From: a virus
Lineage: Duplodnaviria > Caudoviricetes
IMG/VR virus record: IMGVR_UViG_3300050119_000364
Coordinates: 1 to 51,560 of that record
Strand: one strand, 5' to 3'
Length of the DNA stretch: 51,560 nucleotides
The notes below the pieces were generated by a model. That model had not been told where the DNA came from and made no database searches. It saw nothing but the letters and a program-made list of their open reading frames with translations. The translations under genes were made by a program, and so were the position numbers. Shown here one piece after another: positions 1-51,560 of this stretch. Positions within the stretch are counted from its first letter, which is position 1; the number at the start of each line of letters is the position of its first letter.

Positions 1-78
1 CGACCCCGGCTCAGCACCGGCGAGTGACACGCCGGTGACCATCGTCAGGACGATCGCCGCTCGAGCCATCCAGCGCAT
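1..78 (-). CDS. Host gene 5' end (partial), probable secreted protein
   Basis: Reverse strand from ATG at 78 reads MRWMARAAIVLTMVTGVSLAGAEPGS (signal-peptide-like) and runs off the window; lies outside the att repeat. Confidence 0.45.
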   Translation of the reverse strand, partial: MRWMARAAIVLTMVTGVSLAGAEPGS

Positions 79-105
79 GCGTTCCACTGTAATCTGAATG
101 TTGGA

Positions 106-127
106 TTGGTGGCGGCGGGTAGGATCG
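106..127 (+). repeat. att site (duplicated 3' end of tRNA-Met), left boundary
   Basis: TTGGTGGCGGCGGGTAGGATCG identical to 51353..51374. Confidence 0.95.
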
Positions 128-211
128 GACTATGCCATCGCTTTGAAAACAAATAACTTATTGAGTTTTATGGGAGCAGAATTATGACAAAAACGCCCGA
201 AAAGCGCCACT

Positions 212-229
212 CAAGTACGCTCCAAGTAC
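212..229 (+). promoter_or_regulatory. Putative integrase arm-binding repeats
   Basis: CAAGTAC twice with 11-bp period (212, 223); related CGAGTACG/CGAGGACG with 11-bp period at 51289 and 51300. Confidence 0.5.
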
Positions 230-269
230 ACAAAAAAGGCGGGGTATCTCTACCCCACCTCCCTTGGAT

Positions 270-500
270 TCAGGACGTCATCCATTGGCGGATGAACCTT
301 TGCCGTTCGCTCTCGCTGATGCGATAGGAGACGTATTTCCGCACCCGACGAGATGAGCTCGCCGGGAACCGGAACGCCCGAAGGACCCCTTTTTGAATCC
401 AGCGGGCTACCGTGTCTCTGCTCACCGAAAACAACGCGGCAAATTCCTTCACCGAGTACCACTTCTCATCCCCTTGCGGAGACATGCTCACCGCACTCAT
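270..500 (-). CDS. xis: Excisionase-like helix-turn-helix protein
   Basis: YSVKEFAALFSVSRDTVARWI HTH_17/MerR-type motif plus YRISES wing; adjacent to att site. Confidence 0.75.
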   Translation of the reverse strand: MSAVSMSPQGDEKWYSVKEFAALFSVSRDTVARWIQKGVLRAFRFPASSSRRVRKYVSYRISESERQRFIRQWMTS

Positions 501-790
501 TGGCTTTCACCTTTGAAATGCCTCTCCCTTTCGGGAGAACTGTGAGCTGATCGAACCTCGTCCCATCTCGGAGAGCCGGCCGATGTCCGACCCACCCTCA
601 ACCCAAACGGGCTGAGGGCTTATGGCAAACACCGTATCTCGACCCTCATAACTTTCGCAAGACAAAAATAGCAGCGTCTGCTATCATTCCACCCAACTTC
701 CCCCGGTGGAACTACCCAGAATCGCCGCGAGTTCTCCGATATGCCTTTAAACACTTGTGTTTACTGGAAGCCGCCCATTCCCTCGTCTAT

Positions 791-868
791 CGACGGGCAT
801 CTTCTGCTCTCGTTCGTCTCTTCCGTTCCTCTCTCGACCTACCGGCTAGCGGCAGAAGATGCCCGTCG
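791..868. repeat. Perfect 17-bp inverted repeat with 44-nt spacer (oriT/ssDNA hairpin candidate)
   Basis: CGACGGGCATCTTCTGC (791-807) and GCAGAAGATGCCCGTCG (852-868), upstream of the coupling-protein/relaxase operon. Confidence 0.8.
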
Positions 869-919
869 CTCGCGCTCGCCTTATCAGGTACGCCTCGCGG
901 CTAGGAATGGGCGGCACTG

Positions 920-1522
920 ATGCGGGGGAGATGGTTTGTTATCACGCTCATAGGCTTTAGCACTATTTTCTTTTCTTTCCTTTCTGGGATGATTATCCGA
1001 GCTCTCTACGATAATCCTAATCACTTACCAATGTGGCTGCGCTGGACTTGCGGGGCAGTGTTACCGCTTATAGCCATCTTCGCTATTTTTGTATTTAATT
1101 CTCACCGTATCTTTAAGGTTCCCCAATGGCGAGATCCCGCCACCATCTCCAATGAAGAATGGCGGAACTTTTTTCGAACACAAAAGCAAATCAGGGAACA
1201 TACACGGCGATTTGAAAACTGGCAATGGCTTAAAGAACTCAAAAACTGGTTTTACGAATCTAACGTCACTGTCGACGCTTCGCTCAAACATTCCGTAAGC
1301 CAGATGAACACGTTCTGGAATTACCACGAAAAACAGTTCATTGAAGGGGAACTTGATCACGACCAGTTCCGGCTTGCCCTCCAGCATTTCCTATTCCCCG
1401 AATCAAAGCCACAACCTCCGCATCCACCATCGGAACCACCGAAAGCCGACCCTCCTCCTAAGGATGAACGCCCGTGGTGGTCGCCGCGCAAGAATACGCA
1501 GAGAGACCGCATTGACGTATGA
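920..1522 (+). CDS. Membrane protein with two N-terminal TM helices
   Basis: Two hydrophobic segments, Pro-rich C-terminus; stop overlaps next start (ATGA). Confidence 0.75.
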   Translation: MRGRWFVITLIGFSTIFFSFLSGMIIRALYDNPNHLPMWLRWTCGAVLPLIAIFAIFVFNSHRIFKVPQWRDPATISNEEWRNFFRTQKQIREHTRRFENWQWLKELKNWFYESNVTVDASLKHSVSQMNTFWNYHEKQFIEGELDHDQFRLALQHFLFPESKPQPPHPPSEPPKADPPPKDERPWWSPRKNTQRDRIDV

Positions 1523-3060
1523 GCGATTACTCTGACGAGCCCGAGACGCGGCTCCACTATTTATCGAGAAAATGGCGCTACATTGACGACGATGATCCTG
1601 CTGTCGTGCGCCAAACGCTCAACCTGTTTCTTGGCGAGTGGCGGGACACGGAAAAGATAAAGGCCGAGCGGAGGAAGAAGGCGGAGCGTGAAGAACGCGA
1701 TGCCCAGCGGAAAGCGGAGTACGAGGCAGAGCATCCGACACCCAATTTCCTCCCTTCGGATGTAAGCCTTCCGATCCCCGACAGTATCAGGGATCAGCAC
1801 ATTTACGTCCCCGGTGGTACGCGAAGGGGCAAATCGAGCCTCTTTCTCCACATGATCAATAACGACATCGAGCGCGGGGAGGGTGTGGCCGTCCTCGACC
1901 CGAAGGGCACGCTCATACGGGACATCTGCTACCACCTTCCGCGTGAGCGCGTCGTCGATGGTGAACGAAGAAACATCTTGGACGATGTCATCTATCTCGA
2001 CATCGACACCCCTGTATCCATCGATTTCATGGAGTGGACGAACCAGTCTGAATTCAAAAGCACCATCAACGACCTCGTGTTTCTCGTCACAAAAGGCGTT
2101 GACAACCTTCCGCGTGCCGAGCCGATTCTTAAGCGGGCCTTACGAAGCATCATGTCGATTCCCTATACGTCGTTTCTCGACGTCTATAGATTCTTCAGGT
2201 TTGAAGGAAGACGCAATGAAATTCAGAGCGCCCTCAAATCGGTAAACCCCGAGCTCTATGCGTCGTGGATACCCTTCCCGACCCCTGAAAAGTACGAGCC
2301 AATCCTTACGCGCATGGAAGCGTTCTATTGGGACCCCGTTTTCAAGGCAATCTTCGGGACGTCGCGCCCGAAATTGTCCATCTCCCGAGTGATGAACGAA
2401 AAGAAAATCCTCCTTGCAAACCTCGCTCCCCCCGGAGCCGACGACTCAAAGTTTTACGGAGGACTGTTGTTATCCCGCTTCCAGCAGGCTGCCATGCGGA
2501 GAGCGAACCTCCCGAAGAGCAAATGCAAGCCTTTTTACTTCTATGTCGATGAGTTCGAGTGCTTCCAAACCGGATCATTCGCCGACATTTTCTCGGTCGC
2601 CGGAGGGTATGGGCTCCGCATGACTATCGGAAACCAGTATCTCGGTCAAATCATTTCCTCCAATCTCGACGCGATTCTTGGGAACACGGGGACGTACATC
2701 ATCTTTCAAATCGGCTCAAACGACAGCCACCGGTTTGCGAACAAGGTCAAACCCTACGACGCATCGCATCTCGAGAATCTGCAACCGCGCCAAGCGATGT
2801 TCAAGATCGGGAACGAGCCTCCTGTTTTTAAATGGACGAAGCCCGTGGAATTTCCAGACGAGGAAGGGGAAGAATACGCGGGAAAGGTCATGGAGAAGCT
2901 GAGGAAGATCACCATCGACCGTTACGGCCCCGATACAGACGACGCAGAAATCAGCACAATACTCAATTCACAGCATCCCCCTTTACATTCCACGGGAATT
3001 CCACAAGATAAAGGGGATGACATCTGGGAGCCGGAATCTAAAGATCACGGGGACGCGTGA
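1519..3060 (+). CDS. VirD4/TraD-like (type IV coupling protein family) ATPase, variant Walker A
   Basis: HIYVPGGTRRGKS, GVAVLDPKG, FYVDEF Walker B, GNQYLGQI and AILGNTGTYIIF motifs. Confidence 0.85.
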   Translation: MSDYSDEPETRLHYLSRKWRYIDDDDPAVVRQTLNLFLGEWRDTEKIKAERRKKAEREERDAQRKAEYEAEHPTPNFLPSDVSLPIPDSIRDQHIYVPGGTRRGKSSLFLHMINNDIERGEGVAVLDPKGTLIRDICYHLPRERVVDGERRNILDDVIYLDIDTPVSIDFMEWTNQSEFKSTINDLVFLVTKGVDNLPRAEPILKRALRSIMSIPYTSFLDVYRFFRFEGRRNEIQSALKSVNPELYASWIPFPTPEKYEPILTRMEAFYWDPVFKAIFGTSRPKLSISRVMNEKKILLANLAPPGADDSKFYGGLLLSRFQQAAMRRANLPKSKCKPFYFYVDEFECFQTGSFADIFSVAGGYGLRMTIGNQYLGQIISSNLDAILGNTGTYIIFQIGSNDSHRFANKVKPYDASHLENLQPRQAMFKIGNEPPVFKWTKPVEFPDEEGEEYAGKVMEKLRKITIDRYGPDTDDAEISTILNSQHPPLHSTGIPQDKGDDIWEPESKDHGDA

Positions 3061-3817
3061 GAAAGTCCTCCCGCTTTTTGCCGATTACTTCTGTCTACGT
3101 ATCAAGGACGCGGCAATCCTCTTAGGCCTTGACCCCGAAAACCGCGCCGATTGCCGGAACCTCCAAGACATCTTCAAACGGTTGATGGCGCGAGGCATCC
3201 TTACGCGTCTCCCGAAAGACCTCAAATACTATCGCTGGTCAGCGCCGGCATACGTCTACGGCTTCACCGACAAGGGCGCACGCGAGTTCGGCGGCAAGAC
3301 CTTCGACGAGCACTCCGAACGTACCCTCGACCACGAGCTCAAGATCACCGAGTTCCATATTGCGCTCATGCAGGCATTTCAAGAGCCGCGCTTCCGGATC
3401 AAATGGCATCAGGCGAACATCAAGCACGGCGTTTCACCGGACGCCCACTTCTCGATCACGGACACTTCCCTGCCGTCCGAAAAGAACACAGCAAACTATT
3501 TCCTTGAGATCGAACGTGCAAAGTACGGCAACATCAAGAACGGCGAGCCGAGCATCGTGCGCAAATTGGCCGCCTATTACGAGTACTACGACTCGAACGA
3601 ATGTGCGAAGCAATGGGGTTTCAGGAAATTCCGCGTCATCACCGTAGTCCGCACCGCCGACAAGCAGTACAACCTGTGCGAGCGGCTTGCGGAGAAGCTC
3701 GCACACCGGATGTTCTGGATCACGACCGAGCCGCACGTGAAGGAAGGCGTCGGAAGGGAGATCTTCAGGACGCCAAAGGATTTTCAAAACACTGCATACT
3801 CATTCCTTTCGCCGTAA
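3017..3817 (+). CDS. Replication-relaxation (Replic_Relax) family relaxase-like protein
   Basis: N-terminal winged HTH, LDHEL motif, PDAHF and YFLEIER nuclease-like motif; directly follows the coupling ATPase. Confidence 0.75.
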   Translation: MTSGSRNLKITGTREKVLPLFADYFCLRIKDAAILLGLDPENRADCRNLQDIFKRLMARGILTRLPKDLKYYRWSAPAYVYGFTDKGAREFGGKTFDEHSERTLDHELKITEFHIALMQAFQEPRFRIKWHQANIKHGVSPDAHFSITDTSLPSEKNTANYFLEIERAKYGNIKNGEPSIVRKLAAYYEYYDSNECAKQWGFRKFRVITVVRTADKQYNLCERLAEKLAHRMFWITTEPHVKEGVGREIFRTPKDFQNTAYSFLSP

Positions 3818-4347
3818 TGCCTAGCTTCGTAATGAAATTCAATAAGCATCGGCTCCGGAAGAACAACGGCATTGTCGGAGTGATGTATGAGCTCTACCTC
3901 GACGGGCGATCGCTCGCCGAGATCGCGAAGATTTATGGGAAGACGCGGCAGGCGGTCTATGACGTTTTCCGCAGCCGCGGCTACAAGCTCCGTTCGAAGC
4001 CGCTCAGGGGCCTCACGATCATCGACGGCTATCGCTTCACCGAAATGAAGGGCGGCTATCTCCGCGGCACCGTAGGAAATCGTCGAATCCTCGCGCATCA
4101 GTATGTTTGGGAGAAGACGAACGGGCCTTTGCCGGAGGACACGGTGTTGCATTTCAAAGACGGCGATCCGCAACACGTCGCGATTGACAACCTTGAGGTC
4201 GTTCCGAAGCCGCAGATGGCCGCGAAGTTCAATCCGGAGAGGAAGGGATGCTGGGGCCGCGACGACGCGCCGAAGCGGTTGAGCCTCCGCGAGAAGGTGC
4301 GTCGCAAGCGCGAGGAACGGTGGAAGCGGGCCATGGCAATCGGTTAG
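3817..4347 (+). CDS. HTH plus HNH endonuclease
   Basis: SLAEIAKIYGKTRQAV HTH; AHQYVWEKTNGPLP and HFKDGDPQHVAIDNL HNH_3-like motif; start could be 3817 or 3832. Confidence 0.75.
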   Translation: MPSFVMKFNKHRLRKNNGIVGVMYELYLDGRSLAEIAKIYGKTRQAVYDVFRSRGYKLRSKPLRGLTIIDGYRFTEMKGGYLRGTVGNRRILAHQYVWEKTNGPLPEDTVLHFKDGDPQHVAIDNLEVVPKPQMAAKFNPERKGCWGRDDAPKRLSLREKVRRKREERWKRAMAIG

Positions 4348-4356
4348 CCTCGCCGC

Positions 4357-4384
4357 TCGACTTCCCGCGCCAATCACCCATAAT
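4357..4384 (+). promoter_or_regulatory. Putative promoter TCGACT-N16-CATAAT
   Basis: Matches the element-wide 16-bp-spacer pattern; CGCCAATCAC in the spacer; no credible ORF downstream. Confidence 0.55.
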
Positions 4385-4390
4385 TAAAAC

Positions 4391-4563
4391 CAATCGCGAC
4401 CCAAAACCGCGGGGCCGGAACTTCCGGCACTATCCGTCCCTCGCCGTCGTCTCGGGCTGTGATCCAGTCTTTGATGGCGGCGGCGACGGCGGCATAGGTT
4501 TGTCTGCTCCCCGGGGTAACGACGCGAATCGTGAAGAATTGCCCGGGAATGCCGGGGGGGAGA
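4391..4563 (+). ncRNA. Putative structured small RNA
   Basis: Own promoter, several GC-rich stems with G-U pairs (4414-4428; 4442-4451 with 4473-4482; 4510-4547), no credible ORF. Confidence 0.4.
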
Positions 4564-5064
4564 CTATCTCTCTATTGAGAGTTCGATCGTGTAACGCTTC
4601 TCAAAAAGGTCTTCGACTTCGACTTTTACGGAATGCAGATGAAGTAGAGACGTGAACGCTTCAATCTCCACTTCTGCTCCCGAGTTAGGCTGAATTGGGA
4701 ACGGAGTGTGATTGAACACCCTTGGCTTGTCTTTCTCATTAAACTTGACCTCATAGCGTTCACTGTCCATCGATGCCCAGTTGCCATTTTCGTCTTTCGT
4801 CCAGAACCGATAATCACGTATCGCATTCGCCCGGGTGCTAACGTTGTAGACCTCGATAATCGCCGCGAACCCTATTTCATTTCGATTTGTCGTCCTATTG
4901 ACCGCTCCCCATTGTCCCTTCCGCGCTTTCAAGACCAGCTTGGGCCGTCTATCTTTCAGCGAAACCCACAGAGCGACGAGAGACAGAATCGTCGGAATTA
5001 GGAACTTCTCGGCTTCCCATCGCGGAGCACTCTTCCACCACGTTTGCAACCATTGCCAGAGCAT
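4564..5064 (-). CDS. Moron-like membrane-anchored protein
   Basis: N-terminal hydrophobic helix (FLIPTILSLVALWVSL), lower GC, opposite strand; start could extend to 5142. Confidence 0.65.
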   Translation of the reverse strand: MLWQWLQTWWKSAPRWEAEKFLIPTILSLVALWVSLKDRRPKLVLKARKGQWGAVNRTTNRNEIGFAAIIEVYNVSTRANAIRDYRFWTKDENGNWASMDSERYEVKFNEKDKPRVFNHTPFPIQPNSGAEVEIEAFTSLLHLHSVKVEVEDLFEKRYTIELSIER

Positions 5065-5159
5065 AGTCAGTGATTCTACAGTGCAGAACTCATCCTCACC
5101 TTTTACAGATTTATTAAACACCGCATAATGACGACTCTCCATATTATTGTCCTCAGAGC

Positions 5160-6398
5160 ATGAACACCCCCCTCGGCATCGACTACATCAGCCAGCAAGA
5201 TTTTTCGCTCGACACGTCCCGACATTGCAATATCGTCGGCATGTCGGGGATGGGCAAATCCACGCTGCTCCTCAATCTCTTCATCGACCACATCCGCCAA
5301 GGGAACGGCGGCATTTTCATTGATCCGCATGGCGACACGGCCGATGCTATCGCGCGCCTCATTCCCAAGAGCCGAATGCGCGATTTCATCTGGATCGACC
5401 CGGACGCTTCGCTTGTGCCCCCTTTCAATCCCCTCCATTTCGGTAGCCCCGAGGAACTCGAACTCGGGAAGGAATCCCTCTTCACCCTTTTCAAATCGCT
5501 CGCCGGCAGCGCGTGGGGCGACGAATCGGCGCGCGTCATTATCAATGCGATCGACGCCGTCTGCGAATACTTCGACCATCCGACGCCGGTCCACATCTTC
5601 CGCTTCATTGCGGACGACACGTTCCGCGAGAAGGTCCTCGCGGCGACCGCAAATCCCCTGCTGCGGATGTTCAAGGAACAATACGACGAGAAGCTCCGCG
5701 ACTCCGAGCAGATGAGCAAATTCTCGCCGCCGATCAACAAGGTGAGCAAGCTCCTCCGCCCGTCGATCCTTCCCATCATCGCGCAGACGCGGTCGCTCGA
5801 CTTTCTTCAGATCATGAACACAAGGAAGATCGTTGTGTGCCGTTTCTCAAAAGGCCGGCTCGGCGAGGAGATTGCCCAGATCCTCGGGTCGCTCGTCGTC
5901 TCCATGATCTCGATCGCGGCTTTGAAGCGCGAGAAGCAGAAGAAGCGTCCCCCTTTCATGCTCGTCGCGGATGAGGTCCACAATTTCACGCACGGCGGCC
6001 GGTTCGGGACGCTCCTTGCCGAATCCCGCAAATACGGCATCACCCTCGTCCTCGCCTCGCAGGGAATGTACCAGCTCCCCTTCGCCGCAGACATCTTTGC
6101 GAACTGCCCCACGCAGATCGTTTTCAACGTGTCCGGCGAGGACGCGAAGGCGATCGAGGAGAATTGGAATGAGCAGTACGTCACGTCGTCCGCGATCACG
6201 GGCCTCCACCGCTACACGTTCTTCTGCCGCACCTTCGGCGAGAACGGCCCCACGGCGAAACGGATCATCGGTTATCCCAATATCGACAAGCGCGGCGATG
6301 AGGCCAACGCGACGAAGCTCATAAAGCAAAGTCTGATGCGCTACGGCTCCCGCCGGAAAGAAGTCGAGACAAAGATCATGAAATTCCTCGCCTCATAG
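5160..6398 (+). CDS. Second VirD4/TraD-like ATPase (no TM anchor)
   Basis: HCNIVGMSGMGKST Walker A, IFIDPHGD, LVADEVHNF Walker B, LAESRKYGITLVLASQ. Confidence 0.88.
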   Translation: MNTPLGIDYISQQDFSLDTSRHCNIVGMSGMGKSTLLLNLFIDHIRQGNGGIFIDPHGDTADAIARLIPKSRMRDFIWIDPDASLVPPFNPLHFGSPEELELGKESLFTLFKSLAGSAWGDESARVIINAIDAVCEYFDHPTPVHIFRFIADDTFREKVLAATANPLLRMFKEQYDEKLRDSEQMSKFSPPINKVSKLLRPSILPIIAQTRSLDFLQIMNTRKIVVCRFSKGRLGEEIAQILGSLVVSMISIAALKREKQKKRPPFMLVADEVHNFTHGGRFGTLLAESRKYGITLVLASQGMYQLPFAADIFANCPTQIVFNVSGEDAKAIEENWNEQYVTSSAITGLHRYTFFCRTFGENGPTAKRIIGYPNIDKRGDEANATKLIKQSLMRYGSRRKEVETKIMKFLAS

Positions 6399-6631
6399 CG
6401 TGCGGTTTGTGCGGAATGTGCGGCTGTACCTCTGTGCTTAATGCGCGCACAATCGGATTCGTGATGTGGCTCCAGACATTGCAAGACATCCCTTTGGGAA
6501 TCACGGATGCCAACGCTCTTGAGCGATCGGGCAGACGCGAGGCCGCGAGCCAACGCTTGCGCCGTCACGTGATGTCGGTGCGCATTATCGCGAATGGGGC
6601 AGGGAAAAGACAACAAATAATCACCAAATCC

Positions 6632-7072
6632 ATGAATCAAACTTCAAACCTTTCGTTGGCGAATCGGAAACAGCTCACCGATCTTCTTGCAGACAAGTAC
6701 GAGGGCCTTCGTTATAAAGCGAAGCAGCGATACAACCAGCAGGCCGAGATTCTCCGGCGGCAGTTCATCAACGAATATGCCAAGAAGGAAGAAGCCGGTA
6801 CGTTGCTGAAAGACATCACCACGCTCCAAGCGCAACTCGACTCGAAGCAGGCGCTACTTCGAGTCAAGGGCCTTGAAGTGCGTGCAGGTGCCTTCCAGCT
6901 TCATTCCGACGCTCCCGACTCGGTAGACGAATTGCTGGACAAGCAGGTCGAGGAGAAAATCGGCACGCGCGGCGACATCGACACTCGCTTTGACGACGCC
7001 CAAGTCAGGATGATGACGATCGGCACGCTCGAAGAGGCGCGCAAACTGATTGAAACACTGATGAACGTTTAG
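6632..7072 (+). CDS. Hypothetical coiled-coil protein
   Basis: Helical ORF; ATG 6632 follows an A/C-rich leader (the track's 6407 extension looks non-coding). Confidence 0.7.
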   Translation: MNQTSNLSLANRKQLTDLLADKYEGLRYKAKQRYNQQAEILRRQFINEYAKKEEAGTLLKDITTLQAQLDSKQALLRVKGLEVRAGAFQLHSDAPDSVDELLDKQVEEKIGTRGDIDTRFDDAQVRMMTIGTLEEARKLIETLMNV

Positions 7073-7121
7073 GAAATTAACTAACCCTTTTCCCTGCCCA
7101 CCACGCTTAAAGGAGATTCGA

Positions 7122-7337
7122 ATGAACGCCATTGAGCACGCAGAGAACCTTCGGCAGCAGGCGATCGCGATCCTCGTGAAGGAACGCGACGAGATCGACG
7201 CCCGGCTCGCCCAGCTCGGCCACGGGCAAGAAAAAGCCCCAACCGGCAAGCGGCGGGGCAGAAAACCTAAGATTCAAGAGGCAGGCCAGCAGCTACCCGC
7301 TTCCCATTCCGAAACGAGAGAACAAGCCGCGATTTGA
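7122..7337 (+). CDS. Small coiled-coil protein with AT-hook-like motif
   Basis: AAGGAG RBS; coiled coil followed by KRRGRKPK. Confidence 0.7.
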   Translation: MNAIEHAENLRQQAIAILVKERDEIDARLAQLGHGQEKAPTGKRRGRKPKIQEAGQQLPASHSETREQAAI

Positions 7338-7860
7338 CCGCATTGCGGACCCGGTGGAGGTATTGCTCATCGTCCTCCTGATCCCCGCGCGCGATCATTT
7401 CATCGAACCAGCGGTCCACGTCCTGCATGTAGCCCTTTGTGTCCACCTTGACGCTACCGCTCGGACTGGTATGGTCTGAAGAGTTCTTTTGGGATTTCCC
7501 TATGCGGGACTTCTCAGATGCCCGGTGCTCGATATGAGTGCCGGGCTTTTGCGTCTCAGGAACGTGAAACCATTCGGAGAGCCTCTTCGCGGCGTCATGC
7601 TGTGAGCAGTTTTCCATGAGCGCCACAAAATTGATGACATCACCTCCCTTTCCGCCGGCTTTCTCATTGCAGGATCCGGACCAGCACTTCCAGAAGTTGC
7701 CTTCGAGGTTGATGTTGAAATTCTTGTCCCGATCCCCTTGCTTATGGGTCGGGAGCGGGCACTTCGCTTTGGCGTACTTCCCTCCGAACGTGAGCGGCAC
7801 GCCATAGCGCAGGCACACGTCCGTAATCCGAATTTCCTTGATGCGCTGAAAGTCGAGCAT
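7267..7860 (-). CDS. CHC2 zinc-finger protein (primase Zn-binding domain only)
   Basis: CPLPTH, WKCWSGSC and GGDVINFV motifs; no TOPRIM domain; GGAGG RBS. Confidence 0.8.
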   Translation of the reverse strand: MLDFQRIKEIRITDVCLRYGVPLTFGGKYAKAKCPLPTHKQGDRDKNFNINLEGNFWKCWSGSCNEKAGGKGGDVINFVALMENCSQHDAAKRLSEWFHVPETQKPGTHIEHRASEKSRIGKSQKNSSDHTSPSGSVKVDTKGYMQDVDRWFDEMIARGDQEDDEQYLHRVRNAVKSRLVLSFRNGKRVAAGLPLES

Positions 7861-7889
7861 ATCGCTCCTCCAAAGACCGGACGCGCGGC

Positions 7890-8066
7890 CTATTTCGGTT
7901 CGCCTTTGTCCTGTTCCCGGATGTTCAGCTTCAGAAGCGGAAGCATGTAGAGCTTGAGGTTGAGCGAGCCGTCACTATTTTTGAAGGCCACGCCAACTTC
8001 GTGCCAATATTTGCGGTCGCCACCGTTGTCTTCAATGGCAAATACCTTGAGTGGCTTATCGGGCAT
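7890..8066 (-). CDS. Small protein of mobile elements (WxxVGVAFxNxDG motif), possible ssDNA binder
   Basis: MPDKPLKVFAIEDNGGDRKYWHEVGVAFKNSDGSLNLKL; GGAGG RBS. Confidence 0.7.
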   Translation of the reverse strand: MPDKPLKVFAIEDNGGDRKYWHEVGVAFKNSDGSLNLKLYMLPLLKLNIREQDKGEPK

Positions 8067-8092
8067 ATTTGTCCCTCCAAAGGACTTCCTTA

Positions 8093-8120
8093 AGCATGGG
8101 TTACCCTCGCCAGATTGCAA
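8093..8120 (-). promoter_or_regulatory. Leftward promoter TTGCAA-N16-CATGCT
   Basis: Reverse strand TTATCCCCACC-TTGCAA-N16-CATGCT-TAAGG. Confidence 0.65.
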
Positions 8121-8135
8121 GGTGGGGATAACCCC

Positions 8136-8163
8136 TTGCGGTTACGCGACAATCCGCTTTACT
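8136..8163 (+). promoter_or_regulatory. Rightward promoter TTGCGG-N16-TTTACT (leaderless transcript)
   Basis: Divergent from 8093-8120 around a shared DnaA-box-like 9-mer at 8123-8131; 7 nt between -10 and ATG. Confidence 0.55.
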
Positions 8164-8170
8164 TAAGCCA

Positions 8171-8326
8171 ATGGCATCACTCAGCTACTACGTGCGGAAG
8201 TTCGGCAAACGCGAAGGGAGGAAGCGGTACAACGAATTTCACAGGGGCTACAAGCAGGCGAACCGGGAACGGATTAACTCGGCGCGCAGGGCGGCGCGGA
8301 GGGCCCATAAACCAAGGGCCATATGA
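8171..8326 (+). CDS. 51-aa highly basic protein in the divergent control region
   Basis: MASLSYYVRKFGKREGRKRYNEFHRGYKQANRERINSARRAARRAHKPRAI; below the ORF-track cutoff; promoter directly upstream. Confidence 0.6.
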   Translation: MASLSYYVRKFGKREGRKRYNEFHRGYKQANRERINSARRAARRAHKPRAI

Positions 8327-8349
8327 ACCCTCAAAGTTATCCCCAGTTT

Positions 8350-8390
8350 GGGTTACGCGTCCTTGACGTAACCCTCCAGTGCGCTATTGT
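8350..8390 (+). promoter_or_regulatory. Early promoter TTGACG-N16-TATTGT with overlapping palindromic operator
   Basis: GGGTTACG-N9-CGTAACCC (8350-8374) overlaps the -35 at 8363; TTATCCCCA at 8337. Confidence 0.65.
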
Positions 8391-8503
8391 TAAGGCATGG
8401 TTGATAGGCGGTTCGGGGCGATCACCTCACCCGATTCCTCCGACGCAAGGGACCCAACCTCCGCCGCCTGTCCCTGTTCTCTTACGCGGTTCGTTCTTTG
8501 AAT

Positions 8504-8621
8504 GCTATGAGTGAGTCAGACCGATGGGCTAATGCACGTAGGCGTCGGTCGTCTGTTTCGACGGACAACAATCTGCAGGTTGTGCCGAGGTGCAGGGGTT
8601 CGAGTCCCCACCGCTCATAGC
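8504..8621 (+). ncRNA. tRNA-like multibranched RNA (non-canonical)
   Basis: 10-bp closing stem (8504-8513 with 8612-8621), T-arm GGGG-TTCGAGT-CCCC, three internal hairpins including a UUCG loop; no D-arm and no CCA. Confidence 0.7.
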
Positions 8622-8672
8622 TCTCAAAGCGCGAATCTAAAGGTCGCAAACTAACCAACCCCATCCCAATCC

Positions 8673-8819
8673 ATGATTGACCACAATATCCTTTGGAGCC
8701 GAGCCATCGGCTTCGACGGTCGCATCGTGAAGGAGCCGACCGTGTTCGGGGCGGCGCTCATCGGCCTCGCATTCTTCGCCGGCCTTGCGCTCCTCATTTT
8801 CTTGTTTGCGTTTTTGTAA
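8673..8819 (+). CDS. 48-aa single-TM membrane peptide
   Basis: MIDHNILWSRAIGFDGRIVKEPTVFGAALIGLAFFAGLALLIFLFAFL; AAGGTCG leader motif upstream. Confidence 0.65.
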   Translation: MIDHNILWSRAIGFDGRIVKEPTVFGAALIGLAFFAGLALLIFLFAFL

Positions 8820-8941
8820 GAAACCCGTGCATCGAACGGGGAATCGAGGAGTGGGAAGCGGATTACCGCACAGGTTGCCGCCCCGACTACAACCCTTAAG
8901 GGTTCCCCGTTCAATCCAAAACAAACCTAAGCAATTAATCC

Positions 8942-9646
8942 ATGAAGTTCGAAATAAAGCACCGCTTGAATGGAGAAATCCTATTCAAAATAGAAACCGA
9001 TAGTTGGAAGCTCGCGGTAGAGGCCGCGATAAAGGCAAAAGCCAACCTCCGCTCCGCCAACCTCAGCTCCGCCAACCTCAGCTCCGCCAACCTCAGCTCC
9101 GCCAACCTCAGCTCCGCCAACCTCAGCTCCGCCAACCTCAGCTTCGCCAACCTCAGCTCCGCCAACCTCAGCTCCGCCAACCTCAGCTTCGCCAACCTCA
9201 GCTCCGCCAACCTCAGCTTCGCCAACCTCAGCTCCGCCAACCTCCGCTTCGCCAAGAACATTCCGCAGTCTTATATCAACATCTGCTCACGGGACATGCT
9301 TTTTGTCTTTGAGCATTTGAAATCGGAGCTTCCCTTTCTTCGTAAGGCGCTCATAGACGGAAAAGTGAATGGGACTCAGTACGCGGGCGATTGTGCGTGC
9401 CTCATCGGGACGCTCGCAAAAGCGAAGAACATAACCACGCCAGACGACATCGAAAAGAAGATTTGCCCGCTTATTCCCTTCTACGACATGGGGCTTCACA
9501 ATCCCGGCGAGCAGTGGTTCTGGCAAATCAGGGAAGGCGACACGCCCGACAAGAGCTTTTTTGCAAAGCACGCTGTAGAGCTAATTGATTCGGTCCTGAA
9601 AACGGCGACCGTCGTAAGGAAGCCGCGCAAACCAACGAAGAAATAA
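8942..9646 (+). CDS. Pentapeptide-repeat protein
   Basis: 14 ANLxx repeats; phage-type N-terminus and CACLIGT C-terminal domain. Confidence 0.9.
   Translation: MKFEIKHRLNGEILFKIETDSWKLAVEAAIKAKANLRSANLSSANLSSANLSSANLSSANLSSANLSFANLSSANLSSANLSFANLSSANLSFANLSSANLRFAKNIPQSYINICSRDMLFVFEHLKSELPFLRKALIDGKVNGTQYAGDCACLIGTLAKAKNITTPDDIEKKICPLIPFYDMGLHNPGEQWFWQIREGDTPDKSFFAKHAVELIDSVLKTATVVRKPRKPTKK
9041..9250 (+). repeat. Coding 15-bp tandem repeat, 14 copies
   Basis: GCCAACCTCAGCT(C/T)C units encoding ANLSS/ANLSF; first and last units encode ANLRS/ANLRF. Confidence 0.95.
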
Positions 9647-9660
9647 CCATCACCGCATCC

Positions 9661-9954
9661 ATGAAAGATCACATTCTTGTTTACGAAGATGAAAACGCGA
9701 CGCATTGCTTCATTGTTGGCACGGGCGATCCGGTTGCCGCGGAAAAGGCGTTGCGTGCGGAGGAGAACGTGTGGTTCGGTGAAGATGAGAGCAAATGGGC
9801 CGGCGAGATCGAAAAGCGTCTCCCATTTGACAACTTTTTCCCAACGACATTCCTCATCCGTGGCGAGTGCATGACTTGGGAAGACGGGCCTGAGATGCAG
9901 CCGGGAAGAGGTCGAATTGCCAAGCGACCCGGGTTTATCGCGCCGCTTGATTAA
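9661..9954 (+). CDS. Hypothetical protein
   Basis: Tightly packed in the early operon. Confidence 0.65.
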   Translation: MKDHILVYEDENATHCFIVGTGDPVAAEKALRAEENVWFGEDESKWAGEIEKRLPFDNFFPTTFLIRGECMTWEDGPEMQPGRGRIAKRPGFIAPLD

Positions 9955-9966
9955 CCCACCACATCC

Positions 9967-10170
9967 ATGAAAAACAAGTACGAGGACTTCTGCTACGTGT
10001 GCGGCGAAGTCGTCCCGGAGGAGAAAGGCGTAGCGGAGCAGCGTGCGCGAAGTCCCGGCGATCCGGGCTGGGGCGCAACCCGCTGGGTCACTCGCCACAC
10101 CACATGCAAGCCGCAGGAAGAAAGCCATGACAGCAGCCGTTCGTCGAAGGACGGCGCAAGCAAAAACTAA
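9967..10170 (+). CDS. Small Zn-binding hypothetical protein
   Basis: CYVC and HTTC motifs; common MKNKY-type small phage protein pattern. Confidence 0.65.
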   Translation: MKNKYEDFCYVCGEVVPEEKGVAEQRARSPGDPGWGATRWVTRHTTCKPQEESHDSSRSSKDGASKN

Positions 10171-10181
10171 CCAACACATTA

Positions 10182-11111
10182 ATGCCAATAGAAATCAGGA
10201 AAGCCGAGCGCGTGAAGTCAAAACTGCGCTTGGGATTAGCGGGTCCGTCGGGATCGGGAAAGACGATGAGCGCATTGAAGGTCGCAAAAGGCATCGGCGG
10301 CACGGTCTGCCTCATCGACACGGAGCGCGGTTCGGGCGACCTCTACGCCAATCTCTACGACTACAGCGTCATCAGCCTTGAGCCGCCGTTCAAGCCGGAC
10401 CTCCTCATCGACGCGATCCACGCGGCGGAGAAGGCAGGCTTCAGCGTCATCATCATCGATTCCCTCTCGCATTTCTGGAGCGACGAGGGCGGCATCCTCG
10501 ATCAGGCGGACAAAATGCAGAACAGCGGCAAGAACCGGTTCACCCTCTGGGCCGACCTCACGCCGCAGCATCGCCGGCTCGTGAACGCGCTCTTGAACAG
10601 CCCGCGGCACATCATCGGCACGATGCGCAGCAAGCAGGAATACGCGATGGAGACCGACGACAAGGGAAAGGCGAGCGTGAAGAAGCTCGGCCTTGCGCCG
10701 GTGCAGCGGGAAGGGATGGAGTACGAGTTCACCGTGTTCTTCGACGTATCGCAGGACCACTATGCGAAGGCGACGAAGGACCGCACGAACATGTTCGGCA
10801 ACGAGGTATTCATCATGGACGAGCAGACGGGCGCCCGCCTGTCGAAGTGGCTTGAGGAAGGCCGGGCGGACACCGGCGCCTTGAAGCGCGAGATCATGGG
10901 CCAGTTTGAGCGGCTTGAGATCCCCGTCCCGGCCGACAAGGCCGAGACACGGCAGTTCCTTTCGATCGCGGTCAAGAAGCTCACGGGCATCGAGCTTGCG
11001 GACGATAAGCTGCAGGCGATCGTGGATGCTCTCGTCGCGATCGAGGACAAGAAGGCTGCGTACAAGACGGTGTTCGAGGGCGAGAAGGTCGCTACGCCCA
11101 AAGCCGCATAA
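10182..11111 (+). CDS. AAA_24 / Sak4-like ATPase (recombination)
   Basis: GPSGSGKT Walker A, IDTE, IIIDSLSHFW, QREGMEYEF. Confidence 0.9.
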   Translation: MPIEIRKAERVKSKLRLGLAGPSGSGKTMSALKVAKGIGGTVCLIDTERGSGDLYANLYDYSVISLEPPFKPDLLIDAIHAAEKAGFSVIIIDSLSHFWSDEGGILDQADKMQNSGKNRFTLWADLTPQHRRLVNALLNSPRHIIGTMRSKQEYAMETDDKGKASVKKLGLAPVQREGMEYEFTVFFDVSQDHYAKATKDRTNMFGNEVFIMDEQTGARLSKWLEEGRADTGALKREIMGQFERLEIPVPADKAETRQFLSIAVKKLTGIELADDKLQAIVDALVAIEDKKAAYKTVFEGEKVATPKAA

Positions 11112-11118
11112 CGCCACC

Positions 11119-11478
11119 ATGAACAGAGAAATCAAATTCCGAGTGTGGTGGGTGAACGACGGGAAGATGGAGTCTTGGCAAGACATGCTCGAATGGAGTC
11201 GGATGAGCGTCTATTTCACGCCCGACGGTGAGTTCCCTCACGTCCTCATGCAGTTCACCGGCCTCAAGGACAAGAACTGGAAGGAGATTTACGAAGGGGA
11301 TGTAATTCGATACCACGACTACGCAGGCGACGATGAGGAGATTCTTGTTGAGGACTTGGCGTCGCTTTTCGAGAAGAAAGGTCTTCGCGAAGGCGAATAC
11401 GCAGAGGATTGGTCGAGCGAGAATCTCGAAGTCATCGGCAACATCTACGAGAACCCCGAGCTGCTCAAAACAAACTAA
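11119..11478 (+). CDS. YopX family protein
   Basis: MNREIKFRVW, LMQFTGLKDKNWKEIYEGD and EVIGNIYENPELL motifs. Confidence 0.92.
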   Translation: MNREIKFRVWWVNDGKMESWQDMLEWSRMSVYFTPDGEFPHVLMQFTGLKDKNWKEIYEGDVIRYHDYAGDDEEILVEDLASLFEKKGLREGEYAEDWSSENLEVIGNIYENPELLKTN

Positions 11479-11489
11479 GCACCACCACT

Positions 11490-11990
11490 TTGAACTACAA
11501 CAAAGCAATCGTCGCGGGCCGCGTCTCACAGGCCCCCGATCTCCGCAGCACATCGAGCGGCCAGCCGGTCGCCACGATGGGCGTCGCAACCAACCGTATC
11601 TGGGTAGACCATGACGGAACGAAGCACGAAGAAGCGCAATTCCACACCGTCGTCATCTGGGGCAAACTCGCCGAAACGTCGGCGGCGTTCCTCACGAAGG
11701 GCACGACGGTCCTCGTCGAAGGGCGGATCGAAACGCGGAGCTGGGAGGATAAGGACGGCAACACCCGGAAGGTCACCGAGATCATCGCCGAGAACATCCA
11801 GTTCGGCGCCCGTCCGGCCACCAGCGCGCCAGCGGCAGCGAAGCCTTCCGCCCCGAAGGCCGCGGCCGTGCCTTCTACGGAGGACCTGCCGGTCATTAAC
11901 CTCGACGGCGACGAAGAGGACACCGGCAGATCGTTCACGTCGGCATTCGCTGATGACGCAAAGGTCGAAGACGAAGACGTTCCGTTCTAG
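11490..11990 (+). CDS. ssb: Single-stranded DNA-binding protein
   Basis: OB-fold motifs (NKAIVAGR, VLVEGRIETRSW), acidic tail ending DVPF; TTG start. Confidence 0.95.
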   Translation: MNYNKAIVAGRVSQAPDLRSTSSGQPVATMGVATNRIWVDHDGTKHEEAQFHTVVIWGKLAETSAAFLTKGTTVLVEGRIETRSWEDKDGNTRKVTEIIAENIQFGARPATSAPAAAKPSAPKAAAVPSTEDLPVINLDGDEEDTGRSFTSAFADDAKVEDEDVPF

Positions 11991-11995
11991 CGGAC

Positions 11996-12511
11996 ATGGG
12001 ACGCCCGAGAAAACAAATACGGACTCGGTGTTGCCGGCTTCATCGTGAGGGGAAGTATCAGTCAGAAGGGTGCGTAGTTGCTGGAGAGCGAGTTGATTGC
12101 TGCGATTTTCATCGCCAAGGAAAATATCTGCACCTTCCGTGTGAGAGAGTCATTGCGACAAAAGAACGCATTAAGCGGCAAACTCGTATCCTCCGCATGC
12201 GTGCTCTGCAGGTCATCGCGGAGTCCGGTCCAGTCCAGTGTTCCTATTGCGGGTGCGCAGATCCAGATCTGCTTGAGATCAACCATAAGAATGGAGGGGG
12301 AAATCAGGAAGCGCGTCGGTACTACCAAACGCGTGGCGCGATAGGGTTTTACAGCGACATCGTGAATGGGAAGAGAGGTCATGAGGATTTGGAGATAGCA
12401 TGCAAAGTGTGCAACATCGCGCATTACGCGAGGTTGCGGAAGGGCCGAATCTGCTATCACGTAACATGGCTACCAGAAGTCACAAATGAAACATCAGGGG
12501 ACGCCGCGTGA
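11996..12511 (+). CDS. HNH-type endonuclease-like protein
   Basis: CSYCG, LEINHKNGGG and ACKVCN motifs. Confidence 0.7.
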   Translation: MGRPRKQIRTRCCRLHREGKYQSEGCVVAGERVDCCDFHRQGKYLHLPCERVIATKERIKRQTRILRMRALQVIAESGPVQCSYCGCADPDLLEINHKNGGGNQEARRYYQTRGAIGFYSDIVNGKRGHEDLEIACKVCNIAHYARLRKGRICYHVTWLPEVTNETSGDAA

Positions 12512-12560
12512 ATAGCGTAGCGGGGTAATAGCGCGGAGCCTGTTTGGTTAGTTCAGGCTT

Positions 12561-12743
12561 TCATGGCGTCCCTCCCCGCGGTTGGCGTCTCTCAGTTGGC
12601 TCGCGAGCGAGTTCCAGCAGGTGTCGTATTGCCCTGAAGGCCTCGACACCGACAAATACGATGAACACTGCGGTCGTGCAGATTTCGACCGCGTACAGTT
12701 TCACCAGAGCGAAATCTTGCAAGTGGTCGAATCGGGCCGCCAT
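12561..12743 (-). CDS. Small single-TM moron protein
   Basis: GAGGAG RBS, hydrophobic central helix. Confidence 0.5.
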   Translation of the reverse strand: MAARFDHLQDFALVKLYAVEICTTAVFIVFVGVEAFRAIRHLLELAREPTERRQPRGGTP

Positions 12744-12879
12744 GCTTCTCCTCAGTTCAATGGCTCATCCATACGAGAGCCGCTACTCATGAATACTATT
12801 TATTTTGTATCCCCCGAACTGTGTATCGCCAATCACTCTTTTGGGTGAGAAAACGCACCGCCGTAACTCTAACGAACCC

Positions 12880-13191
12880 ATGATCCAAGAAACATCCCTC
12901 TGGGCCTACAACCTCGCCACACAGAATCTCGGCAAGAAGCAGAAGGAAGTGCTCGACATGCTCAGGTACTTCCCGAACGCGACGAACGCGGAGCTCGCGG
13001 CGAAGATGAATTGGCCGGTGAACCGGATCACGCCGCGGATCCTTGAACTGCGGAAGATGGAGCTCGTGCTCGACACCGGCAGGCGGATATGCAAGGTCAC
13101 GGGCTCGACTGCGCATGCGTGGAAGGCGAAGCATCCGGTGTTGCCGGAGGCGTTCCCGGCGCCTGAGCCGCTTCGAGGCGGTCTTTTTTAG
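12880..13191 (+). CDS. Winged-helix DNA-binding protein
   Basis: TNAELAAKMNWPVNRITPRILELRKMELV pattern. Confidence 0.8.
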   Translation: MIQETSLWAYNLATQNLGKKQKEVLDMLRYFPNATNAELAAKMNWPVNRITPRILELRKMELVLDTGRRICKVTGSTAHAWKAKHPVLPEAFPAPEPLRGGLF

Positions 13192-13201
13192 GCCGATGGC
13201 G

Positions 13202-13666
13202 TCAATGCTTGCAGGTGGCGACAATCCCGAGGAAGGGAAGCCACGCCGACAAGCCCGCTACGAGTGACAGAGATACGAGCTGGGGTAGAAAAGTCCACCA
13301 TCCCCACCGACCATCTACAGGATGCTCCCACACTGGGTGTTCATTGTTCCACCCCAAAGATTCGCAGACCCTTTTATTGATTTCGTCCAACGCTGCGCGA
13401 TCACGGCCATTCCGGTCTTGTAGATCCTTCAACCAGCTGATGCAGCAGCCAGCGAACGTCGCGATCGCGACAACCCATATCCACCGATGCCACCCCATAA
13501 CGAAATTGCCATATGCGAGCTGTGCCGCATCCGTAGCCAAAAAAAGGCCGATGATTCCAAAGAATATCTTCCATTCATGATCACGTCGCGTATTGAAGAG
13601 CGTCATTCTTCGATCATGAAGAAATTGCAAACGTGCGAGCTCGTCCTCATCGCTAAGTGGCTTCAT
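13202..13666 (-). CDS. Three-TM moron membrane protein
   Basis: Three hydrophobic segments; opposite strand to neighbours. Confidence 0.7.
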   Translation of the reverse strand: MKPLSDEDELARLQFLHDRRMTLFNTRRDHEWKIFFGIIGLFLATDAAQLAYGNFVMGWHRWIWVVAIATFAGCCISWLKDLQDRNGRDRAALDEINKRVCESLGWNNEHPVWEHPVDGRWGWWTFLPQLVSLSLVAGLSAWLPFLGIVATCKH

Positions 13667-13720
13667 GGGATTCTCCAGACAGCTGTGTTTGGGGAAGAGA
13701 AATCATAACGCCTTCGTTGT

Positions 13721-13939
13721 ATGCCCCGCAAATCATTCTTCCAGGAACTCAGATCCCGCTATTACACGGCCGCGTGCCGGGAAGGCCGCCATCCGGAGTG
13801 CGACGGCGAGGTGATCGTGGGCGATCCCACCGCGTGGCCGGCGAAGCGTAAGAACTGCAGTTGCGATTGCCATCTCACGCCGGTCGAGCGCCTGAGAAAG
13901 GAGCGGCTGAGGAAAGAACAAAGATTCACGCGCGAATGA
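13721..13939 (+). CDS. Small Cys-rich protein
   Basis: C..H..C and CSCDCH motifs; overlaps next start (ATGA). Confidence 0.65.
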   Translation: MPRKSFFQELRSRYYTAACREGRHPECDGEVIVGDPTAWPAKRKNCSCDCHLTPVERLRKERLRKEQRFTRE

Positions 13940-14397
13940 CGTATCTCCAGCGCCGATTCCCAAAAGGCCATCAGCATCGGTATTTCGTGGACACCGAGAC
14001 AAACGACGCGGTGTGTTTGTGCGGAAAGGTGAGGGGATCGACAAAGGCCGCGCCGGGCAAATATCATGCGCTCCGGACCGAATACAACGGCATCTATTAC
14101 GATTCCAAATTCGAAGCGCAAACCGCAATGAGCTTGGACTGGCGCCTGAAGGCGAAGGAGATCAAAGGATGGGCGCGGCAGTTCATGATCGAGATCCGGG
14201 CGCCGGCCATGAAGCCCTACAGCGGCGACCTCGTCCTCCGGCACAAGGTGGACTTCCGGATTGAGCACAACGACGGGAGTTTCGAACTTTTGGAGTGCAA
14301 GGGCTTCGAAACGCGTGACTGGAGGATCACGAAGAAGCTGATCGAGGAGCTATGGCTTCCGGAGCATCTCGATCACGTTTATACGGTCGCCAAATGA
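13936..14397 (+). CDS. DUF1064-like PD-(D/E)xK endonuclease
   Basis: KYHA, YDSKFEA, VDF and ECKGFET motifs. Confidence 0.85.
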   Translation: MTYLQRRFPKGHQHRYFVDTETNDAVCLCGKVRGSTKAAPGKYHALRTEYNGIYYDSKFEAQTAMSLDWRLKAKEIKGWARQFMIEIRAPAMKPYSGDLVLRHKVDFRIEHNDGSFELLECKGFETRDWRITKKLIEELWLPEHLDHVYTVAK

Positions 14398-14404
14398 TTG
14401 AATC

Positions 14405-14809
14405 TCACGAAAGCGTACCCGCTTTCTTAACGATTTGCTCAGTCAAATCCTCTTTCTCCCGCATCCACGCATTGAGATCATACGTCTGTTGCAAATCATT
14501 CATAGCGGCTTCCCATCGGGTTAGAAGATTCATTTCTTTCACGTCGCCCGCAATGAAAAGGCGATCCGCTAGGACAGTCGAGCATTTCGCAAGTAGCTGG
14601 GATTTTCCTATTTGCATTTCCGGCGATTGAGCGTGGAAGACATAGGTCGGATATGCGGCGAACACCTCGGCAACGGTGGTTAACAATTCCCGAAATTCGT
14701 CGTAGCGCCTGTCTCTAAACCACTGCTCACGTTGCCAACGACGAGTTAACAGATAGGTGAGAACGGAACCGATGACAACCCCGCCGAGCGTGAAGAACCC
14801 CGAAGCCAT
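14405..14809 (-). CDS. Membrane-anchored helical moron protein
   Basis: N-terminal TM (FFTLGGVVIGSVLTYLL) then RRWQREQW and a helical domain. Confidence 0.7.
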   Translation of the reverse strand: MASGFFTLGGVVIGSVLTYLLTRRWQREQWFRDRRYDEFRELLTTVAEVFAAYPTYVFHAQSPEMQIGKSQLLAKCSTVLADRLFIAGDVKEMNLLTRWEAAMNDLQQTYDLNAWMREKEDLTEQIVKKAGTLS

Positions 14810-14824
14810 AAACTCTCCTGTGGA

Positions 14825-14852
14825 TTGACTAACCCCGCCAATATCCTACACT
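14825..14852 (+). promoter_or_regulatory. Promoter TTGACT-N16-TACACT
   Basis: Near-consensus hexamers; overlapped by a TGTGGATTG box. Confidence 0.7.
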
Positions 14853-14874
14853 TTTAAGTAATCCCACCCATCCC

Positions 14875-14982
14875 ATGAGCGCCAAGAAGTTCAAGGCATC
14901 CCTGCGTCTCCTCACGGTTTTGGTGCTTTCTGTAGCCGCGGCAACGATCATCGTCGAGATCATAAAAATAGCCACAAAATAA
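14875..14982 (+). CDS. 35-aa single-TM peptide
   Basis: MSAKKFKASLRLLTVLVLSVAAATIIVEIIKIATK; stop abuts next ATG. Confidence 0.55.
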   Translation: MSAKKFKASLRLLTVLVLSVAAATIIVEIIKIATK

Positions 14983-15480
14983 ATGCTCAGATTCATCGCA
15001 AAGCGGTATGCGAAGGCGCAATACCGATTCAGACAGGAAGTGGAAGCGGCCACGAACGACCTGAACGCCGGCCTTGCGACGAGACTTGCCAAGGAAAAGC
15101 GCGATCTCGTCTCAGGCCTCAATGCCGAAGCGGACGCAATGGACGCCCGGATCAAGGAAGTGGGCGAGCTGGAGGAGAAGGGCTTTTATTCGTGTGAGAA
15201 CGGCCACGAGAGCACAATCGGCGACCTCAAAGGCTCGGACCAGTGGGTCTGCTCGATCTGCCACGAACCCGCGAAATTCATCAAGCGGGACCAGATGACC
15301 GGACAGGAGAAATACGAATCCGACAAGGAGCGCGGCGAGGCCGAGGACATCGCGAAGCAGAAACGCGATCAGGCGAAAGCTGAGGAAGATAACGCGGCCC
15401 AGAGCGAGAAGGCCGCGAAGTATTTCCAAGCGCTCGCCACGAATACCCGCAACACGGCTGAAAAGATCAGGAAACTGTAA
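14983..15480 (+). CDS. Coiled-coil protein with Zn-ribbon insert
   Basis: CENGH and CSIC between two coiled coils. Confidence 0.75.
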   Translation: MLRFIAKRYAKAQYRFRQEVEAATNDLNAGLATRLAKEKRDLVSGLNAEADAMDARIKEVGELEEKGFYSCENGHESTIGDLKGSDQWVCSICHEPAKFIKRDQMTGQEKYESDKERGEAEDIAKQKRDQAKAEEDNAAQSEKAAKYFQALATNTRNTAEKIRKL

Positions 15481-15509
15481 AAGGTCGAGAAACCACAATC
15501 ATCACGACA

Positions 15510-15770
15510 ATGGCAGATTACGAAGCAGCGGCCGAAGGCGGCATCAAGGAAAAGGGAACTGCGGCGCCGGCGGAACAGTCCGCAACGGCAGCTCAGGCCG
15601 AAGAAGCGGAGAAGACCGAAGGCGGTCAGGAAGGCACGGCCGAAGGTTCCGAAGCGGAGAACACCGGAGACGAGTCCGGCGACGAGGGCTCCAAAGCCGA
15701 AGAGGAATCGTCCGACAAGGAGAAATCCGAGGACGGCGAGGAATCGGACGGCGAAGAAGCGTCGGAATAG
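15510..15770 (+). CDS. Very acidic low-complexity protein
   Basis: E/D/S/G-rich 86 aa; AAGGTCG leader. Confidence 0.65.
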   Translation: MADYEAAAEGGIKEKGTAAPAEQSATAAQAEEAEKTEGGQEGTAEGSEAENTGDESGDEGSKAEEESSDKEKSEDGEESDGEEASE

Positions 15771-15819
15771 CGATCAGGCCGGGAACGCGCACCCGTAGCT
15801 TCCCGGCCGCTTTGAATAC

Positions 15820-15930
15820 ATGAAGACCATCACTGAGCGCCAAACATTCCCGGAGCATTGGAGCAAGAAGCGTATCGCGCGGTACAGGCGTCGATTTGAG
15901 AAACGGCTCGCGAAGCAGCAGAAGAAATGA
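15820..15930 (+). CDS. 36-aa basic peptide
   Basis: MKTITERQTFPEHWSKKRIARYRRRFEKRLAKQQKK; ATGA overlap with next gene. Confidence 0.5.
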   Translation: MKTITERQTFPEHWSKKRIARYRRRFEKRLAKQQKK

Positions 15931-16127
15931 TCGACCATTACACCATAAAATTCGGCCCGGCAGTGAGCCAGAAGGAGCTTGAGAAGGCGCTGAACGAAGC
16001 AAAGCATCCGGACGAGTTGAAAAAGTTCCGGCATGTAAAAGTCCGCATCCAGTTCATTGGAGACATCGAAGATTTGCAGAAGATGTCTCAACATTTAAGA
16101 GAATTGGCGCACCCGACACATCCCTGA
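15927..16127 (+). CDS. Hypothetical protein
   Basis: Coupled start; plausible composition. Confidence 0.55.
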   Translation: MIDHYTIKFGPAVSQKELEKALNEAKHPDELKKFRHVKVRIQFIGDIEDLQKMSQHLRELAHPTHP

Positions 16128-16139
16128 GAGTTACCCTGC

Positions 16140-16784
16140 TCAGTCAGCCTTTGCGATATATAGCGGCGTTGCGAGGATCACATTCCACACCTTCGGCTTT
16201 CCTGCTACGGTCTGCCGGTTTGTAACGAGTCGCTTCGCCAAGAATTCAAAGTTTTCATATGGAGTCTTCGGGCCATCGATTTCTAGGTTCACGACAGGCC
16301 ATAATGCGTCCTCTTCCTCATCCTGCGGCACACCCTCGTCTCTAAGAATGTGAGGGAGACTGTGTATGAGTATTAGAGTATTCGAGTTGCTCATCCAGCA
16401 TTTGTCCCCCGCGGGCCGCGAGCCAATAACGTGAATCGCAGAGCCGCCTAACCCGATGATGGTTGTTTGTGTATGCCCTGAGAGGTAGATCAAATCCGAG
16501 GAAACTTTCGGGTTCGTAGACATGAATCGCATCGGTAGCATGTCGTCGATGTATTCATCGGGCTCATCCACCGTGCCAACGTTCCCGTATTCGCGGATGT
16601 GTTGAACTACAGCTTCTAATCGCGCGATGCGATCAGCGCCTTCGTCCCGCTCAACAGTTCTCTTTGCGGTAAAAATCTTCATGTCGATGCCGAACTGTGT
16701 CGCAACCTTCCTCTTCGCGTCCTCAGAGATCTGAGGCAGCAGCATGTCAACTTTGGCATCAGAGATGTAAAGGTAATATTTCAT
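16140..16784 (-). CDS. Accessory protein, MKYYLYISDAKVDML family (recalled as DUF7019/SAVMC3_10250-like)
   Basis: N-terminal YYLYISDAKVDML, GGS..HV.G and EFLAKRL..LATPLY motifs; family name from memory. Confidence 0.65.
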   Translation of the reverse strand: MKYYLYISDAKVDMLLPQISEDAKRKVATQFGIDMKIFTAKRTVERDEGADRIARLEAVVQHIREYGNVGTVDEPDEYIDDMLPMRFMSTNPKVSSDLIYLSGHTQTTIIGLGGSAIHVIGSRPAGDKCWMSNSNTLILIHSLPHILRDEGVPQDEEEDALWPVVNLEIDGPKTPYENFEFLAKRLVTNRQTVAGKPKVWNVILATPLYIAKAD

Positions 16785-16813
16785 TCCGTCACGACACATT
16801 ATAGCGATCGCCA

Positions 16814-16841
16814 TTGCGGATTTTGGCCACATTGCTAGGAT
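16814..16841 (+). promoter_or_regulatory. Promoter TTGCGG-N16-TAGGAT for packaging genes
   Basis: Element-wide pattern; TG one base before the -10 (extended -10). Confidence 0.55.
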
Positions 16842-16864
16842 GAGGGAAACCCCCACAAACCCTC

Positions 16865-17386
16865 ATGCCCGCCATCGCGAAGGAAAGGCAGCAGTACCAC
16901 CTTTCCAAAGTCCGCTCCCTCATCGCGGAGAACCACCAGATCACCTTCGAAGAGATCGTCGAGCAGCTTGACCGCCGCTTCGGCTTGAAGTTCGACCGCG
17001 ACTACGTCACGAAGCTCGCGAAGAAGATATTTGTCGAGCGCACCAAGCGCGCTGACCGGCTGACGCTCAACTATGCGTTGGCCGCTTTTGACGATGCAAT
17101 GAACGCAGTGGTTCAGAAAGCGTGGGAGATTGCGAATGCCGACTACGTGAACCCTCAGGCCCGCGTCATGGCCCTCCGCGAGATCCGCGAGGCCCACAGC
17201 GCCGTCTTCGAGAAGCTCTTCGACGCCGGCGTCTTCGAGCGCAAGCTCGGCACCCTCGACGCCACGATCCGTAATACCCCGCTCCCCGAGGAACGAAAGC
17301 AGGCGATCCGCGTCGCCTTCGAGAACTGGGGCCTATTAGAAGCCCCGAAGGAGGATGTCCCACCCGCAAACACTCCAACAGCTTGA
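16865..17386 (+). CDS. Probable terminase small subunit
   Basis: HTH-like helical protein overlapping the terL start. Confidence 0.65.
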   Translation: MPAIAKERQQYHLSKVRSLIAENHQITFEEIVEQLDRRFGLKFDRDYVTKLAKKIFVERTKRADRLTLNYALAAFDDAMNAVVQKAWEIANADYVNPQARVMALREIREAHSAVFEKLFDAGVFERKLGTLDATIRNTPLPEERKQAIRVAFENWGLLEAPKEDVPPANTPTA

Positions 17387-18794
17387 CCCGTTCGATAACT
17401 TCGAGGCCCGCAAAGAGAGCAGAAAACACCTGCTCGGCTTTTCGCTGATCTACCTCACCGGCTACTTCACCGATCCTCCCGCAACCTTCCACGCACAGCT
17501 TGTCCACACACTTGAAGACGAGCATGAGCGCCGGGTCCTCATTCTCGGCTTCCGCGGCTCTGGCAAAAGCACGTTCGGCTCATTGGCCCTTCCCCTCTGG
17601 GCCGCGCTCGAATACCCCGAGAAATACCCCTTCATCATCCTCATCGCCGATTCGTCGCGGCAGGCGACCTTAAACATCTCGGCCATAAAGCACGAGCTTG
17701 AGACGAACACCCTCATCAAGCAGGACTACGGCGAGATCAAAGGGAACGTCATCGAGGACTTCAGCCTTCAGGGCGAAGGCGAGGAGTGGCAGAAGCAGAA
17801 CATCGTCCTTTCGAACGGCGTGCGCATCCTCGCCCGGTCGCGCGGCCAGAAGGTTCGCGGACTACGCCATCTCCAGCACCGGCCGAAGCTCATCGTCGTG
17901 GACGACCCGGAGGACGGCGAATGGGTGCGCACGAAGGAGAACCGCGACAAGACGGACCGCTGGCTCCATAGCGAGATCATGCCGGGCTTGGACGCCCGGA
18001 AGGGAAAGCTCGTCGTCATCGGGAACCTGCTGCACATGGACGCGCTGCTCTCACGCTTGAGAACGCCGGGCACGGGATTCACATGCCTCGAATTCCCACT
18101 CATCGACAAGGACGGCGTTTGCACGTGGCCCGCGATGTATCCCACGGAGCAGAGCCTCAAGGACAAGGAGCGCGACATGGGTGCGATCCCGTGGCAGCGG
18201 GAAATGCTCCTCAAGATCGTCTCGGACGACGAGGCGATCATAAAGCCGGAGGACATCCACTACTACGACGAACGGCCGGCCGGGATCGCCGCGATCAAGG
18301 GCCACGGCATCGACCTTGCGATCAGCCAGAAGGAAGGCGCAGACTACACGGCGATAGTCTCCGGCGAGGTGTTCTACGTCGAGAACGCGCCGAAGATCTA
18401 CATCCGGCCGAAGCCGTACAACGAGCACGTCACGTTCTTCAATTTCCTGCAGAAGGTCAGGAACATCCCCGGCGAGCTCGGCGGCGCGAACTTGTTCTTC
18501 GTGGAGGACGTGGCGTACCAAAAGGCGGCGATTCAGGAGATGGAACGCGCGCTATTACCCGTGGTCCCGATGAAGCCGCAGGGCGACAAGCGCGCCCGGC
18601 TGCAGGTGGTAGCGCCCTATATCAAGAACGGCACGGTACTATTCCCGCGCGCCGGATGCGAGGAACTGCTCGGGCAGATGTTCAATCTCGGCGTCGAGAG
18701 CCATGATGATTTAGTCGATGGCTGTAGCTATTTGCTTCAGGGCCTAGTCAATCAAGGGCTTGAATTGCCCAAAATCCATTGGATTGACACATAG
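17355..18794 (+). CDS. terL: Terminase large subunit
   Basis: GFRGSGKST Walker A, VRGL and IVVDDPE Walker B, GIDLA..DYTA and HDDLVD nuclease motifs. Confidence 0.95.
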   Translation: MSHPQTLQQLDPFDNFEARKESRKHLLGFSLIYLTGYFTDPPATFHAQLVHTLEDEHERRVLILGFRGSGKSTFGSLALPLWAALEYPEKYPFIILIADSSRQATLNISAIKHELETNTLIKQDYGEIKGNVIEDFSLQGEGEEWQKQNIVLSNGVRILARSRGQKVRGLRHLQHRPKLIVVDDPEDGEWVRTKENRDKTDRWLHSEIMPGLDARKGKLVVIGNLLHMDALLSRLRTPGTGFTCLEFPLIDKDGVCTWPAMYPTEQSLKDKERDMGAIPWQREMLLKIVSDDEAIIKPEDIHYYDERPAGIAAIKGHGIDLAISQKEGADYTAIVSGEVFYVENAPKIYIRPKPYNEHVTFFNFLQKVRNIPGELGGANLFFVEDVAYQKAAIQEMERALLPVVPMKPQGDKRARLQVVAPYIKNGTVLFPRAGCEELLGQMFNLGVESHDDLVDGCSYLLQGLVNQGLELPKIHWIDT

Positions 18795-18805
18795 ACCCGA
18801 GATAA

Positions 18806-18843
18806 TTATCCACTCTTGCAAACATCAATGCATCAGTCATACT
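18806..18843 (+). promoter_or_regulatory. TTATCCACT box plus promoter TTGCAA-N16-CATACT (leaderless)
   Basis: 6 nt between -10 and ATG 18850. Confidence 0.65.
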
Positions 18844-18849
18844 TTACAT

Positions 18850-19410
18850 ATGGCACTACTCTCGGTCGTGTACCGAGACAAAGTCTATAGGCGCAATCCG
18901 AACGCAAAGCAACGAGCTCACCGCGTCTATTACTGGTGCCATGACAAATGGAAACAAGCACCTCATTCGCTCCACCGCGACATGTGGATCGATGCTTACG
19001 GGCCGATCCCGCGCGGTATGCACGTTCATCACAAAGACGGCGATCCGTTCAACAATCGTCTCTCCAATTTTGAGCTTAAGCATGCTGGACAGCACATGCG
19101 CGATCACATGCGGGAGCCGCGTCGGCGCACAATATCTCGCAGGAACATCATAAAGTACGGCGTCCCCGCCGCGCGTGCTTGGCATAAATCTCCTGCAGGA
19201 ATCGCGTGGCATAAAAAACACGCTGAAGCGCAATGGAGAAACCCGAAGGTCTATACCCGCGTCTGTGAAGAGTGTAAGCGGCAGTTCAAAGCGTTCCACA
19301 AAGCCACACGACGATGCAGCGACCGATGTCAACAGCGATTCTTTCGCAGAACGAACCCCGGCTACTATGCCGCACGACGAAAAGCAGCCCGTCTTCAACC
19401 TACGCATTGA
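18850..19410 (+). CDS. HNH homing endonuclease
   Basis: LHRDMWIDAYGPIP and HVHHKDGDPFNNRLSNF motifs; C-terminal CEEC..CSDRC. Confidence 0.9.
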   Translation: MALLSVVYRDKVYRRNPNAKQRAHRVYYWCHDKWKQAPHSLHRDMWIDAYGPIPRGMHVHHKDGDPFNNRLSNFELKHAGQHMRDHMREPRRRTISRRNIIKYGVPAARAWHKSPAGIAWHKKHAEAQWRNPKVYTRVCEECKRQFKAFHKATRRCSDRCQQRFFRRTNPGYYAARRKAARLQPTH

Positions 19411-19425
19411 GTTACACTGTTGCGC

Positions 19426-19629
19426 ATGAACACCACTGAATTACTTTCCCAGATCGAAGCCGAGATTTCCCGCCTTAACCAAGTCCGCGCACTGCTTACC
19501 GGCACGAGCAACGGCGCACGCCATGTCGGCCGTCCCCCAAAGCGCAAGTTCACGATGAGCGCCGAGGGTCGCGCGAAGATCGCAGCGGCGCAGCGGAAGC
19601 GTTGGGCGAAGCAGAAGGCTGCGAAATAG
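19426..19629 (+). CDS. Small basic coiled-coil DNA-binding-like protein
   Basis: IEAEISRLNQVRALL, GRP and MSAEGRAKIAAAQRKRWAK; family recalled as abundant in Acidobacteria. Confidence 0.85.
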   Translation: MNTTELLSQIEAEISRLNQVRALLTGTSNGARHVGRPPKRKFTMSAEGRAKIAAAQRKRWAKQKAAK

Positions 19630-19633
19630 CCAC

Positions 19634-19671
19634 TTATCCACCCTTGCGAAATGTGGGGGGATTGCTACGCT
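19634..19671 (+). promoter_or_regulatory. TTATCCACC box plus promoter TTGCGA-N16-TACGCT for the head operon
   Basis: Element-wide pattern. Confidence 0.65.
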
Positions 19672-19688
19672 AAAGGTAATCCCTCCAC

Positions 19689-20081
19689 ATGCCACCCCTC
19701 AAGGCCACTCTGGCCCGCGAGATCAATAAGGCAGACATCACCGAAGCCGAAACGCTCGTGTTCGAAGGCCGCGTCCTTAAGCAGACCGGCAAGCAGACGA
19801 TGGAACCGGGCGAGTTCTATTTCCGGCCGACCATGGTTCCCGTGACGACGCAGCCGGGCTGGTTCGTGAAGCTTCTCGGCAAGAAACCGGTCAACGAGTT
19901 CAAAATCGTCCAGACGATCGTGATGGCGTGTCCCTACTGTTCGACGCCCATCATGACGACGACCGGCCATAAGATCGAACATTGCGCGCCGCTCACGATC
20001 TCCCGTGAGATCACGTGTCCTTATGCGCCGGATGCGCCGCATTCGTTCAAGGTCGTCGAAGGAACAATCATGACCGCGTAA
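19689..20081 (+). CDS. Zn-finger hypothetical protein
   Basis: CPYC and CPY..H motifs; abuts the portal gene. Confidence 0.7.
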   Translation: MPPLKATLAREINKADITEAETLVFEGRVLKQTGKQTMEPGEFYFRPTMVPVTTQPGWFVKLLGKKPVNEFKIVQTIVMACPYCSTPIMTTTGHKIEHCAPLTISREITCPYAPDAPHSFKVVEGTIMTA

Positions 20082-22427
20082 GTGGCTTCACCCTCACTCA
20101 ACTCCAAAGGCAAGCCCGGCTGGTTCCCGCGCCTCATGCGCGGCATTGCTTCGCGCATCGACCCCGAGCTCTATGAGCAGCCGCAGGGCGGATTGACGTT
20201 CAACCGGTACGGCCTCACGAAAGCCGTAGGCGGCAAGTTCGGTGACATCGACACGAGCGGCAACCAGTTCGCGATCGAGCGGCCGGGCGGCGGCCATCAC
20301 ATCGACCCGGAGAAGGCGCTCGCGAACAACCGCGGCTACGTCTATGCGGCGGTGAACGCGAAGGCACGCGAAGTGCAGAACATCGACTTCCGGCTTTTCG
20401 AAGTGGATGGCGAGGACCACCGCGAGAAGGAACAGCATCCGTTGCTCAATCTCTTGGACGGCGTGAACCCGGACATGATCGGGTCAGAGCTCAAGTACCT
20501 CGTCTCATCGCATCTCGACCTCGTGGGAAATTGCTATTGGCTCCTCACCGATACGAAGGGCAATCCGGTGAAGGATGATCTCACGAAGCCCGACGCGATC
20601 TACCTTCTCGACCCTTCGAAGGTTAATCCCGTGATCGACAAGGTTCACTTCCCGTACCGCATCGTTGGCTACAAGATGAAGCTCGAAACGCGTAACGTCG
20701 TCTTCGATCCCTCGTGCATCATCCACTTCCGTTCGCCCGACCCCATGAACTTCTTCGAGGGCCGCGGCATCGTGCAGGCTGGCGCGGAGTTCATCGACAA
20801 CGACAACTACGCGATGGAGTTCAACCGGAAGTTCTTCGTGAACGGCGCGCGCCCGGCAGGCTTCCTTGAAACGGAGATGGTCTCGGAGACGCAGGTTGAG
20901 TCCCTCAAGATCGGCTTCATGGACGTCCACGGCGGCATCGACAACATGCAGCGCGTCGGCGTGCTTCCGAAAGGCGTGAAGTGGGCGCCGGCTGGGTCAA
21001 GCCCGAAAGACATGGACTTCAAGAACCTCAGCGAAGACATGCGCGACCGCATCCTCGCCTTGTTTGGCGTGTCGAAGACGATCCTTGGCACGGCCGAATC
21101 GGACACGAACCGCGCGACGGCCGAGACCGCGGACTACGTCTTTTCGAAGCGCGTCGTGAAGCCCCACATGCAGCGCATCTGCGATTTCCTGAACGAGAAG
21201 CTCGTCCCGCGGTACGGCGACAACCTCTACGTCAGTTTCATCGATCCCGTGCCTGAGGACCGCGGAGCGCGCACGACCGAGATGCAAGCGGCCGTCGGGA
21301 GCCAGCCGATTCTCACGATCAACGAAGCGCGCGACGAGTTCATGGGCTTGGGGCCGGTCGAAGGCGGTGATGTGCTCATGGCCCCGAGCACGATGGGTCC
21401 GGTCGGAGAGCCCCAAGGTGACGGCGATGTTGCGCCGGAAGCAGCCGGAGGGAGCGATGCGGGCAAGATGCTTCGGAAAGCGATCGAAGCCAAGATTCAG
21501 AAAGCCGCGAACGGCCAGCGGGTGGCTTTCAGACCTGCGCGCACGAAGCTCGCGAGCAGGGCAAAGGCGCGCCAGACAATGGCGGACGAGCTTACAAAGA
21601 GCATCACCGAGGCGCTCACGAAGAACCTCGCCGGCAAGAAGTTTGAATCGACAAAAGAACAGGACGAGACGCGGTGGAAGGAGTTTAGCGAGTATACCGA
21701 GCAGGCCGAGCGTGACATCGCGGAGACGATGCGCAAGATTAACGGCGAGCAGAAGGCGGAAGTTATCGCGAACCTTCCCACGGCGATCGGCAAGGGCGTA
21801 AATCCCAAGGACCTTTTCAGCATCGACAAATGGATCTCGATCACGACGGACGCCGTGACGCCGATCATGGAAACGCTCTTCGAGCATCAGGCGCGGAGCG
21901 CGGCGGCCGACATCGGCAAGCCCGAGCTCAATCCCTTCAACGACACGACGCGCGCGGCCGTGAAGGCGGGCGTCCAGAAGATGTCCGAGAGCTACCAGCA
22001 GACGACGCTTGAGGTCCTTGAGACGAAGATCAACGACGGCTTGCAATCAGGCGCGCCGCTTGCGGACATCACGAAGACGGTTGAGGAAATCTATGAGTGG
22101 TCGGACACGAAGCGCGCAGCGATGGTCGCGAAAACGGAATCCTTCAGGACCGCAAACGCCGCGCTCAAGGACACATGGAAGCAGTCTGGCGTCGTAAAGA
22201 CCGTCCGCTGGTATACGAGCGAGCTTGCGAACGTCTGCGGCTTTTGCCAGTCCATGGACGGCAAAGTGGTAGGCATTGACGACAACTTCTTCAAGAACGG
22301 CGACAGCGTCACGGCCGACGTGAACGGCAGCGAGCAAAGCATGTCGCTCGACTACGGCGATGTGAGTGCGCCGCCCCTTCACCCGCTCTGCGCTTGCTTC
22401 ATACGGCCCGACACCGTCTCGATCTAA
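20082..22427 (+). CDS. Portal protein fused to MuF/minor head morphogenesis domain
   Basis: HK97-like portal motifs (VYAAVN, FFVNGARPAG, KDMDF, FGVS..LG, TINEAR); C-terminal VAKTES, CGFC and PPLHPLCAC. Confidence 0.92.
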   Translation: MASPSLNSKGKPGWFPRLMRGIASRIDPELYEQPQGGLTFNRYGLTKAVGGKFGDIDTSGNQFAIERPGGGHHIDPEKALANNRGYVYAAVNAKAREVQNIDFRLFEVDGEDHREKEQHPLLNLLDGVNPDMIGSELKYLVSSHLDLVGNCYWLLTDTKGNPVKDDLTKPDAIYLLDPSKVNPVIDKVHFPYRIVGYKMKLETRNVVFDPSCIIHFRSPDPMNFFEGRGIVQAGAEFIDNDNYAMEFNRKFFVNGARPAGFLETEMVSETQVESLKIGFMDVHGGIDNMQRVGVLPKGVKWAPAGSSPKDMDFKNLSEDMRDRILALFGVSKTILGTAESDTNRATAETADYVFSKRVVKPHMQRICDFLNEKLVPRYGDNLYVSFIDPVPEDRGARTTEMQAAVGSQPILTINEARDEFMGLGPVEGGDVLMAPSTMGPVGEPQGDGDVAPEAAGGSDAGKMLRKAIEAKIQKAANGQRVAFRPARTKLASRAKARQTMADELTKSITEALTKNLAGKKFESTKEQDETRWKEFSEYTEQAERDIAETMRKINGEQKAEVIANLPTAIGKGVNPKDLFSIDKWISITTDAVTPIMETLFEHQARSAAADIGKPELNPFNDTTRAAVKAGVQKMSESYQQTTLEVLETKINDGLQSGAPLADITKTVEEIYEWSDTKRAAMVAKTESFRTANAALKDTWKQSGVVKTVRWYTSELANVCGFCQSMDGKVVGIDDNFFKNGDSVTADVNGSEQSMSLDYGDVSAPPLHPLCACFIRPDTVSI

Positions 22428-22436
22428 TCACCGACG

Positions 22437-22997
22437 ATGACGCTCGACGCAGTACAGAACTTTATTAAGCTCACCGTAAGCACCGGCTACGGCGCGAGCG
22501 ACACAACCATCATCCTTTCATCGGGCGGATCATCGCTCCCCTCGCCATCGTTCAACGGTACGTGGTGGAATGCCACGGATTACCCCGATCCTTCCGATGA
22601 TCCGAACGCCGAGATCGTTCGCGTGACCGGCGTTTCCGGCAATACACTCACAATCACTCGCGCGCAGGAAGGCACGGCAGCATCGACCAAGAATGCCGCC
22701 GGAAAGACCTACAAACTCATCCTCGGGATCACGGCGAAGATGATAACGGACATCGGGTCGAACCTTCAGCAGCCGTGGAAATACGTGGATGTGGACGGCG
22801 TGATCGACGGCACGAACACCGTGTTCACGCTTCATGGAAGCATCACGCCGTTCGATTCCAATTCCATGCAGATCACCTTGGCGCGCCAGCCGCAGCTCCA
22901 AGGTATTGACTATGAGCTCAGCGGCACTACGATTACCTATATAACCCCACCCGACGCGAGTTTGGCCGGAAACCCGCATGTCGCGCAGTACCAATGA
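22437..22997 (+). CDS. Virion structural protein (fibre or whisker adaptor-like)
   Basis: EIVRVTGVSGNTLTITRAQEGT and GVIDGTNTVFTL..GIDYELSG motifs seen in phage structural proteins. Confidence 0.7.
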   Translation: MTLDAVQNFIKLTVSTGYGASDTTIILSSGGSSLPSPSFNGTWWNATDYPDPSDDPNAEIVRVTGVSGNTLTITRAQEGTAASTKNAAGKTYKLILGITAKMITDIGSNLQQPWKYVDVDGVIDGTNTVFTLHGSITPFDSNSMQITLARQPQLQGIDYELSGTTITYITPPDASLAGNPHVAQYQ

Positions 22998-25903
22998 AAC
23001 GCGTTGTACTCATCCTCCTCAGCATCATCGTCATTCTGTTTTTGATTTGGGGAGTTGACAGGGCCGTCGGCGCAGGGTGCAACCCCGCGGCACTCGGCGG
23101 GACCGGGACATGCACCGTTCCGAGCACTGGCGAACTTCCCATCGGCAACGGTTCGGGAAGCTATACCCCCGCGACCCTCACTCCCGGTGCCAACATCGTC
23201 ATCACGAACGCAAGCGGGAGCGTGACGATCGGGGTCACCGGCACCGCGACCGGCACCGTGTATCTCTTGCAAGCGGGACATGGCATTTCGCTCAGCCCGG
23301 CGTCGATCACTTCAAGCGGCACGATCGCGGTCAATACTTCAACCGTGATCGCCGATGTCGTGGCATCGGGCGAGTTCCTTCCTTCTAGCACGACCTACGT
23401 CGCAACCGTGAACGGCGAGAGCGGCGCCGTCACGATCGGGATCCCCGCGACGACGACCGTGAACGGCACGCAGGCAACGGTCTTCCACCTCATTGGCGAT
23501 GGTACGACCGTCACGAGCACGGTGAATGGAGCCACCACCACGTTCTCTGTCGTTACTACCGGCAACTGGGCTGGCACATGGCAAGGCGTAAACAGCTCGA
23601 CGTTCTACAAGGCGTCGAACCCGAGCGGCTATATCTCGGGCAACCAGACGATCACGTTCGTTGCCGAAGGCGACGCGACGGGGACCGCGACCGGCACGAC
23701 CATGATCAGCGATACGATGACGGTCACGGGCTTAGAGGGCAAAGCGCTCCCCGCCCTCGCCACGGGAACGCTGAAATACAGCGGCGGCGCGTGGACGTTC
23801 GACGGCAATACGTATCTCCCGTCGGGGATTAACGTGACGACGACAGGCCCGCTCGGCGGCGGCGGACCGCTTACGACCGCCGGCCTCACCCTCACCTGTG
23901 CGACCTGCCTTACGGGAAACCAGACGATCACGCTCACGGGCGCGGTGACGGGATCCGGGACGACATCCATCGCGACCGCCTACGCGACGAGCACGCTCTA
24001 CGCGCTCTTTTCCGGGACTGGCCCCATCACCTTCAACGCTTCGACGGGCGCGATCGGCTGGACGAACTCGCTGAACTACATCACGGGGGTCGCGGTGAAC
24101 GGGCAGTCCGGCACGAGCTTCAGCATCGTCGCAGGCTCGGGGCTTTCGTCCTCCATAAGCGGTACCACGACGACCTTGAGCCTCAATCTGAGCGCGGGCT
24201 GTACCGGCGGCAACTTCGTCCAGACGATCTCCGCGACCGGTACCATCACCTGCGCCATTCCGAGCGGCACGTTCACGACGACGACCGTGAATGGTACGGC
24301 CGCGCTTGCCTTTATTCTTCAGGGCGACGGTTCAACCATCACCTCCACCACTTCCGGCGCGACCACGACCTACTCCGTCATTCCGGGGGTGTATCTCACT
24401 CCCGCCTCGGGGACGGCGATGTTCTATCCGCTGAACTCAAACCCCGCCGGATATATCACATCAACCCCTCCAAAAACTGTCTATCTCGCCTCGACAACTC
24501 CGTGGACGATAGGGGGAATTGTCATCGCAAGTACGACGGGCGCAGTTACCACGATTCCAAGCACGACCTATTACCTCGCCACCAATCCTTCGGGTTTCAC
24601 CACGACCACCGTACAAGCTGCATTGAACGCGCTTTCGGCCGCCGGATGTTTGACCTATTCGACATCGACGGGGCAATTCACCGCGACGTGCCTTTCGACC
24701 TCCACCGCCGCGACCACCTACGTCCCTTATACGGGCGCGGGGGGGAACGTGAATCTCGGTGCGAATAGCATCACGGCCACCAATGGAGGGTTCTCTGGGA
24801 CAGGCGTGTTTGGTACGACGACTCAGCCGTCGTCGGATGGTGCGCTTGAATTGTATACTGCCGCCACTTTTCCCGGCGACGTAGGAATCAACATCCATAA
24901 TGATACTCAAAACAACCACGTCAGCTTCCAGCTTGAATCGGGGACATCCACACAAACCAAGTGGCAATTCTCCCAGCGGGGCAATGCGTCCTTCGCCTTC
25001 TACAACTATTACAACGGAAGCTGGATAGACCCTTTCACCATTACGGACGGACCCAATGGAGCGGTCGGATTCGGCGGGAGTGTGAACGAAACCACCCTCG
25101 CAGGCGCGACGCTTATCGCCAACTCAAGCACCGTTGCGATAAAGGACTCCCCGAACGCCAACACCCTCCATGTGAACGGTACTGCTGATTTTATAACGTC
25201 CGCTTCGGTGGGAACCTCAACCCAAAACGGGACGTTCTATGCCGTCGGCACTTCGTCCTTTATAGGCAACGTCGGCATCGGGGGATCCGCAACGTCAGCG
25301 GCGAAGCTCTATGTCTACGGGGGAAATATCGAAGTGAATCAAGACGGCAACGTCAATGACGGAGTGCTTATTGGTGACCTCGGTTCTACCTATCCCGGCA
25401 TTTGGTTCGGTGGGAACGCTACTTCAGCGAGTTATTACAATTATTCGTTCCTGTGGGATCCTGTGAAGGGGACGTTGCTCAATGCTCCTGCGGGGGTAAA
25501 CGGCATCACGTTCCGCATAGCGAACTCGTCCGTGGCGGGTATCAATGCGAATGGAATGGAAATTGGGGGCGGCGATATTACCACTTCCACCCCGCCAGCG
25601 GGTGTTTCCCTTAGAACCTACGGAGGCATCCAAGATTCAAGTTATCTTTCTGTTGGCACGACAGTTACCACGACCGCGACTTTGAACGTGGCGGGAACAT
25701 TAAATGTATCCCAGACTTCCACCCTTGCGACGACGACGGCAACGACACTAACCGTCGCCAACACGGGAACCGCGACCACCACCGTCATCGAAGGCACGGC
25801 ATCGTCCACCGTGTGCCATGTGATGTACGGCGGCGGCGCGGCCAGCTCATTCCAAGTCATCGCGGGATTCTCATATTTCTATTCAACCTCTAACTGCCAA
25901 TAA
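22994..25903 (+). CDS. Large Thr/Gly/Ser-rich fibre- or adhesin-like protein with N-terminal signal peptide or TM
   Basis: MKRVVLILLSIIVILFLIWG; repeated VNG, NP.GYI and NQTIT motifs; GNVGIG-type repeat. Confidence 0.8.
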   Translation: MKRVVLILLSIIVILFLIWGVDRAVGAGCNPAALGGTGTCTVPSTGELPIGNGSGSYTPATLTPGANIVITNASGSVTIGVTGTATGTVYLLQAGHGISLSPASITSSGTIAVNTSTVIADVVASGEFLPSSTTYVATVNGESGAVTIGIPATTTVNGTQATVFHLIGDGTTVTSTVNGATTTFSVVTTGNWAGTWQGVNSSTFYKASNPSGYISGNQTITFVAEGDATGTATGTTMISDTMTVTGLEGKALPALATGTLKYSGGAWTFDGNTYLPSGINVTTTGPLGGGGPLTTAGLTLTCATCLTGNQTITLTGAVTGSGTTSIATAYATSTLYALFSGTGPITFNASTGAIGWTNSLNYITGVAVNGQSGTSFSIVAGSGLSSSISGTTTTLSLNLSAGCTGGNFVQTISATGTITCAIPSGTFTTTTVNGTAALAFILQGDGSTITSTTSGATTTYSVIPGVYLTPASGTAMFYPLNSNPAGYITSTPPKTVYLASTTPWTIGGIVIASTTGAVTTIPSTTYYLATNPSGFTTTTVQAALNALSAAGCLTYSTSTGQFTATCLSTSTAATTYVPYTGAGGNVNLGANSITATNGGFSGTGVFGTTTQPSSDGALELYTAATFPGDVGINIHNDTQNNHVSFQLESGTSTQTKWQFSQRGNASFAFYNYYNGSWIDPFTITDGPNGAVGFGGSVNETTLAGATLIANSSTVAIKDSPNANTLHVNGTADFITSASVGTSTQNGTFYAVGTSSFIGNVGIGGSATSAAKLYVYGGNIEVNQDGNVNDGVLIGDLGSTYPGIWFGGNATSASYYNYSFLWDPVKGTLLNAPAGVNGITFRIANSSVAGINANGMEIGGGDITTSTPPAGVSLRTYGGIQDSSYLSVGTTVTTTATLNVAGTLNVSQTSTLATTTATTLTVANTGTATTTVIEGTASSTVCHVMYGGGAASSFQVIAGFSYFYSTSNCQ

Positions 25904-25904
25904 T

Positions 25905-27698
25905 ATGAAAAATAAACTCTTTGCACTTCTCCTCATAATCGGCACATTCACCTATATCGGCATCGCGTCGGCGTCGCTTGTGTCCCAGACCATCCCTCCT
26001 CCGGGGAGCAACGGCACCGTCCCTATTGCCTCATCCTCCGCAACGGGAGGCATCCAATGGGTCGCAACGTCCTCGCTTGGCATTGCGGGCGGGGGAGGCG
26101 GCAGCGGAGCGTCCACGACGACCGCGAATACATGGACGGCTCCGCAGACGTTCCCGTATGGCATTTTCTCAACCTCGACCGCAACCTCGTCCAACATCGC
26201 CGTCCTCAATTCCACCTTCAACATCCCTGCGAACTACGCGACCGCAGGATGTCCGTGGAACACTTCAGTAACCGACCTCGGCGGGTGCATCAACGCGGCG
26301 TACAACTCCGCCTCCACGACGGCAAGCTCCACCGTCATCAACGTCCCTGTTCTTCCGGCCTTCACGACCTATGCGACAAAAATAACCTTTGCAAACGACA
26401 ACGAGTTTGCAGACCTTCAATGCGCTCCGGGACAAATCCTCGAATACACGGGCGCGACGACAGCCACATCGGGTGCTATCACCTACAACGAAAGCGACGC
26501 AAACGCGCAGAACATAAAAATCCCGCGCACTGGCGGCGAGAACTGCATCTTCGCGGGAGGCACAAGTCTTAATTCCAAGGCGACCTCGACAGGCATTTAT
26601 ATCGGCGGAACGAACGGCGAGGCGGCACTTGCGCTCTATAACTTTGGGGCGATCAACTTCGGCACGGGCTGGGAAACGGCATCCAATACGTTCATGCTCG
26701 ACCTTTACTCTCCCCTTTCCGATGGAAACGTGACCAACTGGCAGACGCAGGGCTATAGCAATTCCGGCGAAGCTATCAACCTCTACGCGCCGCATTTCCT
26801 CGACACGGCCTCAACGACGAACCCGTACTGTTTGAACCTCCAGCAGAACGGCGTGGCGGAGTTCAACGTGTACGGCGGCTCGATCGACGACTGCCCTGCC
26901 TACATCTACGGCGGCAACGCTGCCGTTCTCTTTAGCGGCGTGAACTGGGAGAACCCTGCGGCATCTGCTTCGACGACCTATCCGAAATACACCTATCTCA
27001 CCGTGCAATCAACGGCGCAATATACGAACGTTACCCTTCAAGGCGGCGAGTTCGCGATTGATTCCCATAGTTCGGTAAGCACCCCGAATTCCTTCGTGGT
27101 GTGCGGCGCGACGTGCACCGTGAACGGCATGAGCTTCCAAAAGAACGGCACGACGACCGTCCCCGTGGCCATTGATTATTCGGTAAACGGGACAGCGGCG
27201 ACCCTGAACGCCCTCGGCAACGCGAACCCTGCCGGAGCCTTCACCAACTTCGCATCATCAACGACAAACCTCTACACAACCGTCCAAGACCTTCCCGATC
27301 GTGTGGCCGCGACCTTCTACAATATCCCGAACTATATGCCCGCCGCGTGCCAGGCGACAGGCATCACCCCGGACTATACGACGGTCTTTAACTTCAACCG
27401 CGCTGCGCTCGGCAACCCGAAAGCCCTCTACTTCGTTTCCGACTTGAGCAATAACGTCGCTTCAACGACGAACAATGAAACCTTCGGTATCACGAGGATT
27501 TCAAGCACGACGCTCTATCTTGCGACAACGAGCGCTTCAAACGTCGTGCAGTACGCCCACGGGGTGCAGTACTCCCAGAACTTCCTTTCATCCCTCTCGA
27601 ACGCGACGAGCGAGATTCTTCTCATCTCCAGCAACTGCTCGGCTAACCTCGTGAGCAATGGGCAGGATTGGAACCCCCATCTTGAAATTGATTACTGA
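25905..27698 (+). CDS. Thr/Ser/Asn-rich beta-helix-like protein with signal peptide
   Basis: MKNKLFALLLIIGTFTYIGIASA; NTWTAPQTF; GGCINAA start of a pectin-lyase-like fold. Confidence 0.75.
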   Translation: MKNKLFALLLIIGTFTYIGIASASLVSQTIPPPGSNGTVPIASSSATGGIQWVATSSLGIAGGGGGSGASTTTANTWTAPQTFPYGIFSTSTATSSNIAVLNSTFNIPANYATAGCPWNTSVTDLGGCINAAYNSASTTASSTVINVPVLPAFTTYATKITFANDNEFADLQCAPGQILEYTGATTATSGAITYNESDANAQNIKIPRTGGENCIFAGGTSLNSKATSTGIYIGGTNGEAALALYNFGAINFGTGWETASNTFMLDLYSPLSDGNVTNWQTQGYSNSGEAINLYAPHFLDTASTTNPYCLNLQQNGVAEFNVYGGSIDDCPAYIYGGNAAVLFSGVNWENPAASASTTYPKYTYLTVQSTAQYTNVTLQGGEFAIDSHSSVSTPNSFVVCGATCTVNGMSFQKNGTTTVPVAIDYSVNGTAATLNALGNANPAGAFTNFASSTTNLYTTVQDLPDRVAATFYNIPNYMPAACQATGITPDYTTVFNFNRAALGNPKALYFVSDLSNNVASTTNNETFGITRISSTTLYLATTSASNVVQYAHGVQYSQNFLSSLSNATSEILLISSNCSANLVSNGQDWNPHLEIDY

Positions 27699-27704
27699 TC
27701 CACG

Positions 27705-27947
27705 ATGTACGGATTTTCTGGCTACGGCACAAACGCATACGGATCGGAACGGCAGACGCTCCTCGCGCCCGTCGTGAGGCTCGCCATGCGCACCGTGCGG
27801 AACGCCTACAACGTCGCGTTGCCGGTCATGGTTGGGTTCGGTAATCTCGCCGTCTCGAATCTCATCGCGCCCCTTTCCGTCATGCTCCGTTTCCGGAATC
27901 TCACGCTCTCAAACCCGTCGCAAAACCAGCTAACGCTCGAACTATGA
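27705..27947 (+). CDS. Small structural-type protein
   Basis: MYGFSGYGTNAYG N-terminus; ATGA overlap. Confidence 0.6.
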   Translation: MYGFSGYGTNAYGSERQTLLAPVVRLAMRTVRNAYNVALPVMVGFGNLAVSNLIAPLSVMLRFRNLTLSNPSQNQLTLEL

Positions 27948-28285
27948 TCCTCCAGCCCCAGATCGTCGGGCAGAACGACTATGGCTACGAGCTTCCCTTT
28001 ACGCTGCTCGACGGCAATGGCGACGCGGTGAATATTACGGACGCATCGCTCACGATCACGGTGCAGGACGCCCAAGACCCGAGCGGCGAGGCGCTTTTCA
28101 CGGGTTCTATGACCGTGGACAGTGGACCCGCCGGAACATGCCACTACACGGTGGCCTCGGGCAATTTCCCCAACCCCGGCACGTTCCTCGCGCAGGTGAC
28201 GGCCACATGGTCATCGACCGAAGTGCTTACGTGGTCCGGCATCACGATCATCGTCGAACCGAAACTCCCCAAGACGAACAACTGA
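27944..28285 (+). CDS. BppU-like Ig-fold structural protein
   Basis: FTLLDGNGDAVNITDA, GTCHYT and GTFLAQV pattern. Confidence 0.7.
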   Translation: MILQPQIVGQNDYGYELPFTLLDGNGDAVNITDASLTITVQDAQDPSGEALFTGSMTVDSGPAGTCHYTVASGNFPNPGTFLAQVTATWSSTEVLTWSGITIIVEPKLPKTNN

Positions 28286-28286
28286 A

Positions 28287-28454
28287 ATGGCCTACGGCGA
28301 GCGCAGCACGAACTACGTCGATACGAAATGTACGAAATGCGGCGCTCCGTTGCGGCGTTCACGGGTTGTCTCGCATCCGGTCTGTCTTGCCTGCAAAGAG
28401 AAGAAGCAGCGCGAGCGATTGCGGAAAGTTATGCACATATCCAAAAGGGCTTGA
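28287..28454 (+). CDS. 55-aa Zn-finger peptide
   Basis: MAYGERSTNYVDTKCTKCG..CLACKEKKQRERL; below the track cutoff. Confidence 0.5.
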   Translation: MAYGERSTNYVDTKCTKCGAPLRRSRVVSHPVCLACKEKKQRERLRKVMHISKRA

Positions 28455-28472
28455 CGTTCATACGATTAAGGT

Positions 28473-29033
28473 ATGAACAACACCAAGCTCGTCGGGTTGG
28501 TCGCCGTAGTGGCACTCCTCGCGGGTGTTGTCGGCGGCTATGTGGTAAATAAACTCGGAGCCGCGCCTCTCGTCGGAGGCGACTTCGCGGGCGGGATTAC
28601 CCCGTCCTCGCTCGTTACCGCGAGCGCCTCGGGTGGCTTGACTGGCAACGGCTATGTTGCTCCAATTGGCTCGCTTTCCTCGGCGGCCGTCAACGGTCTC
28701 ACGATCGGCGGCACGGATCAGTATCACGGCCTCACGGCATACGTGACGGCGTCCGGCACTCCGACCTCGGTCGCGACCCTCGGCGCCTTCGGCGCGACGA
28801 CCTCCTCGGCATCGACCACGATCACCATCCCGGAGACGGCCGGGCTCTCGGTGAACGCGATCTGCAGCGGCAATGCGGCCACGACGACCGTGTTTGTGTC
28901 GGGATGCATCCTGACCTCGACGAACGGTGTCACCGGCACCGCGCAGGTGTACTACTCGAACGGCACGCCGTCGTCGCTCTCAGTTCCCACCTCCACGGTA
29001 TTCCGGATTTCCTTCGACCAACTCCCCTATTAA
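28473..29033 (+). CDS. Thr/Ser-rich protein with N-terminal TM or signal
   Basis: MNNTKLVGLVAVVALLAGVVGGYVV; TACGAT -10-like hexamer 6 nt upstream of ATG. Confidence 0.75.
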   Translation: MNNTKLVGLVAVVALLAGVVGGYVVNKLGAAPLVGGDFAGGITPSSLVTASASGGLTGNGYVAPIGSLSSAAVNGLTIGGTDQYHGLTAYVTASGTPTSVATLGAFGATTSSASTTITIPETAGLSVNAICSGNAATTTVFVSGCILTSTNGVTGTAQVYYSNGTPSSLSVPTSTVFRISFDQLPY

Positions 29034-29051
29034 CCCTATCCACCCTGTTCA

Positions 29052-30854
29052 GTGCCCGAATCGCTGAAGACATTCCCCAAAGACCTCGCAGACAAACTCA
29101 AAGCGGCTCTCGCTTCCGCTTCCGTTGAAGACTTCGTGAAAGCGACCAAAGCCTCCGGCGACGACCGGAGCTTTGAGGTTGTGATGAGCACGTCCGACGA
29201 AGACCGTCAGGGCGACGAGCTCGACCAGTCCCGATGGGATCTCAAGTACTACACGATGAACCCCGTCGTCCTCTGGGCGCATGATTATTCGTCGATTCCG
29301 ATCGGCATCGTGACCGACATCGAGATTCAGGGCGACAAGGCGGTCGCTACCGGCAAATTCGCTCCCGCCGGCGTGAATCCGACGGCCGACATGGTCTGCG
29401 CGCTCTATCAGCAGAAGGTCATCCGCGCCGTGTCTCCCGGCTACATCCAAAACGACGACGGGACGCGCGAGCTCTTGGAGCTTTCCTTCTGCCCGGTGCC
29501 CGCCGGCCGGTACGCGCTTTCCTTGCGGCAGGTGAGCGAACTCGGCGTATCGACGGGCGACCTCGTGACGAAGGGCTTTTTCTATGACGCGAAAGGTGCG
29601 GTCCCCTTCAAGAGCCACGGCATCGCCGATCAGGACACGTCGTGGGACGGCCCTGCGGAGGTGAAAGCGTGCGGCGACGACATCGAGAAACTGAAGTCCA
29701 TTTGCGCATGGTTCGATTCCGAAGACCCGGACGTGAAGGCCTCCTACAAGCTCCCCCATCACCGCGCGTCCGATCAGAAAGCTGTGTGGAACGGCGTTAA
29801 AGCAGCGGCCGCTGCCTTACAAGGTGGCCGAGGGGGAGTTGCAATTCCCTCCGGTGACCTTGCTGCCGTCAAAGCCCATATCGCGAAACATTACGAGGAG
29901 TTCGGGGAAACGCCACCGTGGGAAAAGAAGGCGGAGGAGAAGTCGCCGCAACTCGGCGATTCCTGCGAACTGGAAAGCGGCGATCCGGGAGTTCTCGCAG
30001 ATGACGACAAGAATCCCGGTCACCTCGTATGCGTTCCCGCGAAATCAACCAAATCCGAATCAATGAACAACGAACTCGAAAAGAAATTCAAAGCAGAGCA
30101 CGAACGGCACGGAAAGTCCTTTGCGAAGGCGATCGACGAGTTCAAATCGATCGACGAGTTCACGAAGGCCGTGGACACGGAGCAGGACGAGCACCTCACG
30201 AACACGATGAAGGCCATCGACGAGGGCTATGCGCTCGAAGATCAGTCTCCGAAGAAATCGATCGACGAGTTCAAGTCGGAGATGAAAGCCGAGCATTTGA
30301 ATCACGTGAAAGCCGTGGATAAATCGATCGACGAGTTCAAGTCCGCACACGAAGCGGCCGACGGAGACGACGAGAAGACGAAGGCCATCGAGAAGTTCAC
30401 GAAAGCGGTGGGCGCGGAGCTTGACCGCCACGAGAAGGCTCACAAGGCCATGAACGAAGCTGAGTTCGGCGAAGGAGAGGATAACGAGGAAAAGTCCGTG
30501 CAGGAACTCGTCACGAAGATCGGCCGCCAGATCTCCGCAAAGAACAAGGAGAAATTGAAAGCCATCTTGGAAAAGATGGATTCCCACCACAACGATGTCA
30601 CCGCGGCCCTCAAGGAGCTAATCGGCTCCGATGACGGCGACGGAGGGGAGGAACCTTCCCCGAAGCCCAAGGACGATGAGTCCGAAGGCGACGAGAAGGC
30701 CCTGAACTCAAGGTCGAGCACCTCGGGAGCAAGCGCCGAATTGGATGCATATCTACTCGGGCAGCGACTCGCGAGGCAGGTCAAATCTGCCACGGAGGAT
30801 GCTCTTCGCCAGTTCAAAGAAAAGATCAGGGAGGCGCGTACCTCAGGCAGATAG
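29052..30854 (+). CDS. HK97-family prohead protease with extra domain and scaffold-like tail
   Basis: DRQGD, NPVVLWAHD, AVSPGY and LLELSFCPVPA motifs; YKLPHH domain; KSIDEFK repeats. Confidence 0.9.
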   Translation: MPESLKTFPKDLADKLKAALASASVEDFVKATKASGDDRSFEVVMSTSDEDRQGDELDQSRWDLKYYTMNPVVLWAHDYSSIPIGIVTDIEIQGDKAVATGKFAPAGVNPTADMVCALYQQKVIRAVSPGYIQNDDGTRELLELSFCPVPAGRYALSLRQVSELGVSTGDLVTKGFFYDAKGAVPFKSHGIADQDTSWDGPAEVKACGDDIEKLKSICAWFDSEDPDVKASYKLPHHRASDQKAVWNGVKAAAAALQGGRGGVAIPSGDLAAVKAHIAKHYEEFGETPPWEKKAEEKSPQLGDSCELESGDPGVLADDDKNPGHLVCVPAKSTKSESMNNELEKKFKAEHERHGKSFAKAIDEFKSIDEFTKAVDTEQDEHLTNTMKAIDEGYALEDQSPKKSIDEFKSEMKAEHLNHVKAVDKSIDEFKSAHEAADGDDEKTKAIEKFTKAVGAELDRHEKAHKAMNEAEFGEGEDNEEKSVQELVTKIGRQISAKNKEKLKAILEKMDSHHNDVTAALKELIGSDDGDGGEEPSPKPKDDESEGDEKALNSRSSTSGASAELDAYLLGQRLARQVKSATEDALRQFKEKIREARTSGR

Positions 30855-30875
30855 ACCTATTCCCACACCAATCAA

Positions 30876-32105
30876 GTGGAAAAAGAACAAATCGTAGAGG
30901 TGGTCTCAAAGACCGTCTCCGAGGGGTTCAACGACTTCTTTGAGAAGAAGCTGGCCCCGGCGATGGATGAAATCTCCATCAAGAATGCACGTCAGGTCGT
31001 AGAAGCCGCGATGGCCGAACGCTCCGTCAAGGGCTTCGACATCACGGGCCTCACGACCGACCAGAAGATGGCCTTCGCCAAGCAGGTGCAGGCAGTCTTC
31101 CGCGGCAACCGCGAGGGTGCTTTGAAGGTGAAAGCCAACGAAGCGCTCATCGAGGAACAGGACAACCGCGGCGGCTACTTGGTCGAACCGGAAGTTGCGG
31201 CAGCGATCCTTCGTATCGCCGCTTCGGTCGGTACGATCCTGAAGCAAGCGCAGAAGTGGCCGATGAAGACCGATGAGTTGGGCATCCCCAACTACACCGG
31301 CTCCTTCCTTACCGGTTCGTATGTCGGCGTCGATCTTCCGGGAACCGTCACCGGACTCACGTTCGGTCAGGCGGTCCTCATCGCCCGCAAGTGGCAGCTC
31401 GCGTTCACCGTCGGCAACGACCTTTTGGCCGATGCCTCGGTGCAGCTCGCGGACTGGCTCATGGCGATGGCAGGCGAGGCGCTCGCGAACATGATCGACC
31501 AGCAGGGCTTCGTTGGCGGCGGCACTGTCGCCGGCACGGCCTATACCGGTCCCTTCGTCGGCATCATGAACACGGCGAACGTCAATACGTACACGTTGTC
31601 TTCGGGCAACACGACGTATGCGAAGTTCAATCCGGTCACGGATGCCGCGAACGTCATCGCGACCTTGGAGGAATCGATCTTGGACGGCGCCGCGTGGTAC
31701 TTCCACCGCACCGTCTGGGCTGCGGTCCGATCCGAGCTCGCTTCGAGCTCCGGCATTCCGTTCCTCTTCCTTTCAGGAGCAGGCAGCAATCTGAAGGACG
31801 AAGCGGGCGGCGGTCCGATCAAGCCCGCGGGCGAGATGGCCGGTTATCCGGTCTTCACGAACCGCTGGCTCCCGGCCACGACCGTCGGCTCTCAGGCCAA
31901 CACCGCGTTCGGCATCTTCGGCAACCTCAAGGCGTGCGCCTTCGGCGACAAGGGCGACCTCCGCGTCGCGCAGTTCGAGTCAGGCTCGTTCGGCGGCAAG
32001 GAGATCGCGTTGGCCGACCAGCGCGGCATCGTCTACAAGCACCGTCACGCCTTCGTGGTCGTGCTCCCCAAAGCGTTCACCGTCATCTACACGGCGGCTT
32101 CGTAG
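30876..32105 (+). CDS. Major capsid protein (HK97 fold)
   Basis: RGGYLVEPE, NDLLADA, GYPVFTN and IFGNL motifs; follows the protease. Confidence 0.95.
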   Translation: MEKEQIVEVVSKTVSEGFNDFFEKKLAPAMDEISIKNARQVVEAAMAERSVKGFDITGLTTDQKMAFAKQVQAVFRGNREGALKVKANEALIEEQDNRGGYLVEPEVAAAILRIAASVGTILKQAQKWPMKTDELGIPNYTGSFLTGSYVGVDLPGTVTGLTFGQAVLIARKWQLAFTVGNDLLADASVQLADWLMAMAGEALANMIDQQGFVGGGTVAGTAYTGPFVGIMNTANVNTYTLSSGNTTYAKFNPVTDAANVIATLEESILDGAAWYFHRTVWAAVRSELASSSGIPFLFLSGAGSNLKDEAGGGPIKPAGEMAGYPVFTNRWLPATTVGSQANTAFGIFGNLKACAFGDKGDLRVAQFESGSFGGKEIALADQRGIVYKHRHAFVVVLPKAFTVIYTAAS

Positions 32106-32251
32106 TTTCGTGAACCCCCTTCCCGGTCTGCGCCCATTTCCTCGGCGCGACCGGGCGGGGATGGAAAAATAAACCGCCCGTCGAAGCGCGCCAGCGTTTC
32201 GTCCCTTCCGATTAAAGTCGAGGGAAGGCAGGGGCCAACAACACAATTGCA

Positions 32252-32707
32252 ATGCGCAACAATCCTTACGACGACACCAAGATCGTCGGCGGTACGTCTC
32301 TCGCACCGCAATCCTTCAGCGGCTCAACCGCCGTTGACGGGAGCGCCGTCAACACCGAGGGCGCGGACAATGCCGTGATCTACGCTTATGGCGCGGTAAC
32401 GTCGGGCTCTCCTTCGGCGGCGGCCCTCGTGGTGACGCTCCAAGAGTGCTCGACGAGTGGCGGCACCTATGCGAATGCGCTCGACAACACCGGAACGGTG
32501 ATCGGCTTCACGCTGAACTGCGAAAGCGCGGCGGCGGAGAATGTCGCCCGCATCGAAGGCCTCAACCTTAATCGGAAGCAGTACCTTCGGGCGGTCGTCA
32601 CGCCGTCGTTCACCGGCGGCTCGTCCCCGGCGATCCTCGGCTTTGCCCAGATCGTTCTCGGCAACAACGGCCAATTGCCGGTCGATTCGAACGTTTCGAA
32701 TACCTAA
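32252..32707 (+). CDS. Capsid cement/decoration-like protein
   Basis: Beta-sandwich pattern VTLQEC..RKQYLRAVVT directly after the MCP. Confidence 0.65.
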   Translation: MRNNPYDDTKIVGGTSLAPQSFSGSTAVDGSAVNTEGADNAVIYAYGAVTSGSPSAAALVVTLQECSTSGGTYANALDNTGTVIGFTLNCESAAAENVARIEGLNLNRKQYLRAVVTPSFTGGSSPAILGFAQIVLGNNGQLPVDSNVSNT

Positions 32708-32729
32708 TAGGTTTTCGAACCTTCGTTCC

Positions 32730-32759
32730 CGTGGCCCTTCCGGTGAGGTAAGGGCCACG
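32730..32759 (+). terminator. Hairpin after capsid genes
   Basis: CGTGGCCCTT / AAGGGCCACG 10-bp stem; no U-tract. Confidence 0.45.
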
Positions 32760-32784
32760 ACACGAGGGAAGATCCCTCGAATCA

Positions 32785-33402
32785 ATGACGAATTATCACA
32801 AGCTCTGCCAATACTGCCGAGAGCCATTTACAACCGGTCACACTCGCGGGCGGTATTGCAGCCTCCATTGCGCTGGTATGGGAAAGAGTCGTCCTCACAC
32901 CGAGGAGACACGCAAAAAGATAAGCATTGCAATGAAAGGTGTTAAACCCAAACACCCGGTAATCATTACCTGCAAACGATGTGGGAAACAGAAGACGACG
33001 GCTCATCCAGAGCAATTATTTTGTAGCAGGCATTGTGCATTGCTCGGGCATACATACTCACCAGAACAAAAGCGAAAAATCGGTGACGCCCAACGTGGTG
33101 CGAAAAGTTATCTCTGGCAAGGTGGAAAGACAACCATCAATAGACTCGTGCGTAAAGGAATTGAGGCTCGTGAATGGCGTAAAGCGGTTTTTACGCGCGA
33201 TGGGTACCGCTGTTTTGGATGCGGTACACAATCAGGCCCATTCAATGGTCATCATATTTACCCATGGGCTCACTTTCCACGCCTTCGATTTGTCATTGAG
33301 AACGGCATCACGCTTTGCGTATTCTGCCACGACCTAATTCCTCGCACGCTAGGCAGGCCGGATAACATCGTCGCTCCGGCTGGCTTCATTCTTAATCACT
33401 AG
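32785..33402 (+). CDS. HNH endonuclease with NUMOD3-like motifs
   Basis: HTEETRKKIS; WRKAVFTRDGYRC, HHI and NGITLCVFCH motifs. Confidence 0.9.
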   Translation: MTNYHKLCQYCREPFTTGHTRGRYCSLHCAGMGKSRPHTEETRKKISIAMKGVKPKHPVIITCKRCGKQKTTAHPEQLFCSRHCALLGHTYSPEQKRKIGDAQRGAKSYLWQGGKTTINRLVRKGIEAREWRKAVFTRDGYRCFGCGTQSGPFNGHHIYPWAHFPRLRFVIENGITLCVFCHDLIPRTLGRPDNIVAPAGFILNH

Positions 33403-33403
33403 C

Positions 33404-34276
33404 ATGAGTACTCAAGAAAAAGTCTATCCTTGGGCGCTTACAGTTCTTCAGCGTGTAAAGGATCGTCTCGACATTATCATCCCGGACAACGATGCGGTTT
33501 TGATGCGCATGATCAACGGATCCACGGATTTTATCGAGCGCGAGTGTGGGAAGACCGGCCTTGAGTCCTATCCGAACGACGGCCACTTCGCGCAGAAGAC
33601 CTACACGAACGAGGTCTATACCGCGCAGGGTAGGAAGCAAGAGCGCCTTGTGCTCCGCAATTCCCCGGTCACCTATCTCATCGTCACGGGCAATCTCACG
33701 CAGGGATCGGCTAACGTGACCGTTGCACCCTACACCGGCATCGTCGCCGGAATGCCGCTCTACAACATTCAGGGACTGTTCCCTCAAGGGACGACCGTCG
33801 CGACCGTCGGCAGCAACGGTGCGCTCACGATGAGCCAACCTGCGAGCGTTACGCAAAGCGGCGCAGTGTTCGAGATCTCCGGCCTCATTTCTTTCCAGTG
33901 GCGTTCCGGGACCCCTAGCATGCCGAACTGGACGAGCTTCATTCAGGATCAATATGAGCTCGACCAGATGGGGAGGGCGGGCATCATCCGCGTCTACGGC
34001 TCGATTCCGGGGCTTTACAACAACATGATCCGCGCGACATATGTCGCCGGATACCCCGTGAACTGGCAGAACGCCGGCGACGGAGCGACGCACCAGCTTC
34101 CCGCCGATCTCACGAACCTGTGCGAAAACCTCGTCGTCAGAATCTTCAAACGCAAAAAGAGCGCTGGGCAACTCAGCGAAGCGATTCAGGGCGCGACGAG
34201 TTCGTGGAAGGACAGCCTCGACGCATTCGATTTGAACGTCATTAACAATTACCGTCGCGTCGGCAATATTTTCTAA
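33404..34276 (+). CDS. Head-tail connector (gp6-like) with inserted beta domain
   Basis: LQRVKDRL..FIERECG N-terminus, TYVAGY..LPADL C-terminus; central GIVAGM..PQGTTV insert. Confidence 0.75.
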   Translation: MSTQEKVYPWALTVLQRVKDRLDIIIPDNDAVLMRMINGSTDFIERECGKTGLESYPNDGHFAQKTYTNEVYTAQGRKQERLVLRNSPVTYLIVTGNLTQGSANVTVAPYTGIVAGMPLYNIQGLFPQGTTVATVGSNGALTMSQPASVTQSGAVFEISGLISFQWRSGTPSMPNWTSFIQDQYELDQMGRAGIIRVYGSIPGLYNNMIRATYVAGYPVNWQNAGDGATHQLPADLTNLCENLVVRIFKRKKSAGQLSEAIQGATSSWKDSLDAFDLNVINNYRRVGNIF

Positions 34277-34281
34277 TTTCC

Positions 34282-34752
34282 ATGCAAGGAGCCACCTTCC
34301 AAGTTACGATTCCCCAGCTTCCGCAGCTCCAAGAGGCGCTTGCAAATTATCCCTCTATCTCGCAGCCCATCATTCAGCGCGCCGTGGTTGCGGCTCAGGC
34401 GGTCCTTGCGAAGTTTACAACGGCGGCCACCGTACCCGTGAAGACCGGATACCTTGTGCAAAACTGGGCTTTCGAAGTTGGCAATCTCGTGGCCCGTTGG
34501 TATCCGCGCGCGAGCTACGCGCCGTATGTCGAGTTTGGGACGGGTCCGCACGAGATTAAGGCCGTAAATAAACGCGTCCTTGCGAACACGGCTACCGGGC
34601 AAGTCTTCGGTCCCCTCGTTCATCACCCCGGAACAAAAGCAAATCCGTTCATGGAGCGGATCGTCGCCGCCGCGCAGCCGGACATCGAGACGCTTTTCGT
34701 CCAAGCGCTCAATCAGGTAAACGAGGCCATCGCCGCACAAGCCAATGGATAA
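34282..34752 (+). CDS. HK97 gp10-like neck/tail completion protein
   Basis: VPVKTGYL, YAPYVEFGT and HHPGTKANPFM motifs. Confidence 0.85.
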   Translation: MQGATFQVTIPQLPQLQEALANYPSISQPIIQRAVVAAQAVLAKFTTAATVPVKTGYLVQNWAFEVGNLVARWYPRASYAPYVEFGTGPHEIKAVNKRVLANTATGQVFGPLVHHPGTKANPFMERIVAAAQPDIETLFVQALNQVNEAIAAQANG

Positions 34753-35209
34753 AACCTTCGCTCAAAATCTCAAGCAGGCGATAATCGATGATCTTCAGTC
34801 GCTTATTTTGAGCGGCGTTCTTGGGTCCGTCGCAGCGGACGATTTCACAAAGCTCAATCCGCTCGACCGCACGTGGGGAAAATTCCCCGCAGCGCTCGTT
34901 ATCCCGCCCACCGTCGCCGCGTCGGAATACGAGGATGTCGCAACTAACCTTCGCCAATATACGTGGTACATCATGGTCGTCACGACCCCTGATAACCTCC
35001 CGAAGACCGATCCGACCTATTTAGAGGGTCTCATCGACAATGTTCTTCAGGTGTTCGATAACGACGTGACGCTTCAAGGAATGGCCGTGGGAGGCGTGAA
35101 TCCCGCGATTCTTGATCCTCCCGGACCTGTGAGTAGCAACAACGTGACATATGTAACAGCGTACGTTACGCTTAAGGCAAAGGCCCTTGTTCCCGCCGCA
35201 GTGCAATAA
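34745..35209 (+). CDS. Tail terminator-like protein
   Basis: Position and size; FPAALV and DVTLQG motifs. Confidence 0.65.
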   Translation: MDKTFAQNLKQAIIDDLQSLILSGVLGSVAADDFTKLNPLDRTWGKFPAALVIPPTVAASEYEDVATNLRQYTWYIMVVTTPDNLPKTDPTYLEGLIDNVLQVFDNDVTLQGMAVGGVNPAILDPPGPVSSNNVTYVTAYVTLKAKALVPAAVQ

Positions 35210-35226
35210 ACCTCATCACCACATTC

Positions 35227-35475
35227 GTGGATATTCCCAACAAAACCAACAAACAAATAGACGGTTCAGAGACGGCCAACAAGGACGTGCAGCCGTCATA
35301 TTCCCGCGCCGCGTCCGTTCTTGAGAACGATTATTTCTATCCCGAAGCGAACGGCTATCAGGCCATCGCGGTCCGCGCGGCGACGCGCGAGGACGCGCAC
35401 GCAATCTATCTCGCAAAGCGGAAGCCGGTGAATCCGGAGGAAAAGGTCGATGAATCAGAAACCAAGAACGATTAA
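35227..35475 (+). CDS. Hypothetical protein
   Basis: Fills the gap before the tail tube gene. Confidence 0.6.
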   Translation: MDIPNKTNKQIDGSETANKDVQPSYSRAASVLENDYFYPEANGYQAIAVRAATREDAHAIYLAKRKPVNPEEKVDESETKND

Positions 35476-35477
35476 CT

Positions 35478-36482
35478 ATGGCAGCAAAAGGCATAGGGCG
35501 ACGGTTCAGTATCGGCATCGCGAAAGAAGTGACCCGCGGCACCGCTATATCGTCCGCCAACCATTGGCTTCCCTTCAGTGATGCATCTCTCGATGAAAAG
35601 TACGAGAACGTCACGCAGGACGAGGCATTCGGCATCATCGAAGATTCCGTAGGCCAATTCCGCACGAAGAACTGGGCCGAAGGTAAGCTCTCGGTTCCCG
35701 TCACGGACCTCAGCCTCCCGCTCATCATGTACGCCATGTTCGGAGCGAGCGCAGACAGCACGCACTCCGGTGAAACGACCGTCTACGACCACAAGGCAAC
35801 GGTCGCCGAATCGGCGCAGCATCAGTCACTCACGCTCTTCATCCACGATCCGCTTTCGGGCGTCGATTACTCCCACGCGCTGGGTGTCATCCACAAGATG
35901 GACCTCGACGTGGAGCTCAAGAAGTTCGCGGAGCTTTCTCTCTCCGTAAAGGCGCAAAAAGGCGCCTCCCAGTCCTCCTTCAGCCCTTCAATCGCTGCGG
36001 AGAACCGCTTCCTCCCGCAGTACATGACGTTCAAGTATGCGACCTCGGTCTCCGGACTCTCCGGCGCGACCGCGATTGCGCTCAAATCGGCCAAGCTCTC
36101 CATCAACGCGAATATCGAAGATGACGACGTGCTCGGCAGTATCGCCCCGATCGACTACCTCAACAAGGAATTCGCGGTCACGGGGCAGCTTGAGGCCATC
36201 TGGCAGAACGAGGCCGACTTCAAAACGGTCGCGCTCGCCACGCCGAACGTGCCGCAGGCGCTCTCGATCGTGTTGCAGAACACGGATGTCAGTATCGGCG
36301 TCGTACCGTCGCATCCGACCGTGAACATCACGCTCGATCAGGTCTACTTCACGGACATCTCTCGGCCGATCAAGGTCAAAGATCTCGTATACCAAACCAT
36401 TAAGTGGAAGGGTACGTATTCTACGGCCAACAGTGAGATGTTGAATATCGTGACCACAAACACCGCCGCGACGAGCGCGTAG
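35478..36482 (+). CDS. Major tail tube protein
   Basis: GIAKEVTRGT N-terminus, size and position. Confidence 0.85.
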   Translation: MAAKGIGRRFSIGIAKEVTRGTAISSANHWLPFSDASLDEKYENVTQDEAFGIIEDSVGQFRTKNWAEGKLSVPVTDLSLPLIMYAMFGASADSTHSGETTVYDHKATVAESAQHQSLTLFIHDPLSGVDYSHALGVIHKMDLDVELKKFAELSLSVKAQKGASQSSFSPSIAAENRFLPQYMTFKYATSVSGLSGATAIALKSAKLSINANIEDDDVLGSIAPIDYLNKEFAVTGQLEAIWQNEADFKTVALATPNVPQALSIVLQNTDVSIGVVPSHPTVNITLDQVYFTDISRPIKVKDLVYQTIKWKGTYSTANSEMLNIVTTNTAATSA

Positions 36483-36511
36483 GTCGAAAATCAACCAAAA
36501 TCCTCACCATA

Positions 36512-36814
36512 ATGTCAGAAAGCAAAACAAAAACAGTCACCACGCCTTCCGGCGTCGCAGTTGAATTGAAGGAGTACATCACCGCCGGCGAATTCCTCGA
36601 CCTTAACGAAGACAGCGAGAAAAACGGCCTTTCGAAGACCGCGCTCGCAACCAAAATCTCTGAAATCGCGATCATCTCTATCGATGGCGCGAAAGAGAAC
36701 ATCTCCGCAAAGCTCAGGGAACTCCCCATCGCTGATTACACATTCCTTCAGAGGGAAATTAAGAAGCTCATTGACGGGGATTTTACGGAGGCGAAGGATC
36801 AAGCTCAGAGCTGA
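36512..36814 (+). CDS. Tail assembly chaperone (gpG-like)
   Basis: Between tail tube and tape measure; slippery site near the 3' end. Confidence 0.8.
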   Translation: MSESKTKTVTTPSGVAVELKEYITAGEFLDLNEDSEKNGLSKTALATKISEIAIISIDGAKENISAKLRELPIADYTFLQREIKKLIDGDFTEAKDQAQS

Positions 36815-36999
36815 TCTGGCACGATTTCTTCGCTCTCGGGCGTGCTTACCTTCCGATTGAGCTTAAAGCCGTCCTCCTTTGTTCGCGCATGGGCTGGGAT
36901 TGGCAGCAATACCGATCCCAACCGCAATGGTTTGTCACGAATCTCTTGCGAATGTTTCAAAGCGAAGCGGAGGAGACGAACCGAAAGGCCAAGGGGTGA
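36778..36999 (+). CDS. -1 frameshift extension of the tail chaperone (gpGT-like)
   Basis: In-frame G GAT TTT at 36778-36784; -1 frame open to TGA 36999, encoding LCSRMGWDWQQYRSQPQWFV. Confidence 0.75.
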   Translation, partial: GFYGGEGSSSELIWHDFFALGRAYLPIELKAVLLCSRMGWDWQQYRSQPQWFVTNLLRMFQSEAEETNRKAKG

Positions 37000-37067
37000 T
37001 CCTTGCTTTTTCTTCGTAGCTATGGCTTAGTGAAGGCGTCGCAAGGTCGAAGAATCAATCATTTGCA

Positions 37068-37205
37068 ATGGAAACATTTCTTATTCTGCTCGTATTTGTA
37101 GGCGGCCCAATCGGGTTCGCCGCGTTGTTGGGGATTGCCGTACATAATCGCGCCAAGCAACGCAAAGCGGTCTACGATGCCGCACAAAAGTATCTCCAGT
37201 CCTAA
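37068..37205 (+). CDS. 45-aa single-TM moron between chaperone and tape measure
   Basis: METFLILLVFVGGPIGFAALLGIAVHNRAKQRKAVYDAAQKYLQS; AAGGTCG leader. Confidence 0.65.
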   Translation: METFLILLVFVGGPIGFAALLGIAVHNRAKQRKAVYDAAQKYLQS

Positions 37206-37211
37206 TCGTTC

Positions 37212-39014
37212 ATGGAATCCGACCTCGAAATCGTAATCTCTGCCATCGATGAGGCATCAGCTTCTTTTGATGAGGTGAGCGAATCCATGGCGCAGATGTC
37301 CGAAGCCGCAGAGGCATCGGCCGCCGCTACGGACGACTCATTCGAATCTGTTGGCCTCACGATCAATGAGGTTACCGGCGAGATTCAGAACGCGATGCTC
37401 TCCCAACAGCAGTCCGTCGACCTTCTCGCCGAGGTCATGCAGACCGACGTTGCGGAGATTCAGGAGCTTATCATCTCCGAAGGTATTTCGTTTCAGGAAG
37501 CCTCCGCCGTCATCGAGGAGGCCAATGCTGAAATTGCTGCGTCTTCGGAAGAAACAGCGACTACGTCTGCCGGCGGCTTCGCGGCGGTCGGCGCGGCCGC
37601 TGGCATCGCATTTTACGCGATAGAGAGCGCCGTGAGCGACGCGGTGGCGTCCGCCCAGCAGTGGGACGAGACCTCCGCGGTCATCTCGCAGGAACTCAAA
37701 AATATCGGCTCGTCCGTTCCCCTTTCGCAGGTTCAGGATTATGCGCAGCAGATCCAGTCCACGACACTGTTCAGCCAGCAGCAAGCACTTTCCTCCGAAG
37801 CGGTAGTCTTAGGGTTCCAGAATCTCGCGCCGAACTACGAGCAGCTGACAATCCTGTCCGCAGACCTCGCGACGAAGATGCAGCAGTTCACCGGATCGGC
37901 CACGGCGGATATGCCGAACGCGATGAAGATCCTCACGAATGCGCTCAACGACCCCGTCGCAGGATTGCAGCAGCTCCAACGACAAGCGGGCGTCGATATT
38001 CCCGCAGCGACTGTGACAATGATCAAGAATCTCGCCACGGTGGGCGATACTTCTCAGGCCGACGCCGTTATATTGCAGGCGCTCAATGCCCAAGTCGGAG
38101 GCTTGGCCCAGACGGCTGCGACTGCCGAGGGCGGACCGCTCACGCAACTTGAAAATCAACTCGTGGCAACCGGCACCACCATCGGCAATATTCTCTTGCC
38201 CGCGCTCGACGCTCTTGCCAAGGATTTAGAGCCCATCATCCAAGCCATCACCGCATGGGCGGAAGAGCACCCTAAACTCACCGAAGCGATTATCGCGGGC
38301 ACCTTGGCCTTCGTCGCTTTGGTGGCTGTGTTAGCAGTCGTCGGCATCGCTGTCGTCGCGATAGGCGCTGCATTTGGCGGTCTCGCGATCGCGATAGCCG
38401 CGGTTGTCGCAGTTATTGTTGGCGTTGTCGTTTCCAATTGGGATCTCATCGCAACCGATACCGCGACAATCTGGAACGGCATCGTTACGTTCTTCACGGC
38501 CACCTTCAACACGGTTAAAACTCTTTTTACTTCCTCACTCAATGAGGTCAGCGCCATTTGGCAATCCGCATGGACCGATATGGGCTCATTCCTCGGAAAC
38601 ATTTGGACCACCATCCAAAACACAGTGAAGACCGGGGTCGATTACGTCATCAGTGCAATCAACGCTTTCATCAATGCGCTCGACGCGCTCCACATTTCAA
38701 TACCCTCCATTGCCATCCCCGGCACCAAGCTAGGTACGCCCGCGGTAAATCTCGGCTTCAGTATTCCCAACATTCCCATGCTCGCGGATGGCGGCTTCGT
38801 GACGCAGCCGACCTTGGCGCTGATCGGTGAAGCCGGTCCGGAGGCTGTCGTACCGCTCTCCCAAATGGGCGGAGCCGCGGGTGGGGGCCAACAAATTGTG
38901 ATCAATATTAACGGCGGCATCTTCCCGGCAGACCAGTCCGCGATCAAGCAAATCGGCGACCTGTTGGCGAAATCGATCGTCACCCAGCTCAGAGTAAGGA
39001 ACTACGCCCCGTAA
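37212..39014 (+). CDS. Tape measure protein
   Basis: IVISAIDEAS start, Ala-rich helices, periodic W/F repeats, LADGGFVTQPTLALIGEAGPEAVVPL. Confidence 0.92.
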   Translation: MESDLEIVISAIDEASASFDEVSESMAQMSEAAEASAAATDDSFESVGLTINEVTGEIQNAMLSQQQSVDLLAEVMQTDVAEIQELIISEGISFQEASAVIEEANAEIAASSEETATTSAGGFAAVGAAAGIAFYAIESAVSDAVASAQQWDETSAVISQELKNIGSSVPLSQVQDYAQQIQSTTLFSQQQALSSEAVVLGFQNLAPNYEQLTILSADLATKMQQFTGSATADMPNAMKILTNALNDPVAGLQQLQRQAGVDIPAATVTMIKNLATVGDTSQADAVILQALNAQVGGLAQTAATAEGGPLTQLENQLVATGTTIGNILLPALDALAKDLEPIIQAITAWAEEHPKLTEAIIAGTLAFVALVAVLAVVGIAVVAIGAAFGGLAIAIAAVVAVIVGVVVSNWDLIATDTATIWNGIVTFFTATFNTVKTLFTSSLNEVSAIWQSAWTDMGSFLGNIWTTIQNTVKTGVDYVISAINAFINALDALHISIPSIAIPGTKLGTPAVNLGFSIPNIPMLADGGFVTQPTLALIGEAGPEAVVPLSQMGGAAGGGQQIVININGGIFPADQSAIKQIGDLLAKSIVTQLRVRNYAP

Positions 39015-39015
39015 G

Positions 39016-40527
39016 ATGGCGAATCCCGTGAAGATTCTCGACAACAGCACGGACATTTCAAAATCCGTCGATTGGAAATCGATCGACGCCGTGAGCGTGC
39101 TCACGAAGGAAACCGGAACGTTCACCTTCAACGTCCGTCAGGGTGTCGGCCAGACCTATCCCGCGAAAACTATCCCCGCGATCGGCGACACGATCGAACT
39201 CTACGATTCGACCGGACTCATCTGGGGCGGAACCTGTACCGAAGTGGAACCGATCATCTCGGGGCTCATGATCACGTGGCAGGTGACATGCACGGATTGG
39301 GGATTTTTACTCGACGGAACATTGGTCAAGAAGAACTACGCCGGGATGGACCCGGCCGACATCGTCGCCGACATTATCAATACGTTTTGTGCAGGCAAAG
39401 GATTTAACCTCGACGGCGTCCAGCGCGGCAACTTCCTCGTCGAGACCATCAAGTTCAATTATCAGCAGCCGTCGAAGGCGCTCCAATCGCTCGCGAAGCT
39501 CATCGGCTGGGACTGGTTCATAGGACCCGACAAGACGGTGTATTTCTTCTTGGGCGACGTGAACGACGGCGACGGCGGCGGTGCGGTAGGCGATGGAGGC
39601 GTCGCTCCGATCACCGTGGACGCGACCTCCGGCGAAGTCGAGTGGAACTCGCTCGACATCGATCTCCAGATTACGAACATGCAGAACAGCGTGTACGTGA
39701 TCGGCGGCACTTTGCCCGTCATGTTTACCGCGTCCACAACGAACGACGTGTACCCGACGAACGGGACGGCGAACACCTTCCCGGTCGCTTACGCATATAG
39801 CTCAAGCACGATCGTCGTCGAACTGAATGGCACGCCGCAGACGGTCGGCGTGCTGAACCAAGTGACCGACCCCTCCACGGTGCAGGTTCTTTATAGCGAC
39901 TCCGGACGGTTCATCCAGTTCACCGCCGGCGCTCCGTCAGGCGGCGGCGTCGTGAAGATCTTTGGCACGGCGCAAGTTCCGATCGTTGCTCACGCCTCAA
40001 ACAATGCGAGCATCGCTCTCTACGGCGAGCGGCAGGGCGTCATCACGGACTCCACGATTACCTCCGTCCCCGAGGCCCAGCTCCGCGCGACGGCGCAAAT
40101 CCTCCAGTTCGGCCACCCGGTCTACGATGTGAAATTCAACACGCTCATCGCCGGCTGCCAGATCGGGCAAACGATCAAGGTCAATGTCCCGGCCATGGGC
40201 ATCACGAACTACAACCTCGTGATCAAGCGCATCGAAGCCGTGGGCTATGCTCCCGGCGACGACGGGCTCAATATCAACGGAATGCTCGAATATCAGATCG
40301 AGTGCATCGGGTCGGACAATGTCACCTTCACTGACCTCATGACGACGATCCTTCAGCAGGAGCAGACCCAGACGGACGTCTCGGACGACACGATCACGGA
40401 AAATCTCGAATACGCGCCCGAAACACTCGTCCTCGCGGATACAGTGACTGCCACCGGAGCTTCGCGACCCTACGTCTACGGCCCGAGTTCTCCACAAGCG
40501 CGCTATGGCTTTGCGGTCTATTCGTAA
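39016..40527 (+). CDS. Tail tip/baseplate hub protein
   Basis: Follows tape measure; LAKLIGWDWFI and NSVYVIGG hub-like motifs. Confidence 0.7.
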   Translation: MANPVKILDNSTDISKSVDWKSIDAVSVLTKETGTFTFNVRQGVGQTYPAKTIPAIGDTIELYDSTGLIWGGTCTEVEPIISGLMITWQVTCTDWGFLLDGTLVKKNYAGMDPADIVADIINTFCAGKGFNLDGVQRGNFLVETIKFNYQQPSKALQSLAKLIGWDWFIGPDKTVYFFLGDVNDGDGGGAVGDGGVAPITVDATSGEVEWNSLDIDLQITNMQNSVYVIGGTLPVMFTASTTNDVYPTNGTANTFPVAYAYSSSTIVVELNGTPQTVGVLNQVTDPSTVQVLYSDSGRFIQFTAGAPSGGGVVKIFGTAQVPIVAHASNNASIALYGERQGVITDSTITSVPEAQLRATAQILQFGHPVYDVKFNTLIAGCQIGQTIKVNVPAMGITNYNLVIKRIEAVGYAPGDDGLNINGMLEYQIECIGSDNVTFTDLMTTILQQEQTQTDVSDDTITENLEYAPETLVLADTVTATGASRPYVYGPSSPQARYGFAVYS

Positions 40528-40557
40528 CCATAATTGAAGTAAATCCCGCACTACCCC

Positions 40558-41115
40558 ATGCAATCGTCCGACGGCCTGAATATCAAAGGCACCATCATCA
40601 TCCGCTCACACCCGGCGGGGACCATTCATTGCTACGAAACGCTCAAGTCCCTCGGCAAGCTCGATCTTGCCCGACAGCTCCTTGAAGACGGAAAGGAGGA
40701 AGTGAGACAGGAGAATCTGATCGTCGATTCGTCGAATTATGGGAGCGATATTCTCGTGCAGTACTTGATCAGCGGCTATACGGGCACCTTCAATTTTCCG
40801 CTTGGCATTGCATGGGGCGAGATCGGAACGGGTAACACTACGCCCGCGGCCGGCGATACCGCCCTTACGACCCCAACGAACCGCGCGGCCGTCTCCTACG
40901 CGGCCGACTTCGGATTTAACGCCGCGCAGCTCCAGTTCTTCTTTCCTGATGCGGTGCTTGCAAACGAGACCTACTACGAGTGCGGCTCGTTCATCGGCGG
41001 GGATTCCACGATCGGTTCAGGCAATATGTTCAACCACGCGCTGTTCGCTTCCGGCTATTCAAAGTCTGCTGGCGTTGATACGACTTTGGAAATCGATATA
41101 GCTATTTCCAACTGA
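40558..41115 (+). CDS. Tail-associated structural protein
   Basis: ENLIVD, IGTGNTTPAAGDTAL and MFNHALF motifs. Confidence 0.7.
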   Translation: MQSSDGLNIKGTIIIRSHPAGTIHCYETLKSLGKLDLARQLLEDGKEEVRQENLIVDSSNYGSDILVQYLISGYTGTFNFPLGIAWGEIGTGNTTPAAGDTALTTPTNRAAVSYAADFGFNAAQLQFFFPDAVLANETYYECGSFIGGDSTIGSGNMFNHALFASGYSKSAGVDTTLEIDIAISN

Positions 41116-41116
41116 C

Positions 41117-42853
41117 ATGAAATCCCGGCCAATCGGCACCGACCAGAACATCTTGGCTTCCCATCACAATGACCGGCGCGACGACGCGCGCGGCGGCGGA
41201 TTCCTTTTGGCGCATCAGCAGCTCGGCGCCCTTGCTCTCGGCACGGCGCCCACAAACGGACAGACCGTTTCCTTCGTCGTCAACGGCACGACGATCATGG
41301 CAAAGGCCGTCGCATCCGTCTCAGCCGCGAACGACATCTATAATCCCGGCACTGCGCTCGGCTTCGTCACGAATCTTCTGAATTGGCTTCGCCGTCCGGA
41401 TCTCACCACCTCGACCCAGGTAGCCGCATCCGCTGCGAATCAGACCCTCCTCTCCTATGTGGGCTGGGCTTGGCCCGGCTCATCCACAAGCATCGTCCCG
41501 TTCTCACTCAATAAGAACGTAAACGGAATTTCGGGAGGCCTCACGAGTTTCAATATCACGACAACTGTGACGGGCGGCTCATGGACCGCTCATACGATGC
41601 AGCTCTATGTTGAGGACGGGACGTATTTCATAGGCAATACCCGGTACCTCTTCACCGGAGGATCAACGCCGACCGTTACGGCACCGTCTTCCCATCCGCG
41701 CATCGACGTTCTCACCATCGACACCTCGGGCACGCTCACATGGACGACGGGAACGGAGGCATCTTCGCCGGTCACGCCTTCATACCCGAGCGGCAAGGTC
41801 CCCATTTGCGAGCTCTATAACGTCGTTTCGGAAACTGCGCTCTACGACAACGAGAACCAGCAGAACGGTGAGGGGTATATCTCGAACGATGTGCGGCCGG
41901 TCGTGAACCAACTCGGCGGCAGTGGCACGATTGACGGTGCGTGGTTCACCGACCTCGGGGGTATTCCCTCGGGCGCGGGGGTCATCCCGTCGGCGAACGT
42001 TCCCGCCAATTCTTACAATTCGCAGAGCTTCACGGCCGCCACTGCCGTCACGAAAGGGCAGGCGCTCATTATGGGGAACGGAACGAGCCGATACCTGAAC
42101 GCCAACCAGACAGGCAATGGCCAGAATTGGCAGCTGCTGAATGCCGGCAATCCATACCTCGGGCAGACGTTCACCACGTCAGCGAACCATAGAGCACTCT
42201 CACAGTTCACGATATGGGTCAACGATACCTTTGACCCCGGCGAGCAGATCACTTGGTGGATTTACGCGACAAGCGGGGGAACGCCCACGGGAAGTGCCCT
42301 CGCGACCGGCACGTTCAGCGCCCCTTATAACAATCCATCCGCCGTCACTGTGACGCCGAGCCCTACATTAGTGCTCTCTCCGAGCACCGTCTACGCGATC
42401 GTGCTCAAGGACACCGGCACGAGCCAAAATGCCACGTATATCTATGGGAATACGGGAGCGGGTCTCTCGGGAGGGTCGCTCATCTATTCGAGCAACGGCA
42501 CATCGTGGACTACCAATTCGGGAGAATCGCTCTACCTCGTCGAATACGAGGTCATCACCGTCGCGGGAGAAGTGCAACCGTCCGACACGACGCAGACGGT
42601 CTACTCGGGCGATGCATACGACCTCGCCGACAACTTCTGCGGCTTCGCCCTTGCGAACGCTGCTGCCAATGCGACGGTGGGCGTAAACTTCGGCCCCATC
42701 GATGCTGACCAGAGCGCCCTTACTGTGGGCGCCGAATACTACCTGTATGGGTCGGGCGGCGCGATCGGCACAAGCGCCGGAGCAGTCGCCGTGAAGGTAG
42801 GCGTCGCCATGTCCTCGACGCAGCTCCTTATTAAGTTCGAAAATCACCCGTAA
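41117..42853 (+). CDS. Tail fibre/receptor-binding protein
   Basis: APSSHPRIDVL; LGQTFT..ALATG..YAIVL beta-sandwich; C-terminal LTVGAEYYL..VGVAMSST. Confidence 0.7.
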   Translation: MKSRPIGTDQNILASHHNDRRDDARGGGFLLAHQQLGALALGTAPTNGQTVSFVVNGTTIMAKAVASVSAANDIYNPGTALGFVTNLLNWLRRPDLTTSTQVAASAANQTLLSYVGWAWPGSSTSIVPFSLNKNVNGISGGLTSFNITTTVTGGSWTAHTMQLYVEDGTYFIGNTRYLFTGGSTPTVTAPSSHPRIDVLTIDTSGTLTWTTGTEASSPVTPSYPSGKVPICELYNVVSETALYDNENQQNGEGYISNDVRPVVNQLGGSGTIDGAWFTDLGGIPSGAGVIPSANVPANSYNSQSFTAATAVTKGQALIMGNGTSRYLNANQTGNGQNWQLLNAGNPYLGQTFTTSANHRALSQFTIWVNDTFDPGEQITWWIYATSGGTPTGSALATGTFSAPYNNPSAVTVTPSPTLVLSPSTVYAIVLKDTGTSQNATYIYGNTGAGLSGGSLIYSSNGTSWTTNSGESLYLVEYEVITVAGEVQPSDTTQTVYSGDAYDLADNFCGFALANAAANATVGVNFGPIDADQSALTVGAEYYLYGSGGAIGTSAGAVAVKVGVAMSSTQLLIKFENHP

Positions 42854-42855
42854 CC

Positions 42856-43146
42856 ATGGCGCCCACGAAACACACCCGTCACCCATCCTCCCCGACCGAG
42901 CTTGACCTCGCCCAGCAGATCGCCGAGCTTCGCGGGATCACGATCAAAGGATTCGAGGCGGTCAACAATCACCTCGCCACCCTCAACGGCCGCGTGGGAA
43001 AGCACGACGACCTTTTCGGGAAGATACTCGGCGACGAGAAATTCCAAGCGGGAACGCGTCAGGGCTTCAGCGTATCCGCGAAAGTGTTCCTTGCGATCAT
43101 CACGATCACGATCGGCATCCTCGCCATCATCTTCGGGCCGCACTGA
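42856..43146 (+). CDS. Holin-like membrane protein
   Basis: Coiled coil LATLNGRV plus C-terminal TM; precedes the peptidase. Confidence 0.6.
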   Translation: MAPTKHTRHPSSPTELDLAQQIAELRGITIKGFEAVNNHLATLNGRVGKHDDLFGKILGDEKFQAGTRQGFSVSAKVFLAIITITIGILAIIFGPH

Positions 43147-43184
43147 TTATCCACACTTGCGGAAATCCGCCAATCACTCACACT
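43147..43184 (+). promoter_or_regulatory. Perfect DnaA box TTATCCACA plus promoter TTGCGG-N16-CACACT (leaderless)
   Basis: 7 nt between -10 and ATG 43192. Confidence 0.65.
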
Positions 43185-43191
43185 GAAAGCA

Positions 43192-44076
43192 ATGCCCAAG
43201 AACCTCGGCGCATTGGAACGCCCGAAAGATCCCCGCGATGTCCTCCTCGGGTCAGTTCAAGCGCCGGTCCAGATCCCCGCGACGTTCATTCCAAATGTCC
43301 AAGCGTGGCTCGTCCGCAACTATCAGGGCGAAACGCCGTTCTGCGGCGAACACGCCGGCGCGCACTTCAAGGCGATCCTCGACAACGTCGCATCCGGCGC
43401 GGTCGAGCGGAAATCTCCGCGCTACGGTGCGATCAAGCTGAAGTCCCCGTCGTCGCCCGTGTACGACGGCATTGCGATCGCCGATGGGACGACCATGACC
43501 GCTATTTTCAAATGGCTGGAGAAGGTCGGCGCTGACGACTATGAGCCGCTTGAGAATGACGTGACGCTGCCCCTTGCGACCTATTGCGAAGCCTCCGCCG
43601 TTACCCCCGCCATGGATGCCGATGCGGCCGCGTCCCTCATCGGTTCCTACGCATTCGGCGCGACCGACTTCGCATCGATCTGTCAGGCGATCTACCAAAA
43701 CAAAGCGGTCATTCTTCTCATCAAATGCGATGACGGCTTCTGGGGTACGGCGACGCCGACCTTCACCACTCCGACGTACGGCCACTTCGTCGTCGCCTAC
43801 GGATACGACGGGGCGGGAATTTATGTCGTGGACTCGGCCGACCCGCAGAACGAATTCGCGTTCAAGCACATCCTCGCGCATTACATAACCCCTACCTTCT
43901 TCTTCGAATCGGGCACCGCGATCGATCTTCCCCCGGCGGTGAAACAAGCGCTCACGACGAATACCGCCGTTCCCGCGAGCGTCACGAGCGCCCTTTCAAC
44001 CGGCCAGCTCTCGCTCGCCGAGCAAATTCTTAACGATATTGAGTCGGCACTCGCCCTGATCAAGCAGGAGCTCTAA
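43192..44076 (+). CDS. Papain-like cysteine peptidase, putative endolysin
   Basis: QGETPFC and GHFVVAYGYD..VVDS catalytic pattern; flanked by holin-like genes. Confidence 0.75.
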   Translation: MPKNLGALERPKDPRDVLLGSVQAPVQIPATFIPNVQAWLVRNYQGETPFCGEHAGAHFKAILDNVASGAVERKSPRYGAIKLKSPSSPVYDGIAIADGTTMTAIFKWLEKVGADDYEPLENDVTLPLATYCEASAVTPAMDADAAASLIGSYAFGATDFASICQAIYQNKAVILLIKCDDGFWGTATPTFTTPTYGHFVVAYGYDGAGIYVVDSADPQNEFAFKHILAHYITPTFFFESGTAIDLPPAVKQALTTNTAVPASVTSALSTGQLSLAEQILNDIESALALIKQEL

Positions 44077-44101
44077 AAGGTCGAAGAATCACTTCACCAC
44101 A

Positions 44102-44320
44102 ATGCTTACGAAACTCGCGGGATACAAGACGTACGCCCTCGGTACGCTTGGAATCCTTTACGCCGTCGGCGGTTTTTTCACCGGGCATCTTGACTCGCAA
44201 ACCGCCCTCGGCATCGTTTTCGCCGCGCTTACTGCGATGGGAATTCGGAACGGTATCACGACAGAAGTTCAGGCGCTCGCAGCCAAGCTCCCCGATAAGA
44301 CACTTCCGCCCCAGCAATAG
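44102..44320 (+). CDS. Holin (two TM)
   Basis: LAGYKTY N-terminus, two TM helices, GIR motif. Confidence 0.75.
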   Translation: MLTKLAGYKTYALGTLGILYAVGGFFTGHLDSQTALGIVFAALTAMGIRNGITTEVQALAAKLPDKTLPPQQ

Positions 44321-44443
44321 CCGAAATGAGGACCTGAGTGTCCTCTCCTGCTTCGCCGCGGCCAAACCAAGCGCTTTCGACCCGCTTGAAACCGCCGTAG
44401 CGGGGCAGGGCAGGGCACTTAAAGTCCTTTGGGATTTGAACTT

Positions 44444-44517
44444 CCAGCGCTATCAGGAAGCGTTCCTCGGTCTGGGAAGACCCGGCGCGCGCGATGGACA
44501 TTTCTTGATAGCGCTGG
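44444..44517. repeat. 16-bp inverted repeat (one G-T) with 42-nt spacer
   Basis: CCAGCGCTATCAGGAA / TTCTTGATAGCGCTGG. Confidence 0.75.
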
Positions 44518-44602
44518 GCGTTTGAAAAAGGAATTCTCCTCGACAGGATTCCCCTGCTAAACGGCACAAGCGCCCAAGCCCTTTCACAACAAGGAGAATT
44601 CA

Positions 44603-45319
44603 ATGGACCAGCTCATCGCCCATGCGGGAGCCAGTAAACTCTCGCGCGATCAACTTGTCACCATCCTTCCGCCGGAAGCGACGGACACCTTCAAACCAAT
44701 CAAACATGCCGATCTCGTGGACGAAGTCCATGAGGCATTGGCCCGGCGCCAGCTCTCCATCGTCCGGGACGAATACGCGGTCTCGGAAGACGGCATGAAG
44801 CTTTTCGGCGTCCTTGACCTCACGACCTCGGCGCAGGACTTCCGCTTCTCGATCGGCATCCGGAACGCGAACGACAAGTCCATGCGGTTCGGCATGGTCT
44901 CGGGCATCCGGGTATTCGTGTGCGACAACATGGCCTTCAACGGCGAGTTCTTCGCCATTCAGGCCAAGCACACGAAGAAGCTCCTCATCATGGACTCGAT
45001 CGCCTTGGGTATCGACCGCATCCAGCGGAACTTCAAACCTCTCACCGAACAGGTGGAGCGCTGGAAAGCGGATCAGCTTACGGACGACCGGGCGAAGGCG
45101 ATCATCTACGACGCTTTCATCGCCGGCAAACTCGAAGCCCCGAAGCACCTTGCGAAGCTCGTGGATCTTGCGTATTTCAAACCGCAGTATCCCGACTTCG
45201 AGCCGCGGAACGTGTGGTCGCTCCAAAACGCCTTCACGTCCGCCTTCAAGGTTCTCGAACCGATGCCCCAGTTCCGGGCGACGGCCAATCTCGGCGAGTT
45301 CTTCGCCGGGGTGAACTGA
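44603..45319 (+). CDS. DUF932-family protein
   Basis: IGIRNANDKS, RVFVCDNM, KHT and WSLQNAFT motifs; AAGGAG RBS; promoter TTGAAA-N16-CAGGAT at 44522. Confidence 0.85.
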   Translation: MDQLIAHAGASKLSRDQLVTILPPEATDTFKPIKHADLVDEVHEALARRQLSIVRDEYAVSEDGMKLFGVLDLTTSAQDFRFSIGIRNANDKSMRFGMVSGIRVFVCDNMAFNGEFFAIQAKHTKKLLIMDSIALGIDRIQRNFKPLTEQVERWKADQLTDDRAKAIIYDAFIAGKLEAPKHLAKLVDLAYFKPQYPDFEPRNVWSLQNAFTSAFKVLEPMPQFRATANLGEFFAGVN

Positions 45320-45327
45320 GGGCCGCC

Positions 45328-45696
45328 ATGATCCCAGACACCGATCTTCACACGCTGAAATCGCTCTCCCGGGCGGTACGGGGAGGCACCTTGGACGCGC
45401 TCCGGCTTGCCGAACGCGCCTATGCGATGGGATCGACCGCATGTCATCTCGCCATGAGGTGCGCCATGCCCGATCCCGACACCCTGAACCTGTCGGCGCT
45501 CGAACGGATCGCCTTCACAAAAGCGATGGAGCGCACCGGCAGCGTCGTGGCTGCAGCCCGATTGCTGGGCATCAGCAGGACGAATGCCTACCGGAAAGCA
45601 AAGCAGTACGGCATCGCGCAAAAACGCGTGACGTGCCCGAACTGCCACGCGCCGATCACGGGGAGCGCGCCATGCCTCGATCAACCATCGGCCTGA
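45328..45696 (+). CDS. Fis-type HTH protein with C-terminal CxxC
   Basis: GSVVAAARLLGISRTNAYRKAKQYGI; CPNC. Confidence 0.75.
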   Translation: MIPDTDLHTLKSLSRAVRGGTLDALRLAERAYAMGSTACHLAMRCAMPDPDTLNLSALERIAFTKAMERTGSVVAAARLLGISRTNAYRKAKQYGIAQKRVTCPNCHAPITGSAPCLDQPSA

Positions 45697-45887
45697 CGCG
45701 CCATCACCGGAAGCCCCGCTCGCTCGGCGGCACGGCGGAGAAGAACAACATCTCGCGACTGCCTCCGAAGAAGCACGACGCTTGGCATATTTTGTTCCGC
45801 GACTGGCCACCCGAGCGGATAGCCGAAGAAATCAACGCAACGTATCTCGATCCCGACTATCGGTTCATCGCTGTTCGTCGGGAGTGA
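45672..45887 (+). CDS. Minimal HNH-like protein
   Basis: TRHHRKPRSLGG, NNIS and HDAWHILF motifs. Confidence 0.7.
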   Translation: MPRSTIGLTRHHRKPRSLGGTAEKNNISRLPPKKHDAWHILFRDWPPERIAEEINATYLDPDYRFIAVRRE

Positions 45888-45898
45888 AAGGAGACACC

Positions 45899-46108
45899 AT
45901 GGTCGTCGGGACTACCGTCATTTGCGATTTCTGCTTTGAACGCTGCCTGCCCGATGACTTCACGATCGTTCATCTCGAAAAGGCCGGACAGCCGTTTGAA
46001 TTCACCTTCCACAACACGCTCGAAAAACCGTGTTTGAAATCCAAAATCGAGGAACTTCGGCAAAAGTTCCCGATCCCAATCTTTTCAGATCCCTCCGCCT
46101 CCGAGTAA
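45899..46108 (+). CDS. Small Cys-containing hypothetical protein
   Basis: AAGGAG RBS; CDFC..H..C. Confidence 0.6.
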   Translation: MVVGTTVICDFCFERCLPDDFTIVHLEKAGQPFEFTFHNTLEKPCLKSKIEELRQKFPIPIFSDPSASE

Positions 46109-46123
46109 TTTCGGAGGCTTTTT
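46097..46123 (+). terminator. Intrinsic terminator
   Basis: GCCTCCGAG-TAAT-TTCGGAGGC-TTTTT. Confidence 0.8.
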
Positions 46124-46199
46124 CTACCTTGGGGGAACCGAATTAGATACTTTTATTTGCCTGATTACACCCCCTACAATCCCGAGTAATCGGAGTTTA

Positions 46200-46793
46200 T
46201 TGTTGGGAATTAAACTTCTTCCGGAAGATATTAGAGCAACGTATCAAATTGAAGAGCGCCACCACGCGTGCGCGATTCTCAAGCTCGATTTTCCCAACGA
46301 ATGGGATGATCTCATCGCGGTATTGCGCGACTTCACCCTCAAGAAGAGCGCAGTGCAGGCGAAGGGAGGACGCAAATCTCCGATCGCCGAATCGATCGAC
46401 GGGCTCTTTGCCGGACGCAAATGGGTGGAAAAGAATTTCGAGATCAACGTCACTGCCGACGGTGTTTCGACCCTCGCGCCAACGCATTTGGTGGACTACT
46501 ACAAGAACCGGATCGCCATCGAGACCGAATGGAATAATAAGGACCCCTTTTTCGATCGCGATCTAACGACGTTCCGTTTGCTCTTCGACTTGAACGTCCT
46601 GAGCGTCGGGATCATCATCACGCGGGCAGATGAACTGCAGCAGATTTTCAAAGACGTGGGCAAGAAGACCGCTGCGGGCGCGTCCACGACTCACATGTCG
46701 AAGCTGATTCCCAAGATGGCGAACCGCGCTGGCGGCGGGTGCCCTGTCCTCGGGTTCGGAATCACCATAAAGAAGTTCGACCCGAACGCCTAA
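46200..46793 (+). CDS. BglII/BstYI-family restriction endonuclease
   Basis: THLVD and IAIETEWNNKDPFFDRDL motifs; GGGCPVL. Confidence 0.85.
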   Translation: MLGIKLLPEDIRATYQIEERHHACAILKLDFPNEWDDLIAVLRDFTLKKSAVQAKGGRKSPIAESIDGLFAGRKWVEKNFEINVTADGVSTLAPTHLVDYYKNRIAIETEWNNKDPFFDRDLTTFRLLFDLNVLSVGIIITRADELQQIFKDVGKKTAAGASTTHMSKLIPKMANRAGGGCPVLGFGITIKKFDPNA

Positions 46794-47485
46794 ACCTCGA
46801 AGAGCAGCCTCTCACCCTCGGGCAGTCTTCCACTTTGCGAATGATTCGCGTACGTGTTCCACGAGGGCGTGTACGATTCGTCTGCTTGATTGCCCCATGT
46901 TGTCCAACCCTTACGCTCACCGCGAGCGAAGAGTTCGAGGAATGGACCCCTGCTGCACGACTCGATGATCTTGTACTGTTCATCCGGCTTCCGAGAGTGT
47001 TCCCGCTTCCGGCTCGACAAATAGTTCACTTGTCGGCGCCCCGGCGCGAGCGTACGCGCGTTCTCCCCGCGGACGCCAAAGAGAATCAACTCAGTAACAT
47101 TGCGGAAATAAAATCCCACGCCGCGCCCGTCCGAACCGCCGTCTTTGCGGATCTTGTGCCACACGAGATTGCTTTTGTATTTGAATCCCCACGCCTGCAA
47201 CACCGCGATTCCCTCTGGCAACAGGGCATTCGGGCACCAGAGGTAGAGGTGAGCCGTAGGGGCCGCGATCGAGGAGACCGGTAGCTTGATGATGTCGTCA
47301 AGCTTCAATGTCCCGTAACGCGAGAGGCGCTTATGCTCGGGAGCGACCTTGCCGGTGCGGTTCTGGAATTGCCACGGCGGATCGCAGAGGATCGTACCGA
47401 ATTTTCGTTTACCAACGAACCCCAGCAGATCTTCAGCGGGGGAATGGGTCGTGTCGCTTGCCCGGCACGTCTTCATAGCCCTCAT
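46790..47485 (-). CDS. MT-A70 family adenine methyltransferase
   Basis: DPPW, HLYLW, AWGF, REHSRKP and LELFAR motifs; start 47485 or 47476. Confidence 0.92.
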   Translation of the reverse strand: MRAMKTCRASDTTHSPAEDLLGFVGKRKFGTILCDPPWQFQNRTGKVAPEHKRLSRYGTLKLDDIIKLPVSSIAAPTAHLYLWCPNALLPEGIAVLQAWGFKYKSNLVWHKIRKDGGSDGRGVGFYFRNVTELILFGVRGENARTLAPGRRQVNYLSSRKREHSRKPDEQYKIIESCSRGPFLELFARGERKGWTTWGNQADESYTPSWNTYANHSQSGRLPEGERLLFEV

Positions 47486-47521
47486 GTTTGCATTTTCTTC
47501 GTCCCCCTGCAATTGGCAGAC

Positions 47522-47564
47522 TGTGGACAACAGGGCTTGAATTCCCAATCTGGCATGCCATGCT
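47522..47564 (+). promoter_or_regulatory. TGTGGACAA box plus promoter TTGAAT-N16-CATGCT
   Basis: Element-wide pattern. Confidence 0.6.
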
Positions 47565-47650
47565 TAAAGCGTCCCCAAACCATCCGCCGCCCTTCAATGT
47601 GGCGGCAGCGCGAATCAGCGCGGGCCGTGAGTGAGAGTACCGGCCGCATT

Positions 47651-48142
47651 ATGAAACCCCGAGTATGGATTCCCCTTCTTTTAGCCATTTTTGCCCCGTT
47701 TTCTCTTCCAGCCGCGTCCTATAGCGTCCAGCCCGCTTTTGCATCATCGACCTCTCCTGTGGTCATTTTTCAGCCCGAAATAGGCATCCTTGAGGAAGCG
47801 CAGCAGCTTTTCGCCAAATACGGCCCCCGACCGCCGTATAACGGCCCCGTCTTCGCGAAAAATGAGCCCCTAAGCCCTGAGGAGGCGTCGGACACCCTTC
47901 CTTTCATCCTCGCCTGCGAAAGCGGCGGCAGGGACGTTTCCGAGCTCGATAGCAATCACAAGATGAGCCGCGGCACGGCGCAGTTCCAAGACGCCACATG
48001 GGCCGAGCGGCAGGCGCAATCGGCCATTCAGGGGACTGCGACCGAAGCCATCCCCGCCGTCCTCATGTCCCTATGGTCTTTGGAACACGGCTATATTTCC
48101 CAATGGTCCTGCGCGGCGCTCGAAAAGATCATCGGCGCGTAA
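47651..48142 (+). CDS. Secreted lysozyme-like/lytic transglycosylase
   Basis: Signal peptide; ILACESGG, GTAQFQDATW and QWSC motifs. Confidence 0.8.
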   Translation: MKPRVWIPLLLAIFAPFSLPAASYSVQPAFASSTSPVVIFQPEIGILEEAQQLFAKYGPRPPYNGPVFAKNEPLSPEEASDTLPFILACESGGRDVSELDSNHKMSRGTAQFQDATWAERQAQSAIQGTATEAIPAVLMSLWSLEHGYISQWSCAALEKIIGA

Positions 48143-48275
48143 CGAAACGCCCCAACCCCCGTAGCACTTGATAGGCGGGTTTATGGGGACCTCGCCCAAA
48201 AGGTTCACAGGTCGGAATGGTCGAAACATTCTATGACCTTCCATTTTCAGAAAAGCTAAAAGAAATATCTTTTGC

Positions 48276-48324
48276 GCCGCCGATTTCTTCCGGTGTATTC
48301 CCGGGACGGCGGCTTTTTCTTTTT
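48276..48324 (+). terminator. Probable intrinsic terminator
   Basis: GCCGCCG..CGGCGGC stem followed by TTTTTCTTTTT. Confidence 0.65.
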
Positions 48325-48392
48325 CATTAGTAACCACAATGGTTCGTATTTCCTTCGCGCGAAACCGAATCCATAGTACTTTTCCAAGTACC

Positions 48393-48593
48393 ATGTTCAA
48401 CTCCACGGAACTTAATAACATTCGCCGAACCCTTGAATACGACAAACAGGACCTTCGCCGCTTTGAAAACGATCCCCACACACCCATAGAATCAATTGCC
48501 ACGGTAAAGGGGATTATCAAAGCAAAAGAGGCCAAACTCGCCTTCTTTAGCGATCTACCAGTTTTCCCCAGCCTCCCCCTTGCGCGATCCTGA
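48393..48593 (+). CDS. Small hypothetical protein
   Basis: 66-aa helical ORF; weak support. Confidence 0.4.
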   Translation: MFNSTELNNIRRTLEYDKQDLRRFENDPHTPIESIATVKGIIKAKEAKLAFFSDLPVFPSLPLARS

Positions 48594-48607
48594 AGGTTTG
48601 CTTCAAT
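48562..48607 (+). promoter_or_regulatory. TTTTCCCCA box plus promoter TTGCGC-N16-TTCAAT
   Basis: Element-wide pattern; points into a structured region with no credible ORF. Confidence 0.5.
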
Positions 48608-48612
48608 GAAGG

Positions 48613-49500
48613 TGTTCCCGGAAGGGAGCGACCGAGCGCAACGCATCCGACGAACCTTTTGACGGGTGCGCGTGAGGACGAAAGTTCTCCCACGGCTTAC
48701 AAGCCGTAAACGCGCCTCGGTCAAAGGGTTTTTAGTTTCACCTGAGAGTGAAGTCGCGCCGGGCAATCCGGGCGACGAGCAGGGCAACGCTTCTACGACT
48801 TTGCGACCCTGTAATGCGGAATGGGATTCGTTCATTGAAAGATGTGATGATGCAGCAGAGCGCGCGCTGACACCGGTTGCATGCAAAGGGGGCGCGGCGG
48901 AAAGCGAACTGCTTGTCTACCCAAGAGGGATACCTACCGCAAAAAGGCCCGGCCCGCGAACGTTAAACTCGACAATGCGGATCGAGTAGCGGGAACTTTT
49001 GGACAGGGTTGCTAAGCTGAAGCGAGACTGACGAATGGCATCGTCTGCTGGTGACAATGAGAAAGGCGCCGTTCGACGGAGCGGCGAGCAAGTACCAAAC
49101 AAACCCAGCCATCACATTTTTCAACGAGCGAATCACTGGGTAGTTTGGTAGAGCCACCGCAAACGGAAACGCCGTCAAGAACGGCCTCTGAATGACGCAG
49201 GAAATGTCCTCCGGCTTCGAGGGCAGAGAAGGGCGATCGGTTTCCCCGTCCAGCTTCGATCCCTGCGATCCAACACGAAACGGCAAATCGGCGACGAGAC
49301 ATAGCGAAGGGTGGAACACAAAAGAGCCGCGATCGTTCGTTCTTTGAATGCTGAAGGAAAGCATGGCAAGCGACGTTGGAAACCGCCGGAAGCAGCCATG
49401 TGGCTTCCAGCCCTTCAGCACTCAGAGAGCGAATCGCCGATTTTCAAAACAGACTTCTCGTCTGTAAAAAGTCGGATGGCAAATCAGCGGGAAATCTTAA
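48613..49500 (+). ncRNA. Large (~890 nt) highly structured non-coding RNA candidate
   Basis: No credible ORF; more than 20 stems visible, many with G-U pairs and GNRA/UUCG-type loops, nested multi-way junctions; boundaries approximate. Confidence 0.7.
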
Positions 49501-49665
49501 TTAGCCGCCCTTCTTTTCGGGTCTAGGCCATTCTTGGGTAGGCTGAACGCGTGAAGGAGCGGGGGCGCTATCGCCGATGCCTTCGTCAATCTTCCGAACA
49601 GGTCGTGGCGATGGTTGCGTCGGATTTAGGGGTTGTGTTGGATTTGGTTTTTTGTCCTCAGGCAT
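49501..49665 (-). CDS. 54-aa Pro-rich peptide
   Basis: MPEDKKPNPTQPLNPTQPSPRPVRKIDEG; GAGGA RBS; start overlaps the stop of the upstream gene. Confidence 0.55.
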   Translation of the reverse strand: MPEDKKPNPTQPLNPTQPSPRPVRKIDEGIGDSAPAPSRVQPTQEWPRPEKKGG

Positions 49666-50206
49666 TTATTTCCTCATGTTCTGGCGGAAACCAGCAATTG
49701 TTGATGTTGATTTCTTCATTTACGCGTGCTTCAAGTCTGCGAATTTTATTTGTATTAGGATCAGCCCCTTTTCTCTCGAGCTCTTTGAATTTGGAACGAC
49801 AGTGCTCGAAAGCGGAATTTGTCTTTTGTGTGAGATCGCGTGCGACAGTCACATCCTCAATTAGACACTTTAGATCCATGTAAAGATCACAGTAGTGTGT
49901 GTGTAATTCTGCATAAAGCCGGACCCGGCTTTCTAATCGAAGGATCGGTTTCAGGAGCGCCAGAGCTGCCGCTGCTATGGTGAGATAGAACCATCCTTGT
50001 TGTGCGATCGGGCGCGGAGAATGTTTCCAGAAGGCGAACGGAGAACTGCCACCGGTTATTGCAATCGCAATGTCGTATGCCAGAGCTATTCGAGTCCAAC
50101 ACTTGAGCGATTCCGCATAGTAGAGAACATTTAGGCGGGCGGTTCTGTACCAGTTATATGTCTGGATCATCCGCTCGTATTTGTTTTGCACCGCCGCGGC
50201 CGCCAT
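49658..50206 (-). CDS. Two-TM SLATT-like membrane protein
   Basis: Helix-TM-TM-helix layout; lower GC; directly downstream of the integrase. Confidence 0.65.
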   Translation of the reverse strand: MAAAAVQNKYERMIQTYNWYRTARLNVLYYAESLKCWTRIALAYDIAIAITGGSSPFAFWKHSPRPIAQQGWFYLTIAAAALALLKPILRLESRVRLYAELHTHYCDLYMDLKCLIEDVTVARDLTQKTNSAFEHCRSKFKELERKGADPNTNKIRRLEARVNEEININNCWFPPEHEEINA

Positions 50207-50225
50207 AGATATTCACATTTTACTC

Positions 50226-51278
50226 TCAGGGAACCCACGTCGCCTTCACCGCCTCATTCAGCGCATCCTGCCGCTGGGCGATCCAGTGCGAATACGATCG
50301 CTCGACGATCCGAGGAGTATTTCCCAAAATCGCCGCGACTTCGCTCACGGAGATTCCCTTTGAAAGCAGCTCGACGGCGAGCGTATGCCGGAACCGGTGC
50401 GCTGTAATTTTTATCTTTGCGATCTTCGAGAGCCGCAGGAGCGTCCTCTGCCAATCGGAAACCGCCGACTTCGGCTTCCCTTCTCCGGACCAGAAAAAAT
50501 ACTCGCCTTGCGGCTTCATCTCCTCGATCGCATTTTCGATCTCCGGGTGCACCGGAATCATGACCCTCTTTCCGTTTTTCGCGGTCCGGAGCGTGATGTG
50601 TCCGTCTTTTAATTTCGCCCGGTCGAGCTGCACCACGTCGCCGATGCGCAGGCCGCTCCACCGGAGGACGGAAATGAAGGCACGGAGCCGCAGCCGATTC
50701 CCTTCCCCGTAGATCCCCCACGCGGGGAATTTCGCGATCGCTTTCTCGATCTTTGCGAGCTCATCCGGCTCGTAGGGCTTGCGCTCGATCTCGACTTCTT
50801 TCGGCAGTTTGAGGGCTTTCGCCGGGTTCTTTTCCATCCATTCCCGATCAATCGCAAACCGGAAGAAGGAACGGAGCCGGGCGATTTTCATCCGCACGGT
50901 GATATTCGCGCCCTTGAATGTCTCCCTGAATTTCGCGACATCATCGACGGACAAGGTATGCACGGCGCGATCGCCGAAAAATGCGACCATGTCGCGCTTC
51001 AAAAGCCGGTATTTCCCTATCGTCGCTTCTGCCGCCTTATTCGCCTCGAACTGCCCGATGAAGCGGTCAAAGGCGTCCTCGATCGAGACCACGCTCCGCA
51101 TCCCGCGCACTTCCCAATCCCTCACGAGCTTCTGCGCGGCTTCCCAATTCGTGAGGTCGAGCGACTTGCGGATAGCTTCGCCGTGCAACGTGCCCTGCGC
51201 CCATATCGGGCATGAACACTTCGCCTTCCGCGACTTCAATTTGCATTTCGCGCGATGACGGCGGTACAGGGTAAGCAT
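50226..51278 (-). CDS. int: Tyrosine recombinase (integrase)
   Basis: SGLRIGD, HRFRHT, LGN and C-terminal Y catalytic residues; N-terminal RRH..C..CSCP; GGAGG RBS before ATG 51278. Confidence 0.96.
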   Translation of the reverse strand: MLTLYRRHRAKCKLKSRKAKCSCPIWAQGTLHGEAIRKSLDLTNWEAAQKLVRDWEVRGMRSVVSIEDAFDRFIGQFEANKAAEATIGKYRLLKRDMVAFFGDRAVHTLSVDDVAKFRETFKGANITVRMKIARLRSFFRFAIDREWMEKNPAKALKLPKEVEIERKPYEPDELAKIEKAIAKFPAWGIYGEGNRLRLRAFISVLRWSGLRIGDVVQLDRAKLKDGHITLRTAKNGKRVMIPVHPEIENAIEEMKPQGEYFFWSGEGKPKSAVSDWQRTLLRLSKIAKIKITAHRFRHTLAVELLSKGISVSEVAAILGNTPRIVERSYSHWIAQRQDALNEAVKATWVP

Positions 51279-51352
51279 GGCGTCCTCCCGAGTACGTATC
51301 GAGGACGCCATTGTAAACATCTTTCTAATCTATTGTAAACACATAACTTAGG

Positions 51353-51374
51353 TTGGTGGCGGCGGGTAGGATCG
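51353..51374 (+). repeat. att site within tRNA-Met 3' end, right boundary
   Basis: Identical to 106..127. Confidence 0.95.
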
Positions 51375-51430
51375 AACTACCGACCTTGGGGTTATGAATC
51401 CCACGCTCTAACCATCTGAGCTACGCCGCC
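51354..51430 (-). tRNA. tRNA-Met (CAT anticodon)
   Basis: GGCGGCGTAGCTCAGATGGTTAGAGCGTGGGATTCATAACCCCAAGGTCGGTAGTTCGATCCTACCCGCCGCCACCA folds as a 77-nt cloverleaf with CCA; elongator Met more likely than Ile2 or fMet. Confidence 0.93.
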
Positions 51431-51560
51431 ATGGGGGTGGAGGGCCGCTGGAAGAGGCTTCCGGGACCGGCCTTTTTCATCATATACGAGCTCCAGGCGC
51501 AGGTTGCGGGTTGCAGGGGCTCCGGCGACGGTAGACATTCAGAAGTCGCAGCAAATGCTT

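What the first reader, a model, noticed from the sequence alone, without database searches (positions are those of the whole stretch)
48613..49500. ~890-nt ornate non-coding RNA candidate beside the integrase cargo
Seen: no credible ORF, an upstream promoter of the element's type, and near-continuous pairing. Examples: GTTCCC-GGAA-GGGAGC (48614); a long stem 48653-48673/48710-48730 enclosing a three-way junction with GAGGAC-GAAA-GTTCTC and ACGGCT-TACA-AGCCGT; 48753-48775; 48779-48812; AGCAG/CTGCT (48854/48909); CCCGC/GCGGG enclosing ACTCGA/TCGAGT (48953-48993); GACGA/TCGTC (49030-49045); TACCAAAC..CCCAG/CTGGG..GTTTGGTA (49093-49150); CGCAGG/CCTGCG (49196-49267) enclosing two hairpins; GCTGAAGG/CCTTCAGC (49350-49419); CCGATTTT..ACAGAC/GTCTGT..AAAGTCGG (49437-49475). 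Mismatches are mostly G-U on the + strand and linkers are A-rich. Established: phages carry large ncRNAs of unknown function such as GOLLD and ROOL. Inference: a member of those classes or a new large RNA class; the strongest candidate for an undescribed system here.
Basis: partly seen in the sequence, partly recalled or inferred. Interest (0 to 1): 0.88.

Follow-up and report, generated by a model that had tools for sequence, protein, structure and literature searches.

The report
New large structured RNA in soil-bacterium prophages
This stretch looks like a previously undescribed, unusually large folded RNA gene carried by dormant viruses of peat-soil Acidobacteria, next to the slot where they keep accessory and defence genes; what the RNA does is not yet known.

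Summary
Window 48,613-49,490 (+) has no credible ORF. It folds better than shuffles (z -5.7 on +, -2.3 on -). It matches none of the 4,227 Rfam 15 families.

I found seven distinct variants (577-892 nt):
- three IMG/VR records
- nine metagenome contigs
- two Acidobacteriota genomes, one titled Terracidiphilus sp.

All variants share:
- a conserved promoter-like cassette
- two nearly invariant cores
- variable or optional domains that keep their helices through compensatory changes

Two helix sets were tested. The S5 and 3' hairpins are 93.5% paired with 10 doubly changed pairs, reached by 0 of 500 shuffles. The long-range helix is 98.4% paired with 5 doubly changed pairs.

Coding is unlikely: there are stops in all + frames, 1-nt indels, no 3-periodicity, and mostly non-synonymous changes.

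The position is constant: conserved upstream gene, RNA, variable cargo (AIPR/AbiU-like, DndB/DpdB-like), integrase, then tRNA or tmRNA.

Best reading: a new family of large structured phage RNA that acts as a folded RNA. It is comparable in kind to GOLLD and ROOL but is not a member of either. It may also serve as leader of the accessory genes.

Transcription, RNA ends and function are not shown.

The parts
48562..48607 (+). Conserved promoter-like cassette. It comprises the box TTTTCCCCAG (consensus TTATCCCCAG) at 48562-48571, a -35-like TTGCGC at 48580-48585, a 16-nt spacer, and a -10-like TTCAAT at 48602-48607.
   Evidence: The same box, TTG(C/T)(G/A)C and a -10-like hexamer lie at the same spacing in 6 of 7 variants. 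L015 has the box variant TTATCAACAG. Metagenome contigs also carry the box just upstream (loose ends). The cassette was not called by the sigma-70 scan. The start site is inferred, not shown.
48613..48735 (+). Variable 5' domain. It has a small hairpin at 48614-48629, then a long branched hairpin. The closing stem AACCUUUUGAC (48653-48663) / GUCAAAGGGUU (48720-48730) abuts a U-run (48729-48733).
   Evidence: A long hairpin of different sequence ends directly at a U-run in 7 of 7 variants. The stem changes in a paired way, for example GAC/GUC in the window against GGC/GCC in L004.
48736..48822 (+). Conserved 5' core with three hairpins: UUUCAC-CUGAGA-GUGAAG (48736-48753), 48753-48776, and GCAGGG...CCCUGU (48779-48812). 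The junction UAAUGCGGAAUG follows.
   Evidence: Alignment A6 of 8 sequences has 22 predicted pairs. One pair flips C-G to G-C in 3 of 8 sequences.
48823..48848 (+). 5' strand of the long-range helix.
   Evidence: It pairs with 49111-49136. In the 18 tested pairs, 98.4% of 126 cells are paired, against 38-58% when the partner is slid. Five pairs changed on both sides (table).
48849..49110 (+). Variable central domain enclosed by the long-range helix.
   Evidence: The stretch from the 5'-core anchor to the 3'-core anchor is 320 nt in the window, 125-200 nt in five other variants and 83 nt in L026 (anchor positions). Each variant folds on its own with the same closing helix. Sequence is not conserved.
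49111..49136 (+). 3' strand of the long-range helix.
49127..49330 (+). Nearly invariant 3' core (203-205 nt). It includes hairpin GCCGU-CAAGA-ACGGC (49171-49185) and helix CGCAGG/CCUGCG (49196-49201/49262-49267), which encloses two hairpins. A purine-rich, conserved and mostly unpaired stretch runs up to AAAAGAGCCGC.
   Evidence: Alignment A5 of 7 sequences has 56 predicted pairs, two of them with double changes (GCCGU/ACGGC to GCGGC/GCCGC in L018). Five G-U pairs are invariant. There are three 1-nt indel columns and 39 substituted columns without 3-periodicity.
49335..49434 (+). Optional long hairpin 'S5'. The outer stem is 49336-49346/49423-49433 and the inner stem is 49347-49357/49412-49422.
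   Evidence: It is present in 5 of 7 variants, absent in L004 and truncated in L007. Of its 22 pairs, 9 changed on both sides and 92.7% of cells are paired.
49437..49488 (+). Conserved 3' element. The outer helix is CCGAUUUU/AAAAGUCGG (49437-49444/49467-49475). The inner hairpin is ACAGAC/GUCUGU (49449-49454/49460-49465). The terminal motif is GGCAAAUCAGC (49478-49488).
   Evidence: CUGUAAAAAGUCG and GCAAAUCAGC are invariant in 7 of 7 variants. The sixth inner pair is C-G, U-A or G-C. No intrinsic terminator follows in any of the 7.
49658..50206 (-). Cargo slot of this phage: a 182-aa ORF on the opposite strand, with two hydrophobic segments and a coiled-coil-like tail by eye.
   Evidence: No Pfam or PADLOC hit. 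In other variants this slot holds co-oriented, unrelated genes.
50226..51430 (-). Tyrosine integrase (50226-51320) and tRNA-Met (51354-51430), the prophage end.
   Evidence: Pfam Phage_integrase, E 7.6e-16. tRNA. Homologous integrases lie downstream of the RNA in 5 of 5 variants with enough flank.

Best explanation
Window 48,613 to about 49,490 (+ strand) is a gene for a previously undescribed large structured non-coding RNA, 577-892 nt across variants. It is carried by temperate tailed phages of Acidobacteriota from peat and permafrost soils; one carrier genome is titled Terracidiphilus sp.

Shown:
- It is conserved as nucleotide sequence, not as protein.
- It has a modular architecture. In order: a variable 5' hairpin domain ending at a U-run; a conserved three-hairpin 5' core; a long-range helix of about 19-26 bp closing a variable central domain; a nearly invariant 3' core of about 205 nt; an optional long hairpin; and a conserved 3' hairpin with a GGCAAAUCAGC tail.
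- The variable helices keep pairing through compensatory changes.
- It always sits between a conserved upstream gene and the variable cargo/integrase/tRNA (or tmRNA) end of the prophage.

Inferred:
- It is transcribed rightward from its own conserved promoter cassette.
- It acts as a folded RNA in its own right: a scaffold for proteins or a self-assembling particle, as in other ornate phage RNAs. It is not a simple antisense RNA or a ligand-specific riboswitch.
- No terminator follows it, so the transcript probably continues into the accessory and defence genes downstream. The RNA may therefore also serve as their leader.
For: Folding and strand.
- Window z is -5.71 on + and -2.34 on the minus strand.
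- Over the 7 variants, + strand z runs from -1.3 to -7.3. It is more negative than the minus strand in 6 of 7 (15 shuffles each).
- Invariant G-U pairs would be A-C mismatches on the other strand.

Homologues.
- L002/L004 came from the integrase neighbourhood.
- An 18-mer scan of metagenome contigs gave 8 true matches in 12.
- A genome scan gave one Terracidiphilus sp. MAG.
- G531 and its IMG/VR twin were found later.
- These reduce to 7 distinct sequences.

Structure.
- S5 plus tail hairpin: 93.5% of 138 cells are paired, against 27-45% when slid. Ten pairs changed on both sides. 0 of 500 shuffles reach this.
- Long-range helix: 98.4% paired against 38-58% slid, with 5 double changes and 0 of 500 shuffles.
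- Optional domains are cut out cleanly at helix bases.
- GAAA occurs about twice as often as expected in 7 of 7.

Not coding.
- Stops occur in all + frames in 7 of 7.
- There are three 1-nt indel columns in the core.
- Substitutions fall 13/16/10 by codon phase, p 0.50.
- In the open minus frame there are 0-1 synonymous against 2-9 non-synonymous codon changes per pair over the six pairs compared.
- Database 'proteins' cover only 26-49% of the minus ORF, in 4 single-contig clusters.

Independence from a downstream gene. In the window the next genes are on the opposite strand, yet every conserved part is intact.

Accessory status. The related prophage fragment L003 has both flanks but no RNA.
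Against: - No transcript is shown. Contigs of relatives occur in one metatranscriptome library, but one of them also runs 112 nt upstream of the proposed promoter. DNA carry-over cannot be excluded.
- The promoter hexamers are weak by the E. coli consensus and were not called.
- There are only 7 distinct sequences. They were found with exact 18-22-mers from the cores, so core conservation is partly ascertainment.
- The cores vary too little to prove their helices: 2 of 56 and 1 of 22 pairs have double changes. Two L026 substitutions break predicted core pairs.
- Many double changes in the long-range helix separate the window from all others, so they may be few events.
- L007 and L004 fold only weakly better than shuffles, at z -1.3 and -2.3. 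In L026 the minus strand scores better.
- In 6 of 7 variants a co-oriented ORF starts 5-110 nt after the 3' motif, and no terminator lies between. This fits a leader as well.
- No function-revealing partner gene is conserved next to the RNA.
Confidence: 0.6

Rival explanations
1. It is a very long cis-acting 5' leader of the accessory and defence gene cassette. The conserved promoter drives a transcript whose structured leader controls read-through, stability or translation of whatever cargo is inserted before the integrase. The control could work by attenuation at the 5' hairpin and U-run, or by modifying RNA polymerase as the put RNAs of phage HK022 do (recalled).
For: - In 6 of 7 variants a co-oriented ORF begins 5-110 nt after GGCAAAUCAGC, sometimes with a Shine-Dalgarno sequence directly attached (L007: AAGGAGG-N4-ATG).
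- No intrinsic terminator follows the RNA in 7 of 7.
- A long hairpin abutting a U-run lies about 100-130 nt after the putative start in 7 of 7.
- An S5-like hairpin also lies downstream of a second promoter of the same type in this phage (8337).
- GCCGAUUU (49437-49444) can pair alternatively with AAAAGUCGG, with the core AAAUCGGC, or with the terminal AAAUCAGC. This was seen by eye only.
Against: - In the window no co-oriented gene follows. The next ORFs are on the opposite strand, yet all conserved parts are kept.
- The cargo proteins are unrelated to each other, so there is no common ligand or product to sense.
- 0.6-0.9 kb with a 205-nt near-invariant core is far more than known leaders need.
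- S5 is absent or truncated in 2 of 7 variants.
Confidence: 0.28
2. It is a DNA-level element, not an RNA. It could be a conserved regulatory or recombination region at the boundary of a cargo hot spot, whose inverted repeats are protein-binding sites.
For: - It marks the conserved left border of a variable cargo slot in 5 of 5 loci with enough flank.
- The promoter-type box recurs at three other places in the phage.
- Minus-strand folding is also below shuffles in several variants.
Against: - Helices hold conserved G-U pairs that are mismatches in the complementary strand.
- Compensatory changes preserve intramolecular pairing over distances up to about 300 nt. Protein-binding DNA sites do not require this.
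- The strand is purine-rich with GAAA enrichment.
Confidence: 0.06
3. It is a protein-coding gene, or the remains of one, on the minus strand. The window has a 152-aa ORF at 48963-49421, and similar open frames occur in the other variants.
For: - Two of the three minus frames are open across the 3' core. Only 3-4% of 5,000 mononucleotide shuffles reach this.
- Gene callers have called such ORFs in a few contigs.
Against: - 1-nt indels shift the frame between variants.
- Substitutions show no codon periodicity.
- In the open frame, changes are 0-1 synonymous against 2-9 non-synonymous per pair over the six pairs compared.
- There is no Pfam hit.
- Database hits cover only 26-49% of the ORF.
- The minus strand is pyrimidine-rich, which lowers the stop-codon frequency.
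Confidence: 0.03

Closest known systems
[quoted passage not shown]
   Same: Both are large, and both are encoded in phages and prophages, often near tRNA genes. GOLLD often exceeds 800 nt, and one studied copy lies downstream of a Met-tRNA. [quoted passage not shown] The RNA here is 577-892 nt and lies in prophages 0.7-2.9 kb from the integrase beside a tRNA or tmRNA. It has a near-invariant 3' core and variable 5' and central domains.
   Different: There is no match to the Rfam GOLLD model, even at E<=10. The host phylum and habitat differ: Acidobacteriota of peat and permafrost. Here the tRNA or tmRNA is the integration site, not a tRNA island. Oligomerisation is untested.
ROOL RNA (rumen-originating, ornate, large)
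   Same: It is a phage- and prophage-borne large structured RNA without an identified protein partner, and its function is unknown (PMC12286853).
   Different: There is no match to the Rfam model. The sequence and helices are unrelated. ROOL is described as multi-pseudoknotted, and no pseudoknot has been established here.
OLE RNA
   Same: It is a large, highly conserved, ornate bacterial RNA that works as a ribonucleoprotein and as a homodimer (PMC12286853).
   Different: OLE is chromosomal in extremophilic Firmicutes and has dedicated partner proteins encoded nearby (recalled). Here the RNA is phage-borne, no conserved partner gene lies beside it, and there is no Rfam match.
Cis-acting phage leader RNAs (HK022 put; lambda pR'-tR' 6S transcript)
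   Same: They are promoter-proximal structured RNAs in phage transcripts placed before a terminator-like hairpin. More than one related copy occurs per phage, behind promoters of one type (recalled knowledge). The window has an S5-like hairpin behind a second promoter of the same type.
   Different: Those elements are about 70-200 nt. This RNA is 3-10 times larger, with a 205-nt invariant core. In the window there is no downstream co-oriented gene. No family model for put was available to test.

Membership tests
GOLLD (Rfam) | Match to the family covariance model (sequence plus secondary structure). | tested here: not met
   cmscan against all 4,227 Rfam 15 families found only the tRNA in the window at gathering score. 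At E<=10 over 48000-50000 there were three chance-level hits to unrelated small families. In 8 related loci the only hits were a tRNA and a tmRNA.
GOLLD (Rfam) | Conserved 3' region, less conserved 5' region; phage or prophage location near tRNA genes. | tested here: met
   The 3' core is nearly invariant, while the 5' and central domains vary. The location is a prophage with the integrase next to a tRNA or tmRNA. This shows a resemblance of kind only, not homology.
GOLLD / ROOL | Self-assembly into homo-oligomeric RNA nanocages. | not testable with these tools
   This needs in vitro transcription with native gel, mass photometry or cryo-EM.
ROOL, OLE, HEARO, raiA, group I/II introns, RNase P, tmRNA, 6S (Rfam) | Match to the family covariance model. 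| tested here: not met
   No such hit. ARAGORN finds only tRNA-Met in the window.
Structured non-coding RNA (generic) | Conserved helices supported by compensatory changes, beyond controls. | tested here: met
   One search found 10 doubly changed pairs of 28, against 0-3 in slid controls and reached by 0 of 500 shuffles. One search found 5 of 18, against 1-2 slid and 0 of 500 shuffles. The sample is small (5 and 7 sequences).
Structured non-coding RNA (generic) | Transcribed as a discrete RNA. | tested here: inconclusive
   One metatranscriptome library holds contigs of relatives at depth 8-13. These are contigs only, and one extends upstream of the promoter.
Protein-coding gene | A conserved open frame with codon-periodic, mostly synonymous substitution. 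| tested here: not met
   
Csr/Rsm-type protein-sponge RNA | Many GGA motifs, above expectation. | tested here: not met
   GGA counts are 8-19 per variant. They are at or below the shuffle expectation in 6 of 7 and within one sd above it in L015.
Riboswitch or cis-regulatory leader | Constant position upstream of one gene family, or of functionally related genes. | tested here: not met
   Downstream genes differ: AIPR/AbiU-like, DndB/DpdB-like, a small lipoprotein-like ORF, and unknowns. In the window there is no co-oriented gene at all.

The most novel reading that the evidence does not exclude
This is a new class of giant ornate phage RNA, unrelated to GOLLD, ROOL and OLE. It forms a defined three-dimensional particle or ribonucleoprotein and is functionally tied to the prophage's defence and accessory island. 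For example, it could be an RNA that gates or insulates expression of whatever defence cargo is inserted behind it. Alternatively, it could itself act in superinfection conflict between Acidobacteria phages.
Probability: 0.35. Interest if true: 0.85.

Novelty: new variant of a known kind. Interest (0 to 1): 0.72.

Why it matters
Bacterial and phage RNAs above 500 nt with elaborate conserved structure are very few (OLE, GOLLD, ROOL, HEARO and a handful more). Each has opened unexpected biology, most recently RNA-only nanocages (PMC12286853). A further class would add an independent example for three questions: why phages carry giant RNAs, whether self-assembly is general, and whether such RNAs are linked to defence-gene hot spots.

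This one comes from a phylum that is abundant in soils but poorly studied, Acidobacteriota. It sits at a fixed place beside a variable accessory and defence slot.

Its modular build gives natural constructs for structure work. The cores are near invariant, while the peripheral domains are dispensable in natural variants: L004 lacks S5, and L026 has a minimal central domain.

Tried and rejected
- Flanking proteins as handles. The 182-aa ORF and the 84-aa ORF gave no relatives in IMG/VR.
- Phage GenBank collection, blastn distant mode: no match.
- Chance hits of exact-word scans, rejected after BLAST or reading. These were L005 and L006; L010, L011, L012 and L014; L020-L022; L025, L028 and L029; and L033 and L034, which lie inside ordinary genes.
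- Genome sampling.
  - Family-level sample: 1 real carrier of 401 genomes.
  - Genus-level sample: 2 real carriers and 1 partial S5-like hit of 401.
  - Relatives of G531: the same 2 carriers of 301.
  - These are samples of incomplete genomes, so the RNA is 'not found in those searched', not absent.
- Sequencing runs. Of 24 rows, 22 hold only a small share of the words. I laid 4 of the 24. Parts of the stretch without cover in these contig sets mean nothing.
- The RNA-library contigs do not show transcription. I could not lay a silent control stretch because the cap was 1 call.
- Antisense target search within the phage found only chance-level complementary matches of 19 nt or less.
- Csr/Rsm sponge idea: GGA is not enriched.
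- DnaA-box idea for TTATCCCCAG. The resemblance to TTATCCACA is recalled only. With up to 2 mismatches the motif is no more frequent than chance in the window (29 found, 29.6 expected). Only the 0-1 mismatch sites at promoters are of interest.
- The second candidate RNA (8395-8660) was not found in G917, G918 or G531.
- No covariance model was built. The cores are nearly invariant, so BLAST-level searches already find them, and calibrating a model of more than 200 nt would exceed the limit.
- Supplementary files of papers were not consulted. They are closed, and none was needed for a claim here.
Full report
**What the window is.** The window is a complete IMG/VR virus record of 51,560 nt. It is a tailed temperate phage:
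- large terminase at 17355-18794
- portal at 20082-22427
- tape measure at 37212-39014
- MT-A70 methyltransferase at 46790-47548 (-)
- tyrosine integrase at 50226-51320 (-)
- tRNA-Met at 51354-51430 (-) at the right end

The finding lies between the last rightward gene (ORF 47333-48142, followed by a hairpin and T-run at about 48270-48320) and the leftward ORFs that precede the integrase.

**Check of the observation.** Between 48,613 and 49,500 the only ORFs are short + strand frames and long minus-strand frames without any Pfam match.
- The + strand folds to -346.2 kcal/mol. Twenty dinucleotide shuffles average -309.0 (sd 6.5), so z is -5.71 and none is as good.
- The minus strand gives z -2.34.
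- The stretch is purine-rich on the + strand, with positive GC and AT skew.
- Rfam 15 gives nothing at gathering score except the tRNA. At E<=10 it gives only three chance-level hits to small unrelated families.

One listed helix, TACCAAAC../..GTTTGGTA, is not supported by homologues.

**Homologues.**
- The neighbourhood of a related integrase (66% identity) in another IMG/VR provirus holds a shorter copy, L002/L004.
- An exact 18-mer from the 5' core found 12 metagenome stretches. Eight are real: L007, L008, L009, L015, L016, L017, L018, and L013 with the 5' part only. Four are chance.
- A 19-mer from the 3' core found one genome contig, titled Terracidiphilus sp. MAG (L019). Its copy is identical to L007.
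- Sampling genomes around that MAG found one more carrier, G531 (L026). Its copy gives BLAST and tblastn statistics identical to those of an IMG/VR provirus (L038).
- Carriers are rare: 1 of 401, 2 of 401 and 2 of 301 genomes in three overlapping samples.
- After removing identical copies there are seven distinct full-length variants of 577-892 nt.
- Twenty-four public runs hold words of the stretch; 23 are labelled peat or permafrost metagenomes and one carries no organism label. Twenty-two hold only about 5-11%, which fits conserved parts of relatives.
- In the four runs I laid, contigs match the promoter region, the 5' core and the 3' core but diverge elsewhere. One variant type lacks the hairpin that carries my 18-mer. 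The family is therefore more diverse than my exact-word searches could see.

**Architecture.**

(i) *Conserved upstream cassette.* It consists of a box (consensus TTATCCCCAG; window TTTTCCCCAG at 48562-48571), then TTG(C/T)(G/A)C after 6-8 nt, and a -10-like hexamer 16-17 nt further on. This would start transcription near 48,613.

(ii) *Variable 5' domain.* In all seven variants this is a long hairpin of unrelated sequence. Its closing stem abuts a U-run.

(iii) *Conserved 5' core.* It has three hairpins.

(iv) *Long-range helix.* In the window, 48823-48848 pairs with 49111-49136. The stretch it encloses, measured between the two core anchors, is 83-320 nt.

(v) *Near-invariant 3' core.* It is 203-205 nt long.

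(vi) *Long hairpin S5.* It is present in five variants, truncated in L007 and absent in L004.

(vii) *3' element.* It is a conserved 3' hairpin followed by the invariant GGCAAAUCAGC.

Whole domains are present or absent exactly at helix bases. This is the usual way large structured RNAs vary.

**Covariation.**
- On the S5 and tail-hairpin model (28 pairs, 5 sequences), 93.5% of cells are standard pairs, against 27-45% when the 3' partners are slid by 1-3 columns. Ten pairs show changes on both sides, against 0-3 when slid. None of 500 shuffles reaches the observed values.
- On the long-range helix (18 pairs, 7 sequences), 98.4% of cells pair, against 38-58% slid. Five pairs are doubly changed and 0 of 500 shuffles reach this.
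- My own ungapped tables give the same picture.
- The cores vary too little to test. Only 2 of 56 and 1 of 22 predicted pairs show double changes, and two L026 substitutions break predicted pairs. The fine structure of the cores is therefore a prediction only.
- Several double changes separate the window from all the other variants and may be few events.
- The number of sequences is small.

**Strand and coding.**
- Conserved G-U pairs would be A-C mismatches on the opposite strand. Five are invariant in the 3' core, and there are others in S5 and the long-range helix.
- Across the seven variants, + strand z-scores are -4.6, -2.3, -4.7, -1.3, -7.3, -5.6 and -3.4. The minus strand gives -3.2, -0.7, -4.1, +0.05, -3.1, -2.3 and -5.1 (15 shuffles each). 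The + strand is better in 6 of 7.
- All + frames have stops in the core in 7 of 7 variants.
- The core alignment has three 1-nt indel columns plus a +1/-1 pair.
- The 39 substituted columns fall 13/16/10 by phase (p 0.50).
- Two minus frames are open across the core, which 3-4% of shuffles reach. In the open frame the changes are 0-1 synonymous against 2-9 non-synonymous per pair over the six pairs compared.
- A search of 5.8 billion proteins with the 152-aa minus ORF found, besides the window's own ORF, four single-contig entries covering 26-49% of it.

I conclude that the region is non-coding and that the functional strand is +.

**Genomic context.** The order is the same in all five variants with enough flank (window, L004, L007/L019, L018, L026/L036/L038):
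1. an upstream gene related to the C-terminal part of ORF 47333-48142
2. the RNA
3. 0.3-2.9 kb of variable genes
4. a homologous integrase on the opposite strand
5. a tRNA (window, L007) or tmRNA (L018, G531)

This rests.

The variable genes include an AIPR/AbiU-like protein (L004; Pfam 2.8e-27, PADLOC 1.6e-19) and a DndB/DpdB-like protein (L026; 2.4e-11 and 2.3e-15). The others are unknown small or membrane proteins. This is therefore an accessory and defence cargo slot.

In six variants the first cargo ORF is co-oriented and starts 5-110 nt after the RNA. In the window the cargo (a 182-aa ORF) is inverted. No intrinsic terminator follows the RNA in any variant.

A related provirus fragment (L003) has the integrase, MT-A70 and neighbouring gene but no RNA. 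The RNA is therefore accessory to the phage.

**How it most likely works.**

*Shown:* a conserved, modular, non-coding, strand-specific structured element at a fixed prophage position.

*Inferred:* it is transcribed from its own cassette and acts through its fold. I favour a self-standing structured RNA (protein scaffold or self-assembling particle) at about 0.6, for three reasons:
- every conserved part survives where no co-oriented gene follows
- the cargo is unrelated between variants
- the size and the invariant, largely single-stranded purine-rich core go far beyond known leaders

The main rival, at about 0.28, is a long cis-acting leader or read-through controller for the cargo. The evidence for it:
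- the missing terminator
- the attached Shine-Dalgarno and start codons
- the hairpin and U-run in the 5' domain
- an S5-like hairpin behind a second promoter of the same type

The two readings are not exclusive.

**Comparison with known RNAs.** The closest in kind are GOLLD and ROOL. Both are large, phage- or prophage-borne, near tRNA genes and of unknown function. GOLLD has a conserved 3' and variable 5' region (passages of PMC12286853). Membership is excluded by the covariance-model tests.

Four full-text searches found no description of such an RNA in Acidobacteria phages or of its core motifs. Papers outside the held library and supplementary files were not searched.

**Verdict.** This is a real and probably new family of large structured phage RNA. 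Its function is unknown, and transcription is not yet shown.

Noticed in passing
window 8330-8660 (+): This is a possible second non-coding RNA behind an exact copy of the promoter box (TTATCCCCAG at 8337). About 300 nt lack a good ORF. Folding gives z -2.80 on + against -0.88 on the minus strand, and there is no Rfam hit at E<=10. It shares an exact 18-mer (8489-8506 = 49335-49352) with the 5' strand of the S5 hairpin. By eye it has a matching 3' strand near 8626-8640. It also holds a tRNA T-arm-like GGGGTTCGAGTCCCC at about 8596-8612, although ARAGORN calls no tRNA or tmRNA there. It was not found in G917, G918 or G531.
   Followed up: partly
window 8122-8131 (-), 8337-8346 (+), 47521-47530 (-), 48562-48571 (+): The box TTATCCCCAG occurs with 0-1 mismatch at 8122 (-), 8337 (+) and 48562 (+); at 47521 (-) it is the 2-mismatch L004-type variant TTGTCCACAG. 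These four sites lie at apparent promoters. They form a divergent pair in the ORF-poor stretch 8120-8340, one site upstream of the MT-A70 gene, and one upstream of the large RNA. This suggests one regulator or one promoter class. A resemblance to a DnaA box is recalled only.
   Followed up: partly
L013:1700-2488: This copy has the 5' domain and 5' core but diverges right after CCCTGTAATGCGGAATG. By eye the following sequence reads as the start of a tyrosine-recombinase-like gene. It looks like a copy truncated by an insertion.
   Followed up: no
L027 (G552:C3:1745269-1748355), about 1501-1587 (-): An S5-like hairpin (77% identity to window 49339-49424) stands alone in a non-coding stretch. It lies beside an HNH-like ORF (by eye) and an integrase C-terminal fragment. 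The hairpin may be a module shared by several RNAs.
   Followed up: partly
L004:7753-8934 (+); L026:2623-3354 (+); window 49658-50206 (-): The slot between the RNA and the integrase holds defence-type cargo. L004 has an AIPR/AbiU-like protein, and L026 has a DndB/DpdB-like protein preceded by a 265-aa membrane ORF. In the window the slot holds an unassigned 182-aa ORF with two hydrophobic segments, on the opposite strand.
   Followed up: partly
L018:6245-6599 (+); L036:16589-16941 (-): Two of the related prophages are integrated beside the tmRNA gene rather than a tRNA gene. Their integrases are homologous to the window's (L036: 55% identity).
   Followed up: partly
window 47333-48142 (+): The 269-aa ORF is probably over-called. 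Only residues of about 105-267 are conserved in relatives. A signal-peptide-like MKPRVWIPLLLAIF... starts near 47684, and the N-terminal part overlaps the MT-A70 gene on the other strand. The conserved part has an Rpf/transglycosylase-like look by eye, but Pfam gives no hit.
   Followed up: partly
window 8942-9646 (+): This is a 234-aa ORF with a long run of pentapeptide repeats (SANLS...). The opposite strand shows a mirror repeat ORF at 8935-9261.
   Followed up: no
window 48249-48322; L009:1-74; L003:2227-2257; L004:6275-6308: A conserved terminator-like hairpin and T-run lies after the last rightward gene (98.6% identical between the window and L009). Between it and the RNA promoter is a second, smaller variable stretch: about 240 nt in the window, including an unsupported 84-aa ORF, and about 680 nt in L009.
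   Followed up: no
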